Positions 1 through 29,479 of a stretch of DNA of 29,479 bases are shown piece after piece. Below the pieces are notes generated by a model. That model did no database searches. It was not told where the DNA came from and worked only from the letters and a program-made list of their open reading frames with translations. The stretch comes from Minisyncoccota bacterium. Its GTDB lineage: Bacteria > Patescibacteriota > Minisyncoccia > Phycocordibacterales > UBA6065. Where the stretch lies: assembly GCA_035765615.1 (NCBI GenBank), contig DASTXF010000082.1, forward strand, positions 1 through 29,479. The letters are read 5' to 3'. Each line of letters opens with the position of its first letter. Position 1 is the first letter of the stretch. A program made the position numbers and the translations under genes.

Positions 1-2
1 TC

Positions 3-110
3 TACACGACCGTGAACGCCGCATGGCCTCGCGGTTTCCACCCTTTTACGGCCTACGCCGTGAAAGCAACTGCACCTACAACCGAAACTGAAGGAAAGGA
101 GACTGAATAG
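3..110 (+). CDS. 3' end of a gene truncated by the window edge (…YTTVNAAWPRGFHPFTAYAVKATAPTTETEGKETE*); possibly the kinase-like partner of the vWA/PurA-like operon
   Basis: The frame is open from base 3 to TAG at 108-110, and the next ATG is at 112 with AAGGAG embedded in this tail. The product guess rests only on my recollection of similar operons and is weak. Confidence 0.5.
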   Translation, partial: YTTVNAAWPRGFHPFTAYAVKATAPTTETEGKETE

Positions 111-111
111 T

Positions 112-1239
112 ATGGGAGAACATGTGCTTTCTAAGGAAGCCTACACGCGCGTCGCCGATTCTGTGCGAAGCGAAGGGGGCTCCGCCACCCGTCGCGGGGA
201 ACAGCGTCTCGAATCAGGCAAGGGGCTCGATCCTCTTGTCGATCCGAAAGGCTTCGGCGCCATCAGGCGTTCGATTTCCCGCAAGGAAAAGCGCGGAGAC
301 CACTTCGTGCTCACCGTCGGCACGGCAATGCTCCTCGAGACCCAATTCGACGGCACGAGTTCCATGCGGGACAACGTCGACCTGGCGTTCGGGTCGCTTC
401 CGAAGGGGTACCATCTCCTCAAGGAAGCGGACAATGCACCGCTCGCGCGCTACGATCTGCAGAACATCAACGGCGTCTTCAACGACATCGGTGACAGCGT
501 TCTGCTTACCCGCTCGCAAGCGGAAATGGACGAGAAGATCGCGGAACAGCTCCGCCTTCTCATTCCGTGCCGGGCCGGAGGCGACATTGAGGAAGATCCG
601 CATTACGGACTCTTCGGTGCGGCCTACCTCACGGCGGCCGAAATCGTGAAGTACGGCCTCAAGTCGTATCATTTCACGGCCACGGATGCGCCGGGGCGGC
701 ACGAGACCATCTGGTCCGAGCTGCGCCGCGTGTACGGAGACGACGTGCTCGATATCGTCGAGTCGAATGGCTTCCAGATGAAAAAGGGAAGTCTGCCATC
801 GACGACCGAAATCGTGGCTGAGCTTCTGAAACGGGCGCATGCGTTCGTGATCCAGATCGGCAGCGATTCGGATACGGCGCGGTTCTGGACGGAAATCTAC
901 GGCCCCGAACGGGTCGTGACCATTCCGACGGCGCGGCACATCGCGGAGACGGAAGCGGCCATTGTCGGCCTCACCGAAGGAACCCTCGACCTTCAAGGTC
1001 TCGAGGAATTCCTCGTTGAGGAAGGCAAGCTGTCGCATTCCTCGGCAGGCCTCATCAGAGAGGCTGTCGCGGGCATTCCGATTGGCGCGCAGGCGGCCTT
1101 GCCGAATTTCGGCAAGATCCCGCTCAAGGGCGCCAAGTTCGCCCAGAAGAGCGATCTCTGGCCGATCGACGCCAAAGAGCCGGCCGCTGCGAAACCCGCA
1201 GTCAAAGCCGGACCCAAGAAGGGAATGTGGCGCCCATAA
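112..1239 (+). CDS. vWA (von Willebrand A)-type domain protein, 375 aa
   Basis: MIDAS-like FDGTSSM (nt 346-366) follows a hydrophobic strand. Downstream blocks (DLQ..NGVFND, SQAEMDE, AGGD.E, KSYHFTATD) follow the pattern of vWA proteins I recall next to PurA-like genes. SD AAGGAG is present. Confidence 0.75.
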   Translation: MGEHVLSKEAYTRVADSVRSEGGSATRRGEQRLESGKGLDPLVDPKGFGAIRRSISRKEKRGDHFVLTVGTAMLLETQFDGTSSMRDNVDLAFGSLPKGYHLLKEADNAPLARYDLQNINGVFNDIGDSVLLTRSQAEMDEKIAEQLRLLIPCRAGGDIEEDPHYGLFGAAYLTAAEIVKYGLKSYHFTATDAPGRHETIWSELRRVYGDDVLDIVESNGFQMKKGSLPSTTEIVAELLKRAHAFVIQIGSDSDTARFWTEIYGPERVVTIPTARHIAETEAAIVGLTEGTLDLQGLEEFLVEEGKLSHSSAGLIREAVAGIPIGAQAALPNFGKIPLKGAKFAQKSDLWPIDAKEPAAAKPAVKAGPKKGMWRP

Positions 1240-1251
1240 GCGCCTTCCCGC

Positions 1252-1276
1252 AAGGGCGGCCCGAAAAGCCGCCCTT
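1252..1276 (+). terminator. Intercistronic GC stem-loop (weak terminator or mRNA stabiliser)
   Basis: AAGGGCGGC/GCCGCCCTT 9-bp stem with a 7-nt loop, followed by an imperfect T tract TCACTTT. Confidence 0.5.
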
Positions 1277-1287
1277 TCACTTTACCG

Positions 1288-2685
1288 ATGCACACCAAAC
1301 AGATATTCACCGTCACCGACCTCGGGGGAGGCGACGGAGGAAAGGGAGGAATCGTCCATAAGATCGCCATCGAGACAAATGCCCATACCGTTCTCAAGGT
1401 AGGCGGCGCCCAAGGCAGCCATGGCGTTCGCACTTCGCGCGGCGAAGCGTTTAACTTCAGCCAATGGGGCTGCGGAACATTCGAAGGCGTGCCAACCCAT
1501 GTCACGAGCCTCATGGTCATTGACCCTGTTGGCTTCGTGCATGAGGGCAACCGCCTGCGCTTCCAGCACGGCGTTCCGAACGCCTTCGACATGATCACTG
1601 TCGACGAAAACTGCCTCTGCGCGACGTCATTTCATGGCATCGCATCCCGCCTGCGCGAACTTGCGCGGAAAGGGAAGCAGAAAGGCACCGTCGGCGTGGG
1701 GATCGGCGAAGCGAAGCTCGATTCCGAGCTTCGTCCCGATCTCGCGATCTATGCGAAGGACCTCGGCAGTCCCGATTTATTTGATCGGATCGAAGCAGTC
1801 CGAAAGCACAAGCTTTCGGAGCTGTCGGAAATCATCGAAAATATCAGGGATCTCTGGCCGAACGATCTCAGCCTTGCCGAGCGTGAGATTGATCTCTTGA
1901 ACGACGAAGGCTATTCGCGATGGATCACAGCGAAGTTCCACGAAATGAAATCGAGGACTCGCATTGTTCCTGCTGAATACCTATCGCGCGAGATTCTTTC
2001 GAAAGACGGCACTGCTGTCGTCGAGAGTTCCCACGGCGTCCTCACCGACAAGTACTACGGATTCCATCCGTACGTATCACGGCTGCGGACATTGCCGGAA
2101 GCGACAGCGGGCCTCCTTCGGTCAGCCGGTTACGATGGTGAAATCGTGCGTCTCGGGGTAACCCGGGCGTATCAGATTCGCCACGGCGCCGGTCCTCTTG
2201 TGACCGAGTCTTCCGAGCTCACGGACAAATTGCTGCCCGGAAGCCACAAGAACGAGAATCGCTGGCAAGGGAAGGTTCGTGTCGGGCCGCTCGACTTCGT
2301 AGCCTTGCGCTACGCTGTCGATGTCTGCGGCGGACCGGGTGCGTTCGATGGTATCGCTGTCACTTGGTTCGACCAGATTCTTGTCGCAGGCGCGTGGCGC
2401 ATGTGCGACCGGTATCTGAAAACGAATGGTTCCGAGTTCTTTTCTTCCGATGGCCGAACGATTAATGTTCGGCGCGGCGAAGACGAAAGCCAGATCCGCC
2501 GTCAGGCGGAACTTGCGGAGGCGCTCTTCAAGTGCGCTCCTGCGATTGATTCGCACGAGCCTCTCGGAAAGGGTGACGAAGCAAAAGCGACCGAGCTTTG
2601 CTCCGCGGTCTTCGATGAAAAACTCGGAGTTCCGGTACGGATGATATCCTTCGGATCGACCGAGGATGGCAAGGTTTGTCTTTAG
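1288..2685 (+). CDS. Adenylosuccinate synthetase-like (divergent PurA family) protein, 465 aa
   Basis: P-loop DLGGGDGGKG (PurA: WGDEGKG), GGAQGSH (PurA: GxNAGH), GTVGVGIG, ESSHGVLTD..YGFHPY (PurA: EGAQGxxLD..xGxYPY), C-terminal ISFG. Confidence 0.85.
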   Translation: MHTKQIFTVTDLGGGDGGKGGIVHKIAIETNAHTVLKVGGAQGSHGVRTSRGEAFNFSQWGCGTFEGVPTHVTSLMVIDPVGFVHEGNRLRFQHGVPNAFDMITVDENCLCATSFHGIASRLRELARKGKQKGTVGVGIGEAKLDSELRPDLAIYAKDLGSPDLFDRIEAVRKHKLSELSEIIENIRDLWPNDLSLAEREIDLLNDEGYSRWITAKFHEMKSRTRIVPAEYLSREILSKDGTAVVESSHGVLTDKYYGFHPYVSRLRTLPEATAGLLRSAGYDGEIVRLGVTRAYQIRHGAGPLVTESSELTDKLLPGSHKNENRWQGKVRVGPLDFVALRYAVDVCGGPGAFDGIAVTWFDQILVAGAWRMCDRYLKTNGSEFFSSDGRTINVRRGEDESQIRRQAELAEALFKCAPAIDSHEPLGKGDEAKATELCSAVFDEKLGVPVRMISFGSTEDGKVCL

Positions 2686-2694
2686 GACGATTGC

Positions 2695-2726
2695 AAGGCG
2701 GAAACTCCACGTTTCCGCCTTTTTTC
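2695..2726 (+). terminator. Rho-independent terminator
   Basis: AAGGCGGAAAC/GTTTCCGCCTT stem plus T run, just after the stop at 2685. Confidence 0.85.
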
Positions 2727-2754
2727 TTGCCCGGTTTTTATCTCGCCTCGATCA

Positions 2755-2783
2755 TTGACGCTAGTGTGTCTTTATGGTAAAAG
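2755..2783 (+). promoter_or_regulatory. Probable sigma70 promoter for the 2857 gene
   Basis: TTGACG-17 nt-TAAAAG with TG extended -10. Confidence 0.45.
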
Positions 2784-2856
2784 GTGAAAAGAGCTTATTC
2801 TAAGCCCTCAAGCCCTTTGTCAGTGTCAGTGGATCCACAAACACAAGGAGTAAAAA

Positions 2857-4083
2857 ATGGCACCTGCAGAAAGCAGCCCCGCGGCACCCGCCGCGGCCCC
2901 CAATGCCTGGGAAGAACGCATCAAGGCGTTCTCCGAGGCAGTTTCGAAACCGGCCGATGACATCGTCACGGCCTTGAAGCCCCTGGTGGGCGAACCCGGA
3001 CCGGCGGCCCTCGCGGCCCTCTCCGATCCCACGGCGGTGACCGACACCGATCTCCAGGAAGCCCTCTCGAAGGGCGGCCCGGCGATCCCGCTCGGCATCC
3101 TCCGCAAGAACCTGTCCAAGCTCCGCGGCCCGCAGATCGCGGGCGAGCCGGCCACGGCCGAACGCGCGCACTCGTTTGATGCCTTGCCCTCGGTTCCCGA
3201 GGACGCGAGCTTCCTCGAGATGCTCAAGGTCGGCGGCAGTCTCAAGGTCGGCAAGGTCGAAGTGATCTCCGCCATGAAGGCGGCGATCGCCGAACAGCTC
3301 GGACTCTTCGACATTCCGACGACGCTCACCGAGAAGATGGAATCGTTCGCCGAGGCGCAGGAAGAGCCCGTCGGCCCGGACTTCTACACGCTCAGGAAGC
3401 TCATCGCTCGCCGGAGCTACGCCGAAGTCCTCGCTGTCCTCGACGTGCCGGGTGATTTCGTCACCGCCGGCCGCCGCTCGGCCTTCCTCGAGAAGCTCAA
3501 CACGCTTCTCTGGCCGGAACTCGCGAGTTTCCACCGCCAATTGGTGGGGTGGTCCGACTCGTGGAATACCGGCGCGGCGAATCCCGGCCTGGCCCTCACC
3601 ATGATGGCGATGGCGCAGTCGGGCAATCGCATGGCCATGCCACCTGGCATGCTCCAGCCGCCGGATACTTCGGCGGTTCGCGATTCGGCCGAGGCGCTCA
3701 TCAACACCATCAACAAGGTGTTCGCCGGCTTCGGCATTCCCGTCGCCCGCGCGCTCGCCTACGACGCGACCAAGATCAAGGAGGTGCTGGAGAACAACAA
3801 GCTCCCGCCTGCGATCGGCGCGACGAACAAGGACCAGATGCTCAAGATGCTCGGCATCGCGGTCGGCGCGGATTATGTCCGCACCGAGCGGAACATCACC
3901 CGGTACACCCTGGCGGCCATGGAGCTCAAGGACGTCCCGGGCGGCAACGAGGAATACGCCTATCTCGGCGCGCTCCTCCAGCTCGGTCTCACCATCCAGT
4001 GGGACAAGCTGCCGGGCGGCGTCGCCACCCGTGCCGGAATCGGCCGCGGGACGCGGAACGGCATTCACGAACGGGCCTTGTAG
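2857..4083 (+). CDS. Hypothetical alpha-helical protein, 408 aa, with a possible N-terminal SAM-like domain
   Basis: Long ORF with strongly biased G/C-ending codons, SD AAGGAG, and its own promoter and terminator. Segment LAALSD..VTDTDLQEAL…IPLGILRKNLSKLR resembles a SAM helix pattern. Confidence 0.85.
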   Translation: MAPAESSPAAPAAAPNAWEERIKAFSEAVSKPADDIVTALKPLVGEPGPAALAALSDPTAVTDTDLQEALSKGGPAIPLGILRKNLSKLRGPQIAGEPATAERAHSFDALPSVPEDASFLEMLKVGGSLKVGKVEVISAMKAAIAEQLGLFDIPTTLTEKMESFAEAQEEPVGPDFYTLRKLIARRSYAEVLAVLDVPGDFVTAGRRSAFLEKLNTLLWPELASFHRQLVGWSDSWNTGAANPGLALTMMAMAQSGNRMAMPPGMLQPPDTSAVRDSAEALINTINKVFAGFGIPVARALAYDATKIKEVLENNKLPPAIGATNKDQMLKMLGIAVGADYVRTERNITRYTLAAMELKDVPGGNEEYAYLGALLQLGLTIQWDKLPGGVATRAGIGRGTRNGIHERAL

Positions 4084-4104
4084 AAGGGTTCCCTCAAACA
4101 AAAC

Positions 4105-4135
4105 GCCGGACAACCAATGGTTGTCCGGCTTTTTT
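4105..4135 (+). terminator. Rho-independent terminator between convergent genes
   Basis: GCCGGACAACC/GGTTGTCCGGC 11-bp perfect stem plus TTTTTT; A-rich run upstream suggests it is bidirectional. Confidence 0.9.
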
Positions 4136-4139
4136 ATTC

Positions 4140-5912
4140 CTACCGCGAGATGTGAGGCAGGAAGACTTTCTTGAGGAACAGCTTCGAAGCAAGGCGGCGA
4201 TAGCCCGGATCCCAGAAGGATACGTTCGTCGCCAGAGCATCGGACTTCGGAACGAATTCCGACGTCCGTTCCGGGTTCGATCGGGCATACCCTTTGTGCA
4301 TAAGGCGATAGAGCAGGATGTCCCGCTCCATCTCGAGAAGCCAGACCGTCCGGGCGCTTTGCCCGAGGATCCGTTCAGAGCCGTTTGCGTAGAGGTACCG
4401 TTCGAGCACATCGGCGAAGAGCCTCCGCAGGACGCTTTCTTCGCCCGTCCAGATGCTTCCGAAGAGGACATGAACGAGCGTGCTGTCGCCCTGCGTGCGG
4501 TCAGGATCAGGGAAATCCCTGATCCTGAGGCCGCGCTCATCGCTTTCGAGCCAGAAGTCCACAGGCATTCCGATGCCAAGCGGCTCCAGGGTTTCCTTCA
4601 GGAGTTTCTGGATGGCAGCTCGATGCTCGTACGGCACGCCAGGCTTCACGAATATCGCCGTGTCGAGGTCGGCGGTGCGACTCCCGTATCCCTTGATGCG
4701 AGAACCGTACGCGATCGCGACGGGCAGAACATAAGCGCCCGCTTCGCTGTGGGCGATAGCTTGCGCGATCGATGAATACTCATCGACTTCGATTGAGCCA
4801 AGGGCCACGCCGCCTTCGAGATCGGGCATTTGGAGCCCGAGGGTCGAAAGGATGTCTGCCTCCGCGACGCCTCCGGCAACAAGCCGGAAAAACGCGCTTT
4901 CGGCAGCGTCGGCTGTTTCCTGGTCGGCATCCGTAAGGCACGCGGCGAGAAAGGGCTTGAACGAAGGGAAGAGGTCGGGAGCAGTCTCGGTGGCCATTTG
5001 CGCCACGAGAATGCCGATCATTGTCATATCGGCATCTTCCTGACCAAGGTTTTGCAGAAACGCGTCGGCCGAGATGGTTCCCGCCTTGAGAAGCAGGGAA
5101 ATATCTTTGGCAGCCCGGCGTATTGCCGCAGCCTTGTCGCGTTTCATTTCCCAGGCGATCCTCGTCTTCGGTTTCCCAAAATAGAGGTGAGAATCCTGGC
5201 TTTCCTTGATCTCTTCGCGCGCCAAGGCGAGCCGTTCAGAGAGCCGTGTCGAATCGTAATGCTCCGAAGGTTTCGGATCATTGCCGATGCAGTCGATGGC
5301 TTCCATCGCGCTTTTTCGGAGGGTGAGGTTGTCTGCCGAATCACGGATGAATTCCGCTTCTTCGCGCGAAATGAATCCTTTCGCGATAAGAATCGGAATG
5401 AAGTGCGCGGCTTTGACCACGCGGGGCAAGGGGCCCGTGCGCATTTCCGCCTCGGGTATGTCCCCGTCAACGAAATTGGCCCGGGTGTCCTCGCACGAAA
5501 GAAGCTCGTGCCACGCCCGCAGGTACGAATCGCGGAAACGGCTTGCCGCTGCGGCAAGTTTGATTTCCGTGGGTTTCCAGTCTCGCTCCGGGAGGAGCTC
5601 GAAGGGAAGGTAGAGGACAAGCCGGTCGCTCCAGGGTTCCGCGTGCAAGTAGAACGCGAGCCGCTGGTATGCGGAGGCGGCTTCGATCTCAGTTACGAGA
5701 CCTGCAGCGACAGCCTTTTGGAGGCTCATCGAGGGATTGGGAATCCGCCGAAAGAGCGAGTCGAGGTCGTCGATGGCCAATCTGCGCCATTCAGCGTATT
5801 TCCTGAGCCACGAGTCGTCGAGGACGCTTTTCCTCCAGAACGAATCTTGGCCGGGATTAAGAAGCGAGTCGACCGGGGGCCGAATCGCCAGAAAACATTC
5901 TGTTTGCTTCAT
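4140..5912 (-). CDS. Pol-beta superfamily nucleotidyltransferase domain protein, 590 aa, with a long helical N-terminal region
   Basis: YGSRIKGYGSRTADLDTAIF = hGS…DxD motif (nt 4662-4706); candidate third acid in PVDFW. Confidence 0.8.
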   Translation of the reverse strand: MKQTECFLAIRPPVDSLLNPGQDSFWRKSVLDDSWLRKYAEWRRLAIDDLDSLFRRIPNPSMSLQKAVAAGLVTEIEAASAYQRLAFYLHAEPWSDRLVLYLPFELLPERDWKPTEIKLAAAASRFRDSYLRAWHELLSCEDTRANFVDGDIPEAEMRTGPLPRVVKAAHFIPILIAKGFISREEAEFIRDSADNLTLRKSAMEAIDCIGNDPKPSEHYDSTRLSERLALAREEIKESQDSHLYFGKPKTRIAWEMKRDKAAAIRRAAKDISLLLKAGTISADAFLQNLGQEDADMTMIGILVAQMATETAPDLFPSFKPFLAACLTDADQETADAAESAFFRLVAGGVAEADILSTLGLQMPDLEGGVALGSIEVDEYSSIAQAIAHSEAGAYVLPVAIAYGSRIKGYGSRTADLDTAIFVKPGVPYEHRAAIQKLLKETLEPLGIGMPVDFWLESDERGLRIRDFPDPDRTQGDSTLVHVLFGSIWTGEESVLRRLFADVLERYLYANGSERILGQSARTVWLLEMERDILLYRLMHKGYARSNPERTSEFVPKSDALATNVSFWDPGYRRLASKLFLKKVFLPHISR

Positions 5913-6026
5913 GTGTAAAGGAATTCTTTCCCCTTTCTATAACGAATATTAAGCTATGTCAAATTATCTTTGGCTCGTGGAATTTTAACTTTCGACAGAC
6001 ATCTGCTATAGTCAAAACCCAATATT

Positions 6027-7124
6027 ATGTCTCTTTCAATCGGCATCGTCGGTCTCCCAAACGTAGGCAAATCAACCCTTTTCAACGCCCTTACTCGAAA
6101 GAGCGTTCTTGTGGCGAATTATCCGTTCGCAACTATCGATCCGTCAGTTGGCGTCGTCGCCGTCCCTGACCTGCGCCTGTGGAAGCTTTCGGAATTTTCG
6201 AAATCGAAAAAAACCGTTCCGGCTGCGGTTGAATTCGTTGATATTGCGGGCCTTGTGAAAGGCGCGGCCCAAGGCGAAGGCCTCGGCAACAAATTCCTTT
6301 CGAATATCCGCGAGACTGACGCTATTGCCGAAGTTGTGCGTATATTCGAGGACGACGATATCATTCATGTTTCGAACAAGATCGATCCGCTCCGCGACAT
6401 AGAAGTCATCAATATGGAGCTCATTTTCGCCGATCTCGATACGGTGACCAAACGCATGCAGAATATCGGCAAGGACGTGAAGGCTGGAAAAAAGGAAGCC
6501 GCGATCGAAATGAAGCTTTTGGAGCGTTTGAAGCCGTCGCTTGAAGCGGGGAATCTCGCGTCGACGGTTTCCGCAGACGAATTCGAAGCGCCGTTCTTGC
6601 GCCAACTCCATCTCCTCACTTCCAAGAAAATCCTTTATGTTTTGAATAAGAAAAGCGGCGGCAGGAACCTTGATGAAATGAAAGACGAGCGCTATACGAA
6701 ACTCATCGATTTCATTGAGAAGAGCAAGGCAGGCTACGTCATCGTCGATGCGGGCATCGAACACGATTTGAAAGACATGTCGGACGCAGAGAAAGCCGAA
6801 ATGCGCCAGGGGCTCGGCGGTATCGATAATGGCATCGATAACCTCATCAAGAAAAGCTACGAAATTCTCGGCCTCATTTCGTATTTCACGACGGGTGAAG
6901 ACGAAACGCGCGGTTGGACGATTCAGAAAGGCTGGACGGCGCCTCTTGCGGGCACGGCTATTCATACGGATTTCAAAGACAAATTCGTGCGCGCTGAAGT
7001 AATCGAGTGGGACAAGCTTCTTGCGGCCGGCTCATATGCTGCCGCACGCGAAAAAGGCCTCATCAGGACCGAAGGCAAGGAATACATCGTAAAAGACGGC
7101 GACGTGATCGAGTTCAAGATTTAA
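6027..7124 (+). CDS. ychF: Obg-family redox-regulated ATPase YchF
   Basis: GIVGLPNVGKSTLFNALT, ANYPFATIDP, DIAGLVKGA..GEGLGNKFL, C-terminal EGKEYIVKDGDVIEFK. Confidence 0.98.
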   Translation: MSLSIGIVGLPNVGKSTLFNALTRKSVLVANYPFATIDPSVGVVAVPDLRLWKLSEFSKSKKTVPAAVEFVDIAGLVKGAAQGEGLGNKFLSNIRETDAIAEVVRIFEDDDIIHVSNKIDPLRDIEVINMELIFADLDTVTKRMQNIGKDVKAGKKEAAIEMKLLERLKPSLEAGNLASTVSADEFEAPFLRQLHLLTSKKILYVLNKKSGGRNLDEMKDERYTKLIDFIEKSKAGYVIVDAGIEHDLKDMSDAEKAEMRQGLGGIDNGIDNLIKKSYEILGLISYFTTGEDETRGWTIQKGWTAPLAGTAIHTDFKDKFVRAEVIEWDKLLAAGSYAAAREKGLIRTEGKEYIVKDGDVIEFKI

Positions 7125-7133
7125 AAACGCTCC

Positions 7134-7604
7134 ATGAATTATTGGCTCGTAAAATCGGAAGGCGAGTGTTATTCGATCGACGATTTAAGACGAGATAAAC
7201 GCACTGCGTGGGAAGGCATCCGTAATTTCCAGGCGCGGAATTTTATGAAAGATGGCATGAAGATCGGAGACTTGGTGCTTTTCTATCATTCGATGTCGGA
7301 GCCTACGGGTGTTTATGGAATCGCACGGGTTCTGAGCGCGCCGCATATCGATGCATCCGCGCTTGATCCTAAGGACGAACATTACGATCCGAAGGCAGTG
7401 AAGTACCAAAAAGAAGGAAAGGATCCATTGTGGTCTTGCGTCGATCTTGAATTCGTCAGGAAATTCGATCGGCCGGTGTCGCTCGAAGAGATAAAAAGCA
7501 ATCGCGCTCTCGATGGCATCCTCGTTGCGCGCCGAGGACAAAGACTCTCCGTCATGCCAGTTATCGAGAGTCATTTCAAGACAATCGAGAAGATGGCCGG
7601 GTAA
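7134..7604 (+). CDS. EVE domain (PUA-like) protein
   Basis: MNYWLVKSE…WEGIRNFQARNFM..MKIGDLVLFYHS…RLSVMPV is the typical EVE pattern. Confidence 0.93.
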   Translation: MNYWLVKSEGECYSIDDLRRDKRTAWEGIRNFQARNFMKDGMKIGDLVLFYHSMSEPTGVYGIARVLSAPHIDASALDPKDEHYDPKAVKYQKEGKDPLWSCVDLEFVRKFDRPVSLEEIKSNRALDGILVARRGQRLSVMPVIESHFKTIEKMAG

Positions 7605-7605
7605 T

Positions 7606-7634
7606 TTGACGCGTATATCGAGTCGTGACAGTAT
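7606..7634 (+). promoter_or_regulatory. Probable promoter for the small ORF at 7700
   Basis: TTGACG-17 nt-CAGTAT with TG extension. Confidence 0.45.
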
Positions 7635-7699
7635 GCCTTCGGACTAGGATTCTTATCCTATTTGCTTGTCCGGCCTCATCCAAGTGAAAGGACTGTCAC

Positions 7700-7873
7700 A
7701 TGTTGGAACAGCTCAAGACAATGCTTAGACTCATGATCGCCGACGACGAAATGTTCGATCTCGCGGCCCGGGCGCTCAAGAAGACCCACGATGCGCTCGT
7801 GAAAAACGGGTTCACCGAGGAACAGGCGACGCTTATCGTCGCGCACCAGGGCATCGGCGGGAAGACGAGTTGA
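7700..7873 (+). CDS. Small hypothetical protein, 57 aa (MLEQLKTMLRLMIADDEMFDLAARALKKTHDALVKNGFTEEQATLIVAHQGIGGKTS); not in the supplied ORF track
   Basis: Hand-translated. SD AAAGGA lies 7 nt before ATG, codon usage is host-like, and the sequence is amphipathic-helical with a GFTEEQA motif. Confidence 0.75.
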   Translation: MLEQLKTMLRLMIADDEMFDLAARALKKTHDALVKNGFTEEQATLIVAHQGIGGKTS

Positions 7874-7880
7874 CGTCAGA

Positions 7881-7909
7881 TTGACAGAAATCGTCCCCTA
7901 GCGTAATCT
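7881..7909 (+). promoter_or_regulatory. Sigma70 promoter for the non-coding unit
   Basis: TTGACA (7881-7886), 17 nt, TAATCT (7904-7909). Confidence 0.7.
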
Positions 7910-7914
7910 CACCG

Positions 7915-8186
7915 CCAGAGCTTGTAGCTTCCATAGTAGTTCAAGTCGCTCCGTATAACGCGTCCGGAAGCGGAAGGCGGAAGCGGCGACCGGGTCGCAC
8001 AGGACCCGAGAAAGACAACACCTACTAGGTATCGCGAGCAGTCCCGCTAATGGCCTGCCGATGCATATAGCCCGGGACAATGTGCAAGCACTGTGCGTAG
8101 CTAAGGAATCGGTATACCTGGTAGTTGAAATGATACGTGGAAGGACAGTCTTCAGAGCCGGCGCAGGTTCGCTTGCGTCGTTCTCC
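7915..8186 (+). ncRNA. Unidentified structured non-coding RNA (~270 nt), partially RNase P RNA-like
   Basis: Bounded by a promoter and a terminator, with no convincing ORF. The ends pair (7928-7944 with 8125-8143), with several internal GC stems, two loop-to-distal complementarities and a UUCG hairpin at 8159-8180. Confidence 0.65.
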
Positions 8187-8218
8187 AAACCCTCGTGCTG
8201 GGATGCACGAGGGTTTTT
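8187..8218 (+). terminator. Rho-independent terminator
   Basis: AAACCCTCGTGC/GCACGAGGGTTT 12-bp perfect stem plus T tract. Confidence 0.9.
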
Positions 8219-8250
8219 GTTTTGTCCAAAATTTCTGGCGCAACAAATAA

Positions 8251-8276
8251 AAGCGCCCCTATGATGAGGGGCGCTT
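8251..8276 (-). terminator. Terminator of the 8259-8888 gene
   Basis: AAGCGCCCCT/AGGGGCGCTT 10-bp stem overlapping the stop codon, T-rich tail on the minus strand. Confidence 0.75.
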
Positions 8277-8888
8277 GAATGATTCTTGGAATACAGTCGA
8301 GGTGAAAGCGCTGCCATCTCTGATCCAGGCGAATGCCTGCTCGATGACGATTTCGTCCTTGAGCCCGGTGATTTCTTCTTGGGTGACTTTCTTCCAGATG
8401 GCCGTAAGAATAGCAGGATCTCTCCATGGCTCTCGGAGATTGGTCATCTCCTGGAGAGGGAGATTTACACCCCGGACTTTCGAGCGCCATTTTTCCGGCA
8501 CGTGGAAGGCGAGGGCGATCGACACTCGAACATGAGGAACGAATTCCCGGAGGATTTCGAGATCGGCCTCCCTGAGCGACGGCCTGCCTTGGTAACGGGC
8601 GAGATTTCTGACGAAGCCCGCGATACCTTCCGGTATAGCGCGCACGCCTCGATAGTGCTCAAGAAGGACAGTCACGACCTCCTTCGTTACTTCATCTCGG
8701 ACGACGTCGACAGACTGCTCGTCTCGTTCACTCCAGACAAGCCAGTGCCTTCGGTTGCTTCCCGGTTCCCGGCCGCCGTTTAAGGCGATGCCGGTCGAGA
8801 TGCAATGATCGATATCGATATCGTAGAGAGAGGTGCGGTGCATGAGCCGCTTACCTCCGTGGGCTGTAAAGCGGGTAACAATGTTCAT
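8259..8888 (-). CDS. Hypothetical protein, 209 aa
   Basis: Longest ORF here, with an AT-rich upstream region and its own terminator; no recognised motif. Confidence 0.75.
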   Translation of the reverse strand: MNIVTRFTAHGGKRLMHRTSLYDIDIDHCISTGIALNGGREPGSNRRHWLVWSERDEQSVDVVRDEVTKEVVTVLLEHYRGVRAIPEGIAGFVRNLARYQGRPSLREADLEILREFVPHVRVSIALAFHVPEKWRSKVRGVNLPLQEMTNLREPWRDPAILTAIWKKVTQEEITGLKDEIVIEQAFAWIRDGSAFTSTVFQESFKRPSS

Positions 8889-9018
8889 TTGTTCTTAAAA
8901 TACTTATAAAATATTGTCCGGTCAAATCAGTGGATAACTCGATTGCGCCATTATCTTGCCAAGTTGATATAATTGATGGGTAAAAGTCGCAAAATTATTA
9001 AGTTAATCTTTTGAGAAC

Positions 9019-9243
9019 ATGAAGGCACTTCACGTGATCGCTTTCATCCTCGTCATTGTCGGCGGCCTTAACTGGCTCCTCGTCGGCCTTGGCGGAGATT
9101 CTTGGAACGTTGTTGCCATGCTCGGTTCGTCCGTAGCTCGCATCGCTTACGTTCTCGTCGGTCTTTCTGCCCTCGTCCTTGTCTTTTCCCACAAGAAGGA
9201 CTGCAAGATGTGCGAGGCGAAGGCTTCCCAGCCAACGATGTAG
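9019..9243 (+). CDS. DUF378-family small membrane protein
   Basis: LVIVGGLNWLLVGL…RIAYVLVGLSAL; TGnTATAAT at 8965-8973 upstream. Confidence 0.9.
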   Translation: MKALHVIAFILVIVGGLNWLLVGLGGDSWNVVAMLGSSVARIAYVLVGLSALVLVFSHKKDCKMCEAKASQPTM

Positions 9244-9262
9244 TCCTCTGCGACTCATCTCC

Positions 9263-9288
9263 GAAAAGCCGGCTTCGGCCGGCTTTTC
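9263..9288 (+). terminator. Rho-independent terminator
   Basis: GAAAAGCCGGC-TTCG-GCCGGCTTTTC. Confidence 0.85.
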
Positions 9289-9331
9289 ATTTTTAGGCCT
9301 TGTGCGCTATATTCAATGCACCGAAAACCTC

Positions 9332-12271
9332 ATGAAAAAGTACGACCATAAGAAAATCGAGAAGAAATGGCAGGGGGAGTGGGAACGCTCTCATATATAT
9401 AAGACGGGCGCGCCTGCCGCCAAAAAGCCGAAATTCTATATTCTCGACATGTTCCCGTACCCGTCGGGCGAAGGTCTTCATGTCGGCCACCCGAAAGGCT
9501 ATATCGCGACCGACATCGTCTCGCGCATGAAGCGCATGCAGGGATACAACGTTCTCCATCCAATGGGCTTTGATGCATTCGGCCTGCCAGCAGAAAATTA
9601 TGCTCTCAAGACTAAAACCAATCCGCGCATTGCCGTCGCTAAAAACGTGAAGCGCTACAAGAAGCAGCTCGAAATCATCGGCTTTGACTATGACTGGTCG
9701 CGCGAAGTGAATACCACCGATCCGAAATACTACAAGTGGACGCAGTGGATTTTCTTGAAGCTTCTCGAGAAGGGTCTCGCATACGAATCGTACGAGCCGA
9801 TTAATTGGTGTCCGTCATGCAAAACCGGACTCGCGAATGAGGACGTTGTGGACGGCCGCTGCGAGCGCTGCAATACGCCTGTTGAAAAGAAGCCGATGCG
9901 CCAATGGGTCCTCCGCATCACCAAATACGCCGATCGTCTGCTTGAGGACCTCGATGCCAAGGAATCAGACGTGCCTCTTATAAAAAGAACAATAGGAAGC
10001 GACAAGGTGCGAGCCGATTTGCCGTTCCAGGAACGTCACGCCATCGTCTCGATCGTAAAACACTGGTCGGAAGACAAATACCTCTGCTCTCGTTATAAGA
10101 AAAATGATTGGCAGGGATTCATTACGGGCGGAGTTGAAGAAGGTGAAGACATTGGCAAGACCGCCGTGCGCGAGGTTGCTGAAGAGAGCGGATACGAGAG
10201 CGCACGATTCGTGCGCACATTCGGCCGCGTGGACTCGCAGTTCTATCATGAAGTGAAAAACGTCAATCGTTTCGCTCATTTTACGGGCGTCTATCTCGAA
10301 CTCGCTGACGGCAAACGAAACGAGCCTGCGGAGGAAGAAAAGGCTCTCGCCGATGTCGTGTGGCTTTCGAAAGAAGAGGTTGGGAAATTCCTCAATAGGG
10401 AAGACATGAAATATCTCTGGGATCTTTTTACGGGCAAGAAAAAGCAGGAAGGCGAAAAGCCGCTCCTCGAATGGCCGGAATCAATCAAGGAGGCGCAGCG
10501 AAACTGGATCGGCCGATCCGAAGGCGCGGAAATCAACTTTTCGCTTAAAGTTGGCGGAAAGGAACGTTCTGAAAAACTTACCGTATTTACAACTCGTCCG
10601 GACACGCTTTTCGGCGTGACGTATGTTGTTGTTGCTCCTGAACACGCATTTGTCACCGAGCTTTTAAAGCATAAAGAAAATCTTAAGAACCACGATGATG
10701 TCGTGAAATATGTTGCGTCAGCTCGCGTCATGACGGAAATCGAGCGCACTGATGCCAAGAAAGATAAAACCGGCGTGAAGCTTGAAGGCGTTGCCGCTGT
10801 GAATCCAGCAAACGGCGAAGAAGTACCTGTCTATGTTGCAGATTACGTCCTTGCTGATTACGGAACGGGCGCAGTTATGGCTGTGCCGGCGCATGACGAG
10901 CGCGACTATGCTTTCGCAAAGCGATTCGGGCTCAAGATCGTAGAAGTCGTCCTCGGCGGCGATGTTTCGAAGGAGGCATATATCGGATCAGGCAAGCTCG
11001 CAAACTCCGGCGAATTCTCGGGTTCTGATTCAGAATCGAGCAAAAAAGCCATTACCAAATCTGTCGGTGGTGAATGGGTCGTTAAATACAAGCTCAAGGA
11101 CTGGGTCTTTTCACGTCAGCGCTACTGGGGTGAGCCAATTCCGGTCCTTCACGATGGAACGGCTGTGATTCCTGTCTCAGAAAAAGATCTTCCGGTCGAA
11201 CTTCCGAATGTTAAGTCCTATGAGCCGACAGGTACCGGCGAATCGCCTCTTGCTGGCATTGCAAAGTGGGTCAATGTGAAGGTCGGCAGGGGTAAAGACG
11301 CGAAGATTGTTAAGCGCGAAACAAACACCATGCCGCAGTGGGCAGGTTCTTCGTGGTACTACCTCCGATTCATGGACCCAAAGAATCCGAAAAAGCTCGT
11401 CGATCCGAAAGCGGAAAAATACTGGAACCAGGTCGACTTCTATGTTGGCGGTGCGGAGCACGCCACCCGACATCTCATTTATGCTCGTTTCTGGCACAAG
11501 TTCCTTTATGACATTGGCGCCATTTCCACCAAGGAACCGTTCAAGAAACTCCAGTCGGTGGGTCTCATCATGGGCGAAGATGGCAGGAAAATGTCCAAGC
11601 GTTTCGGAAACGTAGTAAATCCGGATGATATCGTTTCGGTCTATGGCGCCGACACTCTCCGTGTCTACGAAATGTTCATGGGTCCGTTCGATCAGGCGAT
11701 TGCATGGTCGACTTCCGGCATCGTCGGCTCGCGTCGCTTCCTTGAGCGCGTCTGGAATATGCGGGAAAAGGTAGCCTCGAACGAGACTGAAGAGGCATCA
11801 TTCCCGAAGCAGGCCGATGTACTTCTTAACAAGACCATAAAGAAGGTCTCCGAAGACATGGCCGCGCTCCGCCACAACACTGCAGTTAGCTCGCTCATGA
11901 TCCTTTCGAACGAATTCGAAAAGGCGCCGTCTGTGCCGCGCGCCGCGTACGAGGCGCTCCTCAAGCTCCTTGCACCGCTCGCCCCGCACATGGCTGAAGA
12001 GCTTTGGAGAAGCCTCGGAAACAAAAAATCAATCCATGTTTCGACCTGGCCGAAGGCGGATGAGTCAAAGCTTGTCGAGGAATCGGTGACGATCGTTGTT
12101 CAGGTGAACGGTAAGGTTCGCGGCAGCTTCGAGGCGTCGAAAAACGCGGCGAAAGACGATCTTGAGAAGGCAGCCCTTGGTCTCGATGAGGTCAAAAAAT
12201 GGACAGAAGGGAAGGAGATCCGAAAGATCATCGTTGTTCCCGGAAAGCTCGTTTCGATCGTCGTAAGCTAG
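9332..12271 (+). CDS. leuS: Leucine--tRNA ligase (979 aa) with an inserted NUDIX domain
   Basis: MFPYPSGEGLHVGH (HIGH), KMSKR, editing-domain TTRPDTLFG, WVFSRQRYWGEPIP. True start is likely MKKYDH at 9332, since the ORF-track start at 9179 runs through the upstream gene and terminator. Confidence 0.97.
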   Translation: MKKYDHKKIEKKWQGEWERSHIYKTGAPAAKKPKFYILDMFPYPSGEGLHVGHPKGYIATDIVSRMKRMQGYNVLHPMGFDAFGLPAENYALKTKTNPRIAVAKNVKRYKKQLEIIGFDYDWSREVNTTDPKYYKWTQWIFLKLLEKGLAYESYEPINWCPSCKTGLANEDVVDGRCERCNTPVEKKPMRQWVLRITKYADRLLEDLDAKESDVPLIKRTIGSDKVRADLPFQERHAIVSIVKHWSEDKYLCSRYKKNDWQGFITGGVEEGEDIGKTAVREVAEESGYESARFVRTFGRVDSQFYHEVKNVNRFAHFTGVYLELADGKRNEPAEEEKALADVVWLSKEEVGKFLNREDMKYLWDLFTGKKKQEGEKPLLEWPESIKEAQRNWIGRSEGAEINFSLKVGGKERSEKLTVFTTRPDTLFGVTYVVVAPEHAFVTELLKHKENLKNHDDVVKYVASARVMTEIERTDAKKDKTGVKLEGVAAVNPANGEEVPVYVADYVLADYGTGAVMAVPAHDERDYAFAKRFGLKIVEVVLGGDVSKEAYIGSGKLANSGEFSGSDSESSKKAITKSVGGEWVVKYKLKDWVFSRQRYWGEPIPVLHDGTAVIPVSEKDLPVELPNVKSYEPTGTGESPLAGIAKWVNVKVGRGKDAKIVKRETNTMPQWAGSSWYYLRFMDPKNPKKLVDPKAEKYWNQVDFYVGGAEHATRHLIYARFWHKFLYDIGAISTKEPFKKLQSVGLIMGEDGRKMSKRFGNVVNPDDIVSVYGADTLRVYEMFMGPFDQAIAWSTSGIVGSRRFLERVWNMREKVASNETEEASFPKQADVLLNKTIKKVSEDMAALRHNTAVSSLMILSNEFEKAPSVPRAAYEALLKLLAPLAPHMAEELWRSLGNKKSIHVSTWPKADESKLVEESVTIVVQVNGKVRGSFEASKNAAKDDLEKAALGLDEVKKWTEGKEIRKIIVVPGKLVSIVVS

Positions 12272-12283
12272 GCTGCTATCCCC

Positions 12284-12324
12284 TTGACAAGGCCATTGAC
12301 AATGCACTAAGCTTGACTTAGTAT
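12284..12324 (+). promoter_or_regulatory. Tandem sigma70 promoters
   Basis: TTGACA(12296-12301)-17-TAGTAT(12319-12324) and TTGACA(12284-12289)-18-TAAGCT(12308-12313). Confidence 0.6.
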
Positions 12325-12393
12325 CAAACCAATGATAAAAAGGTAATTACCTTTATTACAAGTTTTTTAGCAAGCGAACGCGCATTTAAAATC

Positions 12394-13428
12394 ATGACTG
12401 CCACTCTCACCGTTAAGCCGAAGCAGGTCGTTAAGGCTCTTTTGAAGAGCCTTCCCGAACGCGCCCAGGAAGTGATCATCCGGCGCTACGGCCTCGGAAA
12501 GGATCCGAAGAAGATGACCCTTGAAGCCATCGGCAAGACGTATGGCATCACCCGCGAACGCGTTCGCCAGATCGAGAACTACGCCATCTCGAATATTCAG
12601 AAGTCGAAGGAATACGAGGCCCAGTCCGCGGCCTTCAAAGAACTCGAAACCATGATGCGCGACATGGGCGGCGTTCTTGCAGAGGAAGACCTCCTCGACG
12701 CAGTCTCTAAGGACCCTTCGACCCAGAATCATATCTATTTCCTCCTCGTTCTTGGCCGTGCCTTCAAGTGGCAGAAGGAAGACGAGCATTTCAAGCATCG
12801 CTGGCACGTCGACGAGGACACCTCAAAGAAAGTCGAGGACGCCCTCAAGAAGCTTTATAAGAATCTCAAGGATGACGATATCATCCCTGAATCCGAGATG
12901 ATTGATACTTTCCTCAATCACATCGAAGGATTGAATGACCAGTATCGAAACGACGAGATCCTCAAGCGTTGGCTCTCGCTCTCGAAGAAAGTCGGCAAGA
13001 ATCCTCTCGGTGAATGGGGCGTCGCTCACTCTCCGAACATCAAAGCTAAGGGCATGCGTGATTACGCATTCCTCGTGATCAGGAAGCACGGTTCTCCGAT
13101 CCACTTCCGCGAAGTCGCAAAGCAGATCGAGAAAATGTTCAATAAGAAGGCTCACGTTGCAACGACTCACAACGAGCTCATCAAAGACCCTCGTTTCGTG
13201 CTTGTCGGCCGCGGCCTCTACGCTCTCTCTGAGTGGGGCTACATGTCGGGCGTCGTCAAAGACGTGATCAAGAAGATCATCGATAAGAACGGCCCTCTCA
13301 CCAAGAAGGAAATCATCGATAAGGTTTTGAAAGAGCGTTACGTGAAGGAAAACACCATTCTCGTAAATCTCCAGAATCCGAAGTATTTCAAGAAAGACAA
13401 GGAAGGCCGGTACTCAGCAGTGGCATAA
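12394..13428 (+). CDS. Sigma70 region-4 HTH fused to C-terminal winged-HTH (HARE-HTH/RNAP delta-like) domains, 344 aa
   Basis: LPERAQEVIIRRYGL…TLEAIGKTYGITRERVRQIE (sigma r4); LVIRKHGSPIHFREVA…HNELIKDPRFVLVGRGLYALSEWG (wHTH). Confidence 0.85.
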   Translation: MTATLTVKPKQVVKALLKSLPERAQEVIIRRYGLGKDPKKMTLEAIGKTYGITRERVRQIENYAISNIQKSKEYEAQSAAFKELETMMRDMGGVLAEEDLLDAVSKDPSTQNHIYFLLVLGRAFKWQKEDEHFKHRWHVDEDTSKKVEDALKKLYKNLKDDDIIPESEMIDTFLNHIEGLNDQYRNDEILKRWLSLSKKVGKNPLGEWGVAHSPNIKAKGMRDYAFLVIRKHGSPIHFREVAKQIEKMFNKKAHVATTHNELIKDPRFVLVGRGLYALSEWGYMSGVVKDVIKKIIDKNGPLTKKEIIDKVLKERYVKENTILVNLQNPKYFKKDKEGRYSAVA

Positions 13429-13430
13429 AC

Positions 13431-13460
13431 AAAAAAGCAGGAGACCTCTCCTGCTTTTTT
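13431..13460. terminator. Bidirectional-type terminator
   Basis: AAAAAAGCAGGAG/CTCCTGCTTTTTT. Confidence 0.85.
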
Positions 13461-13475
13461 GCTATAATGATTCCC

Positions 13476-14705
13476 GTGAACATCTTCAGCGCAGTTCTAA
13501 GCTTCATAGTGAACATCGGGTTCCCTGAGACCGCTCGTTGGCTCGTTTTCTTTGCTGTCGTCTGGGTTCCGATCGTGATATTCGAATACGCCTGGGGCAT
13601 CTGGGTGCGCTACGTCCGCACGACCTGGATTTCAAAACAGGAAAAAATACTCCTTGAGATCAAGCTTCCGGCCGAGACCGTGAAGTCACCCCTTGCCATG
13701 GAACTCGTCCTCACCGGCCTCTACCAAACGGGCGGCGAAGGCACGCCGATCGATCGTTACTGGGAAGGAAAAGTCCGTCCGTGGTTCTCGCTTGAACTCG
13801 TTTCGATCGACGGCGAGATCCATTTCTATATTTGGACGTTCAAGAGCCAGCGAACGATCGTCGAGTCAAACATATATGCGCAATATCCAGGCGTTGAGAT
13901 CCATGATGCCAAGGACTATACCGAGGATGTATTCTTTGATCCGGAAAAATACGACCTCGCCGGATGCAGGTTTGAAGCGACTGCACCCGATCCTCTTCCA
14001 ATAAAAACCTACGTTGATTACGGTCTCGATAAGGACCCGAAAGAAGAATTTAAGATTGACCCAATGGCACCCCTTATTGAATTTATGGGAACGCTTAAGA
14101 AAGGCCACCAAGCATGGGTTCAGTTTGTCGTTCGCGCCCATACTCAGGAAAAGACGCCGTTCAACAACAAATATCCTGATAAGTGGAAGGAGGAAGCGAA
14201 AAAACTCGTTAAGGATATCCTCATGGAGAACGAGAAGGACAAGGAGGAAGGCGACCTCAATGCTGGCAAGCTGACACAGGGTCAGAAAGATAGGATATCG
14301 GGTATTGAGCGCGCCTTAACGAAGATTCCATTCGATGCGGGTGTCCGTATCATCTATATCGCCCCTAAAGACGTCTTCGACAAGGGAAATGGAGGCGGAC
14401 TTACCGGATCGTTCAAGCAGTTTAACGCACCGAACCTTAACGGTTTCAAGCCGGCCGAAGGCATGTCATTCGACTACAAGTGGGAAGACTGGTCGGGAAA
14501 GAAGCTTCTCCATCGTAAAATTGAGCACTTCCGCGCGTATTGCGAGCGTGGGTATTTCCATTACCCATTTATGAGGAAGTGGACTGTCTTGAATACCGAG
14601 GAGCTTGCCACGCTCTATCACTTCCCAGGCAGCGCAGTGAAGACGCCGACATTGAAGCGCATTCCGTCAAAGCGCGCCGACGCCCCTTCGAATCTTCCTA
14701 TATAA
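13476..14705 (+). CDS. Conserved CPR-type membrane-anchored protein (~409 aa) of unknown function
   Basis: N-terminal TM segment; SPLAMELVL, WFSLELVS.DGEIHFY, IYAQYPGVEI, LNTEELATLYHFP. Start placed at GTG 13476 because the ATG at 13467 overlaps the TATAAT box. Confidence 0.8.
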   Translation: MNIFSAVLSFIVNIGFPETARWLVFFAVVWVPIVIFEYAWGIWVRYVRTTWISKQEKILLEIKLPAETVKSPLAMELVLTGLYQTGGEGTPIDRYWEGKVRPWFSLELVSIDGEIHFYIWTFKSQRTIVESNIYAQYPGVEIHDAKDYTEDVFFDPEKYDLAGCRFEATAPDPLPIKTYVDYGLDKDPKEEFKIDPMAPLIEFMGTLKKGHQAWVQFVVRAHTQEKTPFNNKYPDKWKEEAKKLVKDILMENEKDKEEGDLNAGKLTQGQKDRISGIERALTKIPFDAGVRIIYIAPKDVFDKGNGGGLTGSFKQFNAPNLNGFKPAEGMSFDYKWEDWSGKKLLHRKIEHFRAYCERGYFHYPFMRKWTVLNTEELATLYHFPGSAVKTPTLKRIPSKRADAPSNLPI

Positions 14706-15746
14706 ATGGATTCTGGTTCACTGAAATACATCCAAGAGCCGCCGCATGAGGAGCTTCTTCCGCCGCCGCGCCGCTTCAGGCTCCCGGAAAAGCGACGACT
14801 CGCCCTCGTCGGCGCGGCGGTACTCATTCTTTTCGTCTTTTACCGGATATTTCTCGCTGCTCCTGCAGGGAATCAAGCAAATGAACAGACGATCGTAACC
14901 ATTCCAAGCGGGGAAGGGCTTACCGGCGCTGCGCGCATCCTTTCTTCGGCGCATCAAGTCCGATCGCAGTTTTTCCTCAAGGCGCTTGTCGTGCTCTTTG
15001 GTGGCCCTCGCGCGGTTCAGGCGGGCGATTACTATTTCGAGCGTCCCGAAAGCGCTATCTGGGTAGCCTGGAGACTTACCCACAGCGTTTATGAATTGGT
15101 AAATGTCCGCATCACCGTTCCCGAAGGCCTCAACTCGAAAGAAATCTCTCTTCTTTTTGCCAATCAGCCGCTCTTCACAAAATTTGATCAGATTGATTTC
15201 CTGAAAGCCGCTGCTCCCCATGAAGGATATCTTTTTCCTGACACGTATTTCTTCCCGCCGAACGTGACTGCCCGCGCTGTAGTCGACGCCATGCTTGCCA
15301 CATATCAGAAGCGCATTACCGATGTGAGATCCGATATTGCAGCTTTCGGCAGGCCAGAGGCCGATGTTATAAAAATGGCTTCCATTCTTGAAGAAGAAGG
15401 CAGAACGACCGAAACGAGGGAAATCATTGCTGGAATACTCTGGAAACGTCTTGATCAAGGCATGCCTCTCCAGGTTGATTCCGCGTTCGCTCTTGTGAAT
15501 GGAAAAAAGGCAAGTAAGGATATATCGTTATCGGACCTTGCCATTGATTCTCCGTACAATACGTACACACACAAAGGTCTGCCACCGACGGCGATATCGA
15601 ACCCGGGTCTCGATTCGATCCGTGCCGCCGTTCATCCGATCGCGACTAAATATTACTACTATCTTTCAGATGATCAGGGAAACATGCACTATGCCGTCAC
15701 GCTTGACGAACATGTGGCAAACAAACAGAAATATCTCTCGAATTAA
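14706..15746 (+). CDS. mltG: Endolytic transglycosylase MltG (YceG family)
   Basis: N-terminal TM, ITVPEG, EGYLFPDTY, MASILEEE (catalytic Glu), MPLQVD, SPYNTY…GLPPTAISNPG. Confidence 0.95.
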   Translation: MDSGSLKYIQEPPHEELLPPPRRFRLPEKRRLALVGAAVLILFVFYRIFLAAPAGNQANEQTIVTIPSGEGLTGAARILSSAHQVRSQFFLKALVVLFGGPRAVQAGDYYFERPESAIWVAWRLTHSVYELVNVRITVPEGLNSKEISLLFANQPLFTKFDQIDFLKAAAPHEGYLFPDTYFFPPNVTARAVVDAMLATYQKRITDVRSDIAAFGRPEADVIKMASILEEEGRTTETREIIAGILWKRLDQGMPLQVDSAFALVNGKKASKDISLSDLAIDSPYNTYTHKGLPPTAISNPGLDSIRAAVHPIATKYYYYLSDDQGNMHYAVTLDEHVANKQKYLSN

Positions 15747-15775
15747 AAAAGCCGCCTCATTCCGAGGCGGCTTTT
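15745..15775. terminator. Bidirectional terminator between convergent genes
   Basis: AAAAGCCGCCTC/GAGGCGGCTTTT. Confidence 0.85.
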
Positions 15776-15939
15776 GCAAAAACGATGGAGCACTGGATCC
15801 ACGGCTGCTTTTCCGGCATTTGGCCGGTTGAGGCAGTGTAGAGCTTGTCTGCTTCCAAGATGTTTTCGGCATCGCACTCGAATGCGGTTGCCGGTGGTGC
15901 GGGGTGCTTCGAGTGGTCTTTGTATGTGTAGTGGTTCAT
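15757..15939 (-). CDS. Small hypothetical protein, 60 aa (MNHYTYKDHSKHP…FAKAASE)
   Basis: ATG overlaps the upstream stop (ATGA), implying translational coupling; ends inside the terminator. Confidence 0.55.
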   Translation of the reverse strand: MNHYTYKDHSKHPAPPATAFECDAENILEADKLYTASTGQMPEKQPWIQCSIVFAKAASE

Positions 15940-16118
15940 TGCCACATTCTCCGTGCTTTTCTGTTGAGGAGTACGACATCGAGTATGTAATAGAGCGCGG
16001 GACAGCCAAGGCCTATGCCAAGGGCAGTCCATGCTCCAAAGAAGGCGCATCGGTGACCGATGAATGCTGAAGCGCCGCATAAAACGATGACGTAGAGGAG
16101 TGTGAAGTGCTTTTTCAT
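15936..16118 (-). CDS. Small two-TM membrane protein, 60 aa
   Basis: MKK start, two hydrophobic segments, basic C-terminal tail. Confidence 0.65.
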   Translation of the reverse strand: MKKHFTLLYVIVLCGASAFIGHRCAFFGAWTALGIGLGCPALYYILDVVLLNRKARRMWQ

Positions 16119-16164
16119 GTGCTGGACTTATAACACAATAACACATTTATCTCGGAAAATCAAC

Positions 16165-16192
16165 AAAAAAGCCGCGACGTATGCCGCGGCTT
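16165..16192 (-). terminator. Terminator of the 16196-16714 gene
   Basis: AAGCCGCG/CGCGGCTT stem with a T6 run on the minus strand. Confidence 0.75.
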
Positions 16193-16195
16193 GAG

Positions 16196-16714
16196 TTATT
16201 TTGCCGCCTCCTCGCGAGCGAGATGCACGCTGTGGAGGAAGAACCGGCCATTTTCGAAAAGGACATGGTCATGGTATTCGGGCGTCGCTGAACGGGTGAG
16301 ACAGAGCTTCCAGATCTCGAGGGCGTATCCTGTGTCGATCTCACGAAGCGAAGGGTCGATCTTCTCGGGGAGATAGATGGCGCCGTGCTCGGTGTTGAAA
16401 AATCCGAAATCGATGGAAAAATCGACGACAGGATTTCGATCGAGATCACGCGCGTCCTCTTTCGAAGGAGCTTCGTCGTGGAGGACGCCGTGAGCGTCGA
16501 CCCAGTAGCTCTTTTCGAGGAATCGATACGACAGCTTCGATACGGCTCGTTGGCGTATGGATTTCCGGGCCTGCTGTTCGTTCGTCACAGCCTTTTCGCG
16601 GAGACCGTCGTTTCGGATCGAGAATTTCACGCGGCACGGGAGCTTTCCTGGAAACGGCCCGATTCTGTGATTCACAGGCTCGGGGAGCGCCGCGAATGTT
16701 CTCTGTTTGGTCAT
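16196..16714 (-). CDS. Hypothetical protein, 172 aa
   Basis: ORF followed immediately by a terminator; no recognised motif. Confidence 0.7.
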   Translation of the reverse strand: MTKQRTFAALPEPVNHRIGPFPGKLPCRVKFSIRNDGLREKAVTNEQQARKSIRQRAVSKLSYRFLEKSYWVDAHGVLHDEAPSKEDARDLDRNPVVDFSIDFGFFNTEHGAIYLPEKIDPSLREIDTGYALEIWKLCLTRSATPEYHDHVLFENGRFFLHSVHLAREEAAK

Positions 16715-16766
16715 GATGGTATGTGTTTTGGTTGAAGAACGTTTCGATTAATGCTACATATACCCC

Positions 16767-17825
16767 ATGGCAAGTCAAACTCGAGGCAAAGTCTTTGTCG
16801 GTCTTTCCGGCGGAGTTGATTCATCGGTTTCCGCAGCTCTTCTCAAGGAGCAGGGTTTTGACGTGACGGGCGTTTTTATAAAGGTCTGGCAGCCCGATTG
16901 GATGGAATGTTCTTCGCGCGAAGACCGTCTCGATGCTATGCGAGTGGCCGTAACGCTCGGAATTCCGTTTGTCACCCTCGACCTTGAAAAGGAATACAAA
17001 CAGGGAGTAGTTGATTACATGATTTCTGAATATGAGGCCGGCAGGACGCCGAACCCCGACGTTATGTGCAACCGAAGCGTAAAGTTCGGAGCATTCTTCG
17101 ATTGGGCCATGAAGCAGGGTGCGGATTATATTGCGACCGGCCATTACGCCTCGATCCGCTGGGAAAACGGGGTCTCAAAACTCATTGCGGGCAAAGACCA
17201 AGGCAAGGATCAGTCATATTTTCTCTGGACGCTCACCGAACGCGAGCTTTCAAAGACCATATTTCCGGTGGGCGGCATGGAAAAGAGTCAGACGCGAACG
17301 CTCGCGCGCAAATTCGCTTTGCCTGTTTCAGAAAAGAAAGACAGCCAAGGCCTCTGTTTTATCGGTAAAGTCGATATTAAGGAATTTCTTTCCCACTACG
17401 TCGAATCAAAAATCGGCGAGGTCATTGATGAAAATGGTGCAAAGATCGGCACTCATGACGGCGCCGTGTTTGTGACGCTCGGCGAGCGGCTCGGCTTCCA
17501 GCCATCAAAGAAATCAGCGGATGAAAAGCCGTATTTCGTAGTGGCAAAAGATATCCTGAGCAATACGATTACGGTTTCCCATCGATCACCGGACGGCAGC
17601 TTGCCGATCGAAAAGAGGGAGTACAAAATTATCCGCGAGAATTGGACCGTCACGCCAAGCAAAGATAAAGAGTATTGCGCACGAATCCGCCACCTCGGCG
17701 ATCTTCTGCCATGCAAGGTGGAGGGGGATAGGGTGATTTTTGAAAATAAGGTCATTATCGCGTCCGGCCAATCAATTGTTGTTTACGACGGCGACATTTG
17801 CATAGGTGGGGGAATCGTGGTTTGA
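16767..17825 (+). CDS. mnmA: tRNA-specific 2-thiouridylase MnmA
   Basis: VGLSGGVDSSV, TPNPDVMCN, ATGHYA, KDQSYFL, KKDSQGLCFIG. Confidence 0.97.
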   Translation: MASQTRGKVFVGLSGGVDSSVSAALLKEQGFDVTGVFIKVWQPDWMECSSREDRLDAMRVAVTLGIPFVTLDLEKEYKQGVVDYMISEYEAGRTPNPDVMCNRSVKFGAFFDWAMKQGADYIATGHYASIRWENGVSKLIAGKDQGKDQSYFLWTLTERELSKTIFPVGGMEKSQTRTLARKFALPVSEKKDSQGLCFIGKVDIKEFLSHYVESKIGEVIDENGAKIGTHDGAVFVTLGERLGFQPSKKSADEKPYFVVAKDILSNTITVSHRSPDGSLPIEKREYKIIRENWTVTPSKDKEYCARIRHLGDLLPCKVEGDRVIFENKVIIASGQSIVVYDGDICIGGGIVV

Positions 17826-17845
17826 TTCCACAAGCTCTTTTAATC

Positions 17846-18445
17846 ATGCATACACCCCGAACACTGCGGAGGCTTCCGCGGTATCTTTATCGTCATCATT
17901 CCCGGGAGGCCGGCTTCGTGCGCGTCCCTCTCACCGAAGTGATCGTTCTGCGCCTGTTCTACAGCCAAGTCCTCAATGTTGTTCGCTTCATTGCGCTCGG
18001 CTTCAGCATCGTCTCCGTGACTGTGTTTGCCGGGACTTCTCCCGATGATACGAACCTCCGGATTCTCGGATTCGCTGCCTCCTTCAGCCTCCTCTTCGCG
18101 TACATACTCGCGAGCGGACTCCGAAGAACGGCCAGGTTTTCGGAAAGCGAACAGAAATACTATCAAGACTTCGTACATTTCGTGGAGCGCATCGAGAATA
18201 TCCTTCAGTTCAACTCGGGCGCGAGAAGCTGGGGTGATTTCCCTCGATCCGAAGATCTGGAAAAGGAAATCGTTCGCAGGCTCACGGAAATGTCCCGCGA
18301 AGTAAAAGGTCCTCACGACCAGAATTTCGTCGATTTCGCTTCTGCTTGCGTCTTCTTCAAAGCGCGAGGTCTTTTGTCCGAGGAGAGCGAGCTTGAGCTT
18401 TCGAGGAATACGGGCGTTCTCATGAGCGAACCCAAGTATCGCTAA
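17846..18445 (+). CDS. Hypothetical membrane protein (~199 aa, 2-3 TM)
   Basis: Hydrophobic segments FIALGFSIVSVTVFA and ILGFAASFSLLFAYILA; followed by a terminator; start uncertain. Confidence 0.65.
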   Translation: MHTPRTLRRLPRYLYRHHSREAGFVRVPLTEVIVLRLFYSQVLNVVRFIALGFSIVSVTVFAGTSPDDTNLRILGFAASFSLLFAYILASGLRRTARFSESEQKYYQDFVHFVERIENILQFNSGARSWGDFPRSEDLEKEIVRRLTEMSREVKGPHDQNFVDFASACVFFKARGLLSEESELELSRNTGVLMSEPKYR

Positions 18446-18449
18446 CCAA

Positions 18450-18474
18450 GGCCGCGCTTCATGCGCGGCTTTTT
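18450..18474 (+). terminator. Rho-independent terminator
   Basis: GCCGCGC/GCGCGGC plus TTTTT. Confidence 0.8.
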
Positions 18475-18488
18475 GATATACTGTCTTC

Positions 18489-19322
18489 ATGTCTCCTCTC
18501 ATGATCGTCAAATCGACGGGCGAATCGGAGCCGTTTGATCCGGCGAAGCTCGCCAATTCCTTGCGAAAAGCAGGCGCGTCTAAAGAACAAGCAGAGAGCG
18601 TCCTTCTTCATGTCGAGCGCGACATGGTTTCTGGCATGACGACGACCGAGATTTACCGCCATGCATTTGAGATACTCCGAAAGATAGCCCAGCCCGTCGC
18701 GGCGCGATATTCGATGAAGCGCGCAATTGCCGATCTCGGCCCGAATGGCTTTCCGTTTGAAAAATTCATTGCCGAGATATTCAAATCGGAAGGGTATGAG
18801 GCCGTAACCGATCAGGTTGTTCACGGACACTGTGTCGAGCACGAGGTTGACGTTGTCGCATGGAAGGGCGAAGAACTCGTCATGGTGGAAGCCAAATTCC
18901 ACAACGAATCGGGAATCAAGTCCGATCTCAAAGTCGCCTTGTACGTTAAGGCTCGTTATGACGATCTCAAGGAAGAAACATTCGAATATGGCGGCAAGAA
19001 AAGAAAAATTACCTCATTTCAGCTTTTTACCAATACAAAATTCACCGATACCGCCATCCGATACGCCGAATGCAAAGGACTTTCTCTTGTTGGCTGGAAT
19101 TATCCGAAGCACGGGAATCTCGAGGATCTTGTATCCGAATCGGGGCTTCATCCGCTCACCTCGCTCATCTCGCTTTCCCAAACTGAGAAGCGTACGCTTC
19201 TCGACGCCGGCTTGGTTCTTTGCAAACAAGTAGCGGCCCAGGGAGCGAATTTGGTAAGCTACGGCATCAGCAAGGATAAGATGAATGCCGTCCTCGCGGA
19301 AATCGAACATCTCTGTGGCTAA
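18489..19322 (+). CDS. ATP-cone domain fused to a PD-(D/E)XK restriction-endonuclease-like (Mrr-cat-like) domain
   Basis: IVKSTGESEPFDPAKLANSL (ATP-cone); GFPFEKFIAEIF…HEVDVVA…MVEAKFH (nuclease motifs). Confidence 0.85.
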   Translation: MSPLMIVKSTGESEPFDPAKLANSLRKAGASKEQAESVLLHVERDMVSGMTTTEIYRHAFEILRKIAQPVAARYSMKRAIADLGPNGFPFEKFIAEIFKSEGYEAVTDQVVHGHCVEHEVDVVAWKGEELVMVEAKFHNESGIKSDLKVALYVKARYDDLKEETFEYGGKKRKITSFQLFTNTKFTDTAIRYAECKGLSLVGWNYPKHGNLEDLVSESGLHPLTSLISLSQTEKRTLLDAGLVLCKQVAAQGANLVSYGISKDKMNAVLAEIEHLCG

Positions 19323-20190
19323 TTTTCTCCCCAAAGCAAAACGAAGCGACGACTGGAACTACGGTGGGCCGAAGTGGAAGCTTTCACGATCAAAAATCGA
19401 TCTCTTTATGGAGTGTCCGAGGTGCTTTTATCTCGATAACAAGCTTGGTGTCGCTCGTCCAAAGGGCCCGTCGTTCACGCTGAACGTGGCCGTCGACGCT
19501 CTCCTTAAAAAGGAATTTGACGCGCACCGAAAAGCGGGAACCTCGCATCCTCTTATGACGCGCTATGGTGTCGACGCCGTGCCGTTCAAGCACGATGAAC
19601 TCGACGAGTGGAGGGACAACTTTGCTGGTATTCAATATCGTGATCCTGAATCGGGGCTCCTTATTACTGGAGCGATCGACGATGTCTGGGTTGCGAAGAA
19701 TGGCGACCTTATCGTTGTTGACTACAAAGCCACATCGAAAGACGGGAAAATGGAAAGTCTCGAAGACACCAAGTGGCAGAACCAGTACCGCCGCCAGATG
19801 GAGGTGTATCAGTGGCTTCTTCGAAAGAAAGGGTATCGCGTCTCAAATGTCGGCTATTTCGTATATGTAAATGGCAGGAAAGACCTTGAAGCATTCGACG
19901 GCAAGCTTGAATTCGACGTTACGCTCATTTCTCATAAGGGTGACGATTCCTGGGTTTCTCCAACAATCATCAAAGCCAAAGAGTGTCTCGATGCTCCGGA
20001 TGTACCGCCTCACAACCCGTATTGCGAATTCTGCGTGTATCGAAAGTCGGTGAGGGACGTACAGCTTGCTCTTATGAAAAAGCCGGAAAAAGGCGAGACA
20101 GAGGAAAAAGAAATGGCACCAAAGCCAAAGGCGAAAAAAACTCAAAAAAATGATGAACAGCCTCACAAAAAAACGGATACCCTCTTTTAA
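19315..20190 (+). CDS. PD-(D/E)XK nuclease family protein (RecB/AddB/Cas4-like fold)
   Basis: LSRSKIDLFMECPRCFY, ITGAIDD…IVVDYKAT, QMEVYQWLL, C-terminal CEFC; likely GTG start at 19315 overlapping the upstream stop. Confidence 0.88.
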   Translation: MANFLPKAKRSDDWNYGGPKWKLSRSKIDLFMECPRCFYLDNKLGVARPKGPSFTLNVAVDALLKKEFDAHRKAGTSHPLMTRYGVDAVPFKHDELDEWRDNFAGIQYRDPESGLLITGAIDDVWVAKNGDLIVVDYKATSKDGKMESLEDTKWQNQYRRQMEVYQWLLRKKGYRVSNVGYFVYVNGRKDLEAFDGKLEFDVTLISHKGDDSWVSPTIIKAKECLDAPDVPPHNPYCEFCVYRKSVRDVQLALMKKPEKGETEEKEMAPKPKAKKTQKNDEQPHKKTDTLF

Positions 20191-20446
20191 AGAACGCGTT
20201 CTCGCTGTCGTACGGGACATTCCAAACGGAAAAACGCTCTCATATCGCGAGGTCGCACTTCGGGCCGGCAGTCCAAATGCCGCACGCGCCGTTGGAACGA
20301 TCATGGCTGGAAATTCCGACACGTCTGTTCCATGCCATCGCGTCATTCGGTCCGACGGGTCGGTAGGAGACTACAACGGCATCCGCGGCGGAAAGCAAGG
20401 GCGCGCGGCAAAGGAGGCTCTTCTCAGAAAAGAAGGAGCACTCTAG
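20150..20446 (+). CDS. MGMT-family (O6-alkylguanine-DNA alkyltransferase) C-terminal-domain protein
   Basis: IPNGKTLSYREVA…AARAVG…VPCHRVI (active-site PCHR). Confidence 0.92.
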   Translation: MMNSLTKKRIPSFKERVLAVVRDIPNGKTLSYREVALRAGSPNAARAVGTIMAGNSDTSVPCHRVIRSDGSVGDYNGIRGGKQGRAAKEALLRKEGAL

Positions 20447-20515
20447 GACTTGTGCATAAGTCACTGGCATTCTTCCGGGAAGAGGATCAAAATAGCGGAA
20501 GAACCCCATATCCAC

Positions 20516-20809
20516 ATGCAACCAGCACTTGCGGACCCCGCGTCGGAACCACGCGCCGATTGCGGGATCATCCTCATGCCGGTCGAGTACCGTCTTTCGG
20601 CCCTCCAGGCCGAGAACGAAGCGCTCAAACAGCAGGTACGGGACCTTATGGCCCGCAACAGGCTTCTTGAGCAGCTCGCGATCGCGCTCGGAGATGTGAA
20701 CCGCTATTACGCCTCTCAAACGCTCGGGTGGTGTGCGAACGAAAATGAAGCGTTCGACCACTTCGTGTTCAATGGAGGCAAAAAGCATTATGACGAAGCC
20801 CACCGTTAG
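20516..20809 (+). CDS. Hypothetical coiled-coil protein (~97 aa; start uncertain)
   Basis: Heptad-like LSALQAENEALKQQVRDLMARNRLLEQL; the stop falls in a terminator. Confidence 0.6.
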   Translation: MQPALADPASEPRADCGIILMPVEYRLSALQAENEALKQQVRDLMARNRLLEQLAIALGDVNRYYASQTLGWCANENEAFDHFVFNGGKKHYDEAHR

Positions 20810-20819
20810 GTGGGCTTTT
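20796..20819 (+). terminator. Rho-independent terminator
   Basis: AAGCCCACC/GGTGGGCTT plus TT. Confidence 0.8.
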
Positions 20820-20833
20820 GCTATACTTGTCAC

Positions 20834-21430
20834 ATGGATCCAAAGACCGAGGAATTACGGAAAATCCGGGACGAAATCGTCGCGCTTGCCAGTTCGCCGC
20901 TCTACGAGTATCGCACTTCGAATAAATATCTTCCTGTTATAGGCGAAGGCAACCATGAATCACATCTTGTCTTTGTCGGGGAAGCGCCCGGCGAAAATGA
21001 GGCAAAGACCGGCCGGCCGTTTTGCGGCGCGGCGGGAAGGATTCTTGATGAGCTTCTCGCTTCGATCGCGATGGATAGGAAAACGGTATATGTTACAAAC
21101 CTTGTAAAAGACCGTCCTCCGGAGAACCGCGATCCGGAACCAGAAGAAATCACGCTTTATGGGCCATTTCTTGATCGGCAGATCGCGATCATGAAGCCTC
21201 GAGTCATTGCAACCCTCGGACGCCATTCCATGAAGTATGTATTTGAGAAATACGGCCTCTCTTCGGACCTCCAAACGATATCGAAAATTCACGGCAAGGA
21301 ATTCAAAGGGGTCGCTCCCTATGGCGAAGTGACGATCGTCGCCCTCTATCATCCCGCCGTTGCCCTCTATAACGGATCGATGAAGGGTGCCATGCTTGAG
21401 GACTTCAAATTACTTAAAAAATATATCTGA
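20834..21430 (+). CDS. Uracil-DNA glycosylase, family 4-like
   Basis: VFVGEAPGENEAKTGRPF.GAAG, YVTNLVKDRPPENRDP, LYHPAVAL. Confidence 0.93.
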   Translation: MDPKTEELRKIRDEIVALASSPLYEYRTSNKYLPVIGEGNHESHLVFVGEAPGENEAKTGRPFCGAAGRILDELLASIAMDRKTVYVTNLVKDRPPENRDPEPEEITLYGPFLDRQIAIMKPRVIATLGRHSMKYVFEKYGLSSDLQTISKIHGKEFKGVAPYGEVTIVALYHPAVALYNGSMKGAMLEDFKLLKKYI

Positions 21431-21431
21431 T

Positions 21432-23183
21432 ATGAAAACATCCTGGAATCTCGGCCTTCTCTATAAAAGTCATGATGACCCGCAAATCGAAAAAGACGTG
21501 CGGTCGGCCGAGCGGGCGTTTGCCGCTTTTGAGAAAAAATATCGAGGCAAAACCGATTATCTTCGAAATGATGGAAAACTCGCTGCGGCGCTTGCTGATT
21601 CCGAGGCGCTTTTCGAAAAGAGGGCATTCGAAAAGCCGGTTATTTATTTCCATTTCCTTCTTGATCTGAATAGCGAAGATGCCGCGGCACGAGCAAAAAT
21701 GTCTCAACTCTCCGAGCGTCTGACAAAGCTTGCTCAGAAGCGCATCTTCTTTGATCTCGCGATAGGAAAGATTCCTGCGCCCCTTCAGAAAAAATTCTTA
21801 AAGAGCAAGAAGCTCACTAAATATCGCTATCTTCTCGAACGGGCATTCGAGACGGCTAAGCATGACCTTTCCGAACCTGAAGAAAAGGTTCTGGGACTCA
21901 AATCGATCCCGGCATATCAGCTTTGGGTCGCGGGAACGGAAAAACTCCTCGGCACGAGGACGGTTGATTTCAAGGGCGAGACGATGCCGCTTCCTCAAGC
22001 CATGAATACGATCGGCGAATTGCCTACGGCGGATAACCGCGCGCTCCATGCTGCGGCCATGAAAGTGCTTGAGCCGCTCGCGCCGATCGCTGAAAGCGAA
22101 TTGAATGCCATCGTTACGAACAAAAAAATCGACGATGAACTGCGAGGCTTCAAAGAACCATTCGATGGAACTCTTTTGTCGTACGAAAACAAACGGGAAA
22201 GCGTTATGGCGCTCGTAAGCGCGGTTACGAAGAACTTTTCGGTAAGCCATCGGTTTTTCGAACTCAAGAAAAAACTTCTTAAGCTTCCGCACCTCGAGTA
22301 TGCCGACAGAAATACGGGAATAGGGCAGAACGTGAAGAAGGTGACATTCGACGAGGCTGTTTCGACGTTACGAAATGTCTTTTCGGGTATTGATCCGAAG
22401 TACCGCGGCATTCTCGACAGATTCCTCGAGAGCGGCCAAATCGATGTCTTTCCCAAAAAGGGCAAGAAAGGAGGCGCGTACTGCGCCGGATCGACGAATA
22501 TGCCGACATTTGTATTCTTGAATTTTTCCGGCGCGCAGGATGATGTTTCTACGTTTGCGCACGAAATGGGGCATGCGGTGCACACTGAATTGTCAAAAGT
22601 GCAACCGGTCATATACCAAGGCTACTCTACGGCGACCGCCGAAGTCGCAAGCACACTTTTCGAGTCTTTCGTTTTCGATGCCTTGTTCGAAAAACTTACT
22701 GATGCGGAAAAGGTCGTTGCCCTCCATAATCGAGTGAATGATTATATTCAGACAGTTTTCCGCCAGATCGCATGTTTCAACTTCGAAACGGAAATGCACA
22801 AGCTCATTCGAGAAAAGGGAGCGCTTTCAAAAGAAGAATTCAGCGCTCTCATGAATAAGCATATGGGATCGTATCTCGGTCCGGCTGTGCGCATGCAGGA
22901 CATTGATGGCAATTATTTCGTCTGGTGGTCGCACATTCGGCGATTCTTCTATGTGTATTCATATGCATTCGGCGCGCTCGTGTCCCGGGCTCTCTACGCC
23001 AAATACAAGGAAGACAAAAACTTCATTACGAAAATCAATGCATTCCTTTCGGCGGGCGGGAGCGATACGCCGGAAAACATCTTCAAAGCGGCCGGAATCG
23101 ATCTCACGAAGCCTGATTTTTGGACAAAAGGGATTAAGTCGATTGAAGAAGATCTCAAGCGGCTCGAGACATTGACGAAATAA
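21432..23183 (+). CDS. pepF: Oligoendopeptidase F (M3 family metallopeptidase)
   Basis: WNLGLLY N-terminus, KKGGAYC, HEMGH zinc motif, EVAST, YVYSYAFG. Confidence 0.92.
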   Translation: MKTSWNLGLLYKSHDDPQIEKDVRSAERAFAAFEKKYRGKTDYLRNDGKLAAALADSEALFEKRAFEKPVIYFHFLLDLNSEDAAARAKMSQLSERLTKLAQKRIFFDLAIGKIPAPLQKKFLKSKKLTKYRYLLERAFETAKHDLSEPEEKVLGLKSIPAYQLWVAGTEKLLGTRTVDFKGETMPLPQAMNTIGELPTADNRALHAAAMKVLEPLAPIAESELNAIVTNKKIDDELRGFKEPFDGTLLSYENKRESVMALVSAVTKNFSVSHRFFELKKKLLKLPHLEYADRNTGIGQNVKKVTFDEAVSTLRNVFSGIDPKYRGILDRFLESGQIDVFPKKGKKGGAYCAGSTNMPTFVFLNFSGAQDDVSTFAHEMGHAVHTELSKVQPVIYQGYSTATAEVASTLFESFVFDALFEKLTDAEKVVALHNRVNDYIQTVFRQIACFNFETEMHKLIREKGALSKEEFSALMNKHMGSYLGPAVRMQDIDGNYFVWWSHIRRFFYVYSYAFGALVSRALYAKYKEDKNFITKINAFLSAGGSDTPENIFKAAGIDLTKPDFWTKGIKSIEEDLKRLETLTK

Positions 23184-23221
23184 AATTTCGTGTTACTATC
23201 TGCTTAGATTGGAGGTGAAAT

Positions 23222-23752
23222 TTGAACATTGTTGAAAAAATCGACGATTACATTTGCTCGAAATACCAAGCCGTTTCTGATTGGATTCAGAAGATGACCG
23301 GCAAGACATGCTTCAGCTGCGCGGCGTTCTGTCTCTTTGTTTCATTCGTTGCCGGTATCTATCACGCTCAGATATCCGGAAACATGAAGTCGCTTTCGAG
23401 TAAAATCATGTCTCCGCTTCTCGAGTCGCTCCTGTTCTTTTATTGGCTCTACAAGATCGAGCTCATAAAATCCCGCTGCGAGTCTGGCAAGAAATTCATG
23501 AATCCGATGAAGATCGAATGGTTCGCATTCCGCACTGTCTGTTTCTTCGCGTTCTTTGGGCTTTCGGTCACGGAAGCGGCATGGAACCATAATGCCGTTT
23601 CGACAGTTGGGGCGATCCGTGAGTTTTTCTTTATTAGCTTTGTTTACTTCGGGAGCTGCACGCCGCCGCCCGGCGCCGAGAACTTTGTGAGCAAATGGAT
23701 CGACGCGCTTTCAGGCTTCCTCTTCGGAAAGCTTGCCACTGCGTCGGATTAG
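23222..23752 (+). CDS. Hypothetical multi-pass membrane protein, 176 aa
   Basis: TTG start with strong SD GGAGGTG; about four hydrophobic segments; terminator follows. Confidence 0.75.
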   Translation: MNIVEKIDDYICSKYQAVSDWIQKMTGKTCFSCAAFCLFVSFVAGIYHAQISGNMKSLSSKIMSPLLESLLFFYWLYKIELIKSRCESGKKFMNPMKIEWFAFRTVCFFAFFGLSVTEAAWNHNAVSTVGAIREFFFISFVYFGSCTPPPGAENFVSKWIDALSGFLFGKLATASD

Positions 23753-23757
23753 TATCG

Positions 23758-23786
23758 ATATCGGCCCGCTGGGCCGATATTTTTTT
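23758..23786 (+). terminator. Rho-independent terminator
   Basis: ATATCGGCCC/GGGCCGATAT plus T run. Confidence 0.85.
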
Positions 23787-23818
23787 ATGACGAGAATTGT
23801 GTTAAATTAGCCATTACT

Positions 23819-25705
23819 ATGACTTCTTCAGACGTCCGAAGCCGATTTTTAGCCTTCTACCAGAAACGCGGGCACGCCGTAATCCCATCGGCTTCGCTCG
23901 TACCTGAAAACGACCCGACGACGCTCTTTACGGGGTCTGGCATGCAGCCTCTTGTGCCGTATCTTCTCGGCGAAAAGCACCCGGCAGGCAAGCGGCTCGT
24001 TAACTCTCAGAAATCATTCCGCGCCGAGGACATCGACGAAGTCGGCGATAACCGTCACACGACGTTTTTCGAGATGCTCGGCAACTGGTCGCTCGGCGAT
24101 TACTTCAAAAAGGAGCAGCTTCCGTGGTTTTTTGAATTTCTTACGGATGAGGTCGGCCTCGATCCGAAACGCCTTTACGTCACCGTCTATGCGGGCGACG
24201 AAAAGAACGGGGTGCCTCGTGATGATGAATCAGTTGGCATTTGGAAGGATCTTTTCAAGAAGAAGGGCATCGACGCCAAGGATGTCATGATGGGCACTGA
24301 AGAAAAAGGTGCTGAAGTCGGCATGCAAGGCGGCCGAATTTTCTACTACTCCAAGAAGAATTGGTGGTCGCGCGCCGGCGCTCCTGAAAAAATGCCGGCA
24401 AACGAGCCGGGCGGCCCGGACTCCGAAGTCTTCTACGAATTCGAGAGCATCGAACATGATCCAAAGTTCGGCAAGCACTGCCATCCAAACTGCGACTGCG
24501 GGCGCTATCTCGAAATCGGCAACTCGGTATTCATGGAATACCGCAAGACAGAGCAGGGCGCATTCGAAAAGCTCACTCAAAGAAATGTGGATTTCGGCGG
24601 AGGTCTTGAACGCATCACTGCTGCATCGATCGGAAGCCCTGATGTTTTCATGATCGATATATTCAAAGGTGCAATCGGCGAACTTGAAAAACTTTCAGGC
24701 AAGTCGTATTCCGACGAGGCATACCGCAAATCCTTCCGCATCATTGCTGACCATATGCGTGCCTGCATCCACCTCATGGGTGATGGCGTTATGCCGTCGA
24801 ATACCGAGCAGGGCTATTTCGTGAGGCGCTTCCTCCGTCGCGCTGTCCGTCACCTCGATCTTCTGGGAATAAAAGAAGGCGGCATTTCAACGATCGTCGA
24901 TTCCATTATTGGTTTCTATAAGGACGCGTATCCTTCGATGTATGCCAATCGGGATATGATCGCGTCCGAAATCCAAAAAGAAGCGGACAAATTCCGTAAA
25001 ACGATCGCCGACGGCATGCATGAATTTCACAAGCTTGTTCTTGCGAACGGAAATACGTTCAACGGTGATATCGCCTTCGTACTTTTCACATCGTATGGTT
25101 TTCCGTTCGAAGTGGCACTCGAAGTCGCGGAACATGAAAAAGTTTCTGTCGCCAAGGACACGAAGGCCGAATTCGAAAGTCTCATGAAGAAGCACCAGGA
25201 CCTCTCCCGCGCCGGTTCAGAACAGAAATTCAAGGGCGGCCTCGGCGACACTTCCGAGATGTCGGTCAAATACCATACGGCAACGCACTTGCTCCATAAG
25301 GCTCTCCATGAAGTCCTTGGCGAGCACGTTTCTCAGAAGGGTTCGAATATCACCCCGGAGCGCCTTCGTTTTGACTTCACCCATGGCGCCAAGATGACCG
25401 ACGAAGAAAAGAAAAGGGTAGAGGCTATTGTAAACGAAAAGATCAAAGCCGACCTTCCTGTTCACCGCATTGAACTTCCAAAAGAAGAAGCGGAAAAAAC
25501 CGGCGCATTCCATTTCTTCGGCGACAAGTACGGTGACAAGGTTTCCGTCTACTACATTGGCGATTCGCTTGATACCGCATATTCCAAAGAGTTCTGCGGC
25601 GGTCCTCAGGTCGAGCGCACGGGTGTTCTCGGTACATTCAAGATCCAGAAGGAAGAGGCTGTTTCCGCTGGTGTCCGCCGTATCAAGGCCGTACTAAGCA
25701 ATTAG
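23819..25705 (+). CDS. alaS: Alanine--tRNA ligase, short form (628 aa)
   Basis: LFTGSGMQ, RHTTFFEMLGNWSLGDYFK, VDFGGGLER, IIADHMR, HTATHLLH, QKGSNITPERLRFDF; ends at AGVRRIKAV with no C-Ala domain. Confidence 0.97.
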   Translation: MTSSDVRSRFLAFYQKRGHAVIPSASLVPENDPTTLFTGSGMQPLVPYLLGEKHPAGKRLVNSQKSFRAEDIDEVGDNRHTTFFEMLGNWSLGDYFKKEQLPWFFEFLTDEVGLDPKRLYVTVYAGDEKNGVPRDDESVGIWKDLFKKKGIDAKDVMMGTEEKGAEVGMQGGRIFYYSKKNWWSRAGAPEKMPANEPGGPDSEVFYEFESIEHDPKFGKHCHPNCDCGRYLEIGNSVFMEYRKTEQGAFEKLTQRNVDFGGGLERITAASIGSPDVFMIDIFKGAIGELEKLSGKSYSDEAYRKSFRIIADHMRACIHLMGDGVMPSNTEQGYFVRRFLRRAVRHLDLLGIKEGGISTIVDSIIGFYKDAYPSMYANRDMIASEIQKEADKFRKTIADGMHEFHKLVLANGNTFNGDIAFVLFTSYGFPFEVALEVAEHEKVSVAKDTKAEFESLMKKHQDLSRAGSEQKFKGGLGDTSEMSVKYHTATHLLHKALHEVLGEHVSQKGSNITPERLRFDFTHGAKMTDEEKKRVEAIVNEKIKADLPVHRIELPKEEAEKTGAFHFFGDKYGDKVSVYYIGDSLDTAYSKEFCGGPQVERTGVLGTFKIQKEEAVSAGVRRIKAVLSN

Positions 25706-25709
25706 GAAT

Positions 25710-25743
25710 AAAGCCGCGCGCTTCAAAGAAGCGCGCGGCTTTT
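25710..25743 (+). terminator. Rho-independent terminator
   Basis: AAAGCCGCGCGCTTC/GAAGCGCGCGGCTTT 15-bp stem. Confidence 0.88.
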
Positions 25744-25760
25744 CTTGCTATACTATTCCC

Positions 25761-26972
25761 ATGTTCTCTCTCTTCGGGAAAAAAGCTGAGCTTGGTATCG
25801 TCTATCACATCGGAACCGCCTCCGTGGGCGCCGGCCTCGTGCGATTCCACGCAGGGAATCTGCCGCATGTCGTGTATTCGCTTCGCGAACCAATCCCATA
25901 CCAGGAAAACGTCGACCCCGAGCGATTCCTTGCGAGCATGATTGAGGCTCTGAAGGTGATCAATGCCCGCCTCGCTAAAGACGGTCTCGCGCACCTCAAG
26001 TTCACTGAATTCGGAACGCTCGCTGTCAAACGCGTCTTTTATGTTTTTTCATCTCCGTGGGCGGTTACTGAAACGAAAGTGGCGACCATTAAGGAGAAAG
26101 AATCGTTTACATTCACGCGCGACCGGGTCGATCGCATCATTGAGGCAGAAGAAAAAGCTTTCGAAAAAGAAATGGCAGGGGGAGATGAGTCGGCGCTTAA
26201 AGGCCTCCGCGCAATTGAGCGACACGTCATTGACATTCGTCTGAACGGCTACGAAGTCGCAGACCCATACGGAAAGAAGGCCCGGTTTGCCGATGTAACG
26301 TTCCTCACAAGCCTTGTTCCGGAAGCACTTCTCGAAAAGATTTCAGATATTTCCGTAAAGACGTATCATCCGCGAGACACTCGATCATACTCATTCGTAC
26401 TCGCTTCTTTCTCCGTAATCCGCGATGTATTTCATGAAGAGAAAGACTTCATATTCCTCGATATTGGAAGCGAAATATCAGATGTCACGGTTGTGAAGAA
26501 CGGCCTCATTGCATCGACGGCAAGTTTTCCTCTCGGCCGCCATTTTATTGTGCGGAAAGTGAAAAAGGCTCTCGGCGCGACGGCGGCAGAAGCGGCATCC
26601 CTTATCCGTGCATACGAAGCGGATGCGGCAGACAAGGCCACCGCTGAAAAACTCAAACCTATCCTGGATGCTGCCGCGGAAGAATGGGCCGGTGGCTTTC
26701 GAACTGTTGTCTCAAAAGCGGGTGGAGCGATTTCGCTTCCAACGAAAATCTTCGTCGTGGTGAGTACGGACATTGTTGAGCTTTTCATGCGTGCGCTTCG
26801 TTCGGAAAAAGTTACGGAACTCGGTGCATTCGACGCGCCGCTTTCGGCGATTTTGGTTCATCCCGGCAAATTGAAAGGGGCGGTTGCATTCGGGAAGCAT
26901 GCCGAACCCGATCCGCTCGTCGCGATCGCTGCTGCATTCGCCGGAAGGGTGTACGAATCAAACGGAGAGTAG
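25761..26972 (+). CDS. FtsA/PilM-like actin-fold protein
   Basis: YHIGTASV (phosphate-1-like), IDIRLNGY, FLDIGSEISDVTV…FPLGRHFIVRKV…AAEAASL (phosphate-2 region of FtsA/PilM). Confidence 0.75.
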   Translation: MFSLFGKKAELGIVYHIGTASVGAGLVRFHAGNLPHVVYSLREPIPYQENVDPERFLASMIEALKVINARLAKDGLAHLKFTEFGTLAVKRVFYVFSSPWAVTETKVATIKEKESFTFTRDRVDRIIEAEEKAFEKEMAGGDESALKGLRAIERHVIDIRLNGYEVADPYGKKARFADVTFLTSLVPEALLEKISDISVKTYHPRDTRSYSFVLASFSVIRDVFHEEKDFIFLDIGSEISDVTVVKNGLIASTASFPLGRHFIVRKVKKALGATAAEAASLIRAYEADAADKATAEKLKPILDAAAEEWAGGFRTVVSKAGGAISLPTKIFVVVSTDIVELFMRALRSEKVTELGAFDAPLSAILVHPGKLKGAVAFGKHAEPDPLVAIAAAFAGRVYESNGE

Positions 26973-26994
26973 TATAATCGAGCGAGCACAACCT

Positions 26995-28449
26995 ATGGCA
27001 CGAAAGAATCCGATGCAAGATATCGTTCCAAAAGGACGATCCATACGAAACATACCTCTCAAAGAAGGACGAGAGTCGGCACTTCCTAAAGCGCCGCGTA
27101 AAAAAGAGATCACCCAGGCTGAAATAAAGGAGCGCCAGCGCGAAATTGAGCGCGAAAAAGAGCTTCGTAAGGATGTTGAGCTTAAACAAGTTGCAGAAAA
27201 GCAGCTTGAAGAGGATATTGTCGAGGAAAAAGAGGAAATCCGCGAAATAGAAGAAGATAGGGCCCAGAAAGAAGCGATTCGAGAGGCCCGTGAAGAATTC
27301 GAGGAAACTCGCACCAAGCGAACCAAGAGAGCACAGATGCGTAACAAGACCATTGCTTATGCCCTCGGTGCGGTCGTTGTCGTTGTTGGCCTCGCCGCCC
27401 TCGTAACAAGCGTATTTCATAGCGCAACGATCACGGTTACGCCTCGCACGCTCGCGTTTACCGCTGATGGCGACTTTACTGCAAAGAAAAATCCGTCCGG
27501 ATCGGATCTTCCGTTCCAGGTTGTCTCTCTTACTGAGACTGCAAGCGAGACCGTCCATGCTACGGGCGAAAAGCAGGTGACTACCCGCGCATCAGGAACG
27601 ATCATTATTTATAACAATTACAGCACTGCTCCGCAGAGACTTATAAAAAACACGCGATTCGCTACTCCGGAAGGTCTCATTTTCCGTATTACGGATTCCG
27701 TAACGGTTCCTGGTAAGAAAGGCACGACGCCAGGGAGCATTGAGGCGACTGTTCTCGCCGATGAGGCTGGGACGCAATACAATGTTGGTCTCAAAGATTT
27801 TACTATTCCCGGATTTAAAGGCGATCCCCGCTACAACGGTTTCTATGCGCGATCAAAGACTCCTCTTGCCGGAGGCTTCTCTGGTGTGCAGAAAATCGTG
27901 TCTGACTCGGACCGTGCGAAGGCAAAATCCGACATCGAATCGAAGCTTGCCGCAGATCTCGTGAAGCAAGCAATGGCGTCAAAAAAGGATGGCCAGGTGA
28001 CGTTTGATAAGGCGTACACCGTCGATTACACCGCACTTCCTGACGAAGCATCTGGCGATCAGGTCACGATAAAAGAGCAGGGAGTCATTTCTGCGGCGAT
28101 CTTCGATCAGAAGGACATTTCCACTGCACTTGCGGATGAATACATCAAGGGATATAACGGCGATCCAGTGATCGTTCCTGACTTCTCGTCTCTTGTCTTC
28201 ACTCCAAAGGACTTCAAGCCGGCATCTTCGGATTCGATTACGTTCCATCTTGCAGGTAATGCTTCGTTTGAATGGATCTATGACGAGAACGCACTCAAGA
28301 ATGCTTTGAAAGGGCAATCTCGCGGCAATACCCCCTCAATCCTTCAGAAGTTCCCTATGATAGAAAAGGCCGATATATCGATTCGTCCGTTCTGGTCGCG
28401 TTCATTCCCTGATTCCGTAGGGAAGATAACGGTCAAGAAAGCGATATAG
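26995..28449 (+). CDS. Single-pass membrane protein with a baseplate-J-like extracellular domain (~484 aa)
   Basis: Charged coiled coil, TM (LGAVVVVVGLAALV), then ASGTIIIYN…TRF.T.EG.IF…VTVPG…SIEATVLADEAG..YN…FTIPG…GG; start ATG 26995 downstream of TATAAT at 26973. Confidence 0.75.
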   Translation: MARKNPMQDIVPKGRSIRNIPLKEGRESALPKAPRKKEITQAEIKERQREIEREKELRKDVELKQVAEKQLEEDIVEEKEEIREIEEDRAQKEAIREAREEFEETRTKRTKRAQMRNKTIAYALGAVVVVVGLAALVTSVFHSATITVTPRTLAFTADGDFTAKKNPSGSDLPFQVVSLTETASETVHATGEKQVTTRASGTIIIYNNYSTAPQRLIKNTRFATPEGLIFRITDSVTVPGKKGTTPGSIEATVLADEAGTQYNVGLKDFTIPGFKGDPRYNGFYARSKTPLAGGFSGVQKIVSDSDRAKAKSDIESKLAADLVKQAMASKKDGQVTFDKAYTVDYTALPDEASGDQVTIKEQGVISAAIFDQKDISTALADEYIKGYNGDPVIVPDFSSLVFTPKDFKPASSDSITFHLAGNASFEWIYDENALKNALKGQSRGNTPSILQKFPMIEKADISIRPFWSRSFPDSVGKITVKKAI

Positions 28450-28450
28450 C

Positions 28451-28479
28451 TTTACAAGCAGTTCTTATTGGTTTATACT
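28451..28479 (+). promoter_or_regulatory. Promoter of infA-rpmJ
   Basis: TTTACA-17 nt-TATACT. Confidence 0.7.
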
Positions 28480-28495
28480 GTTCGTCACGTTCTAA

Positions 28496-28708
28496 ATGGC
28501 AGATCCAAACAAAGAAAGCGTCATAGGCGTCGTCACCGAAGCGCTCCCGAATACCTTTTTTAGGGTACGACTGGAGAATGAGAGCGAGATCCTGACGTAT
28601 CTTGCGGGCAAAATGAGGATGAACCGCATCCGAGTGCTCGTAGGAGACAAAGTCAGGATAGAGCTTGATCCCTACGGTGGCAAAGGGAGGATTGTTCAGA
28701 GAATGTAA
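28496..28708 (+). CDS. infA: Translation initiation factor IF-1
   Basis: [18 protein letters not shown]…[24 protein letters not shown]. Confidence 0.97.
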
Positions 28709-28717
28709 CCAATAACC

Positions 28718-28834
28718 ATGAGAGTAAAATCATCAGTTAAAAAGAAGTGCGCGAATTGCAAAGTGGTCCGAAGGAAGGGCTACGTGTATATCGTCTGCAA
28801 GTCGAATCCGCGCCATAAGCAGCGCCAGGGCTAA
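28718..28834 (+). CDS. rpmJ: 50S ribosomal protein L36 (Zn-ribbon form); not in the ORF track
   Basis: Hand-translated [38 protein letters not shown]. Confidence 0.97.
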
Positions 28835-28851
28835 TATATGAAGCTCGAAGC

Positions 28852-28880
28852 TTTACTTATTTTTAGCCTCATGTTAGGAT
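28852..28880 (+). promoter_or_regulatory. Promoter of the rpsM-rpsK (alpha-like) operon
   Basis: TTTACT-17 nt-TAGGAT with TG extension. Confidence 0.6.
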
Positions 28881-28965
28881 AGCCTTCCGACCCGATTGAG
28901 CACAAAACGCCACGGTCAGACGTTTTAATTTTTTATTTAAGCCTCCCAAACAAAGCCTTTATCCC

Positions 28966-29346
28966 ATGCGAATCCTCGGTATCACTCTCCCAGACGAAAA
29001 GCGCATCGAAATCGCCCTCACTGCGCTCTACGGCGTAGGCCGCTCACGCGCACAGTCCATCCTCAAGCAGGCGAACGTCGCATTCGAGAAGAAGGCGAAA
29101 GAAATCAGCGCAGAGGAAGAAAACGCAATCAAGAAAGTGATGGAAATCATGAAGCTTGAAGGCGATCTCAAGCGCGAAGTCGCTGCAAACGTAAAGCGAT
29201 TGAAAGACATTAAGGCGTATCGCGGTGTAAGGCACGCTCGCAATCTTCCTGTCCGCGGACAGAGGACGAAGACTAACTCCCGCACCCGTCGCGGTAACGT
29301 CCGAAAGACCATGGGTACTGGAAGGAAAGTAGCCGAGAAGAAGTAA
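28966..29346 (+). CDS. rpsM: 30S ribosomal protein S13
   Basis: RILGITLP..KRIEIALTALYGVG…LEGDLKREV…YRGVRH..NLPVRGQRTKTN. Confidence 0.98.
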   Translation: MRILGITLPDEKRIEIALTALYGVGRSRAQSILKQANVAFEKKAKEISAEEENAIKKVMEIMKLEGDLKREVAANVKRLKDIKAYRGVRHARNLPVRGQRTKTNSRTRRGNVRKTMGTGRKVAEKK

Positions 29347-29364
29347 TACCGAATAATCATCATT

Positions 29365-29479
29365 ATGGCAGAGACTAAGAAGATCGAAGATAAGAAGGTT
29401 GAAAAGGCAGCGGAGCCAAAGAAGGAATCCGCTGCTAAAGCACCTAAAAAGAAGGTCGACACCGGCATTCTTTTCGTAC
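29365..29479 (+). CDS. rpsK: 30S ribosomal protein S11, N-terminal part (truncated by the window edge)
   Basis: MAETKKIEDKKVEKAAEPKKESAAKAPKKKVDTGILFV…; directly follows rpsM; Lys-rich extension leading into the first S11 strand. Confidence 0.8.
   Translation, partial: MAETKKIEDKKVEKAAEPKKESAAKAPKKKVDTGILFV

What the first reader, a model, noticed from the sequence alone, without database searches (positions are those of the whole stretch)
1..2726. Compact vWA + divergent PurA-like operon in a lineage not expected to make purines de novo
Seen: three co-oriented genes (truncated gene ending at 110, vWA protein starting 1 nt later, PurA-like enzyme) closed by one terminator. Established: CPR genomes generally lack de novo purine synthesis, and vWA/MIDAS domains act as protein-binding or chaperone adaptors rather than metabolic enzymes. 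Inference: this is a dedicated nucleotide- or protein-modification module (stress, conflict or signalling), not AMP biosynthesis. I recall vWA + kinase-like + PurA-like neighbourhoods in other bacteria with no assigned function, and the upstream gene may be that kinase.
Basis: partly seen in the sequence, partly recalled or inferred. Interest (0 to 1): 0.8.

Follow-up and report, generated by a model that had tools for sequence, protein, structure and literature searches.

The report
NAD-linked vWA and PurA-like gene module
The window starts inside a conserved, undescribed five-gene module of ultrasmall (CPR) bacteria, built around a rewired copy of the purine enzyme PurA that always travels with a vWA protein, is shared with large phages, is tied to NAD/ADP-ribose regulation in relatives, and almost certainly does not make AMP.

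Summary
A truncated gene ends at 110, a vWA-fold protein runs 112-1239, a divergent PurA-like enzyme runs 1288-2685, and a terminator sits at 2695-2721.

The truncated gene is the guessed kinase-like protein; its first 240 residues lie on contig C56 of the same assembly. The unit is larger than three genes: pseudokinase, vWA, PurA-like, a SAM-like/helical protein (2857-4083) and a convergent Pol-beta nucleotidyltransferase (4140-5912, minus strand). This order recurs in 56 of 83 loci across Patescibacteria.

The vWA + PurA-like pair, mostly with a kinase-like gene, also occurs in about 220 phage records, mainly Bxz1-type mycobacteriophages.

The enzyme keeps its GTP site and catalytic Asp/Lys/His but lacks the aspartate pocket. 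It forms a clade apart from canonical PurA and co-exists with a canonical PurA in two of five carrier genomes checked. This genome shows no purB, purH or hpt.

In relatives the module sits beside nrtR and NAD-salvage genes. 21 of 69 loci carry an NrtR-type box upstream; none was found upstream of it in this genome.

The substrate is unknown. I found no paper describing it. This scan has reported the same module in at least 23 other genomes.

The parts
1..110 (+). 3' end (35 codons) of gene A, a protein-kinase-fold protein that is probably a pseudokinase. Residues 1-240 lie on contig C56 (10-741, minus strand) of the same assembly.
   Evidence: The C-terminal peptide aligns with the C-termini of gene A in L001-L003. 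The genome search places residues 1-240 on C56 and 252-284 on C82. The profile matches CK2-type kinases in the PDB at E 1e-7. The HRD-Asp equivalent is kept in only 4 of 35 members.
112..1239 (+). Gene B: vWA-fold protein with an intact MIDAS motif (D80-x-T82-x-S84, D192), a helical C-terminal part, a charged tail and a conserved terminal Trp.
   Evidence: AF2 pLDDT 93. Foldseek matches vWA domains. Conservation is shown. The family is small, with 148 representatives at 50% identity.
1288..2685 (+). Gene C: divergent adenylosuccinate-synthetase-fold enzyme. The P-loop Asp/Lys, catalytic His and guanine-binding Asp and Ser-x-Gly are kept. The aspartate pocket and part of the IMP pocket are replaced.
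   Evidence: PF00709 107 bits; TIGR00184 77 bits against a cut-off of 395. Residue mapping onto E. coli and Acinetobacter PurA is. The protein lies in a clade apart from canonical PurA.
2695..2721 (+). Intrinsic-terminator-like hairpin closing A-B-C.
   Evidence: 11-bp stem, 5-nt loop, T-run.
2857..4083 (+). Gene D: all-helical protein with an N-terminal SAM-like domain. The rest has no recognisable fold relative. It has its own Shine-Dalgarno sequence.
   Evidence: Conserved downstream of C in most loci. AF2 pLDDT 88.5. PF22931 SAM-like matches 21 of 61 members. No significant fold match was found.
4105..4129 (.). Bidirectional terminator-like hairpin between the convergent genes D and E.
   Evidence: 11-bp stem with T-runs on both strands.
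4140..5912 (-). Gene E: 590-aa protein with a Pol-beta-type nucleotidyltransferase core (G403-S404 ... D415-x-D417 invariant), between a conserved N-terminal domain and a helical C-terminal domain.
   Evidence: Weak Pfam Polbeta/NTP_transf_2 hits here, found in 27 of 39 members. Invariant motif. The profile hits the HI0073 minimal NTase and GLD-2. It is convergent with D in 56 or more loci.

Best explanation
Window 1-5912, together with contig C56, is one copy of a conserved five-gene module of Patescibacteria.

Shown:
- Gene order is pseudokinase (A), vWA/MIDAS protein (B), PurA-family enzyme (C), SAM-like helical protein (D) and a convergent Pol-beta nucleotidyltransferase (E).
- The B + C pair, usually with a kinase-fold gene, is the portable core and also occurs in large phages.
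- C keeps what a PurA needs to bind GTP and transfer its gamma-phosphate, but not the aspartate pocket.

Inferred:
- C is a GTP-dependent ligase. It phosphorylates an oxygen of a nucleotide-like substrate other than the IMP/aspartate pair and replaces it with a different nitrogen nucleophile.
- B holds C, or its target, through its metal site. A is a non-catalytic scaffold; one natural A-B fusion supports an A-B complex.
- E adds or removes a nucleotidyl group on a product or partner.
- The module serves NAD+/ADP-ribose homeostasis rather than AMP synthesis. In relatives it is flanked by nrtR and NAD-salvage genes and preceded by NrtR-type operators. Its phage copies would fit NAD-related counter-defence.

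The substrate and product are not known.
For: Module conservation:
- The order A+B+C+D+E- occurs in 56 of 83 loci. Most of the rest are cut by contig ends.
- A divergent second type (L089, L091) has the same order.
- One A-B fusion protein exists, P0186.

The enzyme C:
- Kept: D16, K19, H45, D362 and S454-x-G456. They correspond to E. coli D13, K16, H41, D333 and the S414 motif.
- Changed: the [AST]TGRxRR aspartate motif is replaced by R-W-Q-G-x-V-R. Q224 becomes an invariant His, T129 becomes Val, and the R143 position is not conserved.
- The vWA-linked enzymes form one side of a branch (SH-aLRT 100) against 13 canonical PurAs.
- Carriers G301 and G302 also hold a canonical PurA (408 and 379 bits). 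Only G301 has purB.
- This genome has a single PF00709 hit and no purB, purH or hpt.

Phages:
- Gizmo gp267, gp268 and gp270 match A, B and C. hhalign probabilities are 98.9% and 99.6%; C is 33.6% identical.
- The vWA and the PurA-like protein hit nearly the same set of phage records, 220 and 226.
- A Vibrio phage has the B + C pair.

NAD link:
- nrtR lies in 19 loci, nadE in 8, pncA in 8 and pncB in 6.
- The box TAGTGT-N7-ACACTA, with up to 2 mismatches, lies within 220 nt upstream of A in 21 of 69 loci. The background is 0.09 per kb.
Against: - No substrate, product or complex has been shown.
- Complex prediction for B + C gave no verdict.
- In this genome no NrtR-type box lies upstream of A, D or E. 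The only boxes are on C110 (nrtR-nadE-nadD-pncB) and C101. That contig is not known to adjoin the module, so the NAD link rests on relatives.
- About 70% of loci show no box with this consensus.
- Gizmo carries no D or E, and no NAD gene lies beside its triad.
- The second module type has Gln in place of the P-loop Asp, so catalysis may differ or be lost there.
- Absences in this genome are weakened by its 88.6% completeness.
- Residue roles come from recalled E. coli PurA structural literature, not from a structure of this protein.
Confidence: 0.6

Rival explanations
1. C is a genuine, merely divergent adenylosuccinate synthetase used to convert salvaged IMP to AMP. A, B, D and E are unrelated neighbours or regulators.
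For: The PF00709 match exceeds Pfam's cut-off. The catalytic Asp, Lys and His and the guanine-binding residues are kept. Databases name it adenylosuccinate synthetase.
Against: The aspartate-binding motif is replaced and Q224 is an invariant His. The score is 77 bits against a 395-bit equivalog cut-off. The protein lies in a separate clade. Canonical PurA co-exists in G301 and G302, and purB is missing in 4 of 5 carriers and in this genome. No purH or hpt is present to supply IMP. Linkage to B is strict across CPR and phages.
Confidence: 0.06
2. The module is an anti-phage or inter-bacterial conflict system, and the phage copies are captured counter-measures. The vWA and pseudokinase sense an invader. 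The PurA-like enzyme and the nucleotidyltransferase make or destroy a nucleotide signal or toxic nucleotide.
For: Distribution is patchy: 3 of 301 sampled genomes of the phylum carry a member. The module is present in phages. Composition is atypical. One locus is flanked by type I restriction and toxin-antitoxin-like genes. NrtR control would fit a response to NAD depletion.
Against: There is no PADLOC hit for B, C, D or E. No recognisable effector such as a nuclease, pore or NADase is present. Sequence conservation is high (63% mean column identity for C), unlike typical fast-evolving defence genes. The flanks most often hold NAD salvage genes rather than defence genes. The flanks in this window are housekeeping genes.
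Confidence: 0.2
3. C is a PurZ-like enzyme that makes a non-canonical purine nucleotide, such as a 2-aminoadenine-type or other N6-substituted base, for DNA or RNA modification.
For: It is a phage-associated PurA paralogue. PHROG 1211 ('2-aminooxy adenylosuccinate synthetase') matches at 129 bits. Phage copies carry that annotation.
Against: No solved PurZ appears among PDB sequence hits of the protein or of its profile. No DatZ, MazZ or DpoZ-like gene lies in the module. The aspartate motif that a succino-intermediate route would need is not conserved. Chromosomal CPR copies sit with NAD genes, not DNA replication genes. No bona fide PurZ sequence was included in my tree, so the relationship is untested.
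Confidence: 0.07
4. The GC-rich block is a recently acquired foreign island or prophage remnant with no role in the host.
For: GC is 60% against 51% in the rest of the window. The module is absent from the same-order genomes sampled. Homologues occur in phages.
Against: All five frames are intact here and in dozens of lineages, with strong conservation. The GC excess recurs in 55 of 56 loci whatever the host GC, so it is a property of the module and not of one transfer. Only 3 of 2.9 million IMG/VR contigs carry this type. No integrase or phage structural gene lies nearby.
Confidence: 0.05

Closest known systems
Adenylosuccinate synthetase PurA (EC 6.3.4.4; PF00709, TIGR00184)
   Same: Same fold family. 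The P-loop Asp and Lys, the catalytic His, R-x-G-x-GP, the guanine-binding Asp and the S-x-GP motif are kept, so GTP-driven phosphoryl activation is probably retained.
   Different: The aspartate pocket ([AST]TGRxRR) is replaced. Q224 becomes His, T129 becomes Val and R143 is not conserved. The score is far below equivalog cut-offs. It lies in a separate clade. It co-exists with a true PurA and occurs without PurB. It is always linked to a vWA gene.
Phage PurZ (2-aminoadenylosuccinate synthetase of Z-genome phages)
   Same: It is a phage-borne PurA paralogue with changed substrate specificity. Phage members of the present family are often annotated as if they were PurZ.
   Different: There is no sequence hit to solved PurZ and no Z-cluster partner genes. 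The partners here are a vWA protein and a kinase-fold protein. A direct tree with verified PurZ was not made.
vWA adaptor proteins of MoxR-type systems (CbbO, NorD, ViaA, CoxE; BchD/CobT in chelatases) - named from my own knowledge
   Same: A stand-alone cytoplasmic vWA protein with an intact MIDAS motif is encoded next to the enzyme it presumably serves.
   Different: No AAA+ MoxR ATPase lies in the module. The partner is a kinase-fold protein, which carries a J-like domain in the phage version at a weak Pfam score.
TerY-P triad (TerY vWA + Ser/Thr kinase + PP2C phosphatase; Anantharaman, Iyer and Aravind 2012) - recalled, not read here
   Same: A cytoplasmic vWA gene is paired with a kinase-fold gene.
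   Different: There is no PP2C phosphatase. The kinase's catalytic Asp is not conserved. A PurA-like enzyme is the constant partner instead.
NrtR regulon and phage NAD+ reconstitution pathways (NARP1 Adps + Namat; NARP2 NAMPT + NMNAT) - pathways named from my own knowledge and from earlier scan note e1-2030049
   Same: Genomic and operator link to the ADP-ribose-sensing repressor NrtR and to pncA, pncB and nadE in relatives. It is present both in bacteria and in large phages.
   Different: None of the five proteins is homologous to Prs/Adps, NAMPT/Namat or NMNAT. No NAD-related activity has been shown.

Membership tests
Canonical PurA (adenylosuccinate synthetase, EC 6.3.4.4) | Adenylosuccinate-synthetase fold (PF00709) | tested here: met
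   107 bits, E 1.3e-30, covering 340 of 416 profile positions.
Canonical PurA (adenylosuccinate synthetase, EC 6.3.4.4) | Reaches the curated equivalog score (TIGR00184, NF002223) | tested here: not met
   77 and 73 bits against cut-offs of 395 and 402.
Canonical PurA (adenylosuccinate synthetase, EC 6.3.4.4) | GTP site and catalytic residues (E. coli D13, K16, H41, D333, S414-x-G) | tested here: met
   D16, K19, H45, D362 and S454-x-G456 are invariant or nearly so in 24 members.
Canonical PurA (adenylosuccinate synthetase, EC 6.3.4.4) | Aspartate pocket ([AST]TGRxRR: T300, T301, R303, R305) | tested here: not met
   It is replaced by R-W-Q-G-x-V-R in all vWA-linked members, while all canonical sequences in the same alignment keep it.
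Canonical PurA (adenylosuccinate synthetase, EC 6.3.4.4) | IMP pocket (Q224, T129, R143, N38) | tested here: not met
   Q224 is an invariant His. T129 is Val or Ile. The R143 column is variable. N38 is Gln.
Canonical PurA (adenylosuccinate synthetase, EC 6.3.4.4) | Works with PurB in the same genome | tested here: not met
   No purB in this genome, which is 88.6% complete, or in 4 of 5 other carriers.
Canonical PurA (adenylosuccinate synthetase, EC 6.3.4.4) | Groups with canonical PurA in a tree | tested here: not met
   13 canonical sequences separate from the vWA-linked ones with SH-aLRT 100 (quick LG+G4 tree; one mis-picked row, L098, ignored).
Canonical PurA (adenylosuccinate synthetase, EC 6.3.4.4) | Catalyses IMP + Asp + GTP to adenylosuccinate; complements purA | not testable with these tools
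   Needs an enzyme assay or genetics.
PurZ | Sequence kinship to characterised PurZ and linkage to DatZ/MazZ/DpoZ | tested here: inconclusive
   There is no PurZ among PDB sequence hits and no such neighbours. No verified PurZ was placed in the tree.
vWA / MIDAS domain proteins | vWA (dinucleotide-binding-like) fold | tested here: met
   AF2 pLDDT 93. The top 50 PDB Foldseek hits are vWA and integrin beta-I domains. AFDB hits are 'VWFA domain-containing' clusters.
vWA / MIDAS domain proteins | MIDAS motif D-x-S/T-x-S plus a distal Asp | tested here: met
   D80, S84 and D192 are invariant and T82 is at least 90% conserved in 58 sequences.
vWA / MIDAS domain proteins | Match to a curated vWA sequence model | tested here: not met
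   No Pfam or NCBIfam hit at E up to 1.
MoxR-vWA chaperone pairs | Adjacent AAA+ MoxR ATPase | tested here: not met
   No AAA+ domain in A, C, D or E, here or in L001-L003.
Active eukaryotic-type protein kinases (gene A) | Protein-kinase fold | tested here: met
   The profile of 35 members hits CK2 alpha at E 1e-7, with one alignment spanning residues 7-193. The phage homologue passes the Pfam Pkinase cut-off.
Active eukaryotic-type protein kinases (gene A) | Conserved catalytic Asp (HRD), beta3 Lys and DFG Asp | tested here: not met
   The HRD-Asp column holds Asp in 4 of 35 members, the beta3 Lys in 21 of 35 and the DFG Asp in 29 of 35.
Pol-beta superfamily nucleotidyltransferases (gene E) | G-[GS] ... 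D-x-[DE] catalytic motif | tested here: met
   G403, S404, D415 and D417 are invariant in 39 members. Polbeta/NTP_transf_2 match 27 and 18 of 39 members.
NrtR regulon | NrtR-type palindromic operator upstream of the operon | tested here: inconclusive
   The box is found in 21 of 69 related loci but not upstream of A, D or E in this genome. That NrtR binds this box is inferred from its positions before the nrtR operon on C110, not tested.
Phage NAD+ reconstitution pathways (NARP1/NARP2) | Adps/Prs-like, Namat/NAMPT-like or NMNAT-like enzymes | tested here: not met
   No such domains in the five proteins.

The most novel reading that the evidence does not exclude
The vWA-linked PurA-like enzyme is the catalyst of a new NAD+-rebuilding or NAD-guarding reaction shared by CPR bacteria and large phages. 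It would use GTP to activate an oxygen of an NAD breakdown or precursor nucleotide, for example ADP-ribose, deamino-NAD or a nicotinate nucleotide, and join it to a nitrogen nucleophile such as nicotinamide or ammonia. It would be switched on by NrtR when ADP-ribose rises. This would be a further route, unrelated to NARP1 and NARP2, by which phages and genome-reduced symbionts withstand NAD+ depletion.
Probability: 0.12. Interest if true: 0.9.

Novelty: categorically new. Interest (0 to 1): 0.76.

Why it matters
PurA chemistry, GTP-driven replacement of an oxygen by an amine, has so far produced one known off-shoot: PurZ, which underlies Z-genomes. Here a second, much larger off-shoot has a different pocket and obligatory vWA and pseudokinase partners. 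It is kept under strong purifying selection in organisms with some of the smallest known bacterial genomes and in about 220 phage records.

Keeping five genes in a 0.75-Mb genome implies an important function. The link to the ADP-ribose sensor NrtR and to NAD salvage genes makes a concrete hypothesis testable. NAD+ depletion is a central battleground between phages and bacteria, and CPR bacteria depend on hosts for cofactors.

The work also corrects database names: 'adenylosuccinate synthetase' in CPR and '2-aminooxy adenylosuccinate synthetase' in phages. These names inflate the apparent purine capacity of these genomes.

Tried and rejected
- Complex prediction for B + C: score 0.02, no verdict. 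It counts neither for nor against binding.
- An apparent B-C fusion ORF in L081 (748 aa) contains a run of X from masked or N bases between the two genes. It is an artefact and I withdraw it.
- The search for related loci with the vWA alignments A1 and A2 failed because no stretch was conserved enough. The PurA-like alignment A3 was used instead.
- Gene D: Foldseek against the PDB gave no hit below E 0.48. VIA-align gave a best Z of 6.1 (ClyA/YaxB-type helical bundles), within the noise for helical proteins. AFDB and the ESM Atlas gave nothing beyond its own family.
- PADLOC: no hit for B-E apart from one at E 0.034.
- Rfam and tRNA scans of the window found nothing.
- An NrtR box upstream of A, D or E in this genome was not found with up to 3-4 mismatches. 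A first word-matching attempt between intergenic regions gave only noise.
- D and E homologues were not found in phage Gizmo.
- A viral-contig scan with the G086 triad-type enzyme found nothing. With the module-type alignment it found only 3 contigs.
- No RNA sequencing run holds the stretch, so expression is untested.
- Literature searches for PurA-like + vWA, NrtR + adenylosuccinate, and Bxz1 + adenylosuccinate found no description of the module.
- I first labelled the Vibrio phage enzyme in my tree 'PurZ-like'. Its upstream gene is a B-family vWA, so it belongs to the vWA-linked family and the tree holds no true PurZ.


Full report
**1. What is in the sequence**

The window is the whole of contig C82 of a 754-kb, 116-contig assembly that is 88.6% complete.

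- An open frame enters from the window's left end and stops at 108-110.
- The next ORF starts at 112 and ends at 1239. A third runs 1288-2685.
- A strong terminator-like hairpin follows at 2695-2721.

The described anatomy is therefore correct.

Two further ORFs belong to the same unit. One runs 2857-4083 on the plus strand. The other runs 4140-5912 on the minus strand. A bidirectional hairpin at 4105-4129 separates them.

The block 1-5912 has 60% GC against 51% for the rest of the window. The rest of the window encodes housekeeping genes (ychF, leuS, mnmA, alaS, rpsM and others) typical of a reduced genome.

**2. The upstream contig**

The 35 residues encoded at 3-110 align with the C-termini of 274-285-aa proteins that precede the vWA gene in three related loci.

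I searched this genome with one of those proteins. Residues 1-240 lie on C56:10-741 (minus strand, 53% identity, E 9e-72), and residues 252-284 lie on C82:3-95. Reverse-complemented C56 therefore abuts the window, with about 10 codons missing between them.

Upstream of gene A on C56 lie the 3' end of a G6PD-like gene, recognised only by its sequence motif, and a flavodoxin-like NAD(P)H reductase gene.

**3. A conserved five-gene module**

The PurA-like protein has more than 900 homologues. The best 120 are 53-66% identical, and those that carry a name are labelled Patescibacteria.

A scan of one genome per species (185,579 species) found 150 relatives, and I examined 80 loci. Including L001-L003, two of which duplicate L007 and L012, HMMs for the five proteins show the order A+ B+ C+ D+ E- in 56 of 83 loci. 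Most exceptions are truncated by contig ends.

The carriers span these labelled groups:
- Paceibacteria-type groups
- Saccharibacteria
- Daviesbacteria (Microgenomates)
- Uhr-, Falkow-, Moran- and Nomurabacteria

A few bins carry labels outside the phylum (Gammaproteobacteria, Omnitrophota, Fibrobacteres, Bdellovibrionales). I did not verify these labels, and some come from automated MAG naming.

Other variants exist:
- A second, divergent type has the same order (L089, L091). There the vWA is 28-31% identical.
- A reduced A-B-C type occurs in another genome of the same phylum (G086, L093). A B-C pair lies beside a full module in L031.

Distribution is patchy. Only 3 of 301 sampled genomes of the phylum have a member, and none of the sampled same-order genomes does.

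**4. The five proteins**

*A, the kinase-like protein.*
- A profile of 35 members hits CK2-type kinases (E 1e-7).
- The column of the catalytic HRD Asp holds Asp in only 4 of 35 members, and the beta3 Lys is present in 21 of 35.
- The catalytic-loop Asn and the DFG Asp are each kept in 29 of 35.
- I read A as a pseudokinase that may still bind nucleotide.

*B, the vWA protein.*
- No sequence model recognises it.
- The AF2 model (pLDDT 93) is a vWA domain with an intact MIDAS motif.
- It ends in a charged tail with a conserved terminal Trp.

*C, the PurA-like enzyme.* See section 5.

*D, the helical protein.*
- It is all-helical (pLDDT 88.5).
- Its N-terminal domain matches the SAM-like family PF22931 in 21 of 61 members and resembles SAM and HhH domains only weakly.
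- The rest has no convincing relative.

*E, the nucleotidyltransferase.*
- It has an invariant G-S ... D-x-D Pol-beta nucleotidyltransferase motif.
- Profile hits to a minimal NTase and to GLD-2 support this.
- Conserved N- and C-terminal domains of unknown function flank the core.

One natural fusion of A and B (P0186, 679 aa) supports a physical A-B partnership. An apparent B-C fusion in L081 turned out to be an N-run artefact.

**5. Why C is not an ordinary PurA**

I mapped C onto E. coli PurA (HMMER alignment to 1ADE) and onto an Acinetobacter PurA. Residue roles are taken from my recollection of the E. coli enzyme's structural literature.

| Element (E. coli numbering) | State in the family |
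|---|---|
| P-loop Asp13, Lys16 | Kept |
| Catalytic His41 | Kept |
| R-x-G-x-GP | Kept |
| Guanine-binding Asp333 | Kept, in a T-W-F-D motif |
| S-x-GP motif | Kept |
| Aspartate pocket [AST]TGRxRR | Replaced by R-W-Q-G-x-V-R |
| Gln224 | Invariant His |
| Thr129 | Val or Ile |
| Arg143 position | Variable |

Further lines of evidence:
- C scores 77 bits against a 395-bit equivalog cut-off.
- In a quick ML tree, all vWA-linked enzymes fall on one side of a branch with SH-aLRT 100, against 13 canonical PurAs. One mis-picked ORF, L098, is disregarded.
- Two of five other carriers also encode a canonical PurA elsewhere (408 and 379 bits to PF00709). Only one of the five has purB.
- This genome has a single PF00709 hit and no detectable purB, purH or hpt. 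This is subject to its 88.6% completeness.

**6. Phages**

tblastn of C against 50,697 phage records hits 226 records: 201 Mycobacterium phages, 10 Rhizobium, 6 Vibrio and a few others. The best hits are cluster C1 (Bxz1-type) mycobacteriophages at 33.6% identity, well above the match to E. coli PurA.

In phage Gizmo the neighbourhood reads:
- gp267, 'serine/threonine kinase'
- gp268, hypothetical
- gp269, small
- gp270, 'PurA-like adenylosuccinate synthetase'

gp268 matches the B profile at 99.6% probability (E 8e-25). gp267 matches the A profile at 98.9%. gp267 also passes the Pfam Pkinase cut-off and has a weak J-domain match.

The phage vWA hits 220 records with the same taxonomic profile as the enzyme. 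A Vibrio phage has a B-family vWA directly upstream of its PurA-like gene. Gizmo has no D or E.

The constant core is thus B + C, usually with a kinase-fold partner. D and E are additions found only in the Patescibacteria-type modules.

**7. Link to NAD metabolism**

I clustered all flanking ORFs of the loci. The recurrent neighbours are:
- NrtR (Nudix + NrtR winged helix), in 19 loci, at a median of about 300 nt from the module on either side
- NadE, in 8 loci
- PncA-type isochorismatase, in 8 loci
- PncB, in 6 loci

A palindrome, TAGTGT-N7-ACACTA, emerged from the regions upstream of gene A. Allowing up to 2 mismatches, it lies within 220 nt of the start of A in 21 of 69 loci. The background over all loci is 0.09 per kb, which predicts about 1.5 boxes. 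It also lies about 100 nt upstream of A in G015.

In this genome the same box occurs twice in front of nrtR-nadE-nadD-pncB on contig C110. It occurs twice more on C101, between an SPFH-like plus NAD-kinase-like gene pair (assigned by eye from their sequences) and a small zinc-ribbon gene. I take these positions as indirect evidence that it is the NrtR operator.

No box lies upstream of A, D or E in this genome. Here the NAD link is an extrapolation from relatives.

**8. Composition**

The module is richer in GC than its flanks in 55 of 56 loci. The mean excess is 6.3 points and reaches 16.8, over host GC values from 28% to 56%.

In the window all three codon positions are raised, and D reaches GC3 0.86. 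A one-off recent transfer cannot explain a recurrent bias in the same direction. I cannot tell whether the cause is repeated transfer, codon selection or something else.

**9. Mechanism and rivals**

*Shown:* gene order, folds, motifs, phylogenetic separation, co-occurrence patterns and operator enrichment.

*Inferred:*
- C uses GTP to phosphorylate an oxygen of a nucleotide-like substrate and replaces it with a nitrogen nucleophile that is not aspartate.
- B, through its MIDAS site, and A act as adaptor and scaffold.
- E nucleotidylates a product or partner.
- The whole serves NAD+/ADP-ribose homeostasis.

Confidence by layer:

| Claim | Confidence |
|---|---|
| It is this conserved module and not AMP synthesis | about 0.85 |
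| It has an NAD-related role | about 0.45 |
| Any particular chemistry | at most 0.15 |

The rivals are a true PurA, a defence system, PurZ-like base modification and an inert foreign island. They are scored in their own sections.

**10. Novelty**

Six literature searches and one paper found no description of the module. Databases call C 'adenylosuccinate synthetase'.

This scan's own notes describe the same module in at least 23 other genomes, with the same reading: pseudokinase, vWA, PurA-like, SAM/HhH protein, NTase, NrtR and about 200-220 phages. I had found the conservation, the phage triad and the NrtR/NAD neighbours before reading those notes. The agreement is not fully independent, however, because the same tools were used.

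Specific to this window:
- the upstream half of gene A is located on C56;
- no NrtR box accompanies this copy;
- the L081 fusion is an artefact;
- the Vibrio phage 'PurZ-like' enzyme belongs to the vWA-linked family.

Noticed in passing
window 9179-12271 (+): The leucyl-tRNA synthetase (1030 aa) carries a NUDIX domain (PF00293, E 4e-13) at residues 301-408. It sits between the catalytic core and the editing domain, which is an unusual insertion for a LeuRS.
   Followed up: no
window 1-5912 and 56 related loci: The module is more GC-rich than its flanks in 55 of 56 loci (mean +6.3 points), whatever the host GC. In the window GC1, GC2 and GC3 are all raised, and gene D reaches GC3 0.86. No explanation fits well.
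   Followed up: partly
G000 contig C101, 17401-17442: Two tandem NrtR-type boxes (1 mismatch each) lie between a minus-strand SPFH-like gene followed by an NAD-kinase-like gene and a plus-strand 92-aa zinc-ribbon gene. The gene assignments are by eye from the sequences. These may be further members of this genome's NrtR regulon.
   Followed up: partly
G000 contig C110, 2790-7767: An nrtR-nadE(Gln-dependent)-nadD-pncB operon is preceded by two NrtR-type boxes (2822, 2872). The contig is also GC-rich (56.9%), like the module. Whether C110 adjoins the module is unknown.
   Followed up: partly
L031:2232-4790 (-), beside the module at 4923-8386: One genome has a second, divergent vWA + PurA-like pair of the phage-like type, directly beside and divergent from its full module.
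   Followed up: partly
L076:9531-11497: One Saccharibacteria locus has a duplicated A-B pair inserted between D and E (A B C D A B E).
   Followed up: no
L019, L038, L040, L050, L054, L062: 30-45 nt upstream of gene A: A recurrent TTGACAAT-like element lies close to the start codon of gene A, downstream of the likely promoter. It may be a second operator or only a -35-like box.
   Followed up: no
window 18489-19322 (+): The ORF combines an ATP-cone domain with an Mrr-type restriction endonuclease domain and an AF1548-like C-terminal domain. The next ORF is a PD-(D/E)XK/Cas4-like nuclease.
   Followed up: no
window 12394-13428 (+): The protein has sigma-70 region 4 at its N-terminus and a HARE-HTH domain further on, but no region 2. 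It may be an atypical transcription factor.
   Followed up: no
L082:401-2563: In one short Saccharibacteria contig, gene A is followed directly by C with no vWA gene between them. It is the only such locus seen.
   Followed up: no
L116 (phage Gizmo 131195-132853 and 137487-137789): The Bxz1-type phage that carries the triad is also annotated with a Ro-like protein and a short PnuC-like nicotinamide riboside transporter, both far from the triad.
   Followed up: no

Follow-up and report, generated by a model that had tools for sequence, protein, structure and literature searches.

Adenylosuccinate synthetase, PurA (EC 6.3.4.4, PF00709; E. coli structures 1ADE and 1CG0), holds L-aspartate with three arginines and two threonines, and its catalytic geometry suits the O6 of purines. 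PurZ and PurZ0, the enzymes of the 2-aminoadenine pathway (structures 6FM1, 7ODX, and 7VF6), still use aspartate. Two further systems resemble parts of the locus described here, namely the regulons of NrtR, a repressor whose release is triggered by ADP-ribose, which forms when NAD+ is cleaved, and the TerY-P type, in which a vWA protein is paired to a Ser/Thr kinase. The window, that is, the whole stretch of 29,479 nucleotides analyzed from a Minisyncoccota bacterium, carries at positions 1288 to 2685 of the forward strand an open reading frame free of stops, whose 465-amino-acid product has the PurA fold. The database name of this gene is adenylosuccinate synthetase. The protein matches PF00709 with 107 bits (E = 1.3e-30; Pfam gathering cutoff, 27), and its gene is the only PF00709 gene of its own genome; both NCBIfam equivalog cutoffs for purA are missed by a wide distance (TIGR00184, 77 versus 395 bits; NF002223, 73 versus 402). 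The best profile match is PHROG 1211 (129 bits), which bears the PurZ name. Structure prediction, proposed as a check in the original prediction, gave an AlphaFold2 model (pLDDT 93.9) that lies nearest to cellular PurA: solved structures (1CG1, 1IWE, 5I34, and others) match it in Foldseek with TM 0.70 to 0.78 and E ~1e-28, and the PurZ/PurZ0 structures rank 34 to 42, below all cellular PurA entries (TM 0.45 to 0.57; for PurZ, E 1e-14 and TM 0.51 to 0.57).

The likeness to PurZ consists in both being PurA paralogues carried by phages. The catalytic Asp is replaced by Ser in all 147 phage PurZ sequences (PMC12884076), whereas the PurA-like enzyme keeps it (D16), and we therefore rejected an identity as PurZ. 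None of the Z-genome partners (datZ, mazZ/DUF550, dpoZ, dutZ, and dmtZ) appeared among the Pfam matches of the cassette genes. In our tree, canonical PurA (E. coli plus five CPR PurAs) and the PurA-like superclade are split at 100% SH-aLRT, and the CPR PurA-like clade is monophyletic. The gene belongs to a large, uncharacterized sister clade of PurA, and its product is neither adenylosuccinate synthetase nor PurZ. Relaxed selection had been raised beforehand as a warning sign; the gene instead evolves under purifying selection (dN/dS 0.12 to 0.18), which argues for a working enzyme and led us to reject a reading as a decaying pseudo-enzyme.

To compare active sites, we aligned the protein with E. 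coli PurA by HMMER and MAFFT, adopted the residue numbering of the E. coli PurA literature, and scored conservation in 78 family members and, separately, in 40 CPR and 119 actinobacterial or phage-type sequences. The motifs on which the original prediction was built (GDGGKG, AQGSH, NRWQGKVRVG, TWFD, and QGS) are all present and align with E. coli PurA as claimed. Besides the fold, the likeness to PurA comprises the P-loop Asp and Lys, the catalytic His, the guanine-reading Asp, and the S-x-G-P motif. The P-loop GGGDGGKGG (residues 13 to 21; positions 1324 to 1350, forward strand, like all motifs that follow) provides D16 and K19 for Asp13 and Lys16; GGAQGSHG (residues 39 to 46; 1402 to 1425) provides H45 for the catalytic His41; and TWFD (residues 359 to 362; 2362 to 2373) provides D362 for the guanine-reading Asp333. 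K19, H45, and D362 are invariant among the 78 members and D16 is found in at least 90% of them, so that the proposed retention of the phosphotransfer core, represented by the Asp13, Lys16, and His41 equivalents, is borne out at the level of residues. The counterpart of the guanine-binding S-x-G-P is SFGS in the window copy (residues 454 to 457; 2647 to 2658) and SFGP in the family consensus, with S454 and G456 invariant or at least 90% conserved.

The enzyme differs from PurA in the pockets for the other substrates. In the GGAQGSHG segment, Q42 stands for Asn38, the Asn38-Ala-Gly of E. coli being read as Gln42-Gly-Ser; His249 in ESSHG (residues 246 to 250; 2023 to 2037) stands for Gln224, a ligand of the IMP base; His299 in RHGAGP (residues 298 to 303; 2179 to 2196) stands for Val273; and the Trp of TWFD stands for Lys331. 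The "aspartate loop" is rebuilt, as judged from the alignment, into NRWQGKVRVGPLD (residues 324 to 336; 2257 to 2295): GATTGRRRR becomes NRWQGK-VR, with Thr300 changed to Trp, Thr301 to Gln, Arg303 deleted or changed to Lys, and Arg305 changed to Val, leaving the loop one residue shorter than in PurA. Further replacements affect Thr129 and Arg131 (both Val), Leu228 (Thr), and Thr239 (Ser); Arg143 is not conserved, part of the cradle for the IMP 5'-phosphate is lost, and a new Glu and a new His are present in the site across the clade. Of the affected residues of PurA, Arg131 joins those of the loop in binding aspartate, and Asn38, Thr129, Thr239, and Arg143' bind IMP, as does Gln224. The replaced states are fixed across the 78 relatives and hence no idiosyncrasy of the window copy. 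Those of the aspartate loop, Thr129, Arg131, Val273, and Lys331 are common to the 40 CPR and the 119 actinobacterial or phage-type sequences. His at position 273, found in 40/40 and 119/119 of these, is a signature of the whole PurA-like clade; position 224 is His in all 40 CPR members and Gln in all 119 others, which makes the change from Gln to His specific to the CPR clade. The hallmarks of the clade (Gln38, His273, an aromatic-Gln-Gly loop with a one-residue deletion, and retained Asp13, His41, and Asp333) are all found in the window protein (P0001) and in the 40 CPR and 119 actinobacterial or phage-type sequences.

What do these changes imply for the substrates? The aspartate ligands are gone throughout the clade, and a PurB-type lyase is absent from seven of the eight carrier genomes that we examined: no Lyase_1/PurB match was obtained in the genome of the window itself (88.6% complete), in G015 (100%), in G086 (98%), or in G302 to G305, and a single weak one was obtained in G301. 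Together, these observations make L-aspartate very unlikely as the donor, in agreement with the earlier suggestion that the amine donor may have changed. Canonical PurA occurs in other CPR genomes, in one of which (G166) it lies next to a Lyase_1 gene. The companion suggestion of a changed NTP did not hold up: given the invariant D362 and the retained S-x-G-P, the phosphoryl donor is probably still GTP.

Fixed partner genes, a spread to Actinobacteria and about 200 mycobacteriophages, and a linkage to NrtR had not been listed in the original prediction. Canonical PurA lacks the fixed partners that we find here. The PurA-like enzyme, a vWA-like protein, and a pseudokinase form a fixed module, joined in Patescibacteria by a helical protein (C408) and a nucleotidyltransferase. 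The order pseudokinase, vWA-like protein, PurA-like enzyme, C408, and convergent nucleotidyltransferase is kept in nearly all of 80 loci. At the left edge of the window lie the last 35 codons and the stop codon of the pseudokinase gene (positions 3 to 110, forward strand), whose translation ends like that of the homologue in locus L003; the rest of the gene is on contig C56 of the same assembly, where residues 1 to 236 of the homologue are found by tblastn at C56:741-22 and the gene runs off the contig start. In this family, the residue at the Asp position of the catalytic loop varies, and Gln replaces the β3 Lys in 12 of 25 members; the family profile matches the catalytic/DWG region of CK2 kinase (E = 2e-7). 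The vWA-like protein that follows (375 amino acids; 112 to 1239, forward strand) has an invariant MIDAS motif, D80-x-T82-x-S84. In the ESM Atlas, its structure resembles a cluster named "putative VWA" (TM 0.72), although no Pfam vWA match was returned for any of 31 members. With the TerY-P type, the module shares a vWA-like protein encoded beside a kinase-fold protein, but in most of its kinases the catalytic Asp is missing, a PP2C phosphatase is absent, and the third partner is a PurA-fold enzyme.

A terminator-like hairpin with an 11-bp stem and a T run (2695 to 2721, forward strand) closes the unit of pseudokinase, vWA-like, and PurA-like genes. Conserved beside the PurA-like gene, C408 (408 amino acids; 2857 to 4083, forward strand) is all-helical, with an N-terminal SAM/HhH-like domain and a very strong bias for G/C-ending codons (GC3 0.86). 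Its model (pLDDT 80.6) gave only weak fold matches: Foldseek returned none at E ≤ 0.001, the ESM Atlas none that was usable, and the VIA-align matches, to α-pore-forming toxin bundles in the C-terminal part and to HhH/SAM domains at residues 14 to 98, have Z scores of 4.4 to 6.4, within the range expected of helical bundles. We dropped the idea that C408 is a hidden PurB-type lyase, since the fumarase matches in Foldseek had TM ~0.12. Neither the vWA-like nor the helical protein has a Pfam or NCBIfam match, and PDB profile searches with the helical protein and with two sets of the vWA-like family, one broader than the other, gave nothing credible. Behind a bidirectional terminator-like hairpin (4105 to 4129) between the two convergent genes, the reverse strand encodes a Pol-β-type nucleotidyltransferase (590 amino acids; 4140 to 5912) with a long helical N-terminal region and invariant G403-S404...D415-x-D417; its matches to MntA/Polbeta are weak, and about 70 of 80 loci keep it in this convergent orientation relative to the cassette. 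Natural fusions of the PurA-like enzyme to C408 (P0245, E = 3e-98 in hhalign) and to the nucleotidyltransferase (P0246, E = 4e-54) were also found, the latter downstream of a vWA-like fragment.

The core triad extends to Verrucosispora, Actinomadura, and Thermopolyspora, to mycobacteriophage Catera (gp249/250/252; cluster C, Bixzunavirus), and to about 200 records of large, Bxz1-type mycobacteriophages. Catera gp252, named PurA-like adenylosuccinate synthetase, belongs to the same clade (hhalign 100%, 32% identity) and has the W-Q-G loop, Gln38, His273, and the retained Asp13 and His41 in common with the CPR type. Upstream of it lie, as in the CPR type, a vWA-like gene (gp250) and a pseudokinase gene (gp249, named "kinase"); the window's vWA-like protein matches gp250 and the Actinomadura homologue at 98.7 to 98.9% in hhalign. 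In the phage and actinobacterial members, Gln224 and Leu228 are retained, and position 331 is occupied by His, where the CPR type has Trp. No C408 gene was found in the gp242-253 flank of Catera, and no nucleotidyltransferase in the whole Catera record. The mycobacteriophage papers that we found merely list the PurA-like gene without characterizing it, and our literature search returned no paper linking PurA-like enzymes with vWA proteins or with Patescibacteria.

The neighborhoods of these relatives tie the module to NrtR. A Nudix+NrtR_WHD gene lies directly upstream of the module in all three actinobacterial loci; among the CPR loci, nrtR occurs within 8 kb in 18, nadE in 7, and pncB in 7. 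Moreover, in 26 of 73 CPR loci, the palindrome TAGTGT-N7-ACACTA precedes the cassette at a distance of up to 300 nt from its first gene, a 26-fold excess over background; about two thirds of the loci lack it at the threshold used. Its core, GT-N7-AC, is that of the published NrtR consensus, a 21-bp palindrome; nrtX-nrtY of Streptomyces, Frankia, and Kineococcus figure in the same paper as unknown members of the regulon (PMC2330246). The genome of the window carries this palindrome twice upstream of an nrtR-nadE-nadD-pncB operon, but no NrtR-type site was found there near the window cassette, the first gene of which is preceded, on a contig of 2.5 kb, by genes for a flavodoxin-like protein and G6PD. 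Thus, the regulatory link is shown for the relatives but not for the window copy. Since the genome already has nadE, nadD, and pncB, a role in NAD salvage would be additional rather than essential. Regulator and operator type are what the module has in common with NrtR regulons and NAD salvage genes, and co-regulation with NAD genes is no proof of a metabolic role in NAD turnover.

Our favored explanation, in which we place about even confidence, is that the protein is a GTP-driven PurA-fold ligase with a donor other than aspartate, working within a fixed module in nucleotide metabolism linked to NAD or ADP-ribose. We infer that phosphotransfer is retained, what kind of donor is used, and that the role is NAD-related. 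NAD+ breakdown would lead, via NrtR, to expression of the module; the enzyme would then use GTP to phosphorylate an oxo or carboxyl group of a nucleotide, and the phosphate would be exchanged for a non-aspartate nucleophile, such as ammonia or a neutral or cationic amine, yielding a product that may be part of NAD or adenine-nucleotide metabolism. One difficulty is that the geometry of PurA is adapted to the O6 of a purine; acceptors of the pyridine or ADP-ribose kind would have to bind in a different way.

Alternatively, the module could be a conflict system, serving defense in bacteria and counter-defense in phages by making or destroying a modified nucleotide signal or by draining a nucleotide pool, which we consider rather unlikely. 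Its spread is patchy, with the CPR-type gene in 3 of 301 sampled Patescibacteria genomes (~1%, which also rules out a universal Patescibacteria gene); the flanks differ from locus to locus, and the GC content of the cassette exceeds that of the flanks in 56 of 57 loci. The presence of the core in the mycobacteriophage records and on phage-like contigs, where it adjoins an AAA/STAND-type NTPase, points in the same direction, as do the nucleotidyltransferase fused to or beside the enzyme and the frequent use of NAD+ cleavage, the event sensed by NrtR, as an output of immunity (PMC13464706). However, no PADLOC model was matched by the PurA-like enzyme, the helical protein, or the nucleotidyltransferase, and the vWA-like protein produced one marginal match (PDC-M05B, E = 0.034, 12.5 bits). 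The cassette has no recognizable effector such as a nuclease, pore, or NADase; the CPR type has only three matches in IMG/VR, suggesting that this cassette is not mainly viral; and in Actinobacteria, the module lies on the chromosome as an operon that follows the gene of a metabolic regulator.

It is tempting to extend the favored explanation to a complete, undescribed route of NAD+/ADP-ribose recycling that phages could use against immunity, although we regard this as unlikely. NrtR would turn the module on when NAD+ is cleaved, GTP-driven phosphorylation followed by substitution would act on a group of a pyridine- or ADP-ribose-derived nucleotide, and in CPR the fused or adjacent nucleotidyltransferase might complete the dinucleotide. 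For large actinophages, the core could then be a means, additional to NARP1 to NARP3, of surviving host immunity that depletes NAD. The core and the NARP1-3 genes both occur in large phages, but the link of the module to NrtR regulons and NARP pathways is regulatory and positional only. The module is not homologous to Prs/Adps, Nampt/Namat, NMNAT, or PnuC/NadR, and the NARP3 paper does not mention a PurA-like module (PMC13464706).

Distinctly unlikely, in our view, is a modification of proteins, in which a GTP-activated acceptor would be joined to the vWA-like partner, or the C-terminal tail of this partner would be activated, with the pseudokinase as a chaperone-recruiting scaffold. The vWA-like gene is the invariable upstream neighbor in three distant lineages, and its product conserves a Lys-x-Asp-Leu-Trp-Pro motif and, behind a variable linker, its extreme C terminus. 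The exchange of donor-site arginines for aromatic or hydrophobic residues, along with the new Glu, would suit a peptide or lysine amine, and faint J-domain matches (E ~0.03) appear at the N terminus of the phage and actinobacterial pseudokinases. Yet the tail motifs differ by lineage (Trp-x in CPR, Thr/Asp-Arg-Leu in actinobacteria and phages), whereas the enzyme loop is common to all, and no contact between the two proteins is evident, a predicted complex scoring 0.10 against a mark of 0.32, which neither favors nor disfavors binding. To our knowledge, no PurA-family enzyme acts on a protein, which also counts against this possibility.

Could the protein instead be a GTP-binding switch or scaffold of the SIMIBI type that regulates its partners without ligase chemistry? 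The GTP-binding elements are the best conserved, the changes fall in the acceptor and donor pockets, and the neighbors, a pseudokinase and a vWA-like protein, are likely regulatory. We nevertheless find this very doubtful, given that the residues for phosphoryl transfer to an acceptor (the equivalents of Asp13 and His41) show little or no variation and that the rebuilt loop is strongly conserved across lineages, which speaks for a new, specific ligand and against the loss of a ligand. Finally, a genuine, if highly diverged, adenylosuccinate synthetase that provides AMP where purine metabolism is reduced, as the database name, the PurA fold and catalytic core, and the lack of a second PF00709 gene in the genome might suggest, is extremely improbable in view of the replacement of all aspartate ligands together with the changes at Thr129, Arg131, Arg143, and Gln224, the 77 bits scored where the equivalog asks for 395, the seven of eight carriers without a PurB-type lyase to finish the reaction, the canonical PurA found elsewhere in CPR (beside Lyase_1 in G166) in a separate clade, and the occurrence of the gene in only about 1% of sampled genomes.

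Taken together, these results suggest that thousands of entries named adenylosuccinate synthetase in Patescibacteria, Actinobacteria, and some 200 mycobacteriophages probably do something else, in which case metabolic reconstructions that credit their carriers with the conversion of IMP to AMP are wrong. The module can be approached in tractable hosts, namely Bxz1-type phages on Mycobacterium smegmatis and culturable Micromonospora and Actinomadura. After PurZ, this would be the second time that the PurA scaffold has been re-specified in nature, here by rebuilding the pocket of the amine donor and not that of the acceptor. The fixed partners and the tie to NrtR point to new chemistry where purine and NAD metabolism meet, a junction that is central to current research on the conflict between phages and bacteria.

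The PurA-like enzyme is encoded by an open frame of 465 codons (1288-2685, + strand), whose product matches the Pfam family Adenylsucc_synt (E 1.3e-30). It scores 77 bits against a cut-off of 395, far under every NCBIfam purA equivalog cut-off, and this membership test, together with the replaced aspartate loop, rules out a canonical PurA (adenylosuccinate synthetase). An AlphaFold2 model, one of the checks proposed with the original prediction, was built with 78 relatives (pLDDT 93.9) and matches about 30 solved PurA structures (Foldseek E ~1e-28, TM 0.70-0.78), with structures of the phage paralogue PurZ and of PurZ0 ranking below PurA (TM 0.45-0.57). PurZ identity was likewise ruled out, since the Asp-to-Ser change that defines PurZ (PMC12884076) is absent and the catalytic Asp is kept. 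The motifs named in the original prediction are all present in the alignment with E. coli PurA, whose numbering we use. Retained are Asp13 (D16 here), Lys16 (K19), His41 (H45), the guanine-reading Asp333 (D362) and S-x-G-P; replaced are Asn38 by Gln, Thr129 by Val, Arg131 by Val, Gln224 by His, Val273 by His and Lys331 by Trp, and the aspartate loop Thr-Thr-Gly-Arg-Arg-Arg reads Trp-Gln-Gly-Lys-(gap)-Val. The altered residues are fixed across the Patescibacteria (CPR) family of the enzyme. Relaxed selection, which the same prediction had raised, was not seen: dN/dS is 0.12-0.18 in the least saturated pairs, so the gene encodes a working protein.

The enzyme also has relatives in phages and actinobacteria. 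A tblastn search of phage genomes matched 201 mycobacteriophage records (~34% identity, E 1e-38), Bxz1-type throughout among the matches listed and far stronger than the match of our enzyme to E. coli PurA. In the mycobacteriophage Catera, the 'kinase' gp249, gp250 and the small gp251 are followed by the PurA-like gp252, and by profile comparison gp249 is homologous to the CPR pseudokinase, gp250 to the vWA-like protein and gp252 to the PurA-like enzyme. Thousands of relatives were returned by a search with gp252, including chromosomal copies in Verrucosispora/Micromonospora, Actinomadura and Thermopolyspora; the actinobacterial order is a Nudix+NrtR_WHD regulator, kinase-like, vWA-like and PurA-like. 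All 119 actinobacterial/phage-type sequences (119/119) share Gln38, His273 and an aromatic-Gln-Gly loop with one deletion, have lost Thr129, Arg131, Arg303, Arg305 and Lys331, and retain Asp13, Lys16, His41 and Asp333; Gln224, replaced in the CPR clade, is likewise present in them. In a maximum-likelihood tree, canonical PurA is split from the PurA-like superclade with 100% support, and the CPR clade is monophyletic, its long stem placed among the lineages of actinobacteria and phages. We found no paper on this PurA-like clade or its module in the literature.

As the catalytic core is kept and guanine specificity probably is too, the most economical reading of the chemistry is that GTP drives phosphoryl transfer to an oxygen of the acceptor. 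The original prediction of a retained chemistry with an altered substrate or NTP is supported for the conserved core and, given the replaced aspartate ligands, for a changed donor, while its suggestion of a changed NTP finds no support, since Asp333 and S-x-G-P are kept. Three arginines are gone from the donor pocket, and Glu, His, Gln and aromatic or hydrophobic residues have appeared in it, which disfavours a dicarboxylate and would favour ammonia or a neutral or cationic amine, or possibly a protein side chain. On the acceptor side, Gln224 and Asp13 of the actinobacterial/phage type would suit a 6-oxopurine, and the phosphate cradle is weakened.

More than 900 database proteins resemble the enzyme at 52-66% identity, and every named source among the matches listed is a Patescibacteria MAG. 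In an even sample of the phylum, three of 301 genomes carry the family, the window's own included, and around two dozen others gave weak matches only; the five of these that were fetched encode canonical PurAs (38-45% identity to the E. coli enzyme). A species-level collection yielded 154 loci covering Paceibacteria, Saccharimonadia and Falkow-, Uhr-, Davies-, Moran-, Ryan- and Nomurabacteria, so the gene is taxonomically widespread but rare, the cassette occurring in about 1% of patescibacterial species. The window's own genome holds no second PF00709 gene, no Lyase_1/PurB and no IMP dehydrogenase, and Lyase_1 is absent from six of seven further carrier genomes; of two canonical-PurA genomes that were tested, one (G166) has a lyase gene ~1.6 kb from purA. 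Genome G086, without Lyase_1, encodes a third kind of PurA-like protein (L103:8013-9491, 492 aa; 31% identity to our enzyme, 27% to the PurA of E. coli), whose branch in the tree is very long.

Nearly all of 80 loci share the gene order kinase-like (~275 aa), vWA-like (~375 aa), PurA-like, helical (~400 aa) and, convergent to these, a protein with a Pol-beta nucleotidyltransferase motif (~600 aa). The window carries the kinase-like gene's 3' end (3-110), the vWA-like gene (112-1239), the PurA-like gene, the helical-protein gene (2857-4083) and, on the - strand, the gene for a protein with the Pol-beta nucleotidyltransferase motif (4140-5912), with one terminator-like hairpin just after the PurA-like gene (2695-2721) and another at 4105-4129, where the last two genes converge. 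Because the remainder of the kinase-like gene lies on another contig, C56, the cassette is complete but divided by the assembly. The kinase-like protein matches the catalytic/DWG region of CK2; its family has no conserved catalytic Asp and lacks the beta3 Lys in half of its members, so it is a pseudokinase. Phage and actinobacterial pseudokinases (L087:4604-5677, L093:6840-7889) are ~70 aa longer than CPR ones, with a faint N-terminal DnaJ (J-domain) match (E ~0.03). On a 167-kb phage-like contig, an AAA/novel-STAND NTPase gene (DUF5925; L094:5393-6502) precedes the triad, with R2K ATP-grasp and HAD-PNKP genes nearby. The vWA-like assignment comes from an invariant D-x-T-x-S motif and ESM Atlas structural neighbours; Pfam and PDB sequence searches give no vWA support. 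Behind a variable linker, these proteins (1135-1239 in the window, and homologues) have a conserved tail, which in Patescibacteria reads K-x-D-L-W-P ... W-x and in the actinobacterial and phage homologues ...(T/D)-R-L; conservation of the extreme C-terminus suggests docking or modification. In the nucleotidyltransferase, the helical N-terminal part (profile positions 181-238) gives cumulative weak matches to TALE repeat proteins (E 6e-8), no single stretch passing; these may be an artefact of composition or may reflect a repeat-like element that binds nucleic acid.

The helical protein and the nucleotidyltransferase are each linked to the PurA-like enzyme by a natural Rosetta-stone fusion: PurA-like::helical protein (P0245, E 3e-98) and PurA-like::nucleotidyltransferase (P0246, E 4e-54), the latter with a vWA-like fragment just upstream. 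P0246 cannot be an artefact of read-through, as its two component genes are normally encoded on opposite strands. In 56 of 57 loci the cassette is richer in GC than its flanks (mean difference 6 points; 0.60 versus 0.51 in our own), and GC3 of the helical-protein gene is 0.86 versus ~0.60 in the window's housekeeping genes ychF and leuS, which may indicate very high expression or recent foreign origin. The high-GC block stops at ~5.9 kb, and right 3' of the cassette (6027-7604) ordinary housekeeping genes, ychF (TIGR00092, 428 bits) and one for an EVE-domain protein, have the genome's usual GC.

A de novo inverted-repeat search 5' of the first cassette gene in CPR loci recovered TAGTGT-N7-ACACTA, whose GT-N7-AC core is the published consensus of NrtR, a regulator freed from DNA by ADP-ribose (PMC2330246). 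With up to two mismatches, the palindrome occurs within 300 nt upstream at 26 of 73 CPR loci (32 sites in 22 kb versus 59 in the other 1.05 Mb of the loci, enriched 26-fold). No more than 8 kb from the enzyme gene, nrtR is found in 18 CPR loci, nadE in seven and pncB in seven, where a rough chance expectation for a single-copy gene is ~1 locus (16-kb windows, genomes of ~1 Mb). The window's own genome contains only four palindromes with at most one mismatch, and two (at 2822 and 2872) precede its classical nrtR-nadE-nadD-pncB operon on contig C110 (L107:2790-7767), so that this ultrasmall genome keeps an NrtR-controlled NAD salvage route. On contig C101 (17401-17442; L108 ~4402-4443), two further palindromes, each with a single mismatch, precede an SPFH/Band 7 gene, after which come an uncharacterised 304-aa gene and a TrkA-type K+ channel gene; this region may be an unrecognised NrtR target. 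No NrtR-type site was found for the window's own cassette copy, whose first gene is on a 2.5-kb contig, where flavodoxin-like and G6PD genes precede it. Taken together, the regulatory and positional evidence points to a role in NAD/ADP-ribose-linked metabolism, and the copies in phages suggest that it has a function in infection.

Follow-up and report, generated by a model that had tools for sequence, protein, structure and literature searches.

We describe a non-coding stretch on a contig of a soil bacterium of the CPR/Patescibacteria, which we read tentatively, with confidence a little short of even, as a + strand transcription unit that is restricted to its lineage and yields a small RNA of ∼300 nt, either independent or derived from a 3′UTR. 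The stretch codes for no protein, ends in a strong terminator that lies oddly far from any gene, folds well on one strand only, and recurs in a metagenomic variant as a conserved block with sharp edges. Its transcription, its promoter and any function are inferred. That the product is a functional RNA is nearly an even proposition, and any single mode of action, for example base-pairing through the loop of the hairpin called P3 below, is unlikely.

The stretch lies on contig C82 (DASTXF010000082.1) of an assembly obtained from a soil metagenome (754 kb, 116 contigs, 88.6% complete). This contig, at its full length of 29 479 nt, was the stretch of DNA analysed and is called the window. The genes around the candidate are as follows:

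6027-7124, + strand: ychF
7134-7604, + strand: gene for an EVE protein
7700-7873, + strand: P0002, a 57-aa gene with a coding-like codon score (+0.34 per codon)
7881-8226, + strand: the candidate RNA stretch, between P0002 and P0001
8259-8888, − strand: P0001, a convergent 209-aa gene with its own terminator (8276-8251)
9019-9243, + strand: DUF378 gene
3′ of the DUF378 gene, + strand: leuS with a NUDIX insert

The 3′ end of the candidate is set by an intrinsic terminator that works on the + strand only:

8187-8226 (hairpin 8187-8216), + strand only: intrinsic terminator with a 12-bp perfect stem, a 6-nt loop and a T-rich tail, TTGTTTTG

The hairpin 8187-8216 is the strongest + strand terminator within the first 20 kb of the window, and it confirms the 12-bp terminator named in a preliminary description of this DNA. 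The nearest + strand stop codon upstream, that of P0002 at 7873, lies 314 nt before it, and the other strong terminators at positions 1-20 000 (stem of at least 10 bp, n = 6) lie 0-22 nt from the stop of the gene that they end. No terminator intervenes between the P0002 stop and 8187. Given this spacing, transcription of the stretch is very likely, if only as the end of a P0002 mRNA that reads through it, and ∼300 nt are taken up by something ahead of termination. At the 3′ side, two one-way terminators, 8187-8216 (+ strand) and 8276-8251 (− strand), oppose each other.

An independent start is less clear. The preliminary description had named a promoter immediately downstream of P0002:

7881-7909, + strand: putative sigma-70-type promoter, −35 box TTGACA (7881-7886), 17-nt spacer, weak −10 box TAATCT (7904-7909)

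The letters and the spacing of this promoter are present, and its −35 box begins 7 nt past the P0002 stop codon. The −10 box shares just 3 of its 6 letters with TATAAT, which is why the promoter scan made no call at 7881-7909. It also differs from the extended −10 motif TGnTATAnT, of which the window has 6 copies (0.8 expected), all of them preceding a gene, and which appears from the sequence to be what the real promoters of this genome use; no copy of this motif lies ahead of the candidate. The homology block of the metagenomic variant described below opens exactly at 7881, that is, at the −35 box.

On the + strand the fold of the stretch had z = −3.6 when the terminator was included and −2.4 for the core 7920-8150; our own dinucleotide shuffles gave −2.9 for 7917-8185 and −3.2 for 7928-8143, while the − strand of the stretch gave z = +0.2. 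For comparison, the RNase P RNA and the tmRNA of the same genome gave z = −3.2 and −2.0, respectively. In a sample of 100 random genome segments, each of 269 nt, the mean z was −0.78 (sd 1.7) and 9% were at −3 or lower; thus the fold is good, yet not exceptional. Between 92 and 99 of the 99 pairs in the minimum free energy structure were retained inside longer transcripts. The predicted elements, all on the + strand, are as follows:

7928-8143: core, a body of several helices that P1 closes (7928-7934/8137-8143, 7936-7938/8134-8136 and 7941-7943/8131-8133; pair probability 0.81-0.99)
7945-7987: P2, an extended hairpin (7945-7954/7977-7987, apical part 7959-7961/7970-7972; pair probability 0.91)
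7991-8008: P3, a hairpin CGGGTC/GACCCG with a 6-nt loop GCACAG (perfect complement; pair probability 0.98-1.0)
8019-8127: P4, a long-range helix that encloses P5 and P6 (8022-8032/8114-8124, 11 bp, plus 8019-8020/8126-8127; pair probability 0.94-1.0)
8041-8098: inner domain of uncertain structure, with P5 (8041-8046/8073-8078, apical part 8052-8072; pair probability 0.49-0.89) and P6 (8080-8086/8092-8098; pair probability 0.65-0.73)
8154-8184: 3′ hairpin with a UUCG loop (8154-8158/8180-8184 and 8160-8167/8172-8179; pair probability 0.97-1.0)

The complementarities listed in the preliminary description were all found where it had placed them. Those of its helices H3 and H5, of its first pseudoknot (PK1) and of the terminator stem are perfect, G-U pairs occur in H2, in the second pseudoknot (PK2) and in the UUCG hairpin, and the closing helix contains a bulge and an internal loop. 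The register that it had given for H2, with 7985-7990 as the 3′ strand, has a probability of 0.09, as against 0.91 for 7945-7950/7982-7987. The 11-bp helix P4, with a probability of ∼1.0, was absent from that model.

The proposal of a double pseudoknot is not supported. In PK1 the P3 loop GCACAG (7997-8002) complements 8091-8096, a pairing with which P6 competes; in PK2 8057-8062 complements 8108-8113, a pairing that is excluded by P4 and has a probability of 0.05-0.07. At least one match of 6 nt or more between a loop and a distal segment, counting Watson-Crick pairs only, was found in 33% of shuffles, and two or more such matches, with G-U pairs allowed, in 56%. Since matches of this kind occur in 33-56% of shuffles, the two complementarities exist but do not rise above chance. 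With both knots at chance level and one of them clashing with a far likelier helix, the claim that the helices abut one another as in tertiary-structured RNAs loses its footing.

The candidate has a very narrow distribution. BLAST found nothing in 60 relatives, among them all 21 congeneric species and 39 others; as a control, the RNase P RNA of the genome was found by BLAST in 20 of the 21 congeners, with E values of 1e-12 to 1e-86. A covariance model made from the sequence of the core and the structure predicted for it recovered only the candidate itself among 101 genomes (100 of them relatives), and nothing when it was run with filters off on 11 syntenic or phage loci. Phage and plasmid collections gave one 34-nt chance match, to a Xanthomonas trbI gene. 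Pattern scans of metagenome contigs and of viral contigs gave no match, and a pattern scan of genome contigs gave a single match in Rhodobacter, approximately what chance would give when 20 bases are specified; the similarity did not extend beyond it.

The locus between ychF/EVE and DUF378/leuS differs in gene content among congeners. In two of them (G007 and G019) the P0001 homologue is directly convergent on ychF and the RNA is absent. In a third, G018, a P0002 homologue of 71% identity, a terminator, DUF378 and leuS follow one another in this order; the terminator lies 25 nt past the stop of the P0002 homologue and there is no RNA there. The EVE protein has relatives of 80-84% identity, some of them labelled Pacebacteria, Parcubacteria, Taylorbacteria or Patescibacteria. 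These labels and the 754-kb genome agree with the CPR/Patescibacteria type that the preliminary description had presupposed. A similar RNA is absent from the contigs of the EVE homologues, of which the top identity is 84%, and in the relative with the 84% identical protein the locus is occupied by two different small ORFs and a gap of 368 nt. The P0001 and DUF378 proteins are on record only in the contig from the source sample.

A single variant of the stretch was found in metagenomes. Logan contigs of four runs, the source run and three runs (X2-X4) of a second study, were compared with 7000-9300. Contigs of the source run cover 7000-8021 and 8182-9300 with zero differences. In runs X2-X4 a variant of ∼93% identity was found, which aligns to the stretch over 7881-8198 only, from the −35 box into the terminator. 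The aligned segments of the variant, by position in the window, are as follows:

7000-7406 (from the end of ychF into the EVE gene): 30 differences and 1 gap in 407 nt
7881-8080: 11 differences in 200 nt
7977-8198: 17 differences and 1 gap in 222 nt
8929-9213: 2 differences in 285 nt (99% identity)

The sequences next to the block, 252 and 57 nt on the 5′ side of 7881 and 53 nt past 8198, cannot be aligned to the window, and on another variant contig the 153 nt after 7590 depart from the window as well. P0002 is thus replaced in the variant or has diverged beyond 80%.

Within the block, 5.5% of positions differ in the 5′ 200 nt and ∼10% in the last 118 nt. In the part of the EVE gene that is covered (7134-7406), 13 of the 17 listed differences fall at third codon positions, which amounts to at least 14% of third positions. 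The 5.5% divergence of the 5′ 200 nt therefore corresponds to slower change than at these near-neutral sites; however, the 99% identity at 8929-9213 indicates mosaic recombination, so that the lower divergence of the block need not mean selection.

The differences were also placed on the predicted structure. Those at 7962, 7976, 7989, 8047 and 8048 fall at unpaired positions. At A8020G, A8024G and A8086G, in the P4 and P6 stems, pairing is kept as G-U, and because each of these is an A-to-G change opposite U, it is preserved on the + strand only. C8022G breaks the end pair of P4 unless 8124 has changed too, and the deletion of 8081 together with T8083A and G8084C disrupts P6 unless unlisted changes compensate. 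No difference among those listed falls in 7990-8019, which holds P3 and its surroundings. Among the listed changes, paired positions are hit no less often than unpaired ones. The variant as rebuilt in part (∼7-11 differences are missing from it) folds at −103.7 kcal/mol, compared with −101.9 kcal/mol for the original, keeping P1-P4 and the 3′ hairpin and refolding P5 and P6. As far as the data go, homologues with compensatory changes, on which the preliminary description had staked its RNA, are lacking: the only homologue found is this variant, and its listed differences include no double compensatory change.

The chief competitor of a small RNA is a spacer without function, a credible reading that we nevertheless hold to be somewhat doubtful. 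On this view a recombination hot spot lies between ychF/EVE and DUF378/leuS, and the stretch within it is intergenic filler that evolves fast, or what remains of a lost gene; transcription would reach it at most as an over-long 3′UTR of the 57-aa gene, and helices like those predicted could form in any 300 nt of this composition. Much of the above fits this reading, namely the gene content of the locus that varies among congeners, the lack of the stretch in all 21 congeneric species, a fold z-score that 9% of random segments reach, pseudoknots at chance level, a weak promoter, and a variant with helix-breaking changes and a 1-nt deletion. Other features are harder to reconcile with a mere spacer. 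That the stretch should have a strong terminator to itself, 314 nt away from any stop, is odd where the median intergenic gap is ∼55 nt, a figure from a crude codon-score gene call whose genome-wide gap list is contaminated by missed genes and unfit as a background. Foldability is strongly strand-asymmetric, and the ∼93% conserved block breaks off sharply at the −35 box on one side and at the terminator on the other, beyond which the flanks cannot be aligned. Finally, searches for remains of a decayed protein revealed none, neither tblastn of the stretch with the DUF378 protein of G018 nor the searches with the antisense ORF described below.

The preliminary description had leaned towards a new class of tertiary-structured RNA held by PK1 and PK2; such an RNA might be catalytic or ligand-binding. 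In its most developed form this would be a class belonging to a narrow soil CPR lineage, with a pseudoknot of the P3 loop locking a compact core and a catalytic, ligand-binding or protein-scaffolding role. We consider both the general and the specific form quite improbable. Loop matches comparable to the two complementarities turn up in 33-56% of shuffles, PK2 overlaps the 11-bp helix P4, whose probability is ∼1, and there is neither covariation nor a wider family. The existence of the complementarities is in its favour all the same, as are the absence of any listed variant change from the P3 loop and the surrounding 30 nt, and the disruption in the variant of P6, the competitor of PK1, which is compatible with PK1 as the real pairing. 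If such a class were real, its origin or acquisition would be very recent, and it would be a rare case of a complex RNA that is young.

The sharp boundaries of the block and its patchy distribution could also point to a mobile or defence-linked RNA, such as a retron-like msr/msd, a MITE, an RNA antitoxin, or an integration scar with part of a tRNA or tmRNA in it. Two neighbours lend some colour to this, since the small protein encoded upstream, P0002, has a weak match to a phage family (phrog_26408, E = 2e-6) and an atlas search linked the N-terminal part of P0001, below threshold, to BrnT/RelE-like toxin folds. However, Pfam, NCBIfam and PADLOC, run on P0001 and its neighbours, gave no family for P0001, its AlphaFold model is poor (pLDDT 58.8) and matched nothing in the PDB with Foldseek, and homologues of P0001 exist without the RNA. 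No reverse transcriptase was found among the neighbours (YchF, EVE, the 57-aa and 209-aa proteins, DUF378 and LeuRS), as a retron would have, and there is no transposase or integrase nearby. The stretch is single-copy in the genome and the ends of the block have no terminal inverted or direct repeats, which speaks against a MITE or an IS remnant. There is no similarity to tRNA or tmRNA, and nothing beyond chance turned up in the phage, plasmid and viral collections. A mobile or defence-linked origin is thus very unlikely.

That the stretch is a protein-coding gene is less likely still, and here the preliminary description was right in calling it non-coding. Every ORF in 7874-8258 has a negative codon-usage score, and P0002, P0001 and the DUF378 gene score positive. 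The + strand ORFs (27-67 aa) either score negatively or run across the terminator. Only a 139-aa ORF on the − strand, uninterrupted across the whole stretch, gives some substance to a coding reading; it scores −0.21 per codon, crosses two terminator hairpins, overlaps P0001 by 59 nt, and would have to accommodate the 1-nt deletion of the variant at 8081. A word search found no relatives of this 139-aa sequence, and an exhaustive HMMER search of 1.8 billion representatives returned a single hit, biased and lacking any matched stretch, in a protein of 6222 aa.

Membership in a known RNA family was considered as well. Rfam 15 at gathering thresholds gave 0 matches in the whole window, in agreement with the statement in the preliminary description that no known family could be assigned. 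At E ≤ 10, the Rfam matches were chance matches to terminators, plus a chance match to isrB at 18.3 bits (threshold 35). ARAGORN found 0 tRNA or tmRNA genes in the window, and the tmRNA of the genome lies elsewhere (C18:1015-1402, 96.3 bits).

A minimal RNase P-like RNA was suggested by a short AAGAC/GUCUU complementarity and by the string GAGAAAGAC, which faintly resembles the CR-I region of RNase P RNA. It was rejected, because no RNase P family matched the candidate stretch at E ≤ 10 and a canonical RNaseP_bact_a RNA is present on another contig (C87:771-1120, 127.6 bits). An SRP RNA was rejected as well. SRP RNA is undetected in the genome, which speaks for such a reading, but neither RF00169 nor RF01854 matched the stretch and the partner proteins are absent too. 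Ffh and FtsY (SRP_SPB, SRP54 GTPase) were not found in the genome, in agreement with our own motif scan, the Ffh M domain was found in none of 30 relatives and none of 80 genomes of the phylum, and the SRP54 GTPase in none of 60 high-quality genomes of the order. SRP subunits are reported to be missing from many CPR bacteria (PMC8080830), and with Ffh and FtsY absent no SRP RNA is expected here. The terminator at 8187-8216 is followed by the − strand gene 8259-8888, and a terminator and then a convergent gene on the 3′ side mean that the stretch is not a riboswitch or other leader, as the preliminary description had also concluded. A divergent member of a known family, whether an RNase P-like RNA, SRP RNA, tmRNA, 6S RNA, riboswitch or ribozyme, is therefore barely credible.

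The small RNA that we favour would be a + strand transcript of roughly 7917-8222, ending at the intrinsic terminator 8187-8216. It would originate either from its own promoter, 7 nt past the P0002 stop, or as the final part of the P0002 mRNA; by either route it would be a small RNA of the 3′UTR type that uses the terminator of the mRNA. The RNA is predicted to form a stable body closed by P1, which contains the hairpins P2 and P3 and the long-range helix P4, the last of these around a less certain inner domain, with the UUCG hairpin ahead of the terminator. Its likeliest role would be that of a regulatory small RNA, acting through exposed loops or by binding protein.

Small RNAs of this type are known from enterobacteria, where DapZ and MicL derive from 3′UTRs, have an internal promoter and share the terminator of the mRNA. 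The candidate resembles them in that it is non-coding, follows directly on a stop codon with a promoter-like site 7 nt past it, and places hairpins ahead of one terminator common to mRNA and RNA. Most 3′UTR-derived small RNAs are 50-150 nt long, whereas the candidate is ∼300 nt, multi-helix, and conserved only in one strain-level variant. We know of no Hfq-type context in CPR.

Large structured non-coding RNAs such as raiA, ROOL, GOLLD, OLE and HEARO came from long intergenic regions through the pipelines of the Breaker laboratory; these classes were defined by many covarying homologues and are present in Rfam. The candidate shares with them an unusually long non-coding gap in a compact genome, a stable, strand-specific multi-helix fold and its own terminator, but it matches none of them and has no family. 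With bacterial RNase P RNA it has in common a z-score of −3.2 and a terminal helix that closes a body of several helices; unlike RNase P RNA, which is kept in 20 of 21 congeners, it occurs in none of them and shows no covariance-model similarity.

The present value of the candidate is that of a lead for metatranscriptomics and not of a discovery. If real, it is one more orphan bacterial small RNA, of a known kind, in an under-studied phylum. The CPR/Patescibacteria have tiny, compact genomes, and few non-coding RNAs are known in them beyond the housekeeping set. If the favoured reading is true, the RNA would point to the region from ychF to leuS as a variable hot spot, and a strain-restricted, structured RNA of 300 nt would mean that genome reduction has not stopped these bacteria from acquiring and retaining new regulatory RNAs.

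[quoted passage not shown] The searches detected their controls in model genomes. Neither RF00169 nor the Ffh M domain was matched in 30 relatives of G000. A search for the SRP54 GTPase in 60 high-quality genomes from the order was negative, as was one for the Ffh M domain in 80 genomes spanning the phylum. Since many CPR bacteria have already been reported to be without SRP subunits (PMC8080830), this absence is a known property.

Judging from motif counts, the −10 element seems to be the dominant part of promoters in G000. The window contains six copies of the extended −10 motif TGnTATAnT, where 0.8 are expected, and every one lies shortly 5′ of a gene start.

6004, 8965, 13460, 18474, 20819 and 25746, forward strand: extended −10 motif TGnTATAnT, located by motif count

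The leucyl-tRNA synthetase (9179–12271) has a NUDIX domain, residues 301–408, inserted ahead of its editing domain; a source-sample contig on record has the identical architecture, NUDIX insert included.

Base composition differs along the window, with a G+C content of ∼0.58–0.66 over positions 1–6000 versus ∼0.50–0.52 over 6000–29479, and the left end of the contig (1–6000) may on this basis be a compositional island. The Logan contigs of the source run, a metagenome run of the source soil, break off at 8021 and restart at 8182, within the stretch that would encode the candidate folded non-coding RNA (7881–8226, forward strand). Because the depth of this run is only ∼7×, the break at 8022–8181 may be a coverage gap rather than strain variation.

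The 57-aa protein P0002, encoded immediately upstream of the RNA (7700–7873), matches the phage family phrog_26408, of unknown function (E = 2e-6), and relatives with 38–48% identity are carried by five IMG/VR viral contigs. Separately, the 11-nt GCATCGGCGGG (7851–7861), close to the stop codon of P0002, is complementary at 10 of its 11 positions to a segment of the RNA:

8054–8064: CCTGCCGATGC, apical part of the RNA's inner domain, complementary to 7851–7861 at 10 of 11 positions

This complementarity could be due to chance, or could reflect a cis interaction within a read-through transcript.

The convergent gene downstream encodes the 209-aa P0001 (8259–8888), which has homologues of 41–44% identity at the equivalent locus in two congeners. 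Protein family searches assigned P0001 to no family. Residues 2–105 gave sub-threshold structural leads in the atlas to BrnT, DUF4258 and RelE-like toxin folds. AlphaFold gave only a poor model of P0001 (pLDDT 58.8), for which the PDB held no match.

Gene content between ychF/EVE and DUF378/leuS (7600–9000 in the window) differs among the congeners (loci L041, L042, L044 and L051), with P0001, P0002, the EVE gene and other small ORFs being present or absent according to the congener. In the metagenomic variant, which carries a ∼93% identical RNA block, identity to the window switches between ∼92%, 99% and unalignable within a few hundred bases. The ychF/EVE–DUF378/leuS interval looks like a recombination hot spot.
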